Assembly (NCBI GenBank): GCA_051530055.1
Contig: CM121342.1
Span: 6,740,864 to 6,804,863, forward strand
Length of the DNA: 64,000 nucleotides
Source: Neoechinorhynchus agilis
Taxonomy: Eukaryota > Animalia > Acanthocephala
Direction: 5' to 3'
The position numbers and the translations under genes were made by a program. Below the pieces are notes generated by a model that was given only the letters and a program-made list of their open reading frames with translations, was not told the origin of the DNA and did not search any database. Shown in pieces: positions 1-64,000 of this stretch (its first letter is position 1; the number at the start of each line of letters is the position of its first letter).

Positions 1-685
1 GATTATAGAACTTTTTTATTTACACCACTATTACATAATTTATAGTCAACTAGTTGAGATTTTTTTAATCTTCAATTATTTTTGTGTTATTGTGGTGGCA
101 ATCGTTGTCACTGAACAAAATATCACCGGAAGTAAACGTATACATTACTGTTATTGCAATCAACGGATATCGTCGAGAATATATGGAATACGGCCTCTAA
201 AACTACTCAAACTTAAATCTATCGATAAAACTACGCCGTTATAAAACATCACCGCTACAATCAATAATCCTGCAATCACCTCTTCTACAACCGATATTAA
301 ACATTGAATTTTAGCGTTACAATTCAATGTGTATTCGATGTCCACCTTCATTCGGTCCAGCCCTGAAGATGCTGAATACTTTTGTGTCATAAAATTAACT
401 ATTTTGATAACTACTGAATTGCGTAAATAATAACACTTCAAACAATACGATCAAATGGATAATTTTTTATTCTTAGATAATTTTTATCGCAGATTTATTA
501 TCGAACAGAAAATGGGTGTTTTATTTGTTTATTGCTTCAAATTTTCGACGCCTTGCGTCTTCGTCAGGAAGCTTTTCTTCGGTTATCTGAAAAGGAATCA
601 GAGGAGGGCAACGCTGTCCGGTTTAATTATCATATTTGAATGCTACTTCTTTATAGTTTCAACCATTTAGGCCTCATTTCGACAC

Positions 686-1484
686 ATGATGCAAGTTATC
701 TATTCGAATGAATTATTCGCCGGGGCATGTCTCACAAGCGGGGGTCATCGAATTTTCACAGCTCCGATTGTGAATATTGATCCATGGGTCGTTAAAAGGC
801 CTCATTACATCTCCGCATTAATTGATTTTGCAGAGAGATTAAATGCGGACGGTCTTCTTTCTGGAAAGGTAATTCAGATTTCACTTGCCAATAATTCGAT
901 CCTAACGAATACAGACTTTCTTTGCAAGTGCGCTCAAGGCTCCAATGCGTGTATCGGCTCTAGCAAACTCGTTGTGTCATCTAAATTGCAAAGGCAGAAA
1001 TGAAGCCAATAGAGAAATGAAGAAATTGGTTGCAATGTTTCGAGATAGGATAATCCGAGGACAGCAAGAAAGGCGAGAACGATCACCAATCACTGTTCAA
1101 GTATTTGGACAAAAACCTAGTAGTCATTTTATAATAGAAGCTGTCGATTTGGAACATTGCATTGGAGGGGCGTGTATTCTAAGGAGCCCTAAACATAATC
1201 GAACGGTGGATAAGGATTTGCTTCTTATATCCGAAGCATCGGAATGCGTCGGCGATATGATTGCATCGTTTAATGATCAAGGTGATTGTCAAAGCTACAA
1301 GCAACTGGTTGTTGAAGGTGCCAAATTTTGTCGAGAACGTCATCCTCCAACGGTTGTTTCAAAGTCTCATCCGAAAGTCGACACATCACTGGATTATAAG
1401 TCGTGTTCATTGTGCTCGTTTAAGTTAAAGGAGATGCCTCAAATCGGAAAATCTTTAAGAATGGGTGTTGTAGAATTTAAATGA
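686..1484 (+). CDS. Gene X, copy 1: uncharacterised ~250 aa protein, two exons (686-868, 915-1484); 5' end may extend further upstream
   Basis: ORFs 686..1003 and 945..1484 join in frame on removal of a 46-nt phase-0 intron at 869-914 (GTAATT donor, CTAAC branch at 902-906, ACAG acceptor). The same intron is in all three copies. No family recognised. Confidence 0.7.
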
Positions 1485-1581
1485 ATTAAAATGGAAATAA
1501 CAAATTTTATTAGCAAAAATTTAATTATGAATTTATAAAATCAGAGATCTTAAAAATCGAAAAGATTCCCCGGCTTACCTA

Positions 1582-2457
1582 GTGACCTCGGTATATCACA
1601 ATCCTTGCCAACAAAGCGATTTAGACATCGCAACCAATGCTCCTTTATGTTACATACCAACGAGTGTTCGTAAAACAATGAGTGATATTATTGAGTATGT
1701 TTGCCTCACTTCAGGATTCATAGAACTCGATCAAAAAACTATTGCACAAGAGCGTTCGAACGCTGTTGATGATCGAGCTGCAATTTCGATGGTCGTGAAA
1801 GCCAATTTTCACCCTAATGCTCAACTATCTCTGGAGGAACTCTACAAAGAGGGTCATACTGCTCGTTGTCTTTTGGGCGTCCTTGAAGTAAACATCGACA
1901 ATTTCCTACGGTGCATCCCCGATCAATCGTTCCTTCGAGTTGCCCAGCGCAAACTCTCCCCGCGTGCTTTGTTCTACCTCCGTGCCAAACTTCCATGTGA
2001 TTCCTGGCCAATAACTTTGCGACAAAGCCAAGGTGCACGACTTCTAAGAAAAGAATCTTTAATTGCTTGCAATCAAGGTATCATTCGAAACTTATTAAAT
2101 TCTGAGACTATAGATCAATTCACGTATTCTGTCCCCCGCGTTCTCGCGAAAAATATGATAACCTTGGACGAAGTATCCGTTGACGATACTGAGAACGAAT
2201 GGCTTGCACTTTCACAGCTATTCAGGAAGTGCGCCGAGGCAATGGGAATCTCGGAACGCGAGTATTCGCTTCATGTAAAACGTTTCCGCTTATTGTTCTC
2301 TCCTGCGTTCACGAGGATCCTGGATCCGAACTGCGATTCTACAAGTGATCAAACGGCACTAATCGAGTTCTTTGAGATCATAAAGACGTCGGTTATGGAG
2401 TCGATAGAGACAAGAAATATTGTAAGACCACTTAAACGAAAGAGAAGAAAATTATAA
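1582..2457 (+). CDS. Gene Y, copy 1 (only uninterrupted copy): uncharacterised predicted helical protein with C-terminal basic NLS-like motif RPLKRKRRKL
   Basis: 291-codon ORF conserved in 3 other copies. The true start is uncertain (GTG call; the frame is open upstream). Confidence 0.7.
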   Translation: MTSVYHNPCQQSDLDIATNAPLCYIPTSVRKTMSDIIEYVCLTSGFIELDQKTIAQERSNAVDDRAAISMVVKANFHPNAQLSLEELYKEGHTARCLLGVLEVNIDNFLRCIPDQSFLRVAQRKLSPRALFYLRAKLPCDSWPITLRQSQGARLLRKESLIACNQGIIRNLLNSETIDQFTYSVPRVLAKNMITLDEVSVDDTENEWLALSQLFRKCAEAMGISEREYSLHVKRFRLLFSPAFTRILDPNCDSTSDQTALIEFFEIIKTSVMESIETRNIVRPLKRKRRKL

Positions 2458-2519
2458 AAGTACAAATGGATGAGAATGAATAATTAGAGCGAAATAAACG
2501 TATTCGCTTAATAAATGGG

Positions 2520-4360
2520 TTTTTTTTGGAACAACCCGAATATTTTTGAAAACCTCTGTTTACAAATGTATTCAATCAATCTTCATTTCTCGACAATTAA
2601 CACACTCACCACCTTCCGCCGAATTCCAGCTTTTGTCCTTCCTCGACCGTCGCAATCACGCTGGCAGCATTGCCCCGTTGTACTGCTAGCGAGATATTTT
2701 GTCGAAGGAATACGCACGCTCTTGAGTCTCCGGTTGCCTCTCTCAATTTCTTCGAGAGATCCTGGAGCAGAGAGAGTGCCGAGCTGCCGAGCGCTCCATA
2801 CGTCTCTACCCCAAAGGGGACAAAATAGTGAACCCTCGATAAGTGAAGATATTTCCGTATTTTCCTCCCTTCCGCTGCACTGGCGGCACCACCGGCGATT
2901 TCGAGGGAGTAGGGGATGTTGCTGGCTGCGATGGTATCCACGCACGTGGCGCCTCAGAGAAGGCATTTGCCTTCCCGCCACGGGAAGACCGAAATTCCAT
3001 CGGGCCTACGGCCGTCTAGTCTACAGAGGTGGGCGGGTTCCAGGATGTTCGGGTAGTTCGTCGTTCTCAACGCCCGAGATATTGCGTTATTGATTTCAGA
3101 ATGGCGTGAGAACCTTTCTGCTGACCTTCTGCAGACGAGACCGTGTCGCCCGAAAGCATCAACCAAAGACCCACATCGACAGCGATGGGGCGTGCATATC
3201 GGGAGACCAAGTCTTATGGATACTGCGATCCTCGTTACCTCGTCAGTAAGAAGAGTTCCCACTGATGCCAGAGGAACAGCCTCCAACCACGCCCCAGATT
3301 CTCGTGTTGAAACTGCCAACAGTCTAGCTCGGACGACCCCACCGCGAGAACCGGAAAGTAGAGAGCTGTGAGCTCTCGCGACAAGAGGTCCGTCCCAGAT
3401 CGACTGTTTGAGGCCATTCACGGGAACATGGTTAGCGCCTGTCTGCTGGCACCATTCCTCAACCGCCACCACGAAATCCCTGTCAAGACAGAACTTTCCT
3501 TCAAAATGTTCTTCGAGACCGGTAGGCTCCCCTCAAACGATCCAAGAAAGGCTGGCAAAGCAAGGTCGACTAGTGCCCGAATTCCCAATCCCCCAGATGA
3601 CACAGGCAAAGAAGCTTGTCGCCACGCCTAATCTGAGAGCTGGACATTTAAAATACGCTCGAGGCATGCCCTCACCTTATCGTCCAGCTTTGCCAATCCT
3701 TTTTTGTGTTTGAAAAACGATCTCATCTTCCACATTTGAATCGAAGACGCAACTGCCCAGGAGGCTGAGTTGTTACCGAGTCACGAGTTTCAGGCCTGGA
3801 GCTACGGCCTCGAACCCAGCCATTAGTTCTTTGACTTTGGCGGCGTCTCCAATATTCAGTACAAGGAGCTCACATTTTCCAGCATTAAGCTAATGCCCAT
3901 CTTCGAGGTCTCCATAATCAGCGTCTCCTAATCGCGCAGTACAACGGAGGGATCACCTCCGAGCGTAGCGTCATCCAAGTACCAAGCGTTGAAGCTGGAA
4001 TGGAGAGAGTGCGCTATTGGATTTACTGTTAGGGAGAATGCGATTGGACTGAGGGGATCTCCTTGCTGCACTCCTCTTTCAAACCAAATGAGGTGGTCTT
4101 CGAAAAGCAAAGGAGTCGCCGTTCCGTAGGCATTGAAAAAATACTGGAAGGCTTCTGGTGCGTGATCCCTAATTGCGCAAAAGATGCTTTCTCTATTGAG
4201 AGAGTTAAAGGCGTTCCGAAAATCGCACTTAAGAATCACGCACGGCTCCGAGCTTCTCGTAGCAAAGTTTCGGAGCGAGTTGTCGCAAATGCAAGCAGCG
4301 ATGATAATCAAACAGTGGTTCGTCAACAAATAATTGCAAACAAGTAAACAAAATCAGAGA
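2520..4360 (-). mobile_element. CRE-clade non-LTR retrotransposon (subfamily A), fragmented, inverted relative to 8730-11290
   Basis: Minus ORFs carry GVQQGDPLSP, WYLDD, ESGAWLEAVP, CxxxHxCxC...HGLVC, RH..IN and RPDG..PW motifs. T-run at 2519-2527 is the A-tail on the minus strand. Confidence 0.92.
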
Positions 4361-4900
4361 CGACAACGATGCCAGCACGCTTGCTGGACGCGTTTCTTCG
4401 AAACTCGCAGACGAAGATGTCAGAAGAACAGTTCGTCTTTTATCATCAATGGACAGTCTCGCTAAAGATGACGAATAAACTTTAAGAACTCTTTGTTCCA
4501 GACATCCGTGACGGCGGTCTAAAGTACTTGCTGGGTCTGGTTCAGTCGAGGTCACCAATTCAGCGGCAACACATAATCAACACGAAGTATTTTTATTGTT
4601 GTACTCTACAATGGTCAAATATGCGTTGTCCTTCGTTCCGTTCGCCGGCACAAACTTCCTACGGTTGCACTTCTGGCACCCGAAAGAAGTCGTTCCACAA
4701 CGGCAGCGATGGGATGTACACATCGGTACCCAAGTCTCGGTGGTCACTACAATGCTTACTGTCTCGTCGGAGTGTACCCACAGAAGCGATTGGGATAGCG
4801 TTGAGCCAAGCACCCGATTCTCCCATAGAGACTGTGGCCAGGTGAGTTCGATCCACCACGTTACGAGAATCTGAAATAAAAGAGTTATGAACTCTCGTAA
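4361..4900. mobile_element. Mosaic of CRE subfamily B fragments (plus-strand 5' piece ~4361-4525; minus-strand RLE-region piece ~4530-4900)
   Basis: Plus translation RVSSKLADEDVRRTVRLLSS; minus translation ESGAWLNAIPIASVGTL. Confidence 0.75.
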
Positions 4901-5029
4901 TCAGGAGTGAACCACAAACTGACTATTTGCGGCCATTAACGGGTACCCATTTTCGATCCTAATCCTTAGCTCTGAAATAGAGCAGTGACGCAAGTTCTTA
5001 ATCTGAAAGAAACACTCGAAGAATAAGCG

Positions 5030-5930
5030 ACTTTCCAACTTCTTTGACTACGTGGAACTCCCTCGGCGCCCTATAAACCATAAAGGTCAGTTTCGAATCC
5101 CTTCCACTTTAGACACTCTCTTTATCCTCTGAATAAAGTAAATAATTATCACATAACCTCCCCGTCCAGCTGTATCTGATCCAAACCCAGTCTGAACTCT
5201 AAACTCTCTTCTATCACTGCCAATCACTCATAACAATATAAATTTTTTATTCGCTTTCGGACTTCTCTCTTTGGGATAATCAATCGTTCTATATCGGCAA
5301 CTTGTAACGATTCCTCCATAAATCAATCACCCGCGACAAACAGCGCAACCATAATCTCTCTCATTTCTGCCCCGGTTTGCAGAAATCCAAAATTCCCCTC
5401 CCTACCGTAATCCACTCCAATACTCGTAACCTCCCCTAAACTGGATGAAATTTCACTCATTTCATCTAGCACAAAAGCCGACGTAGTCGTCTTAACAGAA
5501 ACGTGGCTTACCCCCTTTAACAGCGATTCAGCTATCCTTCCCGGGTACTCTTCCTTCCATACCGCGAGGACCGTCCTGAAGGGTCTCAATTTACATACGA
5601 CAATCGCTACCATACTCTTTATCTCTCATAGATTCTCTACAAAACACAGATTTGAGAAATGTCCTTTGAGAATTCACCATTGTTGGCGTCTATCACCCTC
5701 TTGCCTCTCGCCCTGAGTCCTCTTTTCTCCAACTTGATTCTATGATGGAGCTCACAAACTCACACCATTTCTTAAATGCAGGGGAATTCAATAAACTATT
5801 TCCTCTTTCGCCCTTCTCCGAGTTGCGTCAACTTATTGACTTCCCAACTCGTCTTGATGTTCACCTCGACAAAGTCTTCAACAATATCCATACCTACTCA
5901 TCCGCCTCTAAACTCCCTCCATCCAAGTGA
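5030..5930 (+). mobile_element. LINE (CR1/L2-like group) APE endonuclease remnant
   Basis: Plus translation ADVVVLTETWL...PGYSSFH and GEFN...LRQLIDFPTRLDVHLDKVFNN, matching EEP/APE motifs, with stops and frameshifts. Confidence 0.8.
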
Positions 5931-5931
5931 C

Positions 5932-6270
5932 TATCAGTAATCCATAATTTTAGCTTTTGGTTAATGAAAAAAGGTATTTTGAGGTGCGGTCTTGGCAGAG
6001 GACGCATCCGTATCGTTTTTGACTGTCAATCTCAAACTCAAATAGATAATAATTTTCAGCCAATAGCTATGAAGTAAAGTGTCGTTGATATAAAATCCGC
6101 GAATTCTTATGCACTAAAACCGTGCATAATTTTGGATTAAAAATTCAGTGATTCGGTTACCCTCTAAGAATACAATAAAACATTTTATCTTAGGTTTTCC
6201 CAAGCTATTCAACATGCAATTAACATATTTAACATATCCCATTTTTATATAATTAAAATAAAAGGGGTGT
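5932..6270 (-). repeat. Orphan copy of the LRR-gene upstream region
   Basis: The reverse complement aligns by eye with 55600-55870 and 39780-40090. No LRR CDS follows. Confidence 0.8.
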
Positions 6271-8644
6271 GTCCAGGAGCGTCACCATCGCCAAAACTCA
6301 AATCGGTCGCTTGCTGGACGCGTTTCTTAAAAGCCCGCAGACAAGGAGTCAAAGGTAAATGGGTCCTCTTCTTTGTGAATCAACAAATAAAACGTGTTAT
6401 TATTAAGAAACTTTACGAACTCTTCGTTCCATACATCCGAGTGACGACGGACGGCAGTTTTTCGTGAAATCCGTCTACTTCGATACGATCCCTTATGTTT
6501 TATCATCGAAATCATAAGTGAAGATGGCAATCTCCTCTTTTGCTGACGGATCCGCTCACGGGCTATACGGGTTGCGGCCAAAACACCTCAAGGATAGGAC
6601 TTCCTTTTCAGTAGGTTATGCTGCTCAGTCCCTTGAAAATGCATTGGAACGCTTAGTCGGTCAATTTCCATGGGAAGGGTTAATTCCGAATGCAATTGAG
6701 CTATTTTTCGGAGCATCGCTGTGTAAAATCGCGAAATAGGAAAGTGGGATTCGTGCCATTGCAATTGTAACAACTCTGCACCGCTTAACAATAAAAATTT
6801 TATATTAGCGATGCTGCTTCGTCCTATTCAGTTAGACTTCTGTATACCTTGTGGCGCACTCCGCACGTTCATTATCGGAAACTCAAAGCCGTGCGTGATC
6901 TTGAAATGTTATTTCATAAATGCATTCAACACAGTTCACCGAGCAGATTTGCTCAAAGTAGTTAGAGATCACGCATCAGTAGCATTTCGCTATTTCGTTA
7001 ATGCCCACGGGACTTCAAATCCTTTGTTGTTCAATAACGACGTTTTGTGGTCAGAAAGAGGAGTTAAACAAGGGGATCCTTTGGGCTCAATAACCTTCTC
7101 ACTCGCAGTCCATCCCGTCGACAAACCCTCTCCAGTCCAGCTTTAACGGCTGGTACCTGGATGATGCCACGCTCGGAGGTAACCCCCTGTAGTGCTGCGC
7201 GATATGGAGACACTCGTGATGGAGACGGTGAATATTTTCCATTGAATCGAATGCTGCGAAATGCGAGATTTTAGTGATGAACGTGGTTCGACGAGGCAAA
7301 CTATCGTGAACGATCTTCAGAACCGTGCCCCTCGGGATAGAATTGATCACTCCAGACGGTTGTCTTCTAGGAAGTTGCATTTTTGTTCTAATGTCGAAGC
7401 AGAGATTGCCAACCTTCAAACGCAACCTTCGGTGCTGTGCGAACGAGTTGATGAATTATCTTCACAAAAAGGCTCTGTTCCTGATCAAGAACAACATAAG
7501 CTGCGCACAGCATCTTTTTTTAGACCTGGGGATAAGCTGGCAAAATTAGACGAGACAGAGAAAAGTCTCTATCGAGAAGATTTTAAATACTCAGCTGTCA
7601 GACGAGGCCTGGCGTCAAACGTCCTTGCCTGTGTCGTTCGGCGGTTTGTTTATCCGATATAGAGCCGATATTTCTCTGCCAGTTTATTTGGAATCGTATG
7701 AAGCAAACCGCAGAATAGTTCAGTCTTTTCCTGGCGCGAATTACACTTTGGATGAAGATTTCGTGGCGCCGCTTAATCTTTGGTGTGGAGATTCAGGCAG
7801 CAAGCAGATCCCCGTCAATGGCTGCAAACAATCAGTTTGGGACTTACTCATGGTAGCGAGAATTAGTAACTCTTTAATTTCAGATTCTCGTGACCTGGTG
7901 AACCGAACTCGATTGGTGGCAGTCTCTACAAGAGAATCGGGTGCTTGTCTCAACGCTCTCATAATCGCTTCTTTTGGTACCCTTCACCGTCCGACGAGAC
8001 AGTAAGGATTGCAGTGACCCGCTGAGACTTGGGGTACCGATATGCACCTCCAATCGCTGCCGTTGTGGATCCTCCGTTGAGCCATGGGGACGCCATGGTC
8101 TCTTAGACGGAAGGTACTCACAACATGTCGAAATGAACGCAATTCTGAGTCGTGCCCTGAATACTGTGAATGCATCCAACATCCTAGAGCCGAGCAATCT
8201 TTGCCGACTCGATAGCCGTAGACCGGACGGTGTCAAAGTATTCCTATGGGGAGGGGAGGCAAATGCCTTCTCTGGGACGCCAGCAGCAATCGTCGCCTAG
8301 GAAGGCAAAACGACAACATACATGGACCTGAGTCGAAATCATTATTTTGTTCCTTTTGGTGTCGAGGCATTCGGATCGTTTGGTACCGCGGCGCAGGACC
8401 TGGTCAAGCAATTGTCTAAGAGATTGAGACGAATCACTGGCGATCCGAGAACAGGAGTATTCCTTCTGCAAAACATTAGTCTAGCTGTGCAACGAGGGAA
8501 CGCTGCATCCGTCCTTTCGACCGTTAAACCGGGACGGCAGCTGAGTGATCCAGAGGGGCGGTGGTGCAAATGATCTTATGACTGTGATTTCGCGTATTTG
8601 TGCCAAAGGGATTTCTAGAATGTCAGGTAAAAATGAACTTCATT
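6270..8644 (+). mobile_element. CRE subfamily B, heavily decayed near-full RT-RLE copy
   Basis: Fragments GLYGLRPKHLKD, ERGVKQGDPLG, LCRLDSRRPDG and QNISLAVQRGNAAS. The 3' end is defined by the match to the isolated 3' UTR piece at ~47915-47970. Confidence 0.88.
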
Positions 8645-8729
8645 AAGTGAATACTCTTTGTAGGCTGCACAATATAAAGATTTTGCAGTTAGGCACACTA
8701 ATCGAGTAAAGTTGAAATGATAAGACCGC

Positions 8730-11290
8730 GGTGATTCTGGGATGTCTTTGACATCAACAATCAAGGAAAGGTTAGATTCCTTTGAACAAATATTTAAAAA
8801 TTTTGAAAGGAATCTCCGCGAGGTTTCTAAGGGACGCACGAAGGAAGAGTATCGCTGCCGTTTTTCAAAGCGATCACTGACTGAGCGTGTCTCTTCGAAG
8901 CTTGCGGACGGGGATGTTCGGGGGGCTGTTCGGTTATTGTCATCCTCCGACAGTTTCGCAAAAGGAGACAGCGAGACGCTACAAATACTCCGGTCGAAGC
9001 ACCCATGTAGTAGCGGAAGCTTTGAAATTCCATCTCCTCCCATTCAGGACAGGACGCCCACTCAAATTTCAGAGATGAAAAGGGCCATCTCAACTTTTGC
9101 AAATGGTTCGGGTCACGGGCTTGACGGACTAAGGCCTCAGCACTTAAAGGACATGATGTCCTTTTCAACTGGTGAAGCAGCTCTCTCTAGAAAGTGCGCT
9201 TTCTCGAATAGTCGACCGCCTGACTGGAGAGGACCTGAACCCCGTTGCAAAAGACCTATTTTTCGGAGCATCATTATGTGCTCTCACAAAAAAAGAAGGT
9301 GGGATTCGTCCCATCGCCGTATCTTCGACGATACGCCGACTTGCAGGAAAAATTCTCTGCAAACGTATTACAGAGAAAACCGGGCAGCAACTTCGTCCAC
9401 TCCAACTGGGCTGCTGCACATCCTGCGGGGCGGAAGCTATCGTCCACTCGCTCCGAAACTTTGCTACGAGTAGCTCAGCGCCGTGCGTGATTCTTAAGTG
9501 CGATTTTCGGAACGCCTTTAACTCTCTTAATAGAGAAAGCATGTTCCGCGCAATTAGGGATCACGCACCAGAAGCCTTCCAGTATTTTCTCAATGCCTAC
9601 GGGACGGCGATTCCTTTGCTTTTCGAAGACCACCTCATTTGGTCCGAAAGAGGAGTGCAGCAAGGAGATCCCCTCGGTCCAATCGGATTCTCCATAACAG
9701 TAAACCCAATAGCGCATTTTCTCCATTCCAGCTTCAACGCTTGGTACTTGGATGGCGCTACGCTCGGAGGTGATCCCTCCGTTGTACTGCGCGATTTGGA
9801 GACGCTGATTAGGGAGACCTCGAAGATGGGCATTGAGCTTAATGCTGGAAAATGTGAGCTCCTTGTACTGAATATTGGAGACGCCGCTAAAGTCAAAGAA
9901 CTAATGGCTGGGTTCGAGGCCGTAGCTCCAGGTCTGAAACTCGTGACTCGGGAACAACTCAGCCTCTTGGGCAGTTGTGTCTTCGATTCAAATGTGGAAG
10001 ATGAGATCGGCCATATCATACCGAAACTTTCGTTGCTGTGCGATAGGGTGTGCGCTCTCTCGGCTCATGAAGCCTTGTTTCTCATAAAGAACGCGCTCTT
10101 CATCCCCAAATTATTGTACAAGGTTCGCACAGCAACATTTTTCAAACACAAAGAAGGATTGGCAAAGCTGGACAATAAGGTGAGGGCTTGCCTCGAGCGT
10201 ATTTTAAATGTCCAGCTCTCAGATGAGGCGTGGCGACAAGCTTCTTTGCCTGTGTCATTTGGGGGATTGGGAATTCGGGCACTAGTCGACCTTGCTTTGC
10301 CGGCCTTTCTTGGATCGTTTGAGGGGAGCCTACCAGTCTCGAAGAACATTTTGAAAGAAAAGTTTTGTCTTGACCGGGATTTCGTGGTGGCGGTTGAGGA
10401 ATGGTGCCAGCAGACAGGCGCTAACCAAGTTCCCGTGAATGGCCTCAGACAGTCGATCTGGGACGGACCTCTTGTCGCGAGAGCTCACAGCTCTCTTCTT
10501 TCAGGTTCTCGCGATGGGGTCGTCCGAGCTAGACTGTTGGCAGTTTCAACACGAGAATCTGGGGCGTGGTTGGAGGCTGTTCCTCTGGCATCAGTGGGAA
10601 CTCTTCTTACTGACGAGGTAACGAGGATCGCAGTATCCTTAAGACTTGGTCTCCCGATATGCACGCCCCATCGCTGTCGATGTGGGTCTTTGGTTGATGC
10701 TTTCGGGCGACACGGTCTCGTCTGCAGAAGGTCAGCAGGAAGGTTTTCACGCCATTCTGAAATCAATAACGTAATTTCTCGGGCGTTGAGAACGGCGAAC
10801 TTCCCGAACATCCTGGAACCCGCCCACCTCTGCAGACTAGACGGCCGTAGGCCCGATGGAATTTCGGTCTTCCCGTGGCGGGAGGGCAAATGCCTTCTCT
10901 GGGACGCCACGTGTGTAGACACCCTCGCAGCCAGCAACATCCCCTACTCCCTCGAAATCGCCGGTGGTGCCGCCAGTGCAGCGGAAGGGAGGAAGGTACG
11001 AAAATATATGCAGCTATCGAGGGCTCACTATTTTGTCCCCTTTGGGGTAGAGACGTATGGAGCGCTCGGCAGCTCGGCACTCTCTCTGCTCAAGGATCTC
11101 TCGAAGAAATTGAGAGGCAACCGGAGACTCAAGAGCAGGCTTATTTCTTCGACAAAATATCTCGCTGGCAGTACAACGGGGCAATGCTGCCAGCGTGATG
11201 GCGACGGTCGAGGAAGGACAAAAGCTGGAATTTGGTGGGAGGTGGTGAATGTAAAGAAAAGTAACCAAATAGAAAACAATACTGCCTAAA
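8730..11290 (+). mobile_element. CRE subfamily A, 5'-truncated, inserted into the cassette spacer; RT catalytic motif altered (YLDG)
   Basis: ORFs 8742..9473 and 9172..11289 give RT plus RLE. The flanks (GATAAGACCG ... GAATAAAAATCTATAGC) are nearly contiguous at 31206-31250. Confidence 0.93.
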
Positions 11291-11908
11291 AAAATCGAGT
11301 GTATAAATTCCTTAAATTTCTGAATAAAAATCTATAGCACAAATGCAGGGAGATGAATGTCTAAACTAAAATTGTTTGATTAAATATTACTTATAAAATC
11401 ATTTAGCTGAAGAGACACTGAAAATCTTGTTAGTACAACGTATTATATTGTGAATAATAGAAATAAATTGCTTATTGAATGGACAAATAAAGTAAAGTAG
11501 AGGATCCCTTGATTTTGATCAAAAGACTGTGTACATAAGAAGCAAAGATGTTACTCAAAAAAGTGATGGCCAACTGAGGAGATATTTTTATCAATAGATC
11601 GATGTTGAAATTGCGTTTAAATTTGAACAGATATAGAAATGGTTTGCAGATATGCTGCTTCCATAAAGAGTAAATTAAAGAGAAAACTTCATAATATGGC
11701 ATTGTTGCGGCATTGCACCTCATTTAATAGATCAAAAAAGATAATACCGTAAAATCCTCAGAATGTTTACGAGGATTTCGCTCTTGAGCGTGTATCCCAA
11801 ATGCAGCTGATCAAGAATTATTTTTCAATAAATAAGCAAAATACAATATAAGTTGAGCGTATAGAACAAATGCGAGATGTTGTTCCACAACAAAGCATAA
11901 AAAGCGTA

Positions 11909-12677
11909 TCAATAACTGAATACCTACAATCGCTAACGAGCATTACTATGAACATCTCACAAGTCTCCGATTTTTCACGCAAATATCATTCAAGTGAGTA
12001 TTCAGAAAAGCAAAATATACAATGAATTCTGAGACTAATGAAGTTCTTTAATACATTCTCGCTCAAGTGGACAACTAACTTTCGAATGCAGAGCGAGAAA
12101 GGATAACAAGCGAACTAATTGACCAAACCGATCCATAAATATTGATGGCAGCGACGGTGAATCAAAAGTGGATCAAGGCGCTGAAATATCTCATGAAAAT
12201 GCTACCGTTGGAGAGATTACAAAAGCAGAACGCAGAAGTAAAAGACAGGACTGGAAACGTCGGCCACAGTCGATGTTGCATAAAACGTGGAATAAGATAA
12301 ATTTCTGAATTGTATGATTATTACGGACTTTGGCTTTGCGAGAAGTGCATATAAAGTAGTAATCCAAAAGGCGAAACAGATATTGCTGGCCAACAGCGTC
12401 AATTTCAGAATGATTGCAACCAATTCACTGTCGCTGCCATCAAAAATTATGGGTTCTGTTGGATCAATTAGTTCAGTTTTTGCCTTTCTCGCCCTGCATT
12501 CTAAAGTTAGTTTTCCACTTGAGCGAGAATGTATTAAAGTACTTCAATAATCCCAGGATTTATTGCATCGTTTACCATTTTGAATATTGACTTAATGGAT
12601 ATTTACGTGAAGGATCGGAGAATTGGTTTGAAGTTCTTAGTAACGCTCGTTAGCAATTGTAGGTATTCTGTTATTGA
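11909..12677. repeat. Imperfect inverted repeat (arms ~11909-12162 and ~12423-12677) derived from the 5' end of the zinc-finger gene
   Basis: The arms are reverse-complementary over ~250 bp, roughly four-fifths identical by eye, and both resemble 51530-51790. Confidence 0.85.
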
Positions 12678-12920
12678 GACCCTTTTATGCATCGACAGCT
12701 CGAAAAAATACTGAGCACAATGAGGCGAAATCACGAATTTATTTATTTATTTAATTGGGATATCTTAAACGTGTGAATTGTTTGTTGAAAACATTGTTAA
12801 AACCTTTGAAAAAAGGCTTCAATTTATTCTTTGAAAGTAAAGAAATTCTTAAAGTTTTGATCTGATATTGTGAACGTTTTTTGCGTGCAGGAAATTCACG
12901 GATTTTTGTATTGTCGCAAA

Positions 12921-13100
12921 CAGCAAATCAAGTCTCATGTATCTACGAGCCTCCCAGATCCATCTCTTTACCATTCGGAACCGTCGCAAGGACACTTGCA
13001 GCGTTGCCGCGCTGGATCGCGAGACCTATGTTTTGCAGGAAGTACGTTCCTGCTCTTGGGTCTCCGGTTGCGATCCTCATCTTCCTTGAAAGATCCGCCG
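12921..13100 (-). mobile_element. CRE 3' terminal fragment
   Basis: Minus translation ADLSRKMRIATGDPRAGTYFLQNIGLAIQRGNAASVLATV. Confidence 0.85.
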
Positions 13101-13474
13101 TTCACCAAGAAGTTTTAATATCAATAATAGAGATTTTCTACTCCTCAGGTTTGTGGACGAAATTCTCACCGGGTATCAAGACGATCTAAATTGGAAAGGT
13201 CCGAGCTCTAACTATTGCGACGTTCGCCTGAGCACAGCCTTTAAATCCTTGCCCTAACTCGCTCTCGAAAAGAAGGTTTTATTTGAACTATTAAGACGCG
13301 ATTTGGGGTTTAAGATATCGCTGAATCCATTTCTGCCACTTCTGAGCGATCGTTTTTTATTGCTTTCTGCCGTGTCGAGTGTGACGCCACAGGAAATTTT
13401 ATCGAATTTAGTGAATTTGCAGTTCTTGACAACGTTCTTTGCTTACGGACCGATAAGCTAGCTGAGAATTCGTT

Positions 13475-16402
13475 GTGTGGTCTCGGTCGGTCTTTTTTGA
13501 GGTCTTTCTTTACACAATGCAGCCGAACGTTGACCTCTCGGATTCTGCCGTGCCGACTGTGACGTCATCAATTGAGTTGGATTACCCTGTGCCCATCACA
13601 CGACAACTGGACGACGTCGAGTTCAATGATGATGACGCAAAGGCTTTACAACAACAGGCCGAGGTATCGAACCTCCGGGCCACTTCTTCTCCGAAAGGTT
13701 TTTGTTCGGAATGCGGTGGTTGTTTTTGCCTTAACAAATCCTTGTTAGTTCGGATACACGGTCCCTTCAGATCCCGCTGTTCTGGTTCCTCCCTTCCCCC
13801 AAGATCTGTCATCCCGAACCCACTACCTCCTCGGAATGTCTCAGCGCCTCTGGTCATTCCCACGAAATTCCCTGATATCTTGCGCGTTCTGCCCAGGAAC
13901 GTCCTGAAACGGATCCCAAAGGGCGCTCGGTATCAGATGACGAAGTCATTTGGTGCTTTGCTAAGGGATTGCTTAGAAAACGGGTCTGACATTGCATGGA
14001 CACGTCTCTTCGCTTTTCCCAGGCTGGTTCTTCGCGCTGGTGACCGTTCGGAGGGGTCGTTGGTCAGTTCAATCAAAGAAAGAATCGCTTCCTTCGATCA
14101 ACTCTTTTCGGACGCAATTCGAGCTGTCGATCGCGGACCTACAGAACAACCTGCACACAGTAATTTTTCGGCTAGATCCATAGGGGAACGTGCCCCCTCC
14201 AAAATTGCGGATGGTGACATCGGGGAGCTGTTCGCATCCTATCCTCCTCTGAAGTTTTTGCCCAGGTTAACGAGGAAACTCAAAACCTTGAACCAAAAAC
14301 ATCCTCCATCGGAACCACCGAAAATTCCGACTTGCCTCGCGGCTGCCTCGAAGTCTCCCTGCTCGGTAAAGGAACTCAATTCAGCGATATCCTCCTTTGC
14401 TAGTGGATCCGGTCATGGGCTAGACGGGCTTAGGCCTCAACACCTCAAGGACATGTTGTCCTTCTCCGTCGGTGAAGCCGCTCAGAGCCTTTCGAATAGA
14501 TTGTCACGCCTCGTCGATCTGTTCATTGGTGACGAATTGCCTCCCGTCGCAATTCAATTGTTCTTCGGCGCCTCACTCTGTGGCCTTAAAAAGAAAGACG
14601 GTGGGATTCGTCCCGTCGCTATGGGATCGACACTTCGGCGTCTTGCAGCAAAGATTCTTTGCAAACGTCTTGCAGTGGATCTTGGCGAACTTTTCCGCCC
14701 GATACAACTCGGTTGCTGTACGCCTTGCGGAGCCGAGGCTGTCGTGCACGCACTACGCTCCTTTGTCACAAACAGTTCAGAGTCCTGTGTTGTGCTCAAG
14801 TGGGACTTCCGAAACGCCTTCAACTGTGTTGATCGCAGTGTGCTTCTAGAAGCTGTCGCAACTTACGCACCGGAAGCATACCAGTATTTCCTCAACGCCT
14901 ATGGGACTGAGACTCCTCTTGTTTTCAACGACCGTATCATCTGGTCTCAACGAGGTGTCCAACAAGGTGGTCCTCTCGGTCCTATCGGTTTCTCTCTTGC
15001 CGTCAACCCGATCGCTCATTCGCTCCAATCCAAGTTTAATGCTTGGTATTTGGACGATGCAACACTCGGTGGGTCTCCCTCCGTGGTGTTGCGAGATTTG
15101 GAGGTCGTCATGAGAGAAGCTGCCAAGCTCGGCGTTGAGCTTAATACCTCGAAATGTGAGCTGTTTGTGATGAATGCAGAAAACGCCGCTAGTCAAACTG
15201 AGATCCTCAACAGCTTTACGCAGCAAGCACCTAACATCAAAATAATTTCGCGTGCTCAACTGTCTCTTCTGGGTAGTTGCGTTTTTAATGAAAATATACC
15301 TCAAGAGATCCTCCATATAGCGCCGAGAGACGAATTGCTCTGCAAGCGTACGAAGGAACTTCCATCCCATCAGGCATTATTTTTAATAAAGAGTGCCCTG
15401 TTCCTTCCGAAGTTGCTGTACAAGTTGCGTACAGCGCCCTTCCTCAAACATCGACACTCCTTGAGGAAAATCGATGACAATTTAAGGAGGTGTCTCGAAG
15501 GGATTTTAAATATCCAACTGTCGGATGAGGCATGGAGACAAGCTTGTTTGCCTGTATCTTCCAGCGGTTTAGGTATTCGTAAAACAGCCGATGTCGCGAT
15601 TCCGGCCTTTTTAGGTTCCTATGAGAGCAGCCGAAAGTTGGTAGCTAAATTGCCCGAAAAAGAGTTTTTACTTGATGAAAATTTTAAAGAGGCGGTCTTC
15701 GAATTTTGTCGCATTACGCAGTGCGATGAAGTTACTTTGAGAGGCAAGAGACAGTCAGTTTGGGATAAACCTTTAATCACGCGAGTACACAACTCAATGC
15801 TTTCTGACGTGCGTGATGAGCTGACCCGAGCTCGATTGTTGGCGGTCTCCTCGAAGGAATCCGGTGCCTGGCTGAACGCAGTTCCGATTCCTTCGATCGG
15901 AAATTTACTGTCGGACGAAACAGTAAGGATCGGAGTGTCCTTACGACTAGGTCTCCCGATTTGTGTCCCACACTACTGTCGTTGTGTTGCCCTTGTGGAT
16001 TCTTTGGGTAGACACGGTCTCGTTTGTCGCCAGTCCGGTGGCAGGTATGCTCGCCACGCTGAGATTAACTCGGTTATTAGTCGGGCCTTAAACACGATAC
16101 ACGCACCGAATCTGCTCGAACCAAGTCACCTCTGCAGACTCGACGGTCGAAGACCGGATGGGGTAACTGTGTTCCCGTGGCGAGAAGGGAAATCCTTTCT
16201 CTGGGACGCTACTTGTGTGGACATCCTTGCTCTGTCCAATCTAAGACATTCCTCAAGGCGCGAAGGAGGTGCTGCAATTGCCGCAGAGGAACGCAAGCGC
16301 GGGAAGTACGCGGAGCTCTTGAGGGCACATCACTTCGTCCCTTTCGGCGTTGAGACGCTCGGTGCCTTCGGTGCTGAGGCCAAGAACTGTAGGGCGGATC
16401 TT
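13475..16402 (+). mobile_element. CRE subfamily C, near full-length ORF (N-terminal Zn knuckle, RT, RLE) lacking its last ~50 codons
   Basis: 996-aa ORF with CSECGG..RIHGP..RCSGS, QQGGPLGP, WYLDD, RHAEIN, RPDG and WDATCVD. CRE similarity stops after ...EAKNCRADL. Confidence 0.95.
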
Positions 16403-16719
16403 ATCCTTAACATGGATTATGTCACTATAATAATCAATAAGCCCAACAAAAAATTTCGATATTAAAAAGAAGAATTCCTCAGGTTAGGTAAAATACCAAG
16501 GATGAAAGGCAGAGCGAACAAAATCACTTGAATTCTCGCCATGAGAAAAAAGACTAAAATTTTTGAGGAATTATTAACGATGTGAGTTGATCCAAATTTT
16601 ATTTGAATGCCATTTTTATATGTTTTGGCCTGCGTGTATCCCCAGCGTACAAAATAGGTTAAATTCAAGATATGGGAAAATAAAGTTAACAAAAGTTCAT
16701 AATAAAAAAGAGCTACAAA

Positions 16720-19150
16720 TTTAATTATGACATCCCGACGTTGCCAGTATACTGGCAGCATTCCCTCGCTGTATCGCAATTGCGATTCGTTGACCGAGGA
16801 AATTTCTCGAGCGCGGTTCCCCCGTCAACCTTTTCGTCCCAAATCGTTGAGGAGAGTGAGCGCTGATGGTCCCAAGGCTCCATACGTTTCCACGGCAAAA
16901 GGGACGAAATGGTAATTCCTTTGGGGCTCTCTATATTTTGAACGCTTTCGTTCCTCAGCTACGACCGCTGAACCTCCAGGGCTCTTTTTTGAAATCGGAA
17001 AATTACTGGGTCGCATCCCATAAAAGCGGTTTTTCCCTCCCGCCATGGAAAAACCGTGACACCGTCAGGTCGCTTGCTTTATAGGCGGCATAAATTACTC
17101 GGCTCTAGAATATTGGACACGTGAACGGAATCTAGGGCTCTACTCAAAATTGGGAGTTCAATTCTGAGTGTCTTGGAAACCTCCCGCTGGACATTTTACA
17201 ACAGAGGCCGTGTCTGAAATTAGCGTCAACTATAAAGCCGCAGCGACAGCGATGCGGGATACAAATATCCTGGCCCAATCTTAAAGAAACTGCGACCCTT
17301 AACGTAGAATCCTCTAGAAGAGTTCCGACTGTCGGGGTGGGGAGAGCATTTAGCCAGGCTCCGATTCCTTTGTAGAGTACGCCGTAAGACGAACTTGGGG
17401 AACCTCGTCGAGAAGATCGTTAAAGGATTGGTGAATCTTCTTTATGAGGGAAAGGTCCCAGGCCGACTGCCTGTGGTCATTTTCCGGAAGGTGCGGGATC
17501 TCTGTCCGGGATTGCCAGATCGATAAACCGTCCAAATAATGTTGGGAGTTTTGTTTCATGTTGCAAAATCCGCGTACGTTTTGCTGGCTCGGTAAGGGGC
17601 GAGGAACGCTGGAAGGGCTAAATCAGACACTGCGTGGATGCCGAGGCGGCCAAAAGAGGTTGGGAACGTAGCCAGCCGCCAGCCCGTATCCGTAATATTT
17701 ATATTAAAAAGTTTCTTTAAAAAAGAACGTAAAACCCCGTCGAGATCCGATAAAACTCTTTTCTCCCCGAAACACGGAGCAGCTCTCAACTTATACATCA
17801 ATTTGGGGATGTATATGCAATTCTTTAAAAGGAAGAAGGCTTCGTGCGCCGACAGCTCACATGCTCTTGTGCATAATAATTCGAGCTTCGGTATGTGGGC
17901 CTCGAGGTCCTTTGAGACATTTTCGGCGAAAATGGGGCTTCCGAGGAGATTAAATTCGTATTTTGTAACCTCGCGCACCCTGGGAGCAACTTGCCGAAAA
18001 TCTGGGATGATCGTCGAACGTGAACTGTCATCGAATCCCTGAAAAAGGATTTCGCATTTTTCGAAATTCAGTTTGAGGCCCAAGTTTTCTGCTTCGCTTA
18101 TAATCGTTTGTAAGTCCCCTAAAAAATCCTGGGGATTACCGCTGAGTGTGGCGTCATCCAGGTACCAGCCGTTGAAATGAGAAATTAGTGATTGTACCAA
18201 TTCATTGATTGTACACGCGAATCCAATTGGACCAAGGGGGTCACCCTGCTGAAATCCACATTGGGCCAAATAATCTGATTTTTGTATAGAAGAGGGTTTT
18301 ATTGGAGTAGACCGATAAAAAGTAGGGGTAGCTTTCAGGGATAAAATCTTTGATGGAATCCAACATTTTCTCTCTGAGGAAGGAGTTGAAGGCGTTTTTA
18401 AAATCTAACTTTAAGACGACCAAAGGAGCCTTTGCTACTTCAAGATGGTCCCGGAGTACGTGAGTAATGGCTTCGGCACCACAAGATGTGCAGCATCCTA
18501 GCTGGAAAGGCCTCAACACCCCCCCCCCCAATTTCTGCGAAACTTTCTTACATATTATTTTAGCTGCAAGTCTCCGAAGAGTGCAGCCGATGGCGATGGG
18601 ACGAATCCCGCCATCTTTTTTCGAAAGCCCACAAAGAGAAGCCGAGAAGAAAAGCCGGATTACGAATTCGCTAAGAACCCCAATCACTCTGACCAGAGGA
18701 GATTCCAGAAGTTTACCCGCAACACAGGTCGAGAAGGATAACATATCCTTTAGGTGTTGAGGGCGCAAACCGTCAGGTCCGTGCCATGAAGCGTTGGCGA
18801 AGGAGGAAATAGCTTTTTTAAATTCATTGAGGCAAGTTGGGTCCGGCGCTACTTGTGGAAAGTTAAACACCGTCGCTCCATTAAAATTGGGTTGCTTATT
18901 TTAAAGAGCCTGATACGTGGCTTCATGGTTGGGGGCGAAATCTTCGGTTGAGGCTAAAAGTCGAACAGCTCCGCGGATGTCTCCATCAGATAATTTTGCC
19001 GAAACTCGCTCAATTTTATATACGGCGGAAAAATTAAAAGAATTTATCGATTTCGATATTTCGGCATAATATTGTGTCTCTATCAAGATTTCTTGTTATT
19101 TCGAAACCAAATATTGCTACGAATTGAAAATCTGCTTGACTACGATCCGA
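16720..19150 (-). mobile_element. CRE subfamily D, decayed
   Basis: Minus ORFs carry KLSDGDIRGAVRLL, GPDGLRPQHLKD, FQQGDPLGP, WYLDD and HFVPFAVETYG. Confidence 0.9.
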
Positions 19151-19876
19151 TATTATAGCGTCTTCTAGTCATCGCTAAAGAACTGTTGCCAAACCAGATT
19201 TTAAAGTTGGTCTACTTTCCCATTTGTTTAAATGCTTTTCAATAATTTGTTCTTGCTCAAAAATCTTCGGGAAGTGGAATCTGTGCTTTGCCAACATGCA
19301 AAGATTGGCACTTCTGTTAGAATCATCTTATGAATTCCATGCGATTTGCTGCAAAATGGATCTCTCAATCTTTCCATTGGTTCATTTACCAGGAATCATC
19401 TATAAGAAATCTTCAAAATGAGTACGTTTTTGAATCGAAAATATACATTACTCCTCAACAGCAAATAAAATAATTAAACCAATGAAAGCAGAGTAAAGTA
19501 TACAAATGACAACATGGCGCAATATTCGGGCAGAGCCAATAAGCGGCTGCGTTTTGACTCAAACAAAGGCCATTACTGCCGAGTATTCTTATCCGAATAA
19601 ACAATACAGCCTTCGTTTAATTTTGTTGGGCAAAATTTAAGAGGTAATCTCTTTATTCGGATTACGATTCAGCTATTTTCTTAATTTGAATTTTTCGTTT
19701 GTTAACAACTCAGATTTCTATAACACGCCATAACTTGAAATAAAGTCAACCAATTTACTGTCTATTAAGTCTTTGAGTCCAATTTCAATAAAGAACGATT
19801 GATTTTTGTGTAAACAACGATCATCGCAATCAAACCAAAACAAAGAGTCTACTAATATATTAAACTAAATATCGTA

Positions 19877-21782
19877 TCAATCCTTCTCAGATTGTTTCTC
19901 GGAACGATCTTTCTCAGCCTGAACTTCTGCACTTATCCGCGCGGCAGATATTAACATTGAATTCAATGTAGGCGTCCAATTCATCGATGGAACATTCGAT
20001 GTCAGTTTATTGCTCTGCTGGATTAATTCGCTTTGGGCCGACGATAAATTTATTAATCTGCCGAGGGTTTGTAGTGTTTCTTCTAAGAAGGGCGAGGGTT
20101 TCAAAGGTTCAGTTGCACTTCGGTTTAAAGTGCTCGATTCTTGCATTCTGGTTCTCCGTGATTTTGTTCGTGGTTGTTGCTCAATTTGGTCTAACGGCAC
20201 TCCGCGCTTTAAAGATTTTTGCCCTTGCTTAATTGAAGAACATTTAAGATCTCCTGTTGGCGACACCGCTTTTTTAGTTTTAACGGCTGAACTTGTTTTT
20301 GAATCCAAAAAACCTTCGATAATCGCACAGGATTACAATAGTAAAGTTCATTTCGACGGTATCTGATTCGACTTACAACAACTTTGCATCGATTGCATTG
20401 ACGTTGGACTTTTGCTCGTTTCGCCCGCGTAGAACTTGTTTCCGGGTGCTTGCGTTTTGTCGGTTCAATGGTTCTTTTGCTGAACGCTTCATTGAAATTG
20501 TCTTCATTTTGGTCTTGACTTTGCTCGACAGCAATATTCGTTTGGTCTTTTGGAATACTGGCTTCTATGCATTTCTCACAAAGACAGAGTCCACAATAAT
20601 CAAACAATTTAGAAATTTCACTCATTCCACATTTAATGCAACATCGAATATCGCCAGTGTCTCCAGTCTTGTCTTCTAATTCCGGGTTCTGATTGGTTTG
20701 ACTGTTTAAGAGTAAGGTAATGTGACAATTTTATTGCTTCTTCTTTACATTCGAGTTCATCTTCTTGATTATTTTTATGTTGAATTTTACTCGCTTGCTT
20801 GTTTGAAGAAGTACATTCCTGACATGTGAAAGATCCTTTCGATGAATACAAAATTGAATTATCGTTTGAACCGCATTTGTTGCAACATTTGAAATTTTGT
20901 AGAATTTTTTTGTTCGATCCAGTGGACCGTTTGTTCGCTTTTACACCGAGATCGATATTGGAAACTGCGCAGATAGATTCTGTTTGTAGCTGAGATGTAT
21001 TTTCGTTCGGATTAACGGTACTCGCTTGAGAGCTACTCAAGATTCCTGTAAGCCGAGTTGCTGATTGCGGGGCACAACCTTTACACAGAATAAGTTGATA
21101 ACAGGAATACCATTCAGAACTTCTCCCTTTTCCACATCGTCGGCAACAAATATCTGAAGTATTCGCTGAACTATCCGAGAGATTGGGAACGCTTTTGACA
21201 CGAGGAGGTTGTAATGGAAGTTTCTGATTTTTATCTTCATTGCTTCCTTTTTTCGGCGATGTGAGAGTCAATTGTGCACATTTGCAACAAAGAACTATTT
21301 CTTTAGTATAAAACCAGGATACGCTCTTCTTGGTTCGGCAATTTTTACAGGACTTTCCATTTTTACTTTTGAGAAGTTTGACAGGATAAGATGCGGATTT
21401 CCTCTTTGCCGCCAAAGATTTATTTACCATCTCAAGACCAATTACACCCGCATTGTCATAATTTCCGATATCTTTGACAATAATCGCATCGATTTGACCA
21501 ACCAAAGAAGGCCACTTCGCAATCTTTGCAGATTGATCTTTTTCTATTTCGCTCATAGTTCGTTCGTTGGTTTCTTTAAGTTCAACGTCGAAAGCAATTC
21601 CTTACGAGATATTTCTACTTCTCGATCGTCTTTTGGTTCACTGCCATGGCCGTCAATAATTTTGATATCGGTAAGATCGATTTGTTCAGTTGTGGGTCTT
21701 TCTCGCTCTGCGTTCTCAAGCTTGTTGTCCACTTGAGCAAGAATTTCTTGAAGAACTTCAATAATTTCAGGATTCATTGTAT
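19877..21782 (-). pseudogene. Five-finger zinc protein gene, frameshifted copy with an internal ~76-codon deletion
   Basis: ORFs 21553..21927, 20633..21556, 20209..20625 and 19877..20308 tile the intact 49610..51829 protein. Confidence 0.85.
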
Positions 21783-22778
21783 AGTTTGCTGTTCTGAATA
21801 TTAACTTAATAGATATTTCCGTTGAGGATTGGAGAATTGTGAGATGCTCGTTGTAATGCTCGTTAGCAATTGTAAATGTATTGGATACGCTTTTATTCTT
21901 TTCGCCATAACCAAAATATACAAACAATTATTTATTTATCTTATTTATTGATGACTATTTGCTGTAATTTCGCGATTATTATAAAGCTTTACGAATCACT
22001 TGTTGATTATCACCGAAGCTCGCATTTGCGACAAATTATGTAAACCGTCGATCGTGTTTGCGGTTCGGTTCTTTTCGCGATCATCATTTGATTATCAATA
22101 AAACTTAAATCGACGACACTAGCCCAATAATGGTTTGATTGCATAGTTGAGAAAATTTTCGTACGTTCTTTTCATTTAAAAAACAATACTTAATTTCCAT
22201 TCATTGCATCCACATTAATTTTTTCATACGAGAACGCCACTTTACGAGCATTTTTATTCTGATTTTCTTGTCGACATTATCAACATCACGATTTAATAAA
22301 CAAACGAATTTTCTTCATCAGGTCTCTAGGTTTACAGTTTCATTAAGTACTTTGAAAAATTGTTAAAATGTATGAAAGTTCATGTGAGCCTATAAAAATA
22401 TATTATTATAACTAAATCAACTAAACTAAAAAATCATAAAAATAAATTGATTTAAAATCTTAAATGGGAATCAGATATCGTTACTTTTGCAAAGTGCATA
22501 TAAAAAATTAGGTAAAGAACTGTATCAAACACTAAAAAATTTGTTGTTCTTTTAAAGGAATTGTTATTTTTGAAAATTAATTGCAACTTAATGATAAAAA
22601 TGTGTCGCTACATTAAACAATAAAGATGGATTAATTTTTTGTCATTTTTAGCACTCTCCTTACATCTGTGAAAATATTCATGCATCGAAATTTAAAACTG
22701 TACTAATTTTTAGTTTCTTTATTTATAGACTGAACAAAAACTATCTGATTATTTGAACTAAAGCCGCTTTCGTGTTTT

Positions 22779-23915
22779 TCACGGGTTGTAAAAACTGGAC
22801 AATGTGCGTATTTTTGAACCGTCGAATTCCTTTTTAACGAATGGTTCATTCCGCAAAATTGATTTTGAAATGCTGTTGTGGGAATCATATAAGCATCAAT
22901 TGCCCAAATCGGGAATTCGCTTCCGTCAAACCTAACGTTCAAACATTGATCGGTTTGTGGTAATTCAGAATAATAAGATCCATTATAAGAAGAATTCGTT
23001 TGTTGTATACTTGGCGGATACTGACAGTCAGGATTTGATGGCACGTATCTTTGATCGAGTTGCGAAAACTCTCCGTAGCTGGAATAAGATCGGGAACTTT
23101 TAAAATCCTTGGCTCGTGCAGTATTTCGTTGACGTTTTTGTTTTCTTTGATCGAGCGTATCTTTGTCCTTGCATTTAAATTTACTATAACTTTCAATATT
23201 TAACTGCTCACGGCCAGACAATCTGCCAGAAAATCGGTCCAGTGAGGCGTATCTGTAATTCTCCGACTCCTGAATTTGATATCTTCGTTTTTGAGCCCTT
23301 CGCGCTGCTTTTGATTGGCTTTGTGTTGTTCCTTGAACTCAAAAGTAATGGAATTGCTAACTCAAACTTTTCCCGAATTTCATGCACTCGTGAACCAGAA
23401 AGTTGAACGAATTCATTACCGTGCAGCGTCATTTTAACATCCGAGTGTTTGAATTTTATTTCAGCCGTTCTACGTATTTCTGGCTCAAAGTCAACATATT
23501 CTATTGTCTCATTTATATTTGGGATCCTTTTTTCGTTAAAGTTCTCAACAACAGCTTCTAATTTTATACAAAAATCTAAATTTGTTTTCATTTGTACACA
23601 TGTGAGCGAGTAATCGTGAAGAGGACCCGATTTACATTGTGACATTTGAATTAGAGATTCTACATGATGAGCAAAGTCCTCAACATCACTTTCCGAACCC
23701 TTCTGTACATTAAGAATCACTTTGCCACTTGGAAATATACGAGCAGTTGCCCCGATGAGATTGCGTTCTTTATTGGTTATCGGCACTGTGTAGAGAATTG
23801 CGGGTCCACGTTGTATTTTTACGGACGGTATTGCACTTTTGATATCAACCAGGTTCAATTTGTTCATTTTAAATTTGGCACTGAAATTATAGACATGAAG
23901 GCCTTTGGTTGCCAT
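22779..23915 (-). pseudogene. TBP-family gene copy with two homopolymer indels (may be intact if these are sequencing errors)
   Basis: ORFs 23208..23915 and 22703..23221 tile the 378-aa protein. The shifts are at CCAATCAAAAG and CCAGTTTTTAC. Confidence 0.8.
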
Positions 23916-24705
23916 TTTGTTCTAAAAGTAATTTAAAAATCTATTAATTATATTTTATAGAATGTCGTGTTTTATTTTATAAGAAATAGGTATAAAAATT
24001 TGTTTCTTTAATAAATTCCATCTTTATATTGGCAAAGAATAATGTACCATTTAAAAAAGGATTGCTCTACAGAAATAGCTTCATCTATATCATCTAAGGA
24101 AAATTCGGAATACTTCTTGAAAATATATAAGATGAGAAAAACTTGCGCAAAAGGAGCTTAGCTTATCAAAAATACATTTTCGGCACACACATTATAATTA
24201 ATCGTTCTATGAAACCCCTAATTTTTTTTAATTGGTCAAATTTCTGAGATTTCAGCCAATAAGCGAATAAGAAACACGGTAAGAGGTAAGCATATTTTAG
24301 ACTCATAAATGTTTAATTGCGTAGTGTTTGTAACCAAAATAATTTTATATGGACTTTCGATCATGCGATTTTAGGCATAGTTCCTTTCTATAAATAATCT
24401 CGATCATAACTTTTTGCGGAATGAAAATTTTAGTGATTTGGTTCAAAAATGTGGAAAAAGTGTTTATTTGCGACAATACAAAAATCCGTGAATTTCCTGC
24501 ACACAAAAAACGTTCACAATATCAGATCAAAACTTTAAGAATTTCTTTACTTTCAAAGAATAAATTGAAGCCTTTTTTCAAAGGTTTTAACAATGTTTTC
24601 AACAAACAATTCACACGTTTAAGATATCCCAATTAAATAAATAAATTCGTGATTTCGCCTCATTGTGCGCAGTATTTTTTCGAGCTGTCGATGCATAAAA
24701 GGGTC

Positions 24706-25474
24706 TCAATAACAGAATACCTACAATTGCTAACGAGCGTTACTAAGAACTTCAAACCAATTCTCCGATCCTTCACGTAAATATCCATTAAGTCAATATT
24801 CAAAATGGTAAACGATGCAATAAATCCTGGGATTATTGAAGTTCTTTAATACATTCTCGCTCAAGTGGAAAACTAACTTTAGAATGCAGGGCGAGAAAGG
24901 CAAAAACTGAACTAATTGATCCAACAGAACCCATAATTTTTGATGGCAGCGACAGTGAATTGGTTGCAATCATTCTGAAATTGACGCTGTTGGCCAGCAA
25001 TATCTGTTTCGCCTTTTGGATTACTACTTTATATGCACTTCTTTCAAAGCCAAAGTCCGTAATAATCATACAATTCAGAAATTTATCTTATTCCACGTTT
25101 TATGCAACATCGACTGTGGCCGACGTTTCCAGTCCTGTCTTTTACTTCTGCGTTCTGCTTTTGTAATCTCTCCAACGGTAGCATTTTCATGAGATATTTC
25201 AGCGCCTTGATCCACTTTTGATTCACCGTCGCTGCCATCAATATTTATGGATCGGTTTGGTCAATTAGTTCACTTGTTATCCGTTCTCGCTCTGCATTCG
25301 AAAGTTAGTTGTCCACTTGAGCGAGAATGTATTAAAGAACTTCATTAATCTCAGAATTCATTGTATATTTTGCTTTTCTGAATACTCACTTGAATGATAT
25401 TTGCGTGAAAAATCGGAGAATTGTGAGATGTTCATAGTAATGCTCGTTAGCGATTGTAGGTATTCAGTTATTGA
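24706..25474. repeat. Zinc-finger-derived hairpin, copy 2 (arms ~24706-24960 and ~25221-25474)
   Basis: Reverse complement of 31353-32120. Confidence 0.85.
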
Positions 25475-25689
25475 TACGCCTTTTATGCTTTGTTGTGGAA
25501 CAACATCTCGCATTTGTTCTATACGCTCAACTTATATTATATTTTGCTGAAGTTCAGGCATTGATCTCACTGCATTTGTGCTATAGATTTTTATTCATAA
25601 ATTAAGTTAAAACGGTCTTATCATTTCAACATTACTCTATGCAGTGTTATAGGAGCCAAGCCTAACTGCAAAATCTTTATATTGTGCAG

Positions 25690-26690
25690 CCTACAAAGAG
25701 TATTCACTTAATGAAGTTCATTTTTACCTGACATTCTAGAAATCCCTTTGGCACAAATACGCGAAATCATAGTCATAAGATCATTTGCACCACCGCCCCT
25801 CTGGATCACTCAGCTGCCGTCCCGGTTTAACGGTCGAAAGGACGGATGCAGCGTTCCCTCGTTGCTTGGCAATTGCTTGACCAGGTCCTGCGCCGCGGTA
25901 CCAAACGATCCGAATGCCTCGACACCAGCAAAAGGAACAAAATAATGATTTCGACGCTGCTCCCCTTTCGGGTTTAATAGTGGCGCTTTTTATGTTGCTG
26001 TCTGCGAACGGCGTCCCAGAGAAGGCATTTGCCTCCCTTCCCCATAGGAATACTTTGACACCGTCCGGTCTACGGCTATCGAGTCGGCAAAGATTGCTCG
26101 GCTCCAGGATCAGGGGCACGACTCAGAATTGCGTTCATTTCGGCATGCGTGAGTACCTTCCGTCTGATTGCCGTCCGAGAGACCATGGCGTCCCCATGGC
26201 TCAACGGAGGATCCACAACGGCAGCGATTGGAGGTGCACATCGGTGCCCCAAGTCTCAGCGGGTCACTGCAATCCTTACTGTCTCGGCGGACGGTGAAGG
26301 GTACCAACAGAAGCGATTATGAGAGCGTTGAGACAAGTGTCCCGGTTCTCTTGTAGAGACTGCCGCCAATCGAGTTCGATTCACCAGGTCACGAGAATCT
26401 GAAATTAAAGAGTTATTAATTCTCGCTATCATGGGTGAGTCCCAAACTGATCGTTTGCAGCCATTGACGGGTACCTGCTCGCTGCCTAAATATCCACACC
26501 AAAGATTAAGCCTCCACGAAATCTTCATCCAAGGTGTAATTCTTGCCAAGAAAAGACTGAACTATTCTGCGGTTTGCTTCATACGATTCCAAATAAGCTG
26601 ACAGAGAAATATCGGCTGTATATCGGATAAATAAACCGCCGGACGACACAGAGCAAGGACGTTTGATGCCAGGCCTCGTCCGACAGCGAA
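25690..26690 (-). mobile_element. CRE subfamily B 3' fragment inside the cassette
   Basis: LEPSNLCRLDSRRPDG and QRGNAASVLSTV on the minus strand. Confidence 0.85.
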
Positions 26691-26826
26691 TATTGTTAAC
26701 AACAAAATCTCTGAAAGGCACCGAATTTCAATCCAGGACATTGAAATATAGCCACATTTTCTTGTTAATTTATTAGGCGAATACGTTTATTTCGCTCTAA
26801 TTACTCATTCTCATCCATTTGTACTT

Positions 26827-27394
26827 TTATAATTTTCTTCCCTTTCGTTTAAGTGGTCTTGCAATATTTCTTGTCTCTATCGACTCCACAACCGACGTCT
26901 TTATGATCTCAAAGAACTCGATTAGTGCCGTTTGATCACTTGTAGAATCGCAGTTCGGATCCAGGATCCTCGTGAACGCAGGAGAGAACAATAAGCGGAA
27001 ACGTTTTACATGAAGCGAATACTCGAGTTCCGAGATTCCCATTGCCTCGGCGCACTTCCTGAATAGCTGTGAAAGTGCAAGCCATTCGTTCTCAGTATCG
27101 TCAACGGATACTTCGTCCAAGGTTATCATATTTTTCGCGAGAACGCGGGGGGACAGAATACGTGAATTGATCTATAGTCTCAGAATTTAATAAATTTCGA
27201 ATGATACCTTGATTGCAAGCAATTAAAGATTCTTTTCTTAGAAGTCGTGCACCTTGGCTTTGTCGCAAAGTTATTGGCCAGGAATCACATGGAAGTTTGG
27301 CACGGAGGTAGAACAAAGCACGCGGGGAGAGTTTGCGCTGGGCAACTCGAAGGAACGATTGATCGGAGATGCACCGTAGGAAATTGTCGATGTT
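26827..27394 (-). pseudogene. Gene Y, 5'-truncated copy cut at 27394 by the start of the next cassette
   Basis: Matches gene Y from NIDNFLRC to the NLS, with a frameshift in a C6 run. Confidence 0.9.
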
Positions 27395-28151
27395 GAACAA
27401 CAATTCTATTGGCTAATCGAACAACCGGTACGTCAGAGAAATCGTTTTCTAATCTACTTCGATTCGCGAATATTCTGGAATTTTTAGTCTTTATCCATTA
27501 GCGTGACTTCATAATATTTTAGCGTTTATCATTTAAAACACCGAATAGTTTCATAGTACAACCAGGATTTTAGAACTTTTTTATTTACACCACTATTACG
27601 TAATTTATAGTCAACTAATTTAGATTTTTTTTAATCTTCGATTATTTTCGTCTTATTGTGGTGGCAATAGTTGTCACTGAACAAAATATCACCGGATGTT
27701 AACGTATACATTACTGTTATTGCAATCAACGGATATCGTCGAAAATAGATGGAATACGGACTCTAAAACTGCTCAAACTTAAATCTATCGATAAAACTAC
27801 GCCGTTATTAAAACATCACCGCTACAATCAATAATCTTGCAATCACTTCTCCTACAACCGATAATAAACATTGAATTTTAGCGTTACAAATCAATGTGTA
27901 TTTGATGTCCACCTTCATTCGGTCCAGCCCTGAAGATGCTGAATACTTTTGTGTCGTAAAATTAACTATTTTGATAACTGCTGAATAAGTGGAAAACGTT
28001 TCAGTAAATACTGGATTGCGTAAATAATATCACTGCAAACAATACGATCAAATTGATAATTTTTTATTCTTAGATAATTTTTATCGGTTTAATTATCATA
28101 TTTGAATGCTACTTCTTTATAGTTTCAACCATTTAGGCCTCATTTCAACAC

Positions 28152-28950
28152 ATGATGCAAGTTATCTATTCGAATAAATTATTCGCCGGGGCATGTCTCA
28201 CAAGCGGGTTTCATCGAATTTTCACAGCTCCGATTGTGAATATTTATCCATGGGTCGTTAAAAGGCCTCGTTACATCTCCGCATTAATTGATTTTGCAGA
28301 GAGATTAAATGCGGACGGTCTTCTTTCTGGAAAGGTAATTCAAATTTCACTTGCCAATAATTTGATCCTAACGAATACAGACTTTCTTTGCAAGTGCGCT
28401 CAAGGCTCCAATGCGTGTATCGGCTCTAGCAAACTCGTTGTGTCATCTAAATTGCAAAGGCAGAAATGAAGCCAATAGAGAAATGAAAAAATTGGTTGCA
28501 ATGTTTCGAGATAGGATAATCCGAGGACAGCAAGAAAGGCGAGAACGATCACTAATCACTGTTCAAGTATTTGGACAAAAACCTAGTAGTCATTTTATAA
28601 TAGAAGCTGTCGATTTGGAACATTGCATTGGAGGGGCGTGTATTCTAAGGAGCCCTAAACATAATCGAACGGTGGATAAGGATTTGCTTCTTATATCCGA
28701 AGCATCGGAATGCGTCGGCGATATGATTGCATCGTTTAATGATCAAGGTGATTGTCAAAGCTACAAGCAACTGGTTGTTGAAGGTGCCAAATTTTGTCGA
28801 GAACGTCATCCTCCAACGGTTGTTTCAAAGTCTCATCCGAAAGTCGACACATCACTGGATTATAAGTCGTGTTCATTGTGCTCGTTTAAGTTAAAGGAGG
28901 TGCCTCAAATCGTAAAATCTTTAAGAACGGGTGTTGTAGAATTTATATGA
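28152..28950 (+). CDS. Gene X, copy 2 (46-nt intron 28335-28380)
   Basis: Same two-exon structure as copy 1; the frame stays open after splicing. Confidence 0.68.
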
Positions 28951-29116
28951 ATTAAAATGGAAATAAAAAATTTTATTAGCAAAAATCTAATTATGAATTT
29001 ATAAAATCAGAGATCACCACACATATTGCGTACTTACAGTTAAAATTAATTTTTCTTTATTATAACATCATAATTCTAAAATCATTAAAAATCGAAAAGA
29101 TTCCCCGGCTTACCTA

Positions 29117-29993
29117 GTGACCTCGGTATATCACAATCCTTGCCAACAAAGCGATTTAGACATCGCAACCAATGCTCCTTTATGTTACATACCAACGAGT
29201 GTTCGTAAAACAATGAGTGATATTATTGAGTATGTTTGCCTCACTTCAGGATTCATAGAACTCGATCAAAAAACTATTGCACAAGAGCGTTCGAACGCTG
29301 TTGATGATCGAGCTGCAATTTCGATGGTCGTGAAAGCCAATTTTCACCCTAATGCTCAACTATCTCTGGAGGAACTCTACAAAGAGTGTCATACTGCTCG
29401 TTGTCTTTTGGGCGTCCTTGAAGTAAACATCGACAATTTCCTACGGTGCATCCCCGATCAATCGTTCCTTCGAGTTGCCCAGCGCAAACTCTCCCCGCGT
29501 GCTTTGTTCTACCTCCGTGCCAAACTTCCATGTGATTCCTGGCCAATAACTTTGCGACAAAGCCAAGGTGCACGACTTCTAAGAAAAGAATCTTTAATTG
29601 CTTGCAATCAAGGTATCATTCGAAATTTATTAAATTCTGAGACTATAGATCAATTCACGTATTCTGTCCCCCCGCGTTCTCGCGAAAAATATGATAACCT
29701 TGGACGAAGTATCCGTTGACGATACTGAGAACGAATGGCTTGCACTTTCACAGCTATTCAGGAAGTGCGCCGAGGCAATGGGAATCTCGGAACGCGAGTA
29801 TTCGCTTCATGTAAAACGTTTCCGCTTATTGTTCTCTCCTGCGTTCACGAGGATCCTGGATCCGAACTGCGATTCTACAAGTGATCAAACGGCACTAATC
29901 GAGTTCTTTGAGATCATAAAGACGTCGGTTGTGGAGTCGATAGAGACAAGAAATATTGCAAGACCACTTAAACGAAAGGGAAGAAAATTATAA
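29117..29993 (+). pseudogene. Gene Y, copy 2, +1 frameshift in a C-run (C6 vs C5)
   Basis: ORFs 29117..29719 and 29691..29993. Confidence 0.75.
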
Positions 29994-30129
29994 AAGTACA
30001 AATGGATGAGAATGAGTAATTAGAGCGAAATAAACGTATTCGCCTAATAAATTAACAAGAAAATGTGGCTATATTTCAATGTCCTGGATTGAATTCGGTG
30101 CCTTTCAGAGATTTTGTTGTTAACAATAT

Positions 30130-31117
30130 TCGCTGTCGGACGAGGCCTGGCATCAAACGTCCTTGCCTGTGTCGTCCGGCGGTTTATTTATCCGATATAC
30201 AGCCGATATTTCTCTGCCAGCTTATTTGGAATCGTATGAAGCAAACCGCAGAATAGTTCAGTCTTTTCTTGGCAAGAATTACACCTTGGATGAAGATTTC
30301 GTGGAGGCGCTTAATCTTTGGTGTGGATATTTAGGCAGCGAGCAGGTACCCGTCAATGGCTGCAAACGATCAGTTTGGGACTCACCCATGATAGCGAGAA
30401 TTAATCACTCTTTAATTTCAGTTTCTCGTGACCTGGTGAATCGAACTCGATTGGCGGCAGTCTCTACAAGAGAACCGGACACTTGTCTCAACGCTCTCAT
30501 AATCGCTTCTGTTGGTACTCTTCACCGTCCGCCGAGACAGTAAGGATTGCAGTGACCCGCTGAGACTTGGGGCACCGATGTGCACCTCCAATCGCTGCCG
30601 TTGTGGATCCTCCGTTGAGCCATGGGGACGCCATGGTCTCTCAGACGGCAATCAGACGGAAGGTACTTACGACATGCCGAAATGAACGCAATTCTGAGTC
30701 GTGCCCTGATCCTGGAGCCGAGCAATCTTTGCCGACTCGATAGCCGTAGACCGGACGGTGTCAAAGTATTCCTATGGGGAAGGGAGGCAAATGCCTTCTC
30801 TGGGACGCCGTTCGCAGACAGCAACATAAAAAGCGCCACTATTAAACCCGAAAGGGGAGCAGCGTCGAAATCATTATTTTGTTCCTTTTGGTGTCGAGGC
30901 ATTCGGATCGTTTGGTACCGCGGCGCAGGACCTGGTCAAGCAATTGCCAAGCAATTGCCAAGCAACGAGGGAACGCTGCATCCGTCCTTTCGACCGTTAA
31001 ACCGGGACGGCAGCCGAGTGATCCAGAGGGGCGGTGGTGCAAATGATCTTATGACTATGATTTCGCGTATTTGTGCCAAAGGGATTTCTAGAATGTCAGG
31101 TAAAAATGAACTTCATT
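30130..31117 (+). mobile_element. CRE subfamily B 3' fragment inside the cassette
   Basis: Matches 7600-8644 with deletions. Confidence 0.85.
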
Positions 31118-31352
31118 AAGTGAATACTCTTTGTAGGCTGCACAATATAAAGATTTTGCAGTTAGGCTTGGCTCCTATAACACTGCATAGAGTAATGTTG
31201 AAATGATAAGACCGTTTTAACTTAATTTATGAATAAAAATCTATAGCACAAATGCAGTGAGATCAATGTCTGAACTTCAGCAAAATATAATATAAGTTGA
31301 GCGTATAGAACAAATGCGAGATGTTGTTCCACAACAAAGCATAAAAGGCGTA

Positions 31353-32120
31353 TCAATAACTGAATACCTACAATCGCTAACGAGCATTACTATGAACATC
31401 TCACAATTCTCCGATTTTTCACGCAAATATCATTCAAGTGAGTATTCAGAAAAGCAAAATATACAATGAATTCTGAGATTAATGAAGTTCTTTAATACAT
31501 TCTCGCTCAAGTGGACAACTAACTTTCGAATGCAGAGCGAGAACGGATAACAAGTGAACTAATTGACCAAACCGATCCATAAATATTGATGGCAGCGACG
31601 GTGAATCAAAAGTGGATCAAGGCGCTGAAATATCTCATGAAAATGCTACCGTTGGAGAGATTACAAAAGCAAAACGCAGAAGTAAAAGACAGGACTGGAA
31701 ACGTCGGCCACAGTCGATGTTGCATAAAACGTGGAATAAGATAAATTTCTGAATTGTATGATTATTACGGACTTTGGCTTTGAAAGAAGTGCATATAAAG
31801 TAGTAATCCAAACGGCGAAACAGATATTGCTTGCCAACAGCGTCAATTTCAGAATGATTGCAACCAATTCACTGTCGCTGCCATCAAAAATTATGGGTTC
31901 TGTTGGATCAATTAGTTCAGTTTTGCCTTTCTCGCCCTGCATTCTAAAGTTAGTTTTCCACTTGAGCTAGAATGTATTAAAGAACTTCAATAATCCCAGG
32001 ATTTATTGCATCGTTTACCATTTTGAATATTGACTTAATGGATATTTACGTGAAGGATCGGAGAATTGGTTTGAAGTTCTTAGTAACGCTCGTTAGCAAT
32101 TGTAGGTATTCTGTTATTGA
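31353..32120. repeat. Zinc-finger-derived hairpin, copy 3 (arms ~31353-31606 and ~31867-32120)
   Basis: Same structure as 11909-12677. Confidence 0.85.
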
Positions 32121-32570
32121 GACCCTTTTATGCATCGACAGCTCGAAAAAATACTGCGCACAATGAGGCGAAATCACGAATTTATTTATTTATTTAATTG
32201 GGATATCTTAAACGTTTGAATGGTTTGTTGAAAACATTGTTAAAACCTTTGAAAAAAGGCTTCAATTTATTCTTTGAAAGTAAAGAAATTCTTAAAGTTT
32301 TGATCTGATATTGTGAACGTTTTTTGCGTGCAGGAAATTCACGGATTTTTGTATTGTCGCAAATAAACACTTTTTTCCACATTTTTGAACCAAATCACTA
32401 AAATTTTCATTCCGCAAAAAGTTATGATCGAGATTATTTATAGAAAGGAACTATGCCTAAAATCGCATGATCGAAAGTCCATATAAAATTATTTTGGTTA
32501 CAAACACTATGCAATTAAACATTTATGAGTCTAAAACATGCTTACCTCTTACCGTGTTTCTTATTCGCTT

Positions 32571-32875
32571 ATTGGCTGAAATCTCAGAAATTTGACCAAT
32601 TAAAAAAATTAGGGGTTTCATAGAACGATTAATTATAATGTGTGCCGAAAATGTATTTTTGATAAGCTAAGCTCCTTTTGCGCAAGTTTTTCTCATCTTA
32701 TATATTTTCAAGAAGTATTCCGAATTTTCCTTAGATGATATAGATGAAGCTATTTCTGTAGAGCAATCCTTTTTTAAATGGTACATTATTCTTTGCCAAT
32801 ATAAAGATGGAATTTATTAAAGAAACAAATTTTTATACCTATTTCTTATAAAATAAAACACGACATTCTATAAAA
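32571..32875 (+). promoter_or_regulatory. Putative promoter of the TBP-like gene: opposed CCAAT boxes (32571-75, 32596-600) and TATAAAA (32869-75)
   Basis: Motif match only, in AT-rich DNA; conserved in the other copies. The TSS is unknown. Confidence 0.3.
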
Positions 32876-32912
32876 TATAATTAATAGATTTTTAAATTAC
32901 TTTTAGAACAAA

Positions 32913-34049
32913 ATGGCAACCAAAGGCCTTCATGTCTATAATTTCAGTGCCAAATTTAAAATGAACAAATTGAACCTGGTTGATATCAAAAGTGCAATAC
33001 CGTCCGTAAAAATACAACGTGGACCCGCAATTCTCTACACAGTGCCGATAACCAATAAAGAACGCAATCTCATCGGGGCAACTGCTCGTATATTTCCAAG
33101 TGGCAAAGTGATTCTTAATGTACAGAAGGGTTCGGAAAGTGATGTTGAGGACTTTGCTCATCATGTAGAATATCTAATTCAAATGTCACAATGTAAATCG
33201 GGTCCTCTTCACGATTACTCGCTCACATGTGTACAAATGAAAACAAATTTAGATTTTTGTATAAAATTAGAAGCTGTTGTTGAGAACTTTAACGAAAAAA
33301 GGATCCCAAATATAAATGAGACAATAGAATATGTTGACTTTGAGCCAGAAATACGTAGAACGGCTGAAATAAAATTCAAACACTCGGATGTTAAAATGAC
33401 GCTGCACGGTAATGAATTCGTTCAACTTTCTGGTTCACGAGTGCATGAAATTCGGGAAAAGTTTGAGTTAGCAATTCCATTACTTTTGAGTTCAAGGAAC
33501 AACACAAAACCAATCAAAGCAGCGCGAAGGGCTCAAAAACGAAGATATCAAATTCAGGAGTCGGAGAATTACAGATACGCCTCACTGGACCGATTTTCTG
33601 GCAGATTGTCTGGCCGTGAGCAGTTAAATATTGAAAGTTATAGTAAATTTAAATGCAAGGACAAAGATACGCTCGATCAAAGAAAACAAAAATGTCAACG
33701 AAATACTGCACGATCCAAGGATTTTAAAAGTTTCCGATCTTATTCCAGCTACGGAGAGTTTTCGCAACTCGATCAAAGATACGTGCCATCAAATCCTGAC
33801 TGTCAGTATCCGCCAAGTATACAACAAACGAATTCTTCTTATAATGGATCTTATTATTCTGAATTACCACAAACCGATCAATGTTTGAACGTTAGGTTTG
33901 ACGGAAGCGAATTCCCGATTTGGGCAATTGATGCTTATATGATTCCCACAACAGCATTTCAAAATCAATTTTGCGGAATGAACCATTCGTTAAAAAGGAA
34001 TTCGACGGTTCAAAAATACGCACATTGTCCAGTTTTTTACAACCCGTGA
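32913..34049 (+). CDS. Divergent TBP-family (TBP-related factor) protein, 378 aa: N-terminal TBP core plus ~180 aa C-terminal extension
   Basis: ATARIFPSGKVIL aligns with TBP TALIFxSGKMV; CIKLEAVV...FEPEI with FPIRLEGLV...YEPEL; VQLSGSR..EIREKFELAIPLL with VVLTGAK..EIYEAFENIYPIL. Confidence 0.85.
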   Translation: MATKGLHVYNFSAKFKMNKLNLVDIKSAIPSVKIQRGPAILYTVPITNKERNLIGATARIFPSGKVILNVQKGSESDVEDFAHHVEYLIQMSQCKSGPLHDYSLTCVQMKTNLDFCIKLEAVVENFNEKRIPNINETIEYVDFEPEIRRTAEIKFKHSDVKMTLHGNEFVQLSGSRVHEIREKFELAIPLLLSSRNNTKPIKAARRAQKRRYQIQESENYRYASLDRFSGRLSGREQLNIESYSKFKCKDKDTLDQRKQKCQRNTARSKDFKSFRSYSSYGEFSQLDQRYVPSNPDCQYPPSIQQTNSSYNGSYYSELPQTDQCLNVRFDGSEFPIWAIDAYMIPTTAFQNQFCGMNHSLKRNSTVQKYAHCPVFYNP

Positions 34050-34479
34050 AAAACACGAAAGCGGCTTTAGTTCAAATAATCAGATAGTTTTTGTTCAGTC
34101 TATAAATAAAGAAACTAAAAATTAGTACAGTTTTAAATTTCGATGCATGAATATTTTTACAGATGTAAGGAGAGTGCTAAAAATGACAAAAAATTAATCA
34201 TTCTTTATTGTTTAATGTAGCGACACATTTTAATCATTAAGTTGCAATTAATTTTCAAAAATAACAATTCCTTTAAAAGAACAACAAATTTTTTAGTGTT
34301 TGATACAGTTCTTTACCTAATTTTTTATGTGCACTTTGCAAAAGTAACGATATCTGATTTCCATTTAAGATTTTAAATCAATTTATTTTTATGATTTTTT
34401 AGTTTAGTTGATTTAGTTATAATAAAATATTTTTATAGGCTCACATGAACTTTAGACATTTTAACAATCTTTCAATATT

Positions 34480-34989
34480 GCGTTCTTGCTAGCATCGAAG
34501 ATATTTCGATGAACATTGAAATCAATGTTCTTTAATTCAGCGTTTTCGATAGATGCGCATTCAACCATTTTTAACATACAAAGATGCTTCTGTTTGAGAT
34601 GTTCTGAATAATAAAGCTTAAAAGTTTAATTCCTCTACCTTATGAGAATTTCCGAGTTCTATAAGGATTGTACGGTACGCGTTTTAATCCAGGTCGTTTG
34701 ATGGATTCCTATTTTCGTTTTTCATGGGTGTTTCAGACAAAATCTTCAAACGGTGAAGTCGCATGTAAATTCCGGTATTGGAAACACTCACTTTTTCTAT
34801 TCGATGCTTTTCATGCTCGCATGGACCCTTACGAACGTCCTTAGTATTTGAAAGCCTTTTTATATCTTTTGAGATTTCGACAAAATCCATTTTGTTGAGA
34901 TTCGTTATTAAATTCTCATTTAGTTCCGAAATGCGAGGATTTGAATACTCATCCGTTCCTCTTTCGGACATCGACGACTTCCGAACCAC
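34480..34989 (-). pseudogene. Fragment of an unknown spliced gene truncated at the cassette right end
   Basis: ORF 34684..34989 plus a further open stretch (LYYSEHLKQKHLCMLKMVEC...NAILK) running up to the junction at ~34475. Confidence 0.35.
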
Positions 34990-35062
34990 AAAATCTTTTA
35001 TCTAAATTTTACAAGCTACCTATAATCGATGGAATAAAATCCGGATATCGTCACGGTTTAAT

Positions 35063-35272
35063 GATTGAAAAATACGATTGGGGAATTAATTGAGTTTTAC
35101 TTTAAAAATGATCACGTGCAGAAATATTTAGATCTAAATTTAATTGGAATTAAATGGTGGAAAGGGAAACCAAATGTGATAATTGTAAGATACTAATCAA
35201 AATAAAAAACAGCTTCTAGCATTAATTAGAAAAAATAGAAAGATTGCGAAAGGAAACGATGGAATGTTTTTT
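35063..35272. repeat. ~210 bp dispersed repeat, inverted copy at ~53935-54145
   Basis: Direct reverse-complement match by eye. Confidence 0.8.
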
Positions 35273-35425
35273 TTTGAAATTAAACTTATGTGTAGAACAT
35301 AATAAAGCACAAAACGTGCAATCACCACCGTCCGCAAAATCGCAGCTTCTCTCCTTCCTCCTGCTTTTGTAATCTCAGCTAATAATTAAACTGTTTCAGC
35401 TGATTGAAGAATAGTAGTTGAGCGT

Positions 35426-35543
35426 CGATGTTCAATTGTACGATTTTATTTTGATGGAAAACGATGCGGGCGATTTTTTTTATGAGGGATGTCAACAGAA
35501 CAGCAACAATTTTATAACCAAGAAGGAATGTAAGCTTAATTGT
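35426..35543 (+). pseudogene. Kunitz/BPTI domain remnant
   Basis: RCSIVRFYFDG....FFYEGCQQNSNN, then after a 1-bp shift ITKKECKLNC. This matches the Kunitz pattern C..I.RYYYD..F.YGGC.GN.NNF.T..EC...C. Confidence 0.7.
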
Positions 35544-35691
35544 CACTTGGGATTTATGAAGGGCAGTTATGACTTTTTATAAAGGAGCTTTATTAATATT
35601 CTTGCTGTTTCCGATAAGCAAACTATTTATTGTTCATATTTGCTTTTACGAAGAAATCGAGAAATGGGCAATGGTTATGAAGAACGTGAGA

Positions 35692-36151
35692 TGAAATCAC
35701 CACCGTCCGCAAAATGGGAGCTTCTCTCCTTCCTCGACTGTTGCTATAACGCTAGCAGCATTGCCTCGTTGTACTGCGAGCGAGATATTTTGTCGCAGGA
35801 ATACACCTGCTCGTGCGTCGCCGGTCGTTTCTCTCATTTTCTTCGAGAGATCCTGGAGCAGAGTGCCGAGCGCTCCATACGTCTCTACCCCAAAGGGGAC
35901 AAAATAGTGGGCCCTTGCTAAATCTCTATATTTTCGTACCTTCCTCCCTTCCGCTGAGAGAGTAGGGAATGTTGCTTACTGCGAGGGACGTGGCGTCCCA
36001 GAGAAAGCATTTGCCCTCCCGCCACGAAAAGACCGAAATTCCGTCAGGTCGACGACGGTCTAGTCGACAAAGATGGGCGGGTTCAAAGATGTTGGGGAAG
36101 TTCGCAGTTCTCAACGTCGGAGAAATTACTCTGTTGATCTCAGAATGGCGT
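35692..36151 (-). mobile_element. CRE subfamily A-like 3' fragment (a second short 3' end lies at ~35315-35395)
   Basis: MRTANFPNIFEPAHLCRLDRRRPDG. The terminal sequence AATCACCACCGTCCGCAAAAT is repeated at ~35320 and ~35695. Confidence 0.85.
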
Positions 36152-36281
36152 TGTCGTGCTCATATCCTTTTATTCTTCAACTATTTTATGTGTCAACCAA
36201 CAAATCAAAAAACTAAAACCCGCACTCGCATATCAACGTTGCACAAGTGCGCGTCACACGTTATGCCGTCATGTCACTACA
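36152..36281 (-). mobile_element. 130-bp 3' LTR of the adjacent Gypsy element
   Basis: TGTAGTG...CACGACA termini (6/7 inverted match), preceded by purine tract GAGGGCGAGAAA (36282-36293), with an internal AATAAA. It cuts the CRE fragment exactly at 36151. Confidence 0.8.
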
Positions 36282-37930
36282 TTTCTCGCCCTCGGAGATT
36301 TCGGAACTCATCATACGGCAGTATTGGCTTTCTCCTTATTCTTGAACTCCGCCGGAGTAATCGTTCTTCATTTAATTCGTGTTCCGACTTATTTTCGCTT
36401 CTGTTTGCTTGGTCATTTGCCGTTCTAAAACTTTCTTCGCTCATGCTTCCTTCAACTTCGCTCGGTTCCCAGATCGATCCTCGTTTTGTTTCTTGCTGTG
36501 TGGTGTCTTCTACAACTTGTTGATCCCGCCCCACACTTCGTTCTTCATTATCCTGGAGTTTGTTATTTTGATCTTCACCATCCTTCAAATCTGCAGCTTC
36601 GTCTTCATTTCCTTCCGGATCTTCTTGTTTTCCTATTGCTCTTTTTCTTATGTGGTCGGCATGGATTCTCTTCTCACCCATATTTGTCTGCACCAGATAA
36701 GATAGTGACCCATTCTGCTTCCTTATAACTCTTCCTTTTTTACCGTGTCCCTGGCCCGTACCTTATCATCCATATTTTACTCTGTTAGTTTCGCACAATT
36801 CTTATCATGGAACTGCTATTGGAACGCTTGCTTTCTGCTGGATGTCTTGGTAGCACACGGTTTTATATTATCCCACAGGGACTTCATTCGTCTCTCGAAC
36901 ATCATCTCCGCTGGACATTTCTGCGTTATCGTATTTGGCGTTTTCCTGTACGACATCAGGAAGTTTTGAAGGCTGAGGTGTTCTGGTTTCGCCCTTCTTT
37001 TCTGGGTGGCCACAAACCTATCAACTAGGCCATTCGTCCTCGAATGGCATATCGAACTCTTACAATGTGTGATTCCATTTTCGTCACAAAATGTTTCGAA
37101 TTCATTTGATATGAATTGCGGCCCGTTATCGGATACGATTCGCTCCGGAATTCCGAATCTTGCGAATGCTTCTCGTTTGACCGTACGAGAAAATACAATC
37201 CATTCATCGGGCCTGCGAAATCTAGATGAATTCTTCTCCATGGTCCCGTGGGGATATCCCATGGGAACAATGGTTGTTCGAGAGATTGGATTTACTTATC
37301 CATCCTCGGTCACCAACAGTAATATCTGGCCAGGGCCATCATTCCTTTTTCTCCTGGATGTCCTTCATGTAGCTTTTGAAGACGGAATCACCATCCGATC
37401 CAGCCATAGTAGCACGTCGTTCTCCGTTGATAGCTCGTCCTTACGTTTTTTAAAATCGATATCTTCAGTTCTAGCTTTTCCAGGCCATCCCGATATCAGA
37501 TAACGCTTAATTCGAGCTAGTTGGGTATCTTTGATTCGCTTCTTAGATTTGACAGTGATAAATTGCAAGTTCCAAATCATGACTGCTTGGCATTCGAGAT
37601 AGGACTTCGGCATAACAGTTATTGACACCGGCTATGTGTTTGACTTCATAATCATATTCCGGTAGTTGAATCGCCCATCTTATTAGCCGAGAGTTCGCCA
37701 CCTTTCCTAAATTTCGCCAAAAATGTTTTCCAGAGGCTTGTGGTCCGTATATAATTGAAATTTTCGTCCAAACACAAAATCGTGGAATCGTTTCACACCA
37801 TATAACAGTGCCAGAGCTTCTTTTTCAATTTGCGAGAAATTCTTTTCCGCAGCCTTCAATAATTGGGACGCAAAAAATACTGGTTGATGATGGTTCGCAG
37901 CTTTTCGAGTGTCAAGTTCTTGTGCTAAAA
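36282..37930 (-). mobile_element. Gypsy (Mag/K02A2.6-like) RNase H-integrase remnant
   Basis: PVFFASQLL..AEKNFSQIEKEALA, YTDHKPL, GPWRRIHLDFAGP, FGIPERIVSDNGPQF and TNGLVDRFV, with frameshifts. Confidence 0.92.
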
Positions 37931-37934
37931 TGCC

Positions 37935-39180
37935 GAAATCTCCGCTCTCTTCCTACCCGGAAAAGAAAGAGTTCTTTGTTGCAAATGTGCACAATTGACT
38001 CTTACATCGCTGAAAAAAGGAAGCGATGAAGATAAAAATCAGAAACTTCCATTACAATCTCCTCGTGTCCAAAGCGTACCTAATCTCTCGGATAGTCCAG
38101 CGAATACTTCAGATATTTGTTGCCGACGATGTGGAAGAGGGAGAAGTTCTGAATGGTATTCCAGTTATCAACTTATTCTGTGTAAAGGATGTGCCCCGCA
38201 ATCAACAACTCGGCTTACAGGAATCTTGAGTAACTCTCAAGCGAGTAACGTTAATCCGAACGGAAATACATCTCAGCTACAAACAGAATCTTTCTGCGCA
38301 GTTTCCAATATCGATATGGGTGTAAAAGCGAACAAACGGTCCACTGCATCGAACAAAAAACATTCTACAATTTTCAAATGTTGCAACAAATGCGGTTCAA
38401 ACGATAGTTCAATTTGGTATTCATCGAAAGGATCTTTCATATGTCAGGAATGTACTTCTTCAAACGTGCAAGCCAGTAAGATTCAAGATCGAAATAATCA
38501 AGAAGATGAACTGGAATGTAAAGAAGCAGTAAAATTGTCACATTACCTTTCCTTAAACAGTCAAACCAATCAGAACCCAGAATTAGAAGGCAAGACTGGA
38601 GATACTGGCGATATTCGATGTTGCATTAAATGTGGAATGAGTGAAATTTCTAAATTGTACGATTATTGTGGACTCTGTCTTTGTGAGAAATGCATAAAAA
38701 CCAGTATTCCAAAAGACCAAACGAATATTGCCATCGAGCAACGTCAAAAACAGAATGAAGATAATTTCAACGAAGCGTTCAGCAAAAGAACCGTTGAACC
38801 TACAAAACGCAAGCACCCAGAAACAAGTTCTTCGCTTGCGAAACGAGCAAAAGTTCAACGTCAATGCAATCGATGCAAAGTCGTTGTAAGTCGAATCAGA
38901 TACCGTCGAAATGATCTTTACTATTGTAATTCCTGTGCGATTATCGAAGGCTTCTTGGATTCAAAAACAAATTCAGCCGTTGAAACTAAAAAAGCGGCGA
39001 TGCGAACAGGAGATCTCAAATGTTCTTCAATTAAGCAAGGGCAAAAATCTTTAAAGCGCGGAGTGCCGTTAGACCAAATTGAGCAATAACCACGAACAAA
39101 ATCACGGAGAACCAGAATGCAAGAATCGAGCACTTTAAACCGAAGTGCAACTGAACCTTTGAAACCCTCGCCCTTCTTGC
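37935..39180 (+). pseudogene. Five-finger zinc protein gene, 5'-truncated copy with a premature stop at 39087-39089
   Basis: ORF 37995..39089 matches fingers 2-5 of 49610..51829; CAA->TAA at ...IEQ*. Confidence 0.85.
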
Positions 39181-39770
39181 CGTTTTTCTCATCAAAAATT
39201 GCCTCTACATACCGAAACTTCTCGACAAGCTTAGAACTACTCCAACCATTAACTATCAGAACGATTTGGCTAAGCTCTACAAACTTGAGAGCATCTTAAA
39301 TGTGAGCTTCAGCGAATTATCATGGAGGCAGACAACCTTGCCCACGTCCTCCTTCCTTGCGCCAATATGCGCGAGTCGTGAACACTCGAAAAAAAGTTTT
39401 CGATGAGGTTAGTGAAGAGAATTTCACAGAGGAACTATCGAAATGGTCATCACTAACCGAATTGGTTTAACCTCCAGGAAACTGCGCCAAATCGCAAGAC
39501 TCACCGCTCGTTCATCAGGTTTACAACTCTTTAATGGACCAGATGGATGAAAAGTAACGAATTCGACTGATGGTTTATTCGACCAAAGAATCTGGACCAT
39601 GGCTCGAACGAAGCTTTGCCCAATGAACCCTTGGGAGCATTACTAGACGACGAGACAATTCGCATCTCATTTTGCCTCCGATTGCGCTTGAATATCTGCA
39701 TCATCCCGCACCAATGTCGTTGCGGCTCACATGTAGAAGAAACCAGCATAGATTGACTCTGCAGGGGCAT
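39180..39770 (+). mobile_element. Old CRE fragment
   Basis: Plus translation FLIKNCLYIPKLL, SWRQTTLP, YSTKESGPWLE and LLDDETIRISFCLRL..PHQCRCG. Confidence 0.8.
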
Positions 39771-40114
39771 TTTCGAGACATTTCTATTCTATAAAAATTG
39801 GATCTTTAACGGTGTAAATTCTTGAGATAGAAGGTTTTATTGCATTCTTAGAGGGTAACGAAATTACTGAATTTTTAATCCGAATTTTTGCACGATTTTT
39901 GTTCATAAGAAATTCACGGATTTTATACTGCGGACATTTTACCTAATAACTCTGCTGAAAATTATTATTTGTGTGGGTTTTAGATTGACAGTCAAAAAAC
40001 CGTACGGAACCGTACTTTACCAAGACCGCACAAAAAAATATCTTTTTTATTGACCAAAGCCCTAATTTTTAGATTGCTAAAAGTCACTCAATTTGTGAAA
40101 GGTGGAAGTTAAAT

Positions 40115-42184
40115 TTGGATTTTTCTCCGCGCATCGGTGAAAAAAGTGATGTATTACTCAAACATTCATCCTTTCAGTATCTCACGCCTATTTTACTCGT
40201 GCAAATGTATAAATGTACACGAGTTATCTCGATTTTTCGTCGTCATTCAACCGCAATGCTCCTTGTGCTTCCCTTAAATATTCTATTATTAGTAATTCCA
40301 CTAAGTCTTGTTTCAATGGAACAAAATGGAAGAGAACCGAAATGCGCGATAACGCACTCCGATCCGATTTCAGCCTTTGGAATACGATGCTACGAAGATG
40401 ATTCTGTTGGGAGAATGGAATCGATTATTAATTTATTACGATCTGCTCAACGAAATCAAGAAAACTTTGAATTTAATAATGTCGATATTAAAGATATTCC
40501 GCAATATTTTGTTTTGTTATTTCCCCAAGTCGTAAAGGTAACTATCCTTCATGAATCGGAACAATCATACAGATCGTCAGTTCTGAGCAATTCTTTACTT
40601 TATAAACTCAAGCGTGTAAAAGAGTTGGATATTGAACGAGCTGGAATTGCTAAGATTCAAGAGGACGCTTTTAAAGAATTTAAGAGACTTGTTCGACTAA
40701 GTTTGAGTTTCAACAGCATATCAGTAATTCCGGCAAAATTCCCACGGCAATTACCGTTATTGAAGATACTCCGTTTATCAAACAATATGCTAACAAGTGA
40801 AAGTATAAATGTTATTTGCAGACTACGATACCTGAAACTATTGGATTTAAGTTATAATTTGATAGATCATTTAGGTTCGTCGCGCTCCGGCTATTTTTAC
40901 TATCTTAAGGAATTGTACATAGTTGGTAATCCAATTAAATCCGTAGACAAAATGGAATCGTTTAAAAATCTTCGTTATCTCCATATTACGTATCTTGCAA
41001 ATGTCAACGATTTATTGGGTGGTAAAGACCAATATTCCAGATTATATGAATTTATGGTCACAAATGGATCGGCTAAAGCGTTTGACACTAATTTGTTAGC
41101 TGCAGCACCTCGACTTGAAAATCTTGAGATTACGAGAAATCAATTAGAATCGATTCCTGCTGGAAACCAACAAACGAAGGAAAATATAAAGAAATTTTCG
41201 TTAGCGTATAATCAAGTAACATTCATCCACGAAAATGATTTCGACGACTGGACAAGTCTTATAGAACTCCATCTTCCGCACAATGGGATTAATGGCTTCC
41301 ATAGAAACGCATTTTCAAAGTTAAGGAGATTAAGAGAGATATTTCTTGATTATAATCAAGTAAAGACGATCAGCTCGGGCAGTTTAAGGAATAATCGTCT
41401 ACTGAAAATCTTCTCGATTAGTTACAACCAATTATATCATATTCATCACAATCTTTTTCGGAATACAGGGAACCTCCAATACGTCGATTTGTCTGGAAAT
41501 CGAATTCGAGATTTGATTGCAAGAAATTCTCCAACACATTTGATTGCATACGTCGCTTTATGGTTAAATAAAATATCCGCAGTAACCTTCAGCAGAACAA
41601 AAAGTTACAAGGCTCTCGCAAACTTCGGCCTTTATTCGGAATACGTCCCTCAGTCAATTTTGACCGCGTTGAAGATCTATGGTCAAAACGCTACGAGGGT
41701 TATATCGCTAACAAACAAAAATCTGACAACCTTCAGAGAAATAGACATATGGCTAACGATCAATATTTTAATTTCACTCGACTTGACTGATAACCAAATA
41801 ACTATGCTCGAACCAACCGATTTTTCGGGTCTAGTCAATCTTAAATATTTAAGTCTTCAATCAAATATCATCACCAAAATAAAATCAAAATCTTTTGAAG
41901 CGGCTAGCCATTTGGAAGCTATCGATCTCAGTCAAAACAACCTCAGTACAATTCCAGTTGATGCGTTCGATGGATTGGAAAATCTTATATTTTTTAATCT
42001 GGCTGATAACAAACTTAGAAGCATACCAGGAAGTCTTTATGATCTGAAAATGCCAAATCTCGTTTTCTTGAATGTTTCAAACAATCAAGTCCAATCCTTT
42101 AATATTGATCACTTCGCAATGATGAGATCACTGGGGCAGATAGTCGTCCAAGGAATGAAAATTGAAGCAATCTTTTATTACTGA
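40115..42184 (+). CDS. Intronless secreted-type leucine-rich repeat protein, paralog 1 (likely ATG 40256, ~640 aa)
   Basis: Many LxxLxLxxNxI/L repeats and a hydrophobic leader MLLVLPLNILLLVIPLSLVS. No TM or TIR domain seen. Confidence 0.9.
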   Translation: MDFSPRIGEKSDVLLKHSSFQYLTPILLVQMYKCTRVISIFRRHSTAMLLVLPLNILLLVIPLSLVSMEQNGREPKCAITHSDPISAFGIRCYEDDSVGRMESIINLLRSAQRNQENFEFNNVDIKDIPQYFVLLFPQVVKVTILHESEQSYRSSVLSNSLLYKLKRVKELDIERAGIAKIQEDAFKEFKRLVRLSLSFNSISVIPAKFPRQLPLLKILRLSNNMLTSESINVICRLRYLKLLDLSYNLIDHLGSSRSGYFYYLKELYIVGNPIKSVDKMESFKNLRYLHITYLANVNDLLGGKDQYSRLYEFMVTNGSAKAFDTNLLAAAPRLENLEITRNQLESIPAGNQQTKENIKKFSLAYNQVTFIHENDFDDWTSLIELHLPHNGINGFHRNAFSKLRRLREIFLDYNQVKTISSGSLRNNRLLKIFSISYNQLYHIHHNLFRNTGNLQYVDLSGNRIRDLIARNSPTHLIAYVALWLNKISAVTFSRTKSYKALANFGLYSEYVPQSILTALKIYGQNATRVISLTNKNLTTFREIDIWLTINILISLDLTDNQITMLEPTDFSGLVNLKYLSLQSNIITKIKSKSFEAASHLEAIDLSQNNLSTIPVDAFDGLENLIFFNLADNKLRSIPGSLYDLKMPNLVFLNVSNNQVQSFNIDHFAMMRSLGQIVVQGMKIEAIFYY

Positions 42185-42566
42185 ATTGTAAGATTTAATT
42201 ATTTAAACGTTTCAATGACATAAAAGAATTTCTTTAGATTGTAACTCTTGGTGTTTTATCATAAACTGGCTTCTCTCCCTCGAGCACAACACCTTTAAAA
42301 TTTATCATCTCAAAAGCCTCCGACATTTAGGAATCCCTTCACCCGATCTCTACAAATTTTACTTCTGCTTTATTTTACCTTCCCTCACCTGCGGTTATCC
42401 CATATTTTGCAACGTTTCCAAATCTCAAATCTGTCATCTTAAAATGTTTCACCAAAGAGCCTCTAAAATTTGCGCATCTGACTTTCCCCTCTCTCACCCA
42501 ATGCCTTGATGCTATTTTCATAAAACAATCAAAATACCTTTTTTTTAAGTTTTACTGGCAAGCCGG

Positions 42567-42799
42567 TGACTAAAATTTAATGATGATTTAGGGGTCAAGT
42601 GGTTCGAATCCGTTACCACCAATGACGCACAGCCAAAGGGGACGAAATACCGCTGAAGGGAGGAAACTCACTGATGAGTCCCGCCTCCTGGAGGTATCTG
42701 AGGATCCGGAGGAATTTACAAACTCTTAACCGACATTATAGACTATGTGGTTATATCACTTCTCTGATGTAATTGGTTTGGCTTTATGCCTAAATAAAT
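42567..42799 (+). mobile_element. SINE-like retroposed insert with B-box, hammerhead core and (TAAA)n tail
   Basis: Flanked by AAGCCGG direct repeats (42560-66, 42800-06). B-box GGTTCGAATCC at 42601-42611 sits in a T-arm-like stem. The 3' end is CCTAAATAAAT. Confidence 0.7.
42639..42707 (+). ncRNA. Hammerhead ribozyme core with non-canonical strand order; predicted cleavage after C42698 (AUC triplet)
   Basis: CTGATGA 42671-77 and GAAA 42644-47. Stem II is GGGAC/GTCCC, stem III is ATACC/GGTAT, and stem I is CTCA/TGAG, extendable to GGAAACTCA/TGAGGATCC. Confidence 0.75.
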
Positions 42800-43089
42800 A
42801 AGCCGGACAAGAGCTTCCCCTCTCGCACCGAATGCCTTGATGCTATTTCCATAAAAGAATCAAAATACCTATCAACGAGACCATCACAATTTCTACCTCA
42901 TTTTATTCCCGTTTTCACACGAGCACAATACTTGTAATCCTAATCCGTTTCATCCTCTCTTGACCTCGCACCTCCCTATATCTACGCTCCTTTTTCCATG
43001 CTGCCCAATCTTCTCGGATATCAGAACTTGAAATGAACCAGAGGAACGACCAACCTTGAAAGCGCTCCTGCAAGCAATAAATACGAATT

Positions 43090-43250
43090 CCCACCAGAAC
43101 GGACCTCCCAACCCGATATTCTCAAACGAACGGACACATTCTCACCCGAACGAACCTCCCCCGACTGGATGGTCCCAACCGAATAGACATCCCTCCGACC
43201 AGATATTACCGCCAGAACGGACATCCCTCGACTGGATATTTCCATCCTAC
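43090..43250 (+). repeat. Degenerate ~25-35 bp tandem repeat with GAACGGAC core
   Basis: About five units, e.g. CCAGAACGGACCTCCC and CCAGAACGGACATCCC. Confidence 0.55.
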
Positions 43251-43608
43251 GGAAACGCTTTTTTGAACAATCGTGAACTTGATTGCTTGTGAGGACCCAA
43301 AAGTGCATGGTCCTCCTCTTCCTTCTTTGTATTTTTCAACAAAAAACGTGTTATTATACTCGGCTTCGTCCGGGATACATTTAGAGTCCCGTGCTTCACA
43401 TAGTGAATTGATGAACTGCGTTAATAGCATTGTATTACAATGAGAAACGTTTTATAGCACATATTTATGTATTTTTGATATGTCCAAATCAAGGGAACGT
43501 GAATACATTATTTTATAATTTAGATAAACGCTGTTTCCGTAAGCACATCAACCACTACTATTAGACACTTTCAGTGTATCGAGAAGATGCATAAAGTGAC
43601 AGTAAATT

Positions 43609-44259
43609 GATGATTTAAAGGTATCGACATTTACAAATTTACAGTCTACTTACTTGATATATTTATGGTTCATACAGTTTTTTACTTCAAGAAAATGTTA
43701 ACCAAACAATTATATAGAACACATAAACATGTTCGGATGAAACATAATTGAATGTACAAAGTTCTGAAAGTGGCGCAGGGACACCGTATAGCACATTTGA
43801 AATTTAATGGAAAAAATACAATATTTTCTGAAGAACAGTTGAAGAGAACATAATCAATTTGTGTACGAACACCAGCATAAGTGGTCATTACAGAGCTCTT
43901 AGGTAGCCGAATAGTTTTTGTATTTGGTGAAAAAATGAACAAATTGTTCGGAAAAGTTGTCCATTTGAAAAGCATGGGAATGTCGACATGTGAGGTACAG
44001 GGGAATGTGATTGGAAATAGAAACTGATGATGAACCCGACGTGATTTGAAACGTCTTTAATAAATAATCATTTACTGGGTGAAGACCTAAACAATAATTC
44101 CGAAAAGCATAAGGTTTCTAAATGGATGCCTGCAACCATATTAATGGACATAGCGAATGCCAAACTAATCGGAAATTGCAGCCGTTTGATCTCACTCGAT
44201 GATTTATAGGTATCGACATTTACAAATTTACAGTCTACTTACTTGATATATTTTTGGTT
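43609..44259. repeat. ~60-bp direct repeats (43609-43670, 44198-44259) bracketing an EEP-endonuclease-like remnant on the minus strand
   Basis: GATGATTTA(A/T)AGGTATCGACATTTACAAATTTACAGTCTACTTACTTGATATATTT occurs twice. The internal TTYAGVRTQIDYVLFN resembles the EEP C-terminal motif. Confidence 0.6.
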
Positions 44260-44280
44260 ATCCCAAGATTCGGCAACAAG

Positions 44281-45016
44281 CTACTGCAGTTGAATTTGGG
44301 CCGCGGTTAAACACCCAATCCTAGGCGCTGATTTCCTTCGACACTTAGGTTTGCTGGTCGACGTAAGGAATAAGCAGTTGGTTAGTGCAGAAACTTTCGC
44401 AACGATACCATTAGCCTCCATTCGTGTATCGATCGAAGTCCTCGGCGTCGATTTCCTCGGATCGAAGAACGACGAATTTAGTAAAATTCCAGCAGATTTC
44501 CTCGATATAACGAGACCTACCTTTTCGGACGTTTCGACCAAACATGCAGTGGAGCACATTATTGAGACACAAGGACAACCACTCCATGCTAGACCGCGAG
44601 GCCTCCCATTCGATAAATTCGCTATTACTAAATCCGAATTCAAAAATATGGAGGATCTTGGAATCATTAGACGCTCAAATAGCCAGTGGTCGTCTCCGTT
44701 GCATCTCGTACCCAAATCAGGCCGTGGATGGCGTCTTTGTGGCGATTACCGCAGGCTAAATGATATCACAACGTCCGACAGATATCCGATTCCTCGAATA
44801 CAAGATTTTTCAGCTAAACTCGCGGGAACAACAATTTTCTCGAAAATAGACCTCGTCCGAGGGAATCATCAAATTCGGGTGGCGGAACAAGACATAACGA
44901 AAACTGCGATTATTACACCTTTTAGCCTTTTTGAATTTGTTCGTATGCCTTTCGGGTTGATAAATGCTGCACAAACATTCCAGCGGTTAATGGATCCGGT
45001 TTTTTTCTTTGATTAA
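44281..45016 (+). mobile_element. Gypsy pol fragment (protease end plus RT N-half), truncated before YxDD
   Basis: WSSPLHLVPK, WRLCGDYRRLN, DRYPIPRI, FSKIDL and RMPFGLINAAQTFQR. Confidence 0.95.
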
Positions 45017-45493
45017 ATTCTCATGCAATGTTTAAGCCTTTGCAAGAAAAGTTTTTAGGTTTGAACATTTCCTAGCGGAAAAATTAGGATGATTTTATTT
45101 TAAAATCGGATATTTCGGCAAAATCTTGTGTATTTATCAGGGTCGTTTCGCAAGTTTGTTGTTTTGCTTGAGCATTTCCGAAACAATCTTGATGAAGGCA
45201 CAATATTGTGCCGAAATGTCGGATTTTAAAATAAAATCATTTTAATGTCGCCACGAGAAAAACACCAATTTGAGCAACTAAATCTTGAAACAGATTTGAT
45301 AATCTTCATTGTTTCAATGCATTAGACTCGGGCCAGAGAAATGATATAAGCAACGTAGTGATTATTTAATATTTTTAAAGAATGCAATTAAATCAGTGGA
45401 GTAAAATATTACATCTTTAATTTCTATGTGTTCCTTGCGCTCATCTTTAAACGAATCTTACAATGAAACGTTTTAATAATTGAATCTTAAAAT

Positions 45494-47524
45494 TCAGTAA
45501 AAAAAAGTTGCTTCAATTTTCATTCCTTCGACAACTATCTGTCCGAGTGATCTCATCATTGCGAAACGATCAATATTAAAGTAATGGACTTGATTGTTCG
45601 AAACATTCAAGAAGACGAGATTTGGCATTTTTAGATCATAAAGACTTCCTGGTATGCTTCTAAGTTTGTTATCAGCCAGATTCAAAAATATAAGATTTCC
45701 CAATCCATCGAACGCATCAACTGGAATTGTACTGAGTTTGTTTTGACTGAGATCGATAGCTTCCAAATGGCCAGCAGCTTCAAAAGCTTTTGATTTTATT
45801 TTGGTGATGATATTTGATTGAAGACTCAAATATTTAAGATTGACTAAACTTGAAAAATCGGTTGGTTCAAGCATCGTTATTTTGTTATTAGTCAAGTCGA
45901 GAGAAATTAAAATATTGATCGTCAGAAGCATTTTTATTTCTCTGAACGTTGTCAGATTTTTGTTTGTTAGCGATATAACCTTCGTAGCGTTTTGACCATA
46001 GATCTTCAGCGCGGTCAAAATTGATTGAGGGACGAATTCCGAATAAAGGCCGAAGTTCGCGAGAGTCTTGTAACTTTTTGTTCTGCAGAAGGTTACTGTG
46101 GATATTTTATTGCCCCATAAAGCGACGTATGCAATCGAATGTGTTGGAGAATTTCTTGCAATCAAATCTCGAATTCGATTTCCAGACAAATCGACGTATT
46201 CGAGGTTCCCCGTATTCCGAAAAAGATTGGGATGGATATGATTTAATTGGTTGTAACTAATCGAGAAGATTTCCAGTAGACGATTATTCCTTAAACTGCC
46301 CGAGCTGATCGTCTTTATTTGATTATAATCAAGAAATATCTCTCTCAATCTCGTTAACTTTGAAAATGCGTTTTTGTGGAAGCCCTTAATTCTATTGTGC
46401 GGAAGATGGAGTTTTGTAAGACTTGTCCAGTCGTCGAAATCATTTTCGTGGATGAATGTTACTTGATTATACGCTAACGAAAATTTCTTTATATTTTCCT
46501 TCGTTTGTTGGTTTCCAGCAGGAATCGATTCTAATCGATTTCTAGTAATCTCAAGATTTTCAAGTCGAGGTGCTGCAGCTAACAAATTAGTGTCAAACGC
46601 TTTAGCCGATCCATTTGTGAAGATAAATTCATATAGTTTGGAATATTGGTTTTTACGACTAAATAAATCGGTGGCATTTGCAAGATATGTAATATGGAGA
46701 TAACGAAGATTTTTAAACGATTCCTTTTTGTCTACGGATTTAATTGGATTACCAACTATGTGCAATTCCTTAAGATAGTAAAAATAGCCGGAGCGCGACG
46801 AACCTAAATGATCTATCAAATTATAACTTAAATCCAATAGTTTCAGGTATCGTAGCCTGCAAATAACATTTATACTTTCACTTGTTAGCATATTGTTTGA
46901 TAAACGGAGTATCTTCAATAACGGTAATTGCCGCGGGAATTTTGCCGGAATTAAGGATATGCTGTTGAAACTCAAACTTAGTCGAACAAGTCTCTTAAAT
47001 TCTTTAAAAGCGTCTTCATCAATCTTAACAATTCCAGCTCTCTTTATATTTAACTCTTTTACACGTTTGAGTTTATAAAGTAAAGAATTGCTCAGTACTG
47101 ACGATCTGTATGATTGTTCGGATTCATGAATGACAGTTACCTTTACGACTTGAGGAAATAACAAAACGAAATTTCTAGGAATATCTTTAAGATCGACATT
47201 ATTAAATTCGAAATTTTGTTGATTGCTTTGAGCAGATCGTAATAAATTAATAATCGATTCCATTCTCCCAACAGCATCATTTTCGTAGCATCGTATTCCA
47301 AAGACTAAAATCGGCTCGGATTGCGTTATCTCGCATTTCGGTTCTATTCCATGCTGTTCCAATGAAACAAGACTTAGTTGAATTATTAATAATAGCATAT
47401 TTAAGGGAAGCACGAGAACATTGCGGTTGAACGGCGACGAAAAATCGAGATAACTCGGGTACATTTTTACATTTGCATGAGTAACAGTTGGCTTGAAATA
47501 TTTCAAAACTGAGTGTACAAGCAA
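45494..47524 (-). CDS. Secreted-type LRR protein, paralog 2 (convergent with paralog 1)
   Basis: 676-aa ORF colinear with 40115..42184 and ending IEATFFY. Confidence 0.9.
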   Translation of the reverse strand: MLVHSVLKYFKPTVTHANVKMYPSYLDFSSPFNRNVLVLPLNMLLLIIQLSLVSLEQHGIEPKCEITQSEPILVFGIRCYENDAVGRMESIINLLRSAQSNQQNFEFNNVDLKDIPRNFVLLFPQVVKVTVIHESEQSYRSSVLSNSLLYKLKRVKELNIKRAGIVKIDEDAFKEFKRLVRLSLSFNSISLIPAKFPRQLPLLKILRLSNNMLTSESINVICRLRYLKLLDLSYNLIDHLGSSRSGYFYYLKELHIVGNPIKSVDKKESFKNLRYLHITYLANATDLFSRKNQYSKLYEFIFTNGSAKAFDTNLLAAAPRLENLEITRNRLESIPAGNQQTKENIKKFSLAYNQVTFIHENDFDDWTSLTKLHLPHNRIKGFHKNAFSKLTRLREIFLDYNQIKTISSGSLRNNRLLEIFSISYNQLNHIHPNLFRNTGNLEYVDLSGNRIRDLIARNSPTHSIAYVALWGNKISTVTFCRTKSYKTLANFGLYSEFVPQSILTALKIYGQNATKVISLTNKNLTTFREIKMLLTINILISLDLTNNKITMLEPTDFSSLVNLKYLSLQSNIITKIKSKAFEAAGHLEAIDLSQNKLSTIPVDAFDGLGNLIFLNLADNKLRSIPGSLYDLKMPNLVFLNVSNNQVHYFNIDRFAMMRSLGQIVVEGMKIEATFFY

Positions 47525-47709
47525 CGCAACGTTCTTTTGAGTGACATTTAGTAATCCATAATTGGAGGTTTTGGTCAGTAAAAAAAGATATTTTGAGGTG
47601 TGGTCTTAGTAAAGGACTTCTCCGTGTGGTCGTTTTGACTGTCAATCTCAGACCCTAATATATAATGATTTTCAATGATGATATCATTTAGTGTCGCCGC
47701 TAAATTAGT

Positions 47710-47895
47710 GACCCCGACGAGACGGGACTGGTCAGTGTCCTGGCCAGGCTACTCCTCAAATACCAGGCCATCATCAGCCCAGGGTTCAACTCGGCTGCTC
47801 GACATCAGGCCCAGCACCACATAGTGACACGCAGCCATCATTGCTCAACTCAACAAGGAGCAGCGCTCCTCATGGTCACCGATGCTTCGGAACTG
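47710..47895 (+). mobile_element. GC-rich Gypsy pol deletion remnant (pre-RT fused to the RNase H start)
   Basis: LLLKYQAIISPGF...QHHIVT followed by LLMVTDASE. Confidence 0.6.
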
Positions 47896-47974
47896 ACTTA
47901 AAATAAATTCCGGATTTCGATTATTTGTGCCAAAAGGATTTTTGAATGCCAGACAAAAATTAACTTCATTGAAC

Positions 47975-48145
47975 GAGAATGCAATCGATGAAAAGTCGTT
48001 GTTAGTCGAATCCGATACCGTCGAAATGATCTTTACTATTTTAATTCCTGTGCGATTATCGAAGGCTTTTTGGATGCAAAAACAAGTTCAGCAGTAAAAA
48101 AAGCGGTGTCACCAACAGGAGATCTTAAATGTTCTCCAATTAAGC
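47975..48145 (+). pseudogene. Short zinc-finger gene fragment (finger 5 region)
   Basis: Matches 38860-39045. Confidence 0.75.
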
Positions 48146-48830
48146 AACGGCAAACATTCCATAGAAGGCCCTCCAACTATCTCTTCTTATCATGTAGATT
48201 GGATAGTCCTTCCCTTTTGAACATGCTCCAAAGAAGTTCAAGTTCCTCGGTGAGGAAATCTTGGTTGGAGCAATCCTGGCCATTTTATACTTAGTGGTTA
48301 TCATTGTGATGAATGAAGGGCAATTTCAGTTGGTATACACAGTGGTTGCAAACTCGGCTCCTTGTAGAGTAATCAAAACGTAAAAAAGGGGATCGTATTG
48401 TCATTCGCCGAATGGACGATCAATTGAATGTTGCTGTGCTTTGAATTAGACATGAGACAGAACTTTTCCGTCTCTATGGACTTTTCGATTAAGATAAAAG
48501 TATTATCAACGTATCTCTGCCAGAATTTGGCATACTGTGGTAGGCTGGAAACTTACTTAGCCTCCCAATCGCGCAGGACAATCCATCTACTTGATCATAG
48601 CTTTTTGCCTTCGAAGTTGAAATTCGTGTTCCTCGCGCATGCGTTGAAGTATAGGAATCGCAAGAATGATCGCTGAGTCCAATGGCACCTTTGTGAATGG
48701 GGTCTTGACATTAACAAAAACCATTCTATATTCTTCATTTTACGTGTGCCTTCAATCCCGCAAATTATTCCTCATATCCACCGGGGTCGTCCAACTTCAT
48801 GATACTTTAATTCTTAATTTGATTAAGATC
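48146..48830 (-). mobile_element. Penelope-like element RT remnant
   Basis: Minus-strand pieces MVFVNVKTPFTKVPLDSAI (cf. MVSFDVxSLFTNVP), FNFEG..YDQVDG, WQRYVDNTF, SKHSNIQL..NDNTIPL..ATTVY and CSNQDFLTEELELLWSMFKREG. Confidence 0.8.
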
Positions 48831-49609
48831 ATTCATCGTTAAAATCAGTCGTTGAATTAGGTTAGTTTGTTTTTTCCTTTTTCTTTTATTTACTTATGTT
48901 TCCACTTTCCATAGCGGAATTCATAATTGAGCAGCTCCATAATATTAAGTATTAATACAATCCGTGAGTGATTGAACACTGAACCACTTGAAATGCTTGC
49001 ATCAAAGTAATATCCCTTAGTGCTACTAATTTCCCACAATGCTGTTTACGTGTTATCAACTCTTCTTGATTTCAAATTGTCATCGATGAATTATTGGAGG
49101 ATTAGAGTCCTGTGTAGAACTAGCACAATCGATCCTCTATTTGTCATTTGTTGTTGAAGTTGAATCAAAAATGCCACCAATGTGATTCCTCTGTTTACTC
49201 GATTCATTAAGTGCATTAAGGTGGAGATTATCCAATATGCGGCTCGTGCTATTTTTAGTGCACTGGACTCCATCCCTTTAAGTTCAAACAAGCAGAGTCG
49301 CCATAAATCTAATACATATGTTTGAAAATTGAACTGCACTCCTTTTAAGGTTAAGCTTGAAGTCTGCCTTATTCTTTATACTATCTCAATCGTGAAGCTT
49401 CGGTATTCTGGATTGAATGCGATACCTTTTATAGATGTTATTACTACCAACTCTACATTCTGAAATTAGTAAAGTGTGTGGGTGGAAATCATCGATGAGT
49501 TGCCCTAAAGTCCAATTTCAATAATGAACGATTGATTTTTGTGCAAACAACGATCATCACAATCAAACCAAAACAAAGAGTCTACTAATATATTAAACTA
49601 AATATCGTA

Positions 49610-51682
49610 TCAATCCTTCTCAGATTGTTTCTCGGAACGATCTTTCTCAGCCTGAACTTCTGCACTTATCCGCGCGGCAGATATTAACATTGAGTTCAAT
49701 GTAGGCGTCCAATTCATCGATGGAACATTCGATGTCAGTTTATTGCTCTGCTGGATTAATTCGCTTTGGGCCGACGATAAATTTATTAATCTGCCGAGGG
49801 TTTGTAGTGCTTCTTCTAAGAAGGGCGATAGTTTCAAAGGTTCAGTTGCACTTCGGTTTAAAGTGCTCGATTCTGGCATTCTGGTTTTCCGTGATTTTGT
49901 TCGTGGTTGTTGCTCAATTTGGTCTAACGGCACTCCGCGCTTTAAAGATTTTTGCCCTTGCTTAATTGAAGAACATTTGAGATCTCCTGTTCGCATCGCC
50001 GCGTTTTTAGTTTCAACGGCTGAATTTGTTTTTGCATCCAAAAAACCTTCGATGATCGCACAGGAATTACAATAGTAAAGATCATTTCGACGGTATCTGA
50101 TTAGACTTACAACAACTTTGCATCGATTGCATTGACGTTGAACTTTTGCTCGTTTCGCCCGCGTAGAACTTGTTTCCGGGTGCTTGCGTTTTGTCGGTTC
50201 AATGGTTCTTTTGCTGAACGCTTCGTTGAAATTATCTTCATTCTGGTTTTGACGTTGCTCGATGGCAATATTCGTTTGGTCTTTTGGAATACTGGCTTCT
50301 ATGCATTTCTCACAAAGACAGAGTCCATAATAATCAAACAATTTAGAAATTTCACTCATTCCACATTTAATGCAACATCGAATATCGCCAGTGTCTCCAG
50401 TCTTGCCTTCTAATTCTGGGTTCTGATTGGTTTGACTGTTTAAGGAAAGGTAATGTGACAATTTTACTGCTTCTTCTTTACATTCGAGTTCATCTTCTTG
50501 ATTATTTTTATGTTGAATTTTACTCGCTTGCTTGTTTGAAGAAGTACATTCCTGACATGTGAAAGATCCTTTCGATGAATACAAAATTGAATTATCGTTT
50601 GAACCGCATTTGTTGCAACATTTGAAAATTGTTGAATTTTTTTTGTTCGATCCAGTGGACCGTTTGTTCGCTTTTACACCGAGATCGATATTGGAAACTG
50701 CGCAGATAGATTCTGTTTGTAGCTGAGATGTATTTTCGTTCGGATTAACGGTACTCGCTTGAGAGCTACTCAAGATTCCTGTAAGCCGAGTTGCTGATTG
50801 CGGGGCACAACCTTTACACAGAATAAGTTGATAACAGGAATACCATTCAGAACTTCTCCCTCTTCCACATCGTCGGCAACAAATATCTGAAGTATTCGCT
50901 GAACTATCCGAGAGATTGGGAACGCTTTGGACACGAGGAGGTTCTAATGGAAGTTTCTGATTTTTATTTTCATTGCTTCCTTTTTTCGGCGATGTGAGAG
51001 TCAATTGTGCACATTTGCAACAAAGAACTATTTCTTTAGTATAAAACCAGGATACGCTCTTCTTGGCTCGGCAATTTTTACAGGACTTTCCATTTTTACT
51101 TTTGAGAAGTTTGACAGGATAAGATGCGGATTTCCTCTTTGCCGCCAAAGATTTATTTACCATCTCAAGACCAATTACACCCGCATTGTCATAATTTGCG
51201 ATATCTTTGGCAATAATCGCATCGATTTGACCAACCAAAAAAGGCCATTTCGCAATATTTGCAGATTGATCTTTTTCTATTTTGTTCATAGTTCGAAATG
51301 GTTTAATTTGTTCTGGTACAGAGGTCGCGGTGGAATGTTCATTTAATTCGATCTGTTCGTACACAATCCCGAGTTGACGTATTGTTGAAATTAACGAATT
51401 AATTCTCGAATGGACTTGTATCAAACTCTTTGCTGCTTCGTTTATAGTAGGTCCAGTTATTGAGAAGGTTTCGTTAGTTTCTTTAAGTTTAACGTCCTGC
51501 AATCCCTGACGAGATATTTCTACCCCGTGATCCACTTTTGGTTCACTGCCATGGCCGTCAATAATTGTGGGATTTGTTGGATCAATTTGTTCAGTTGGTG
51601 GCCTTTCTCGCTCTGCGTTCTCAAGTTCGTTGTCCACTTGAGCGAGAATTTCTTGAAGAATTTCAACAATCCCGGGATTCAT
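49610..51682 (-). CDS. Intact ~690 aa protein with five dispersed CX2C-X16-CX2C (GATA-like) fingers and helical termini
   Basis: ORF 49610..51829, first ATG at 51682. The fingers are CKNC..CCKC, CRRC..CKGC, CNKC..CQEC, CIKC..CEKC and CNRC..CNSC, each with a 16-residue spacer. Confidence 0.85.
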   Translation of the reverse strand: MNPGIVEILQEILAQVDNELENAERERPPTEQIDPTNPTIIDGHGSEPKVDHGVEISRQGLQDVKLKETNETFSITGPTINEAAKSLIQVHSRINSLISTIRQLGIVYEQIELNEHSTATSVPEQIKPFRTMNKIEKDQSANIAKWPFLVGQIDAIIAKDIANYDNAGVIGLEMVNKSLAAKRKSASYPVKLLKSKNGKSCKNCRAKKSVSWFYTKEIVLCCKCAQLTLTSPKKGSNENKNQKLPLEPPRVQSVPNLSDSSANTSDICCRRCGRGRSSEWYSCYQLILCKGCAPQSATRLTGILSSSQASTVNPNENTSQLQTESICAVSNIDLGVKANKRSTGSNKKNSTIFKCCNKCGSNDNSILYSSKGSFTCQECTSSNKQASKIQHKNNQEDELECKEEAVKLSHYLSLNSQTNQNPELEGKTGDTGDIRCCIKCGMSEISKLFDYYGLCLCEKCIEASIPKDQTNIAIEQRQNQNEDNFNEAFSKRTIEPTKRKHPETSSTRAKRAKVQRQCNRCKVVVSLIRYRRNDLYYCNSCAIIEGFLDAKTNSAVETKNAAMRTGDLKCSSIKQGQKSLKRGVPLDQIEQQPRTKSRKTRMPESSTLNRSATEPLKLSPFLEEALQTLGRLINLSSAQSELIQQSNKLTSNVPSMNWTPTLNSMLISAARISAEVQAEKDRSEKQSEKD

Positions 51683-52620
51683 TGTATGCTTTGCAGTTCT
51701 GAATATTGACTTAATAGATATTTCCGTGGAGGATTGGAGAATTTTGAGATGCTCGTAGCAATACTCGTTAGCAATTGCAGATAGTAATGGATACGCTTTT
51801 TTCTTTTCGCCAAAACTCAAACATAACAAATAAGGATTTTTTGCTTATTTATTGATGACTATTTGCTGTAATTTCTCGATTATTGTATAGTTTTACGAAT
51901 CACTTGTTGATTATCACCGCTGCTTACATTTGAGAGAAATTATGTAAACCGTCGATCGTGTTTCCGATTCGGTTCTTTTCGCGATCATCATTTGATTATC
52001 AACAAAACTTAAATCGACGACACTTTGTGTAAGCCCAATAATGGTTTAATTGCATAGTTGATAAAATTTTCGTAGGGCGATTTCATTTGAAAAACAATAC
52101 TTAATTTCCATTCATTGCATCCACATTAATTTTTTCATACGAGAACGCCACTTTACGAGTATTTTTATTCTGATTTTCTTGTCGACATTATCAACATCAC
52201 TGTTTAATAAACAAACGAATTTTCTTCATCAGGTCTCTAGGTTTTTCGAAAAAAAAGCCTATTACGATTAATTGATTTCTATTTTTGAAGACTGGTCAGC
52301 GGGAAATTTTTCTTTATCTATGTTCGGCCTTTTTCACGGCTGATAATTTTCCTTGGGCCCACAGCCCACTGATCTGGTTCACGGAGGCGCATAAAATCAC
52401 ATAGTACCCGGATTTTCAGTGACCAATTTTAAAACCGTGAATTATTTTTTATAAAGAAATAAATAATCTTATGTTTTATTTCTGCTTATCTTTGTGCACT
52501 CAGCTACCACTTTTAAACTTGAAATAGTCCAAAAATTAAAATAAGAGCCGAAAATGTTGATTAAGCACTATGGTAACTCTAAATGTTTTGAAAGCTTTGA
52601 AGCTGTTTTTGGAAGTAACA

Positions 52621-53841
52621 ATGCCGCTAAAAAGAAGAAATAGAAGAAAAAATGCCAGGATCAACACTAAGACAAAAATAATAAAATCTCCTTCGCGAAA
52701 ACTTGTACGATGTCGCTTTTATAGATAAAGAGTTCAGAAAGTAAAATGCTTTCCTATAGGTTGAAAATCAGATCGTTAAACTAAAAACTTAATTGGCTGC
52801 TGTAAATAAAGAGGGAAAATATTACAAACTGCGTGTTCGGGACGCCGAACGAGTTATTGGCGAACTAAGCGAACGATATTCAAAGCCATCATCTCATATT
52901 AATATGCAACCAACATTAGAAGTTATTTCGTTTAAAAAGTTTAAATACCAGTAAATTCGGAAATTTATAGGCCATTGCGAAGCATTTTAAAAAATTGCAA
53001 GTTTCCTGAAAGGACGAATTAGAAGAGACTGAAAATAAGAGACGGGAACTGTTGAGTAATGTGATTTGCTGTGACCAGCGAGTTTGGAACGATGTTCTAA
53101 AACAACGACTGATAACAATAACCAGTGAGATCGAGAAGCGGCAGATGATGATGAGAGATCTTCGAGAAGCCGATCCGTTGTTGTTAAATTATTTTATGAG
53201 AATTGATCTGACGAACAGATTCATCGCTTTTTTAGTTTTTTCTTCTACTTTAAGATCTTTCTAATTTCTGGAAATTTCCTGTGCGATTCTTTTAAAAAAT
53301 CAACGTTTTAATGCAATGTTCTTCACGTGGATTGTTTTTAAGAATTTTTATATCTTTTAGGAAAATGAAGCTGTAATCGCTGAGATATACTCACGAATCC
53401 CGCAGGTCTTTGAAGAAGCTCGTTCTCAAGCCGATAATATCTGTGAAGGTCATAAAAAACGGATAGAAGCAATCGGGGATTTATTAGTTGCTCTCGTTCA
53501 AAATATTTTCAGCGATTTAAACGAAGATAAAAAGCAAGCAGCAATGTCATCAATTGAGAGATCAGCCGAAATCCGGAATAAAATATCAAGCTTGAAAACT
53601 AAGCAACAAACTAATATGGAAGTTTGTGGATTGCTTTTTCATTCTATTGGATTACAATTCGATTCGTGATGTTTAGGTTCATGTTGAACAAATGAGCAAA
53701 ACATTACGAACTAAACGAATTGAAGCACGTAGTTTGGAAGTATCAAATGAACGCACGAAGGAGTTGATACGTTCATTAACAAGCGATTTTGAGAACGAGC
53801 AGTCAATCTTGACACTGTCTCACGATAATGCGGTGCTTTGA
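52621..53841 (+). pseudogene. Multi-exon coiled-coil protein gene, divergent from the zinc-finger gene; one in-frame TGA suggests damage
   Basis: Exon 53361-53621 (87 open codons) splices in frame over a 55-nt GT-AG intron (53622-53676) to 53677-53841 ending TGA. An upstream exon reads AIAKHFKKLQVS*KDELEE. The 5' exons are tentative. Confidence 0.55.
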
Positions 53842-54189
53842 GGTCTTGTCAGTCTCGATTAAAGTAGTAATGACATTTAAACAATTGGAGAACACTAAGA
53901 TTAATTTTTAAAATTACACATCACGTAAAATTAAGATAGAAACATTTTATCATTTCTTTTCGCAATCTTTCTATTTTTTCTAAATAATGCTAGAAGCTGT
54001 GCTTTTTATTTTGATTAGTATTTTACAATTATCACATTTGGTTTCCCTTTCCACCATTGAATTCCAATAAATTTGGATCTAAATATTTCTGGACGTGATC
54101 ATTTTTAAAGTAAAACTCAATTAATTCCCCAGTCGTATTTTTCGAGAAATATCGGCAGCTTTTCGGTACCCAAACCCCAGGACGACACA

Positions 54190-55600
54190 GGTAAGGACTC
54201 GTCCTACAATTGAGTATTTAAAATCTTCTCGCGAGAGACTTTCACTGCCTCGTCTAATTTTGCCAGCTTATTCCTATGTCCAAAAAAAGATGCTGTGTGC
54301 AACTTATATATCAATTTCGGAGCAAAGATGGTGTTCTTGATCAGGAACAGGGCCTTTTTGTGAAGATAATTCACCAATCCGTTCGCACAGCACCGAAAGT
54401 TGCGGTTGAAGATTGGCAATCTCTGCTTCGACATTTGAACCAAAAATGCAGGGTCCTAGAAGACAACCGCCTGGAGTGATCAATTCTACCCCGAGGGGCA
54501 CGGTTCTGAAGATCGTTCACGATAGTTTGCCTCGTCGAACCACGTTCATCACTAAAATCTCGCATTTCGCAGCATTCGATTCAATGGAAAATTTTCGCCA
54601 TCTCGTTCAAAAGTGTCTCCAAATCGTGCAGTACTGCAGACGGATTACCTCCGAGCGTGGGATCATCCAGGCACCAGCCGTTAAAGCTGGCTGGAGATGG
54701 GTCGTCGACGGGATTGACTGCGAGTGAGAAGGTTATTGAGCCCAAAGGATCCCCTTGTTTAACTCCTCTTTCTGACCACAAAACGTCGTTATTGAACAAC
54801 AAAGGATTTGAAGTCCCGTGGCCATTAACGAAATAGCGAATGCTTCTGATGCGTGATCTCTAACCACTTTGAGAAAATCTGCTCGGTAAACTGTGTTGAA
54901 TGCATTTTTGAAATAAAATTTCAAGATAACGCAGAGCTTTGAGTTTCTGGCGATGAACTTGGGGAGTGAATGAACAATCGCCTCTGCACCACAAACTGTT
55001 CAACAATCTAACTCAATGGGACGAAGCAGCATCCCTATTTTTTCCGCGATATTTTTATTTAAAATTTTTGCTGTTAAGCGGCGCAGATTTGTTCCAATTG
55101 CAATGGAACGAATCCCACCTTCCTTTTTGCGAGGGCACACAAAGATGCGCCGAAAAATAACTCAATTGCTTTCGGAATCAAGTCTCACCATGCAAATTGA
55201 CCGAATAAGCATTCCAGTGCAATTTCAAGGAACTGAGCAGCGTCACATACTGAAAAGGAAGTCATATCCTTTAGGTATTTTGGCCGTTACTCGTCTAGCC
55301 CGGGAGCTGATCTGTTAGCAAAAGAAGATATTAACATCTTCACTTCTGATTTCGATGATAAAATATAAGGGATCTTATCGAATAAGGAGGATTTAATGAA
55401 AAACTACCGTCCGCCGACAATCGGAAGTTTGGAACGAAGAGTTTGTTAGGTTTATTCGTTATCTTTGGCGAGACTATCGATTGAAAATAAAAGACGAACT
55501 GCTCCTCTGACATCTCCGCCTGCGAGCTTCGAAGAAACGCGTCCAGCAAGCGACCGATTTGAGTGTCGGCGATGGTAACGCTCCTGGACACACTCCTTTT
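54190..55600 (-). mobile_element. CRE subfamily B decayed copy, inverted counterpart of 6270-7620
   Basis: ERGVKQGDPLGS and KKALFLIKNTIFAPKL; nucleotide match to 6270-7620. Confidence 0.88.
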
Positions 55601-55932
55601 ATTTTAATTACATAAAAATCGGATATGTTAAAAGTGTAAATTTTATGTTGAATAGATTCGAAAAACCTGAGATAAATCGTTTTATTGTATTTTTAGAGGG
55701 TAACGGAATTACTGAATTTTTAATCCAAAATTTTGCGCGATTTTTGTGTATAAGAAATTAACGGATTTATCGTCGGCCCAAAACCATACGGAGGCGTCCT
55801 CTACCAAGACCGCACAACAAAATATCTTCTTTACTAACCAAAAACTTAAATTTTGGTTTACTAAAAGTCTCTCAAGTGGTGAATGTGGAAGTTAAATTTG
55901 AACTTTTCTCAGCGCACCGGTGAAAAAAAGTA

Positions 55933-57156
55933 ATGTATTACTCATACATTCATTCTTTAGGTATTTCAAGCCAACGTTTACTCATGCAAATGTATAAATG
56001 TACACGAGTTATCTCGATTTTTCGTCGTCGTTCAACCGCAATGCTCTTTGTGCTTCCCTTTAATATTATATTATTGGTCATTCCACTAAGTCTTGTTTCA
56101 ATGGAACAGCATGGAATAGAACCGAAGTGCAAGATAACGCACTCCGATCCGATTTCAGCCTTTGGAATAAGATGTTACGAAAATGATGCTGTTGGGAGAA
56201 TGGAATCGATTATTAATTTATTACGATCTGCTCAACGAAATCAAGAAAATTTTGTATTTAATAATGTCGATATTAAAGATATTCCGCAATATTTTGTTTT
56301 GTTATTTCCCCAAGTCGTAAAGGTAACTATCCTTCATGAATCGGAACAATCATACAGATCGTCAGTACTGAGCAATTCTTTACTTTATAAACTCAAACGT
56401 GTAAAAGAGTTAAATATAAAGAGAGCTGGAATTGTTAAGATTCAAGAGGACGCTTTTAAAGAATTTATGAGTCTTGTTCGACTAAGTTTGAGTTTCAACA
56501 GTATATCAATAATTCCTGCCCAACTCCCACGGCAATTATCGCTATTGGAAATACTTCGTTTATCGAACAATATGCTAACAAGTGAAAGTATAAATGTTAT
56601 TAGCCAACTAAGATACCTGAAACTATTGGATTTAAGTTATAATTTGATTGATCATTTAGCTGCGCCGAACTCAGGCTATTTTTACTATCTTGAGGAATTG
56701 TACATAGCTGGTAATCCAATTAAATCCGTATACAAAATGGAATCGTTTAAAAATCTTCGTTATCTCCATATTACCTATCTTGCAAATGCCACCGATTTAT
56801 TTAGTCGTAAAGACCAATATTCCAAACTATATGAATTTATCTTTACAAATGGATCGGCTAAAGCGTTTGACATTAATATGTTAGCTCCAGCACCTCGACT
56901 TGAAAATCTTGAGATTACTAGAAATCAATTAGAATCGATTCCTGCTGGAAACCAACAAACGAAGGAAAATATAAAGAAATTTTCGTTAGCGTATAATCAA
57001 GTAACATTCATCCACGAAAATGATTTCGACGACTGGACAAGTCTTACAAAACTCCATCTTCCGCACAACATAATTAAGGGCTTCCACAAAAACGCATTTT
57101 CAAAGTTAAGGAGCCTAAGAGATATTTGTCTTGATTATAATCAAATAAAGACGATA
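55933..57156 (+). pseudogene. LRR paralog 3, truncated at ...YNQIKTI by cassette copy 4
   Basis: Matches the first ~60% of the other LRR genes; homology ends at 57155. Confidence 0.88.
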
Positions 57157-57913
57157 TGAACAACAATTCTATTGGCTAATCGAACAACCGGTACGTCAGA
57201 GAAATCGTTTTCTAATCTACTTCGATTCGCGAATATTCTGGAATTTTTAGTCTTTATCCATTAGCGTGACTTCATAATATTTTAGCGTTTATCATTTAAA
57301 ACACCGAATAGTTTCATAGTACAACCAGGATTTTAGAACTTTTTTATTTACACCACTATTACGTAATTTATAGTCAACTAGTTTAGATTTTTTTAATCTT
57401 CGATTATTTTCGTCTTATTGTGGTGGCAATCGTTGTCACTGAACAAAATATCACCGGAAGTAAACGTATACATTACTGTTATTGCAATCAACGGATATCG
57501 TCGAGAATAGATGGAATACGGACTCTAAAACTGCTCAAACTTAAATCTATCGATAAAACTACGCCGTTATTAAAACATCACCGCTACAATCAATAATCTT
57601 GCAATCACTTCTCCTACAACCGATATTAAACATTGAATTTTAGCGTTACAAATCAATGTGTATTTGATGTCCACCTTCATTCGGTCCAGCCCTGAAGATG
57701 CTGAATACTTTTGTGTCGCAAAATTAACTATTTTGATAACTGCTGAATAAGTGGAAAACGTTTCAGTAAATACTGAATTGCGTAAATAATTTCACTGCAA
57801 ACAATACGATCAAATTGATAATTTTTTATTCTTAGATAATTTTTATCGGTTTAATTGTCATATTTGAATGCTACTTCTTTATAGTTTCAACCATTTAGGC
57901 CTCATTTCGACAC

Positions 57914-58671
57914 ATGATGCAAGTTATCTATTCGAATGAATTATTCGCCGGGGCATGTCTCACAAGCGGGTTTCATCGAATTTTCACAGCTCCGATTGTG
58001 AATATTTATCCATGGGTCGTTAAAAGGCCTCGTTACATCTCCGCATTAATTGATTTTGCAGAGAGATTAAATGCGGACGGTCTTATTTCTGGAAAGGTAA
58101 TTCAGATTTCACTTGCCAATAATTCGATCCTAACGAATACAGACTTTCTTTGCAAGTGCACTCAAGGCTCCAATGCGTGTATCGGCTCTAGCAAACTCGT
58201 TGTGTCATCTAAATTGCAAAGGCAGAAATGAAGCCAATAGAGAAATGAAAAAATTGGTTGCAATGTTTCGAGATAGGATAATCCGAGGACAGCAAGAAAG
58301 GCGAGAACGATCACTAATCACTGTTCAAGTATTTGGACAAAAACCTAGTAGTCATTTTATAATAGAAGCTGTCGATTTGGAATAATTGAACGGTGGACAA
58401 GGATTTGCTTCTTATATCCGAAGCATGGGAATGCGTCGGCGATATGATTGCATCGTCTAATGATCAAGGTGATTGTCAAAGCTACAAGCAACTGGTTGTT
58501 GAAGGTGCCAAATTTTGTCGAGAACGTCATCCTCCAACGGTTGTTTCAAAGTCTCATCCGAAAGTCGACACATCACTGGATTATAAGTCGTGTTCATTGT
58601 GCTCGTTTAAGTTAAAGGAGGTGCCTCAAATCGTAAAATCTTTAAGAACGGGTGTTGTAGAATTTAAATGA
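57914..58671 (+). pseudogene. Gene X, copy 3 (intron 58097-58142) with a ~41-bp frameshifting deletion
   Basis: The segment encoding HCIGGACILRSPKH is missing at ~58382. Confidence 0.78.
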
Positions 58672-58837
58672 ATTAAAATGGAAATAACAAATTTTATTAG
58701 CAAAAATCTAATTATGAATTTATAAAATCAGAGATCACCACGCATATTGCGTACTTACAGTTAAAATTAATTTTTCTTTATTATAACATCATAATTCTAA
58801 AATCATTAAAAATCGAAAAGATTCCCCGGCTTACCTA

Positions 58838-59715
58838 GTGACCTCGGTATATCACAATCCTTGCCAACAAAGCGATTTAGACATCACAACCAATGCTCCT
58901 TTATGTTACATACCAACGAGTGTTCGTAAAACAATGAGTGATATTATTGAGTATGTTTGCCTCACTTCAGGATTCATAGAACTCGATCAAAAAACTATTG
59001 CACAAGAGCGTTCGAACGCTGTTGATGATCGAGCTGCAATTTCGATGGTCGCGAAAGCCAATTTTCACCCTAATGCTCAACTATCTCTGGAGGAACTCTA
59101 CAAAGAGGGTCATACTGCTCGTTGTCTTTTGGGCGTCCTTGAAGTAAACATCGACAATTTCCTACGGTGCATCTCCGATCAATCGTTCCTTCGAGTTGCC
59201 CAGCGCAAACTCTCCCCGCGTGCTTTGTTCTACCTCCGTGAAAAACTTCCATGTGATTCCTGGCCAATAACTTTGCGACAAAGCCAAGGTGCACGACTTC
59301 TAAGAAAAGAATCTTTAATTGCTTGCAATCAAGGTATCATTCGAAACTTATTAAATTCTGAGACTATAGATCAATTCACGTATTCTGTCCCCCCCGCGTT
59401 CTCGCGAAAAATATGATAACCTTGGACGAAGTATCCGTTGACGATACTGAGAACGAATGGCTTGCACTTTCACAGCTATTCAGGAAGTGCGTCGAGGCAA
59501 TGGGAATCTCGGAACTCGAGTATTCGCTTCATGTAAAACGTTTCCGCTTATTGTTCTCTCCTGCGTTCACGAGGATCCTGGATCCGAACTGCGATTCTAC
59601 AAGTGATCAAACGGCACTAATCGAGTTCTTTGAGATCATAAAGACGTCGGTTGTGGAGTCGATAGAGACAAGAAATATTGCAAGACCACTTAAACGAAAG
59701 GGAAGAAAATTATAA
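58838..59715 (+). pseudogene. Gene Y, copy 4, frameshift in a C7 run
   Basis: ORFs 58838..59416 and 59413..59715. Confidence 0.75.
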
Positions 59716-59849
59716 AAGTACAAATGGATGAGAATGAGTAATTAGAGCGAAATAAACGTATCCACCTAATAAATTAACAAGAAAATGTGGCTATATTTCA
59801 ATGTCCTGGATTGAATTCGGTGCCTTTCAGAGATTTTGTTGTTAACAAT

Positions 59850-60828
59850 ATTCGCTGTCGGACGAGGCCTGGCATCAAACGTCCTTGCCTGTGTCGTCCG
59901 GCGGTTTATTTATCCGATATACAGCCGATATTTCTCTGCCAGCTTATTTGGAATCGTATGAAGCAAACCGCAGAATAGTTCAGTCTTTTCTTGGCAAGAA
60001 TTACACCTTGGATGAAGATTTCGTGGAGGCGCTTAATCTTTGGTGTGGATATTTAGGCAGCGAGCAGGTACCCGTCAATGGCTGCAAACGATCAGTTTGG
60101 GACTCACCCATGATAGCGAGAATTAATAACTCTTTAATTTCAGATTCTCGTGACCTGGTGAATCGAACTCGATTGGCGGCAGTCTCTACAAGAGAACCGG
60201 ACACTTGTCTCAACGCTCTCATAATCGCTTCTGTTGGTACCCTTCACCGTTCGCCGAGACAGTAAGGATTGCAGTGACCCGCTGAGACTTGGGGCACCGA
60301 TGTGCACCTCCAATCGCTGCCGTTGTGGATCCTCCGTTGAGCCATGGGGACGCCATGGTCTCTCAGACGGCAATCAGACGGAAGGTACTCACGGCATGCC
60401 GAAATGAACGCAATTCTGAGTCGTGCCCTGATCCTGGAGCCGAGCAATCTTTGCCGACTCGATAGCCGTAGACCGGACGGTGTCAAAGTATTCCTATGGG
60501 GAAGGGAGGCAAATGCCTTCTCTGGGACGCCGTTCGCAGACAGCAACATAAAAAGCGCCACTATTAAACCCGAAAGGGGAGCAGCGTCGAAATCATTATT
60601 TTGTTCCTTTTGGTGTCGAGGCATTCGGATCGTTTGGTACCGCGGCGCAGGACCTGGTCAAGCAATTGCCAAGCAACGAGGGAACGCTGCATCCGTCCTT
60701 TCGACCGTTAAACCGGGACGGCAGCTGAGTGATCCAGAGGGGCGGTGGTGCAAATGATCTTATGACTATGATTTCGCGTATTTGTGCCAAAGGGATTTCT
60801 AGAATGTCAGGTAAAAATGAACTTCATT
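59850..60828 (+). mobile_element. CRE subfamily B 3' fragment inside the cassette
   Basis: Matches 30130-31117. Confidence 0.85.
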
Positions 60829-61063
60829 AAGTGGATACTCTTTGTAGGCTGCACAATATAAAGATTTTGCAGTTAGGCTTGGCTCCTATAACACTGCATA
60901 GAGTAATGTTGAAATGATAAGACCGTTTTAACTTAATTTATGAATAAAAATCTATAGCACAAATGCAGTGAGATCAATGCCTGAACTTCAGCAAAATATA
61001 ATATAAGTTGAGCGTATAGAACAAATGCGAGATGTTGTTCCACAACAAAGCATAAAAGGCGTA

Positions 61064-61832
61064 TCAATAACTGAATACCTACAATCGCTAACGAGCATTA
61101 CTATGAACATCTCACAATTCTCCGATTTTTCACGCAAATATCATTCAAGTGAGTATTCAGAAAAGCAAAATATACAATGAATTCTGAGATTAATGAAGTT
61201 CTTTAATACATTCTCGCTCAAGTGGACAACTAACTTTCGAATGCAGAGCGAGAAAGGATAACAAGTGAACTAATTGACCAAACCGATCCATAAATATTGA
61301 TGGCAGCGACGGTGAATCAAAAGTGGATCAAGGCGCTGAAATATCTCATGAAAATGCTACCGTTGGAGAGATTACAAAAGCAGAACGCAGAAGTGAAAGA
61401 CAGGACTGGGAACGTCGGCCACAGTCGATGTTGCATAAAACGTGGAATAAGATAAATTTCTGAATTGTATGATTATTACGGACTTTGGCTTTGCGAGAAG
61501 TGCATATAAAGTAGTAATCCAAAAGGCGAAACAGATATTGCTGGCCAACAGCGTCAATTTCAGAATGATTGCAACCAATTCACTGTCGCTGCCATCAAAA
61601 ATTATGGGTTCTGTTGGATCAATTAGTTCAGTTTTTGCCTTTCTCGCCCTGCATTCTAAAGTTAGTTTTCCACTTGAGCGAGAATGTATTAAAGTACTTC
61701 AATAATCCCAGGATTTATTGCATCGTTTACCATTTTGAATATTGACTTAATGGATATTTACGTGAAGGATCGGAGAATTGGTTTGAAGTTCTTAGTAACG
61801 CTCGTTAGCAATTGTAGGTATTCTGTTATTGA
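61064..61832. repeat. Zinc-finger-derived hairpin, copy 4 (arms ~61064-61317 and ~61578-61832)
   Basis: Same structure as 31353-32120. Confidence 0.85.
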
Positions 61833-62625
61833 GACCCTTTTATGCATCGACAGCTCGAAAAAATACTGCGCACAATGAGGCGAAATCACGAATTTATTTA
61901 TTTATTTAATTGGGATATCTTAAACGTGTGAATTGTTTGTTGAAAACATTGTTAAAACCTTTGAAAAAAGGCTTCAATTTATTCTTTGAAAGTAAAGAAA
62001 TTCTTAAAGTTTTGATCTGATATTATGAACGTTTTTTGTGTGCAGGAAATTCACGGATTTTTGTATTGTCGCAAATAAACACTTTTTTCCACATTTTTGA
62101 ACCAAATCACTAAAATTTTCATTCCGCAAAAAGTTATGATCGAGATTATTTATAGAAAGGAACTATGCCTAAAATCGCATGATCGAAAGTCCATATAAAA
62201 TTATTTTGGTTACAAACACTACGCAATTAAACATTTATGAGTCTAAAATATGCTTACCTCTTACCGTGTTTCTTATTCGCTTATTGGCTGAAATCTCAGA
62301 AATTTGACCAATTAAAAAAAATTAGGGGTTTCATAGAACGATTAATTATCATGTGTGTCGAAAATGTATTTTTGATAAGCTAAGCTCCTTTTGCGCAAGT
62401 TTTTCTCACCTTATATATTTTCAAGAAGTATTCCGAATTTTCCTTAGATGATATAGATGAAGCTATTTCTGTAGAGCAATCCTTTTTTAAATGGTACATT
62501 ATTCTTTGCCAATATAAAGATGGAATTTATTAAAGAAACAAATTTTTATACCTATTTCTTATAAAATAAAACACGACATTCTATAAAATATAATTAATAG
62601 ATTTTTAAATTACTTTTAGAACAAA

Positions 62626-63762
62626 ATGGCAACCAAAGACCTTCATGTCTATAATTTCAGTGCCAAATTTAAAATGAACAAATTGAACCTGGTTGATATC
62701 AAAAGTGCAATACCGTCCGTAAAAATTCAGCGTGGACCCGCAATTCTCTACACAGTGCCGATAACCAATAAAGAACGCAATCTCATCGGGGCAACTGCTC
62801 GTATATTTCCAAGTGGCAAAGTGATTCTTAATGTACAGAAGGGTTCGGAAAGTGATGTTGAGGACTTTGCTCATCATGTAGAATCTCTAATTCAAATGTC
62901 ACAATGTAAATCGGGTCCTCTTCACGATTACTCGCTCACATGTGTACAAATGAAAACAAATTTAGATTTTTGTATAAAATTAGAAGCTGTTGTTGAGAAC
63001 TTTAACGAAAAAAGGATCCCAAATATAAATGAGACAATAGAATATGTTGACTTTGAGCCAGAAATACGAAGAACGGCTGAAATAAAATTCAAACACTCGG
63101 ATGTTAAAATGACGCTGCACGGTAATGAATTCGTTCAACTTTCTGGTTCACGAGTGCATGAAATTCGGGAAAAGTTTGAGTTAGCAATTCCATTACTTTT
63201 GAGTTCAAGGAACAACACAAAACCAATCAAAGCAGCGCGAAGGGCTCAAAAACGAAGATATCAAATTCAGGAGTCGGAGAATTACAGATACGCCTCACTG
63301 GACCGATTTTCTGGCAGATTGTCTGGCCGTGAGCAGTTAAATATTGAAAGTTATAGTAAATTTAAATGCAAGGACAAAGATACGCTCGATCAAAGAAAAC
63401 AAAAACGTCAACGAAATACTGCACGAGCCAAGGATTTTAAAAGTTCCCGATCTTATTCCAGCTACGGAGAGTTTTCGCAACTCGATCAAAGATACGTGCC
63501 ATCAAATCCTGACTGTCAGTATCCGCCAAGTATACAACAAACGAATTCTTCTTATAATGGATCTTATTATTCTGAATTACCACAAATCGATCAATGTTTG
63601 AACGTTAGGTTTGACGGAAGCGAATTCCCGATTTGGGCAATTGATGCTTATATGATTCCCACAACAGCATTTCAAAATCAATTTTGCGGAATGAACCATT
63701 CGTTAAAAAGGAATTCGACGGTTCAAAAATACGCACATTGTCCAGTTTTTTACAACCCGTGA
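62626..63762 (+). CDS. Divergent TBP-family protein, second intact copy (378 aa)
   Basis: Differs from 32913..34049 by only a few residues (G5D, Y87S, C/R, S/A, F/S, T/I). Confidence 0.85.
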   Translation: MATKDLHVYNFSAKFKMNKLNLVDIKSAIPSVKIQRGPAILYTVPITNKERNLIGATARIFPSGKVILNVQKGSESDVEDFAHHVESLIQMSQCKSGPLHDYSLTCVQMKTNLDFCIKLEAVVENFNEKRIPNINETIEYVDFEPEIRRTAEIKFKHSDVKMTLHGNEFVQLSGSRVHEIREKFELAIPLLLSSRNNTKPIKAARRAQKRRYQIQESENYRYASLDRFSGRLSGREQLNIESYSKFKCKDKDTLDQRKQKRQRNTARAKDFKSSRSYSSYGEFSQLDQRYVPSNPDCQYPPSIQQTNSSYNGSYYSELPQIDQCLNVRFDGSEFPIWAIDAYMIPTTAFQNQFCGMNHSLKRNSTVQKYAHCPVFYNP

Positions 63763-64000
63763 AAAACACGAAAGCGGCTTTAGTTCAAATAATCAGATAG
63801 TTTTTGTTCAGTCTATAAATAAAGAAACTAAAAATTAGTACAGTTTTAAATTTCGATGCATGAATATTTTCACAGATGTAAGGAGAGTGCTAAAAATGAC
63901 AAAAAATTAATCCATCTTTATTGTTTAATGTAGCGACACATTTTTATCATTAAGTTGCAATTAATTTTCAAAAATAACAATTCCTTTAAAAGAACAACAA

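Follow-up and report, generated by a model that had tools for sequence, protein, structure and literature searches.

Organization of the locus

We analysed a window of 64,000 nucleotides on chromosome CM121342.1 of Neoechinorhynchus agilis (Acanthocephala), at about 6.74-6.80 Mb, together with sequence extending past its end. The window carries copies of a segment, X, here divided into X1 and X2, as well as copies of a zinc-finger gene (Z), of LRR genes (L) and of a block that we call E (Table 1). An initial annotation had described 27394-34474 as a multi-gene cassette of about 7.1 kb. The ORFs in this segment are indeed amplified, but the term overstates the content, which comprises three orphan ORFs, a LINE fragment and a decayed piece of Z. 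W, Y and the 378 aa ORF had no above-threshold Pfam match, Y had no relatives among 1.84 billion representative proteins, and there was no Rfam match.

Two colinear tandem units of ~29 kb, A (19776-49508) and B (49509 to ~79300), each read Z(-) ... X1X2 ... Z(+) ... L(+), with offsets between equivalent features of 29.7, 29.7, 27.2 and 28.6 kb. The Z(+) and L(+) of unit A are colinear with those downstream of the X copy in unit B (copy 3). Only the ~5 kb from Z(-) to X1 differs between the units: unit B has inverted E, a LINE and an old LRR fragment, L', whereas unit A has an inverted patch of ~5.5 kb that is nearly identical to the copy-3-like stretch from X2 to Z and has the same deletion of E. 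L' differs by 8-9% from all other LRR copies seen (DNA identity to the compared LRR copies, ~90-92%). Among annotated proteins there was no near-identical donor for L', the best outside the window reaching 86% amino-acid identity, with the exception of a 177 aa protein, ACOME3_006240, which falls in the at least 90% cluster of L'.

Table 1. Features of the window, in window coordinates
Feature	Position	Strand	Remarks
Copy 1 of X	1-12920	+	ends at the equivalent of 32363; left end ~171 bp before the window
Gene Z(-), unit A	19776-22352	-	protein with five CxxC-x17-18-CxxC fingers
Left arm of inverted repeat	22352-27393	-	reverse complement of X2, 98.7% over 5063 columns (self-BLAST); holds inverted truncated Y, LINE fragment, Z-derived foldback and a frameshifted 378 aa ORF
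235 aa ORF	23208-23915		the frameshifted 378 aa ORF of the left arm
Spacer X1	27394-29425	+	first 2 kb of the cassette; ORF W and start of ORF Y
ORF W	28155-28950	+	orphan; one putative 46 bp intron
Right arm X2	29426-34475	+	remainder of Y, LINE fragment, Z-derived foldback, 378 aa ORF
LINE 3' fragment in X2	about 30133-30970		5'-truncated
Z-derived foldback in X2	31279-32363		
378 aa ORF in X2	32913-34049		orphan
Block E, first 805 bp	34476-35269	+	E measures 2.67 kb in L004; its left edge is the "right end" of the cassette
Z(+) and L(+), unit A	37962-42214	+	partial Z(+), 37962-39178; LRR gene L(+), 39996-42214
Gene Z(-), unit B	49509-52385	-	colinear with Z(-) of unit A, offset 29.7 kb
Block E, positions 603-2305	52457-54142	-	inverted; adjoins Z(-) of unit B
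L'	55780-57156	+	first 1375 bp of LRR gene unit; truncated where copy 3 begins
Copy 3 of X1+X2	57157-64000	+	reaches 64189; continues directly into Z(+) without E

The left boundary coincides with the inner edge of an inverted repeat

The cassette begins with TGAACAACAATTC, and 27394 and 57157 are the only two sites of the 19-mer TGAACAACAATTCTATTGG (chance expectation 0). The copies that start at these positions (copies 2 and 3) match for 6.8 kb up to the end of the window at ~98.6-98.7% identity (self-BLAST), and the match runs on to 64189 in the extension. At 27394 the left neighbor is an inverted, truncated ORF Y (27101-27403, minus strand, Y residues 101-185); at 57157 it is an LRR ORF (55933-57159) that breaks off near codon 398 of 659 and whose stop codon, TGA, is supplied by the first three bases of the cassette. 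Each junction has at most 1 base of overlap or microhomology. The initial report of one left start at two loci, cutting an inverted Y in one case and an LRR ORF in the other, was thus borne out.

Because 22352-27394 is the reverse complement of 29426-34475, position 27394 is the inner edge of an inverted repeat with arms of 5.04 kb each and a unique spacer, X1, of 2,032 bp. Apart from a 215 bp scrap at locus L006, X1 is confined to copies 1, 2 and 3. Since 27394 and 57157 occupy matching places in two colinear units of ~29 kb, the boundary that they share is positional and probably inherited, the segment to its left having been replaced in one unit. The arrangement comes close to a secondary rearrangement, the third outcome that the initial annotation had named as contrary to its claim.

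The left arm differs by substitutions at 0.58% of sites from the right arm and at 0.54% from copy 3, in a mosaic pattern. It is copy-3-like except for one copy-2-like block: the five sites that group it with copy 2 all fall in alignment columns 3221-3942, and elsewhere it groups with copy 3. It has 2 private substitutions, compared with 15-20 in the other copies. Together, the mosaic and the scarcity of private changes point to recent copying or gene conversion, and with its inverted arms around a unique spacer and variants that the arms share in blocks, the locus has the characteristics of a palindrome with gene conversion.

The right boundary reads as the edge of a deletion

Positions 34475 and 22353, where two copies had been said to stop matching, mark the outer limits of a single inverted repeat. 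Past 22353, homology between the left arm and the sequence to the right of copy 3 persists for ~2.64 kb and covers the whole of Z. These flanks are identical over their first ~480 bp and clearly less alike thereafter (about 97%, as judged by eye from the alignment); the alignment averages 94% column identity, its non-homologous tail included. The right arm still matches an old copy, L004 (~91% identity, 5.3 Mb away, at 1.46 Mb), up to 35269. L004 crosses the equivalent of 34475 into E, and the sequence upstream of Z returns ~2.67 kb later. In unit B, inverted E adjoins Z(-), which indicates an ancestral order X-E-Z.

On these sequence comparisons, the right "end" is no terminus but the boundary of a 2.67 kb deletion that has removed E and that the left arm and copy 3 have in common; the deletion is flanked by CAA(AGT) microhomology. 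Both sides of 34475/22353 remain homologous to other copies (Z, E), so the fixed right end of the initial annotation is not the end of a unit, and its TGAA...TTCA termini are a 4-base coincidence.

Copy ends are scattered and flanks are co-duplicated

Some seven copies are known; every one is on CM121342.1, and only one lies outside a stretch of ~170 kb. Copy 1 is interrupted by nested LINE insertions, and its segments 1-2516, 8489-8694 and 11835-12920 are 98-99% identical to other copies. Copy L003 starts at the equivalent of 29293 with a 2-base GA overlap and ends at that of 34333; L004 starts at the equivalent of 33147; and a copy at 90771-92689 of the extension ends at that of 33966. The right boundaries are therefore 34475 (followed by E or by Z), 34333, 33966 and 32363. 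Scattered ends were the first finding that the initial annotation had listed as speaking against fixed ones.

In the left arm, copy 2, copy 3 and L003 alike, the LINE C-terminal fragment and the Z-derived foldback occupy corresponding positions, and the flanks (Z, E and LRR) are co-duplicated with the copies, even in the distant one. A truncated LINE fragment and a scrap of Z shared across copies argue for duplication at the DNA level, not transposition. Homology that runs into co-duplicated flanking genes, clustered copies and shared dead fragments are all marks of segmental duplication. We consider it likely (probability about 0.65) that the whole region is a locally amplified, rearrangement-rich segmental duplication array in an animal chromosome rather than a transposable element. 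The 7.1 kb "cassette" is the spacer plus one arm of a 5 kb inverted repeat within a repeat unit of ~29 kb. The copies are reticulately related, so any order of events is tentative.

The initial annotation proposed, as its first reading, a non-autonomous, cargo-carrying mobile unit, which would be Helitron-like or of unknown type with its left terminus at 27394. The same left end does adjoin two unrelated sequences and cut two ORFs, and Helitrons, which lack TIRs and TSDs, can capture genes; apparent carriage of host-like ORFs is likewise seen in Pack-MULE and CACTA elements. We nevertheless regard such an element as highly improbable. The copies share no right terminus, are clustered with co-duplicated flanks, and encode no Rep/helicase, transposase or integrase. 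Helitrons have a 5' TC and a 3' CTRR with a GC-rich hairpin 10-20 bases before the 3' end; here the plus strand starts TGAACAAC, with TG rather than TC, and the other strand ends ...GTTGTTCA (minus-strand read, ...AATTGTTGTTCA), not CTRR, with no subterminal hairpin. The flanks, ...GATGT/T and ...CGATA/T, did not show the Helitron pattern of insertion between a host A and T with conserved termini, and they share no direct repeat, in agreement with the lack of a TSD noted at the outset. The equally noted lack of a TIR also held: the first 300 bp aligned to the reverse complement of the last 300 bp with a local score of 18, below the shuffle mean of 21.7, unlike TIR transposons and transduplications (Pack-MULE, CACTA, hAT). 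The 3' remainder of the cut LRR gene is absent beyond the far side of the unit, and the next LRR gene downstream is complete. Defining termini, a fixed right end, dispersed copies and an autonomous partner, as known from Helitrons, Pack-MULEs and CACTA elements, are thus all lacking in the N. agilis unit. Of the earlier interpretation, the amplification of host-like genes and the two junctions at one cassette base survive; the mobile unit does not.

We also considered LINE transduction or retrocopying, which would leave a poly(A) or LINE 3' tail at one end, a TSD and variably 5'-truncated copies of a single transcript, and rejected it. Neither boundary has an A-run or LINE tail, the internal LINE piece is a 5'-truncated fragment in mid-unit, and the copies hold both gene orientations and intergenic DNA.

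Reuse of base 27394

Ordinary duplication by itself does not explain why two different left neighbors meet the cassette at exactly base 27394; the chance that a random second break would hit it again is ~1 in several thousand. The base could be a recurrent break site, at which two independent repairs joined different DNA to the same end, for example at a replication-fork barrier, at the footprint of an excising left-side element or by cleavage at the base of an inverted-repeat stem-loop. Several observations agree with this: (i) X1 is joined to two different neighbors at one and the same base, and neither junction overlaps by more than 1 base; (ii) the base coincides exactly with the arm/spacer boundary; (iii) each of three units (A, B and L003) shows its own rearrangement of the stretch from Z(-) to X; and (iv) CGAT lies 1-2 bases before the junction in both left flanks (estimated ~7% chance at random). 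However, the observable junctions number only two, and the two copies are positional homologues in tandem units, so independent breaks are not required. We found no hairpin, short inverted homology or tandem repeat at the site that might stall forks or attract nucleases, and work on inverted-repeat fragility in yeast indicates that a 2 kb spacer makes hairpin extrusion inefficient. The fixed recombination hotspot that the initial annotation had offered as its alternative is, in our estimate, unlikely. A stricter version, in which a nuclease, an excising element or a programmed break repeatedly generates a site-specific DNA end at 27394 that is then joined to any DNA at hand, seems improbable. 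If true, it would make 27394 a fixed "docking end" driving amplification of a lineage-specific gene cluster in an acanthocephalan, with an LRR, a multi-zinc-finger and possibly a TBP-like gene.

For a segmental duplication array, we suggest that 27394 probably marks an earlier duplication boundary, beyond which X1 paralogs are no longer homologous. Homology-guided repair would trim non-homologous tails exactly at that edge, and the boundary would thereby be reused. The ancestral unit probably read X (W, Y, LINE scrap, old Z scrap, 378 aa ORF) - E - Z - L, and was duplicated as DNA, dead transposon fragments included, in both orientations. The patch in unit A could then have arisen by break repair: one broken end would have invaded a homologous Z sequence in inverted orientation, copied ~5.5 kb, and had its new strand joined to the other end through 1 base of microhomology. 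Such copying and joining would leave inverted arms of 5 kb on either side of a 2 kb spacer.

Assembly quality

The N. agilis assembly is a MaSuRCA/Flye hybrid draft built from ~4.2 Gb of ONT R9.4 reads plus Illumina data, the ONT reads coming from a pool of ~50 worms; it was processed with purge_dups and then Hi-C scaffolded (PMC12690905). With such a source, some "copies" could be haplotypes of the pooled sample laid in tandem or inverted, and the junction at 27394, at 57157 or at both could be chimeric. The 0.5-1.4% difference between copies is, in our judgment, compatible with allelic divergence. Yet there are no Ns over 92.7 kb, and the copies differ by many indels, LINE insertions and flanks, which simple allelic pairs would not. 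Several adjacencies are found again at other loci with 98-99.9% identity (in L006, 47144-49641 and the Z-E-LINE block; in L007, 44300-45474). Junction overlaps of 0-1 base are unlike k-mer-graph mis-joins, and arms 0.6% apart with an asymmetric 2 kb spacer are unlike fold-back chimeric reads. We rate an artefact as rather doubtful.

Comparison with known systems

In its architecture, the N. agilis array resembles the ampliconic arrays of mammalian sex chromosomes, which also have multi-kb inverted arms of high identity around a unique spacer, signs of arm-to-arm exchange, lineage-specific multi-copy families, nested older palindromes and breakpoints reused at duplicon boundaries. The scale differs: mammalian ampliconic palindromes have arms of tens to hundreds of kb at >99.9% identity, compared with 5 kb and 98.7-99.4% here, as seen in a draft acanthocephalan assembly.

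Inverted triplications of the DUP-TRP/INV-DUP type have a direct-inverted-direct order and two inversion junctions. Both they and origin-dependent inverted-repeat amplification recall the order of copy 1 (+), left arm (-) and copy 2 (+) and the microhomology joint. The region where a second junction would be expected (12920-19776) has been overwritten by LINE insertions (13475-19035), and the N. agilis locus has no sign of an origin or of short flanking inverted repeats.

A further parallel is the fold-back inverted duplication with a single-copy spacer, for which short inverted sequences are expected at the spacer boundary (Hermetz et al. 2014; PMC3907307). The locus shares with that model an inverted and a direct copy, a kb-sized spacer at normal copy number and one novel junction nearly free of homology (PMC3907307), but the short inverted sequences are absent: the first 40 bases of the spacer against the 40 bases on either side of 29426 gave an inverted score of 5 (shuffle mean 5.5), with a junction overlap of 1 base. 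The left arm is at least as like copy 3, with which it shares the E deletion, as its partner arm, so it was probably not folded back from its neighbor.

What had looked like a cassette, fixed at one end and lacking both TIR and TSD, thus turned out to be the inner part of a palindrome inside a larger repeat unit. The palindrome, and the nature of the second "end" as an indel, became visible only when flanks and an older paralogue were compared. In the region, orphan and LRR genes form a cluster that has undergone repeated, recent rearrangement, within the genome of a parasite described as shaped by gene loss (PMC12690905). Gene clusters rearranged in this way are candidates for fast-evolving functions and are also difficult to assemble. 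The region also includes nested older palindromes, one of LRR(+)/LRR(-) at 93% identity and one in the Z scrap, with 268 bp arms at 84%.

Loci compared and the shared left end

Neoechinorhynchus agilis is an acanthocephalan parasite of fish, and the window, with its low ORF density, LINE reverse-transcriptase ORFs and intronless LRR genes, matches what is expected of an animal genome. Flanking and paralogous loci (L001-L007) were obtained through exact-protein look-ups, and joining the window to L002 and L007 gave 92,689 bp of gap-free sequence, which we call the extension. No single-exon gene was called between 13208 and 19877. By exact look-up, there was no annotated protein on record for the ORFs at 945-1484 and 1678-2457 of copy 1 (window 1-12920), and nine more candidate gene models within 1-9500 had no counterpart among annotated proteins. 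The assembly is a MaSuRCA/Flye hybrid that combines Illumina data with ~4.2 Gb of ONT R9.4 sequence obtained from ~50 pooled worms and a very small amount of HiFi; purge_dups and then Hi-C scaffolding followed (PMC12690905).

The initial annotation described a multi-gene cassette of 7.1 kb (27394-34475), read as a mobile unit or a recombination hotspot, with the same left end at two sites, cutting a different ORF at each. This part of the claim was correct, and the coincidence of ends is far beyond chance: the 19-mer at the left terminus occurs exactly twice, at 27394 (copy 2) and 57157 (copy 3), where none is expected, and from these positions the copies match up to the window end at 98.6-98.7%. 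In the junction alignment, the common sequence begins TGAACAAC and is preceded by unrelated flanks: copy 2 reads ...GTCGATGT and copy 3 reads ...GACGATA. The T at 27394 can be assigned to either partner in copy 2, so the junction overlap is at most 1 base. Adjoining 27394 on the left is an inverted copy of ORF Y, cut at about Y residue 101; at 57157, the left neighbour is an LRR ORF that breaks off near codon 398 of 659 and takes its stop from the cassette's first TGA. We note that CGAT stands 1-2 bases ahead of the shared junction in both unrelated flanks (GTCGATGT/TGAAC at 27385-27393 and GACGATA/TGAAC at 57148-57156), which is probably a coincidence (estimated chance probability ~7%). The segment that begins at this terminus, X1, is known in three copies only, and the terminus of copy 1 falls ~171 bp outside the window. 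The idea that X1 is a repeat or SINE was rejected, since nothing but the three X1 copies matches its first 757 bp and Rfam gave no match.

The cassette is a spacer and one arm of an inverted repeat

Comparison of the window with itself showed that 22352-27394 is the reverse complement of 29426-34475, at 98.7% identity over 5.06 kb. The cassette is therefore not a discrete 7.1 kb entity; it is a spacer of 2,032 bp, X1, plus the right arm of the repeat, X2. What had been described as an inverted gene Y is the inner end of the left arm, and the two supposed right ends, at 34475 and 22353, are the outer ends of one inverted repeat.

The right terminus of the cassette did not hold up, as homology runs past it in both pairs of copies. 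Past ...AACAAT(C/T)TTTCAA, copy 3 (followed into L002) has the same sequence as the outer flank of the left arm, in reverse complement. The two can be aligned for ~2.64 kb beyond the boundary, across the whole of the multi-zinc-finger gene Z; the first ~480 bp are identical, after which there is a 57 bp indel and identity falls to roughly 97%, as judged by eye. Copy 2, the right arm, departs at 34475, and L004, an old paralogue (~91% identical), tracks it through this point up to 35269. Beyond 35269, L004 runs on into sequence whose inverted counterpart lies at 54142-52457; after ~2.67 kb it returns to the Z-upstream sequence, which in the left arm and copy 3 stands directly at the boundary. 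The intervening block, E (2,667 bp), lies between X and Z in L004 and partly in copy 2, and also adjoins Z(-) at 52457-54142; neither the left arm nor copy 3 has it. Since the 91% copy L004 has E, its absence is most simply read as a derived deletion, the edges of which have CAA(AGT) in common. On these alignments, the former right terminus is evidently the left edge of the E deletion.

One fixed pair of ends was likewise not observed among the other copies. In L003, X starts at the equivalent of 29293, where it meets Z-upstream sequence with 2 bases (GA) of overlap, and stops at 34333, joined to sequence equivalent to 37390. X starts at the equivalent of 33147 in L004; a further copy in the extension (90771-92689, inverted) breaks off at the equivalent of 33966, and copy 1, which is split by LINE insertions, at that of 32363. 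L006 retains X1 as a 215 bp scrap only. A mobile element is one candidate explanation for the reuse of one base, and every membership test that we ran came out against it. We found no transposase, Rep/helicase or recombinase inside the unit, no terminal inverted repeats or target-site duplication at its ends, no Rfam family within it and no terminal tandem repeat. The mobile-unit reading fails on these tests. The sole integrase-like scrap (integrase core, rve; 36816-37262, minus strand; E = 2e-9) lies outside the unit, in transposon-rich filler between E and a partial Z(+).

Tandem units and a proposed origin of the palindrome

The array contains two colinear tandem units, A (19776-49508) and B (49509 to ~79300). 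The X copies with the common left end stand at equivalent places in these two paralogous units, so the common boundary is positional. The sole interval that differs is the ~5 kb separating Z(-) from X1. In unit B, this interval holds inverted E (positions 2305 to 603), a minus-oriented LINE and the cut LRR fragment L'. L006 has the Z-E-LINE part again at 98%, so this part predates those copies. All other LRR copies compared differ from L' by 8-9%; the best match of L' outside the window among annotated proteins is 86%, barring the 177 aa ACOME3_006240 in its ≥90% cluster. In unit A, the interval is the left arm. Its divergence is 0.54% against copy 3 and 0.58% against copy 2, compared with the 1.0% that separates those two copies, and it has 2 private substitutions where the others have 15-20. 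The left arm sides with copy 3, save for one block that sides with copy 2. A simple tree of the copies was rejected, as the site patterns are mosaic. To the left of the left arm, 21563-22333 is only 88.7% identical to the unit B Z(-), yet identical to the Z(+) flank of copy 3. In L003, X is flanked by Z(-)...Z(+).

Positions of loci, tandem-unit landmarks and repeated features (window coordinates unless a locus is named)
Feature	Position	Unit A	Unit B	Offset
L001, L005	within window
L002, L007	lengthen window to 92.7 kb
L006	112-134 kb
L003	146-168 kb
L004 (distant copy)	1.46 Mb of the chromosome
Z(-)		19776	49509	29.7 kb
X1X2		27394	57157	29.7 kb
Z(+)		37962	65236	27.2 kb
L(+), LRR gene		40178	68740	28.6 kb
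378 aa ORF copies	32913-34049 (+); 62626-63762; 23208-23915 (-); L003 10001-11137; L004 10001-10627
Z copies	49610-51829 (-); 19877-21777 (-); 37890-39089 (+); L002 11772-13981; L003 3793-6001, 11922-13421
Z-derived foldback copies	31279-32363; 11835-12920; 24467-25548; 60990-62075
Related nested LINE fragments	2601-4946 (-); 6413-8429 (+); 8703-11100 (+); 16840-19035 (-); 54132-55691 (-)

The region is an ordinary, though busy, segmental-duplication array that contains a palindrome. We propose that the left arm is a young patch of ~5.5 kb, which would have been copied inverted from an X2-to-Z template. On one side, the patch would merge by homology into the resident Z; on the other, it would have been sealed by the 1-base joint at 27393/27394, and its insertion would have created the palindrome. 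From the homology merge and the 1-base joint we infer the signature of break repair in which homology-primed synthesis was completed by end joining. Events of this kind have clearly taken place here before, in LRR(+)/LRR(-), in the arms made of Z scraps and in Z(-)...Z(+) of L003. A simple fold-back from the adjacent arm is weakened because there is no short inverted homology at the spacer boundaries (compare PMC3907307), and because the left arm shares the E deletion with copy 3, to which it is related at least as closely as to its partner arm.

The patch ends on the very base that joins L' to X1 in unit B. Our preferred inference is that 27394 is an older duplication boundary, at which homology-guided repair between X1 paralogues would clip the non-homologous tails. 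A second candidate is a site-specific break hotspot at 27394, which would fit the place of this base at the foot of the inverted repeat's stem-loop and the different rearrangements of the Z-to-X interval in three units. A third is that the junctions are an assembly artefact: a divergence of 0.5-1.4% between copies may be allelic, in which case A and B might represent structural haplotypes set in tandem. A pure artefact is opposed by a gap-free sequence, by copies that differ in many structural features, by adjacencies seen again elsewhere at 98-99.9% identity, and by a junction overlap of 0-1 base.

Genes and dead fragments in the unit

Three ORFs lie inside X. Pfam returned nothing for two of them, W and Y, or for Z. 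W codes for 249 aa, contains a putative intron of 46 bp and has no further annotated copy in its cluster. Copy 3 is without ~40 bp of copies 1 and 2 at 58382 (equivalent to 28621-28660), and its W is cut from 249 to an annotated 140 aa (ACOME3_006233). Y is intact in copy 1 (291 aa), and neither a word-indexed search nor an exhaustive search of 1.84 billion representative proteins found relatives outside N. agilis, the only matches being to its own family. For the third, a 378 aa ORF amplified to at least five copies, the word-indexed search found no relatives outside N. agilis, where the sole relatives are 'hypothetical proteins'. Its residues 7-82 match Pfam TBP below threshold (E = 0.008; 16.4 bits versus a cut-off of 22.9) and a second stretch resembles a TBP repeat by eye; the ORF may be a fast-evolving TBP-like factor. 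A single-sequence AlphaFold model of it was unusable (pLDDT 34), and PDB sequence searches with the ORFs gave chance-level matches only (best E = 0.19 and 1.5).

Z encodes an orphan protein of 739 aa (585-739 aa among copies) with five CxxC-x17-18-CxxC motifs in GATA-like spacing, and copies of it are found across the array in either orientation. At 31279-32363, the 1,086 bp 'foldback' consists of decayed Z pieces (residues 3-108, 457-533 and, inverted, 30-76). Its inverted arms are 268 bp long and 84% identical, and it represents an earlier round of this type of inverted duplication. Nearby, a 5'-truncated insertion of the local LINE family at 30133-30970 corresponds to the C-terminal third of that family's ORF. 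All recent copies share the same dead fragments at the same internal positions, and so arose through duplication of DNA segments and not through independent insertions. A derivation of W and Y from the 5' portion of the local LINE was also rejected, as neither has similarity to its intact 996 aa ORF.

That uninterrupted ORF (13475-16465, plus strand) has an RVT_1 domain and a Cys/His-rich C-terminal region, and the element is possibly still active. In copy 1, a LINE fragment (7586-8414) that belongs to a much longer LINE is 88% identical to 30125-30946 in the other copies, versus 98-99% for its flanks, a pattern suggesting that a different LINE copy converted it or exchanged sequence with it. 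The LRR family numbers 14 or more annotated paralogues in N. agilis (69-86% amino-acid identity), spread over at least three chromosomes and densely clustered at locus tags ACOME3_006237-006268. Two full LRR genes, 39996-42214 (+) and 45464-47500 (-), face each other as a second palindrome, at 93% identity with a 3.25 kb spacer. Finally, 44300-45474 and 88250-89424 of the extension (L007 3266-4440), 1.2 kb stretches lying 44 kb apart, are 99.9% identical, far above neighbouring blocks, which indicates a very recent conversion or duplication, or an assembly effect.
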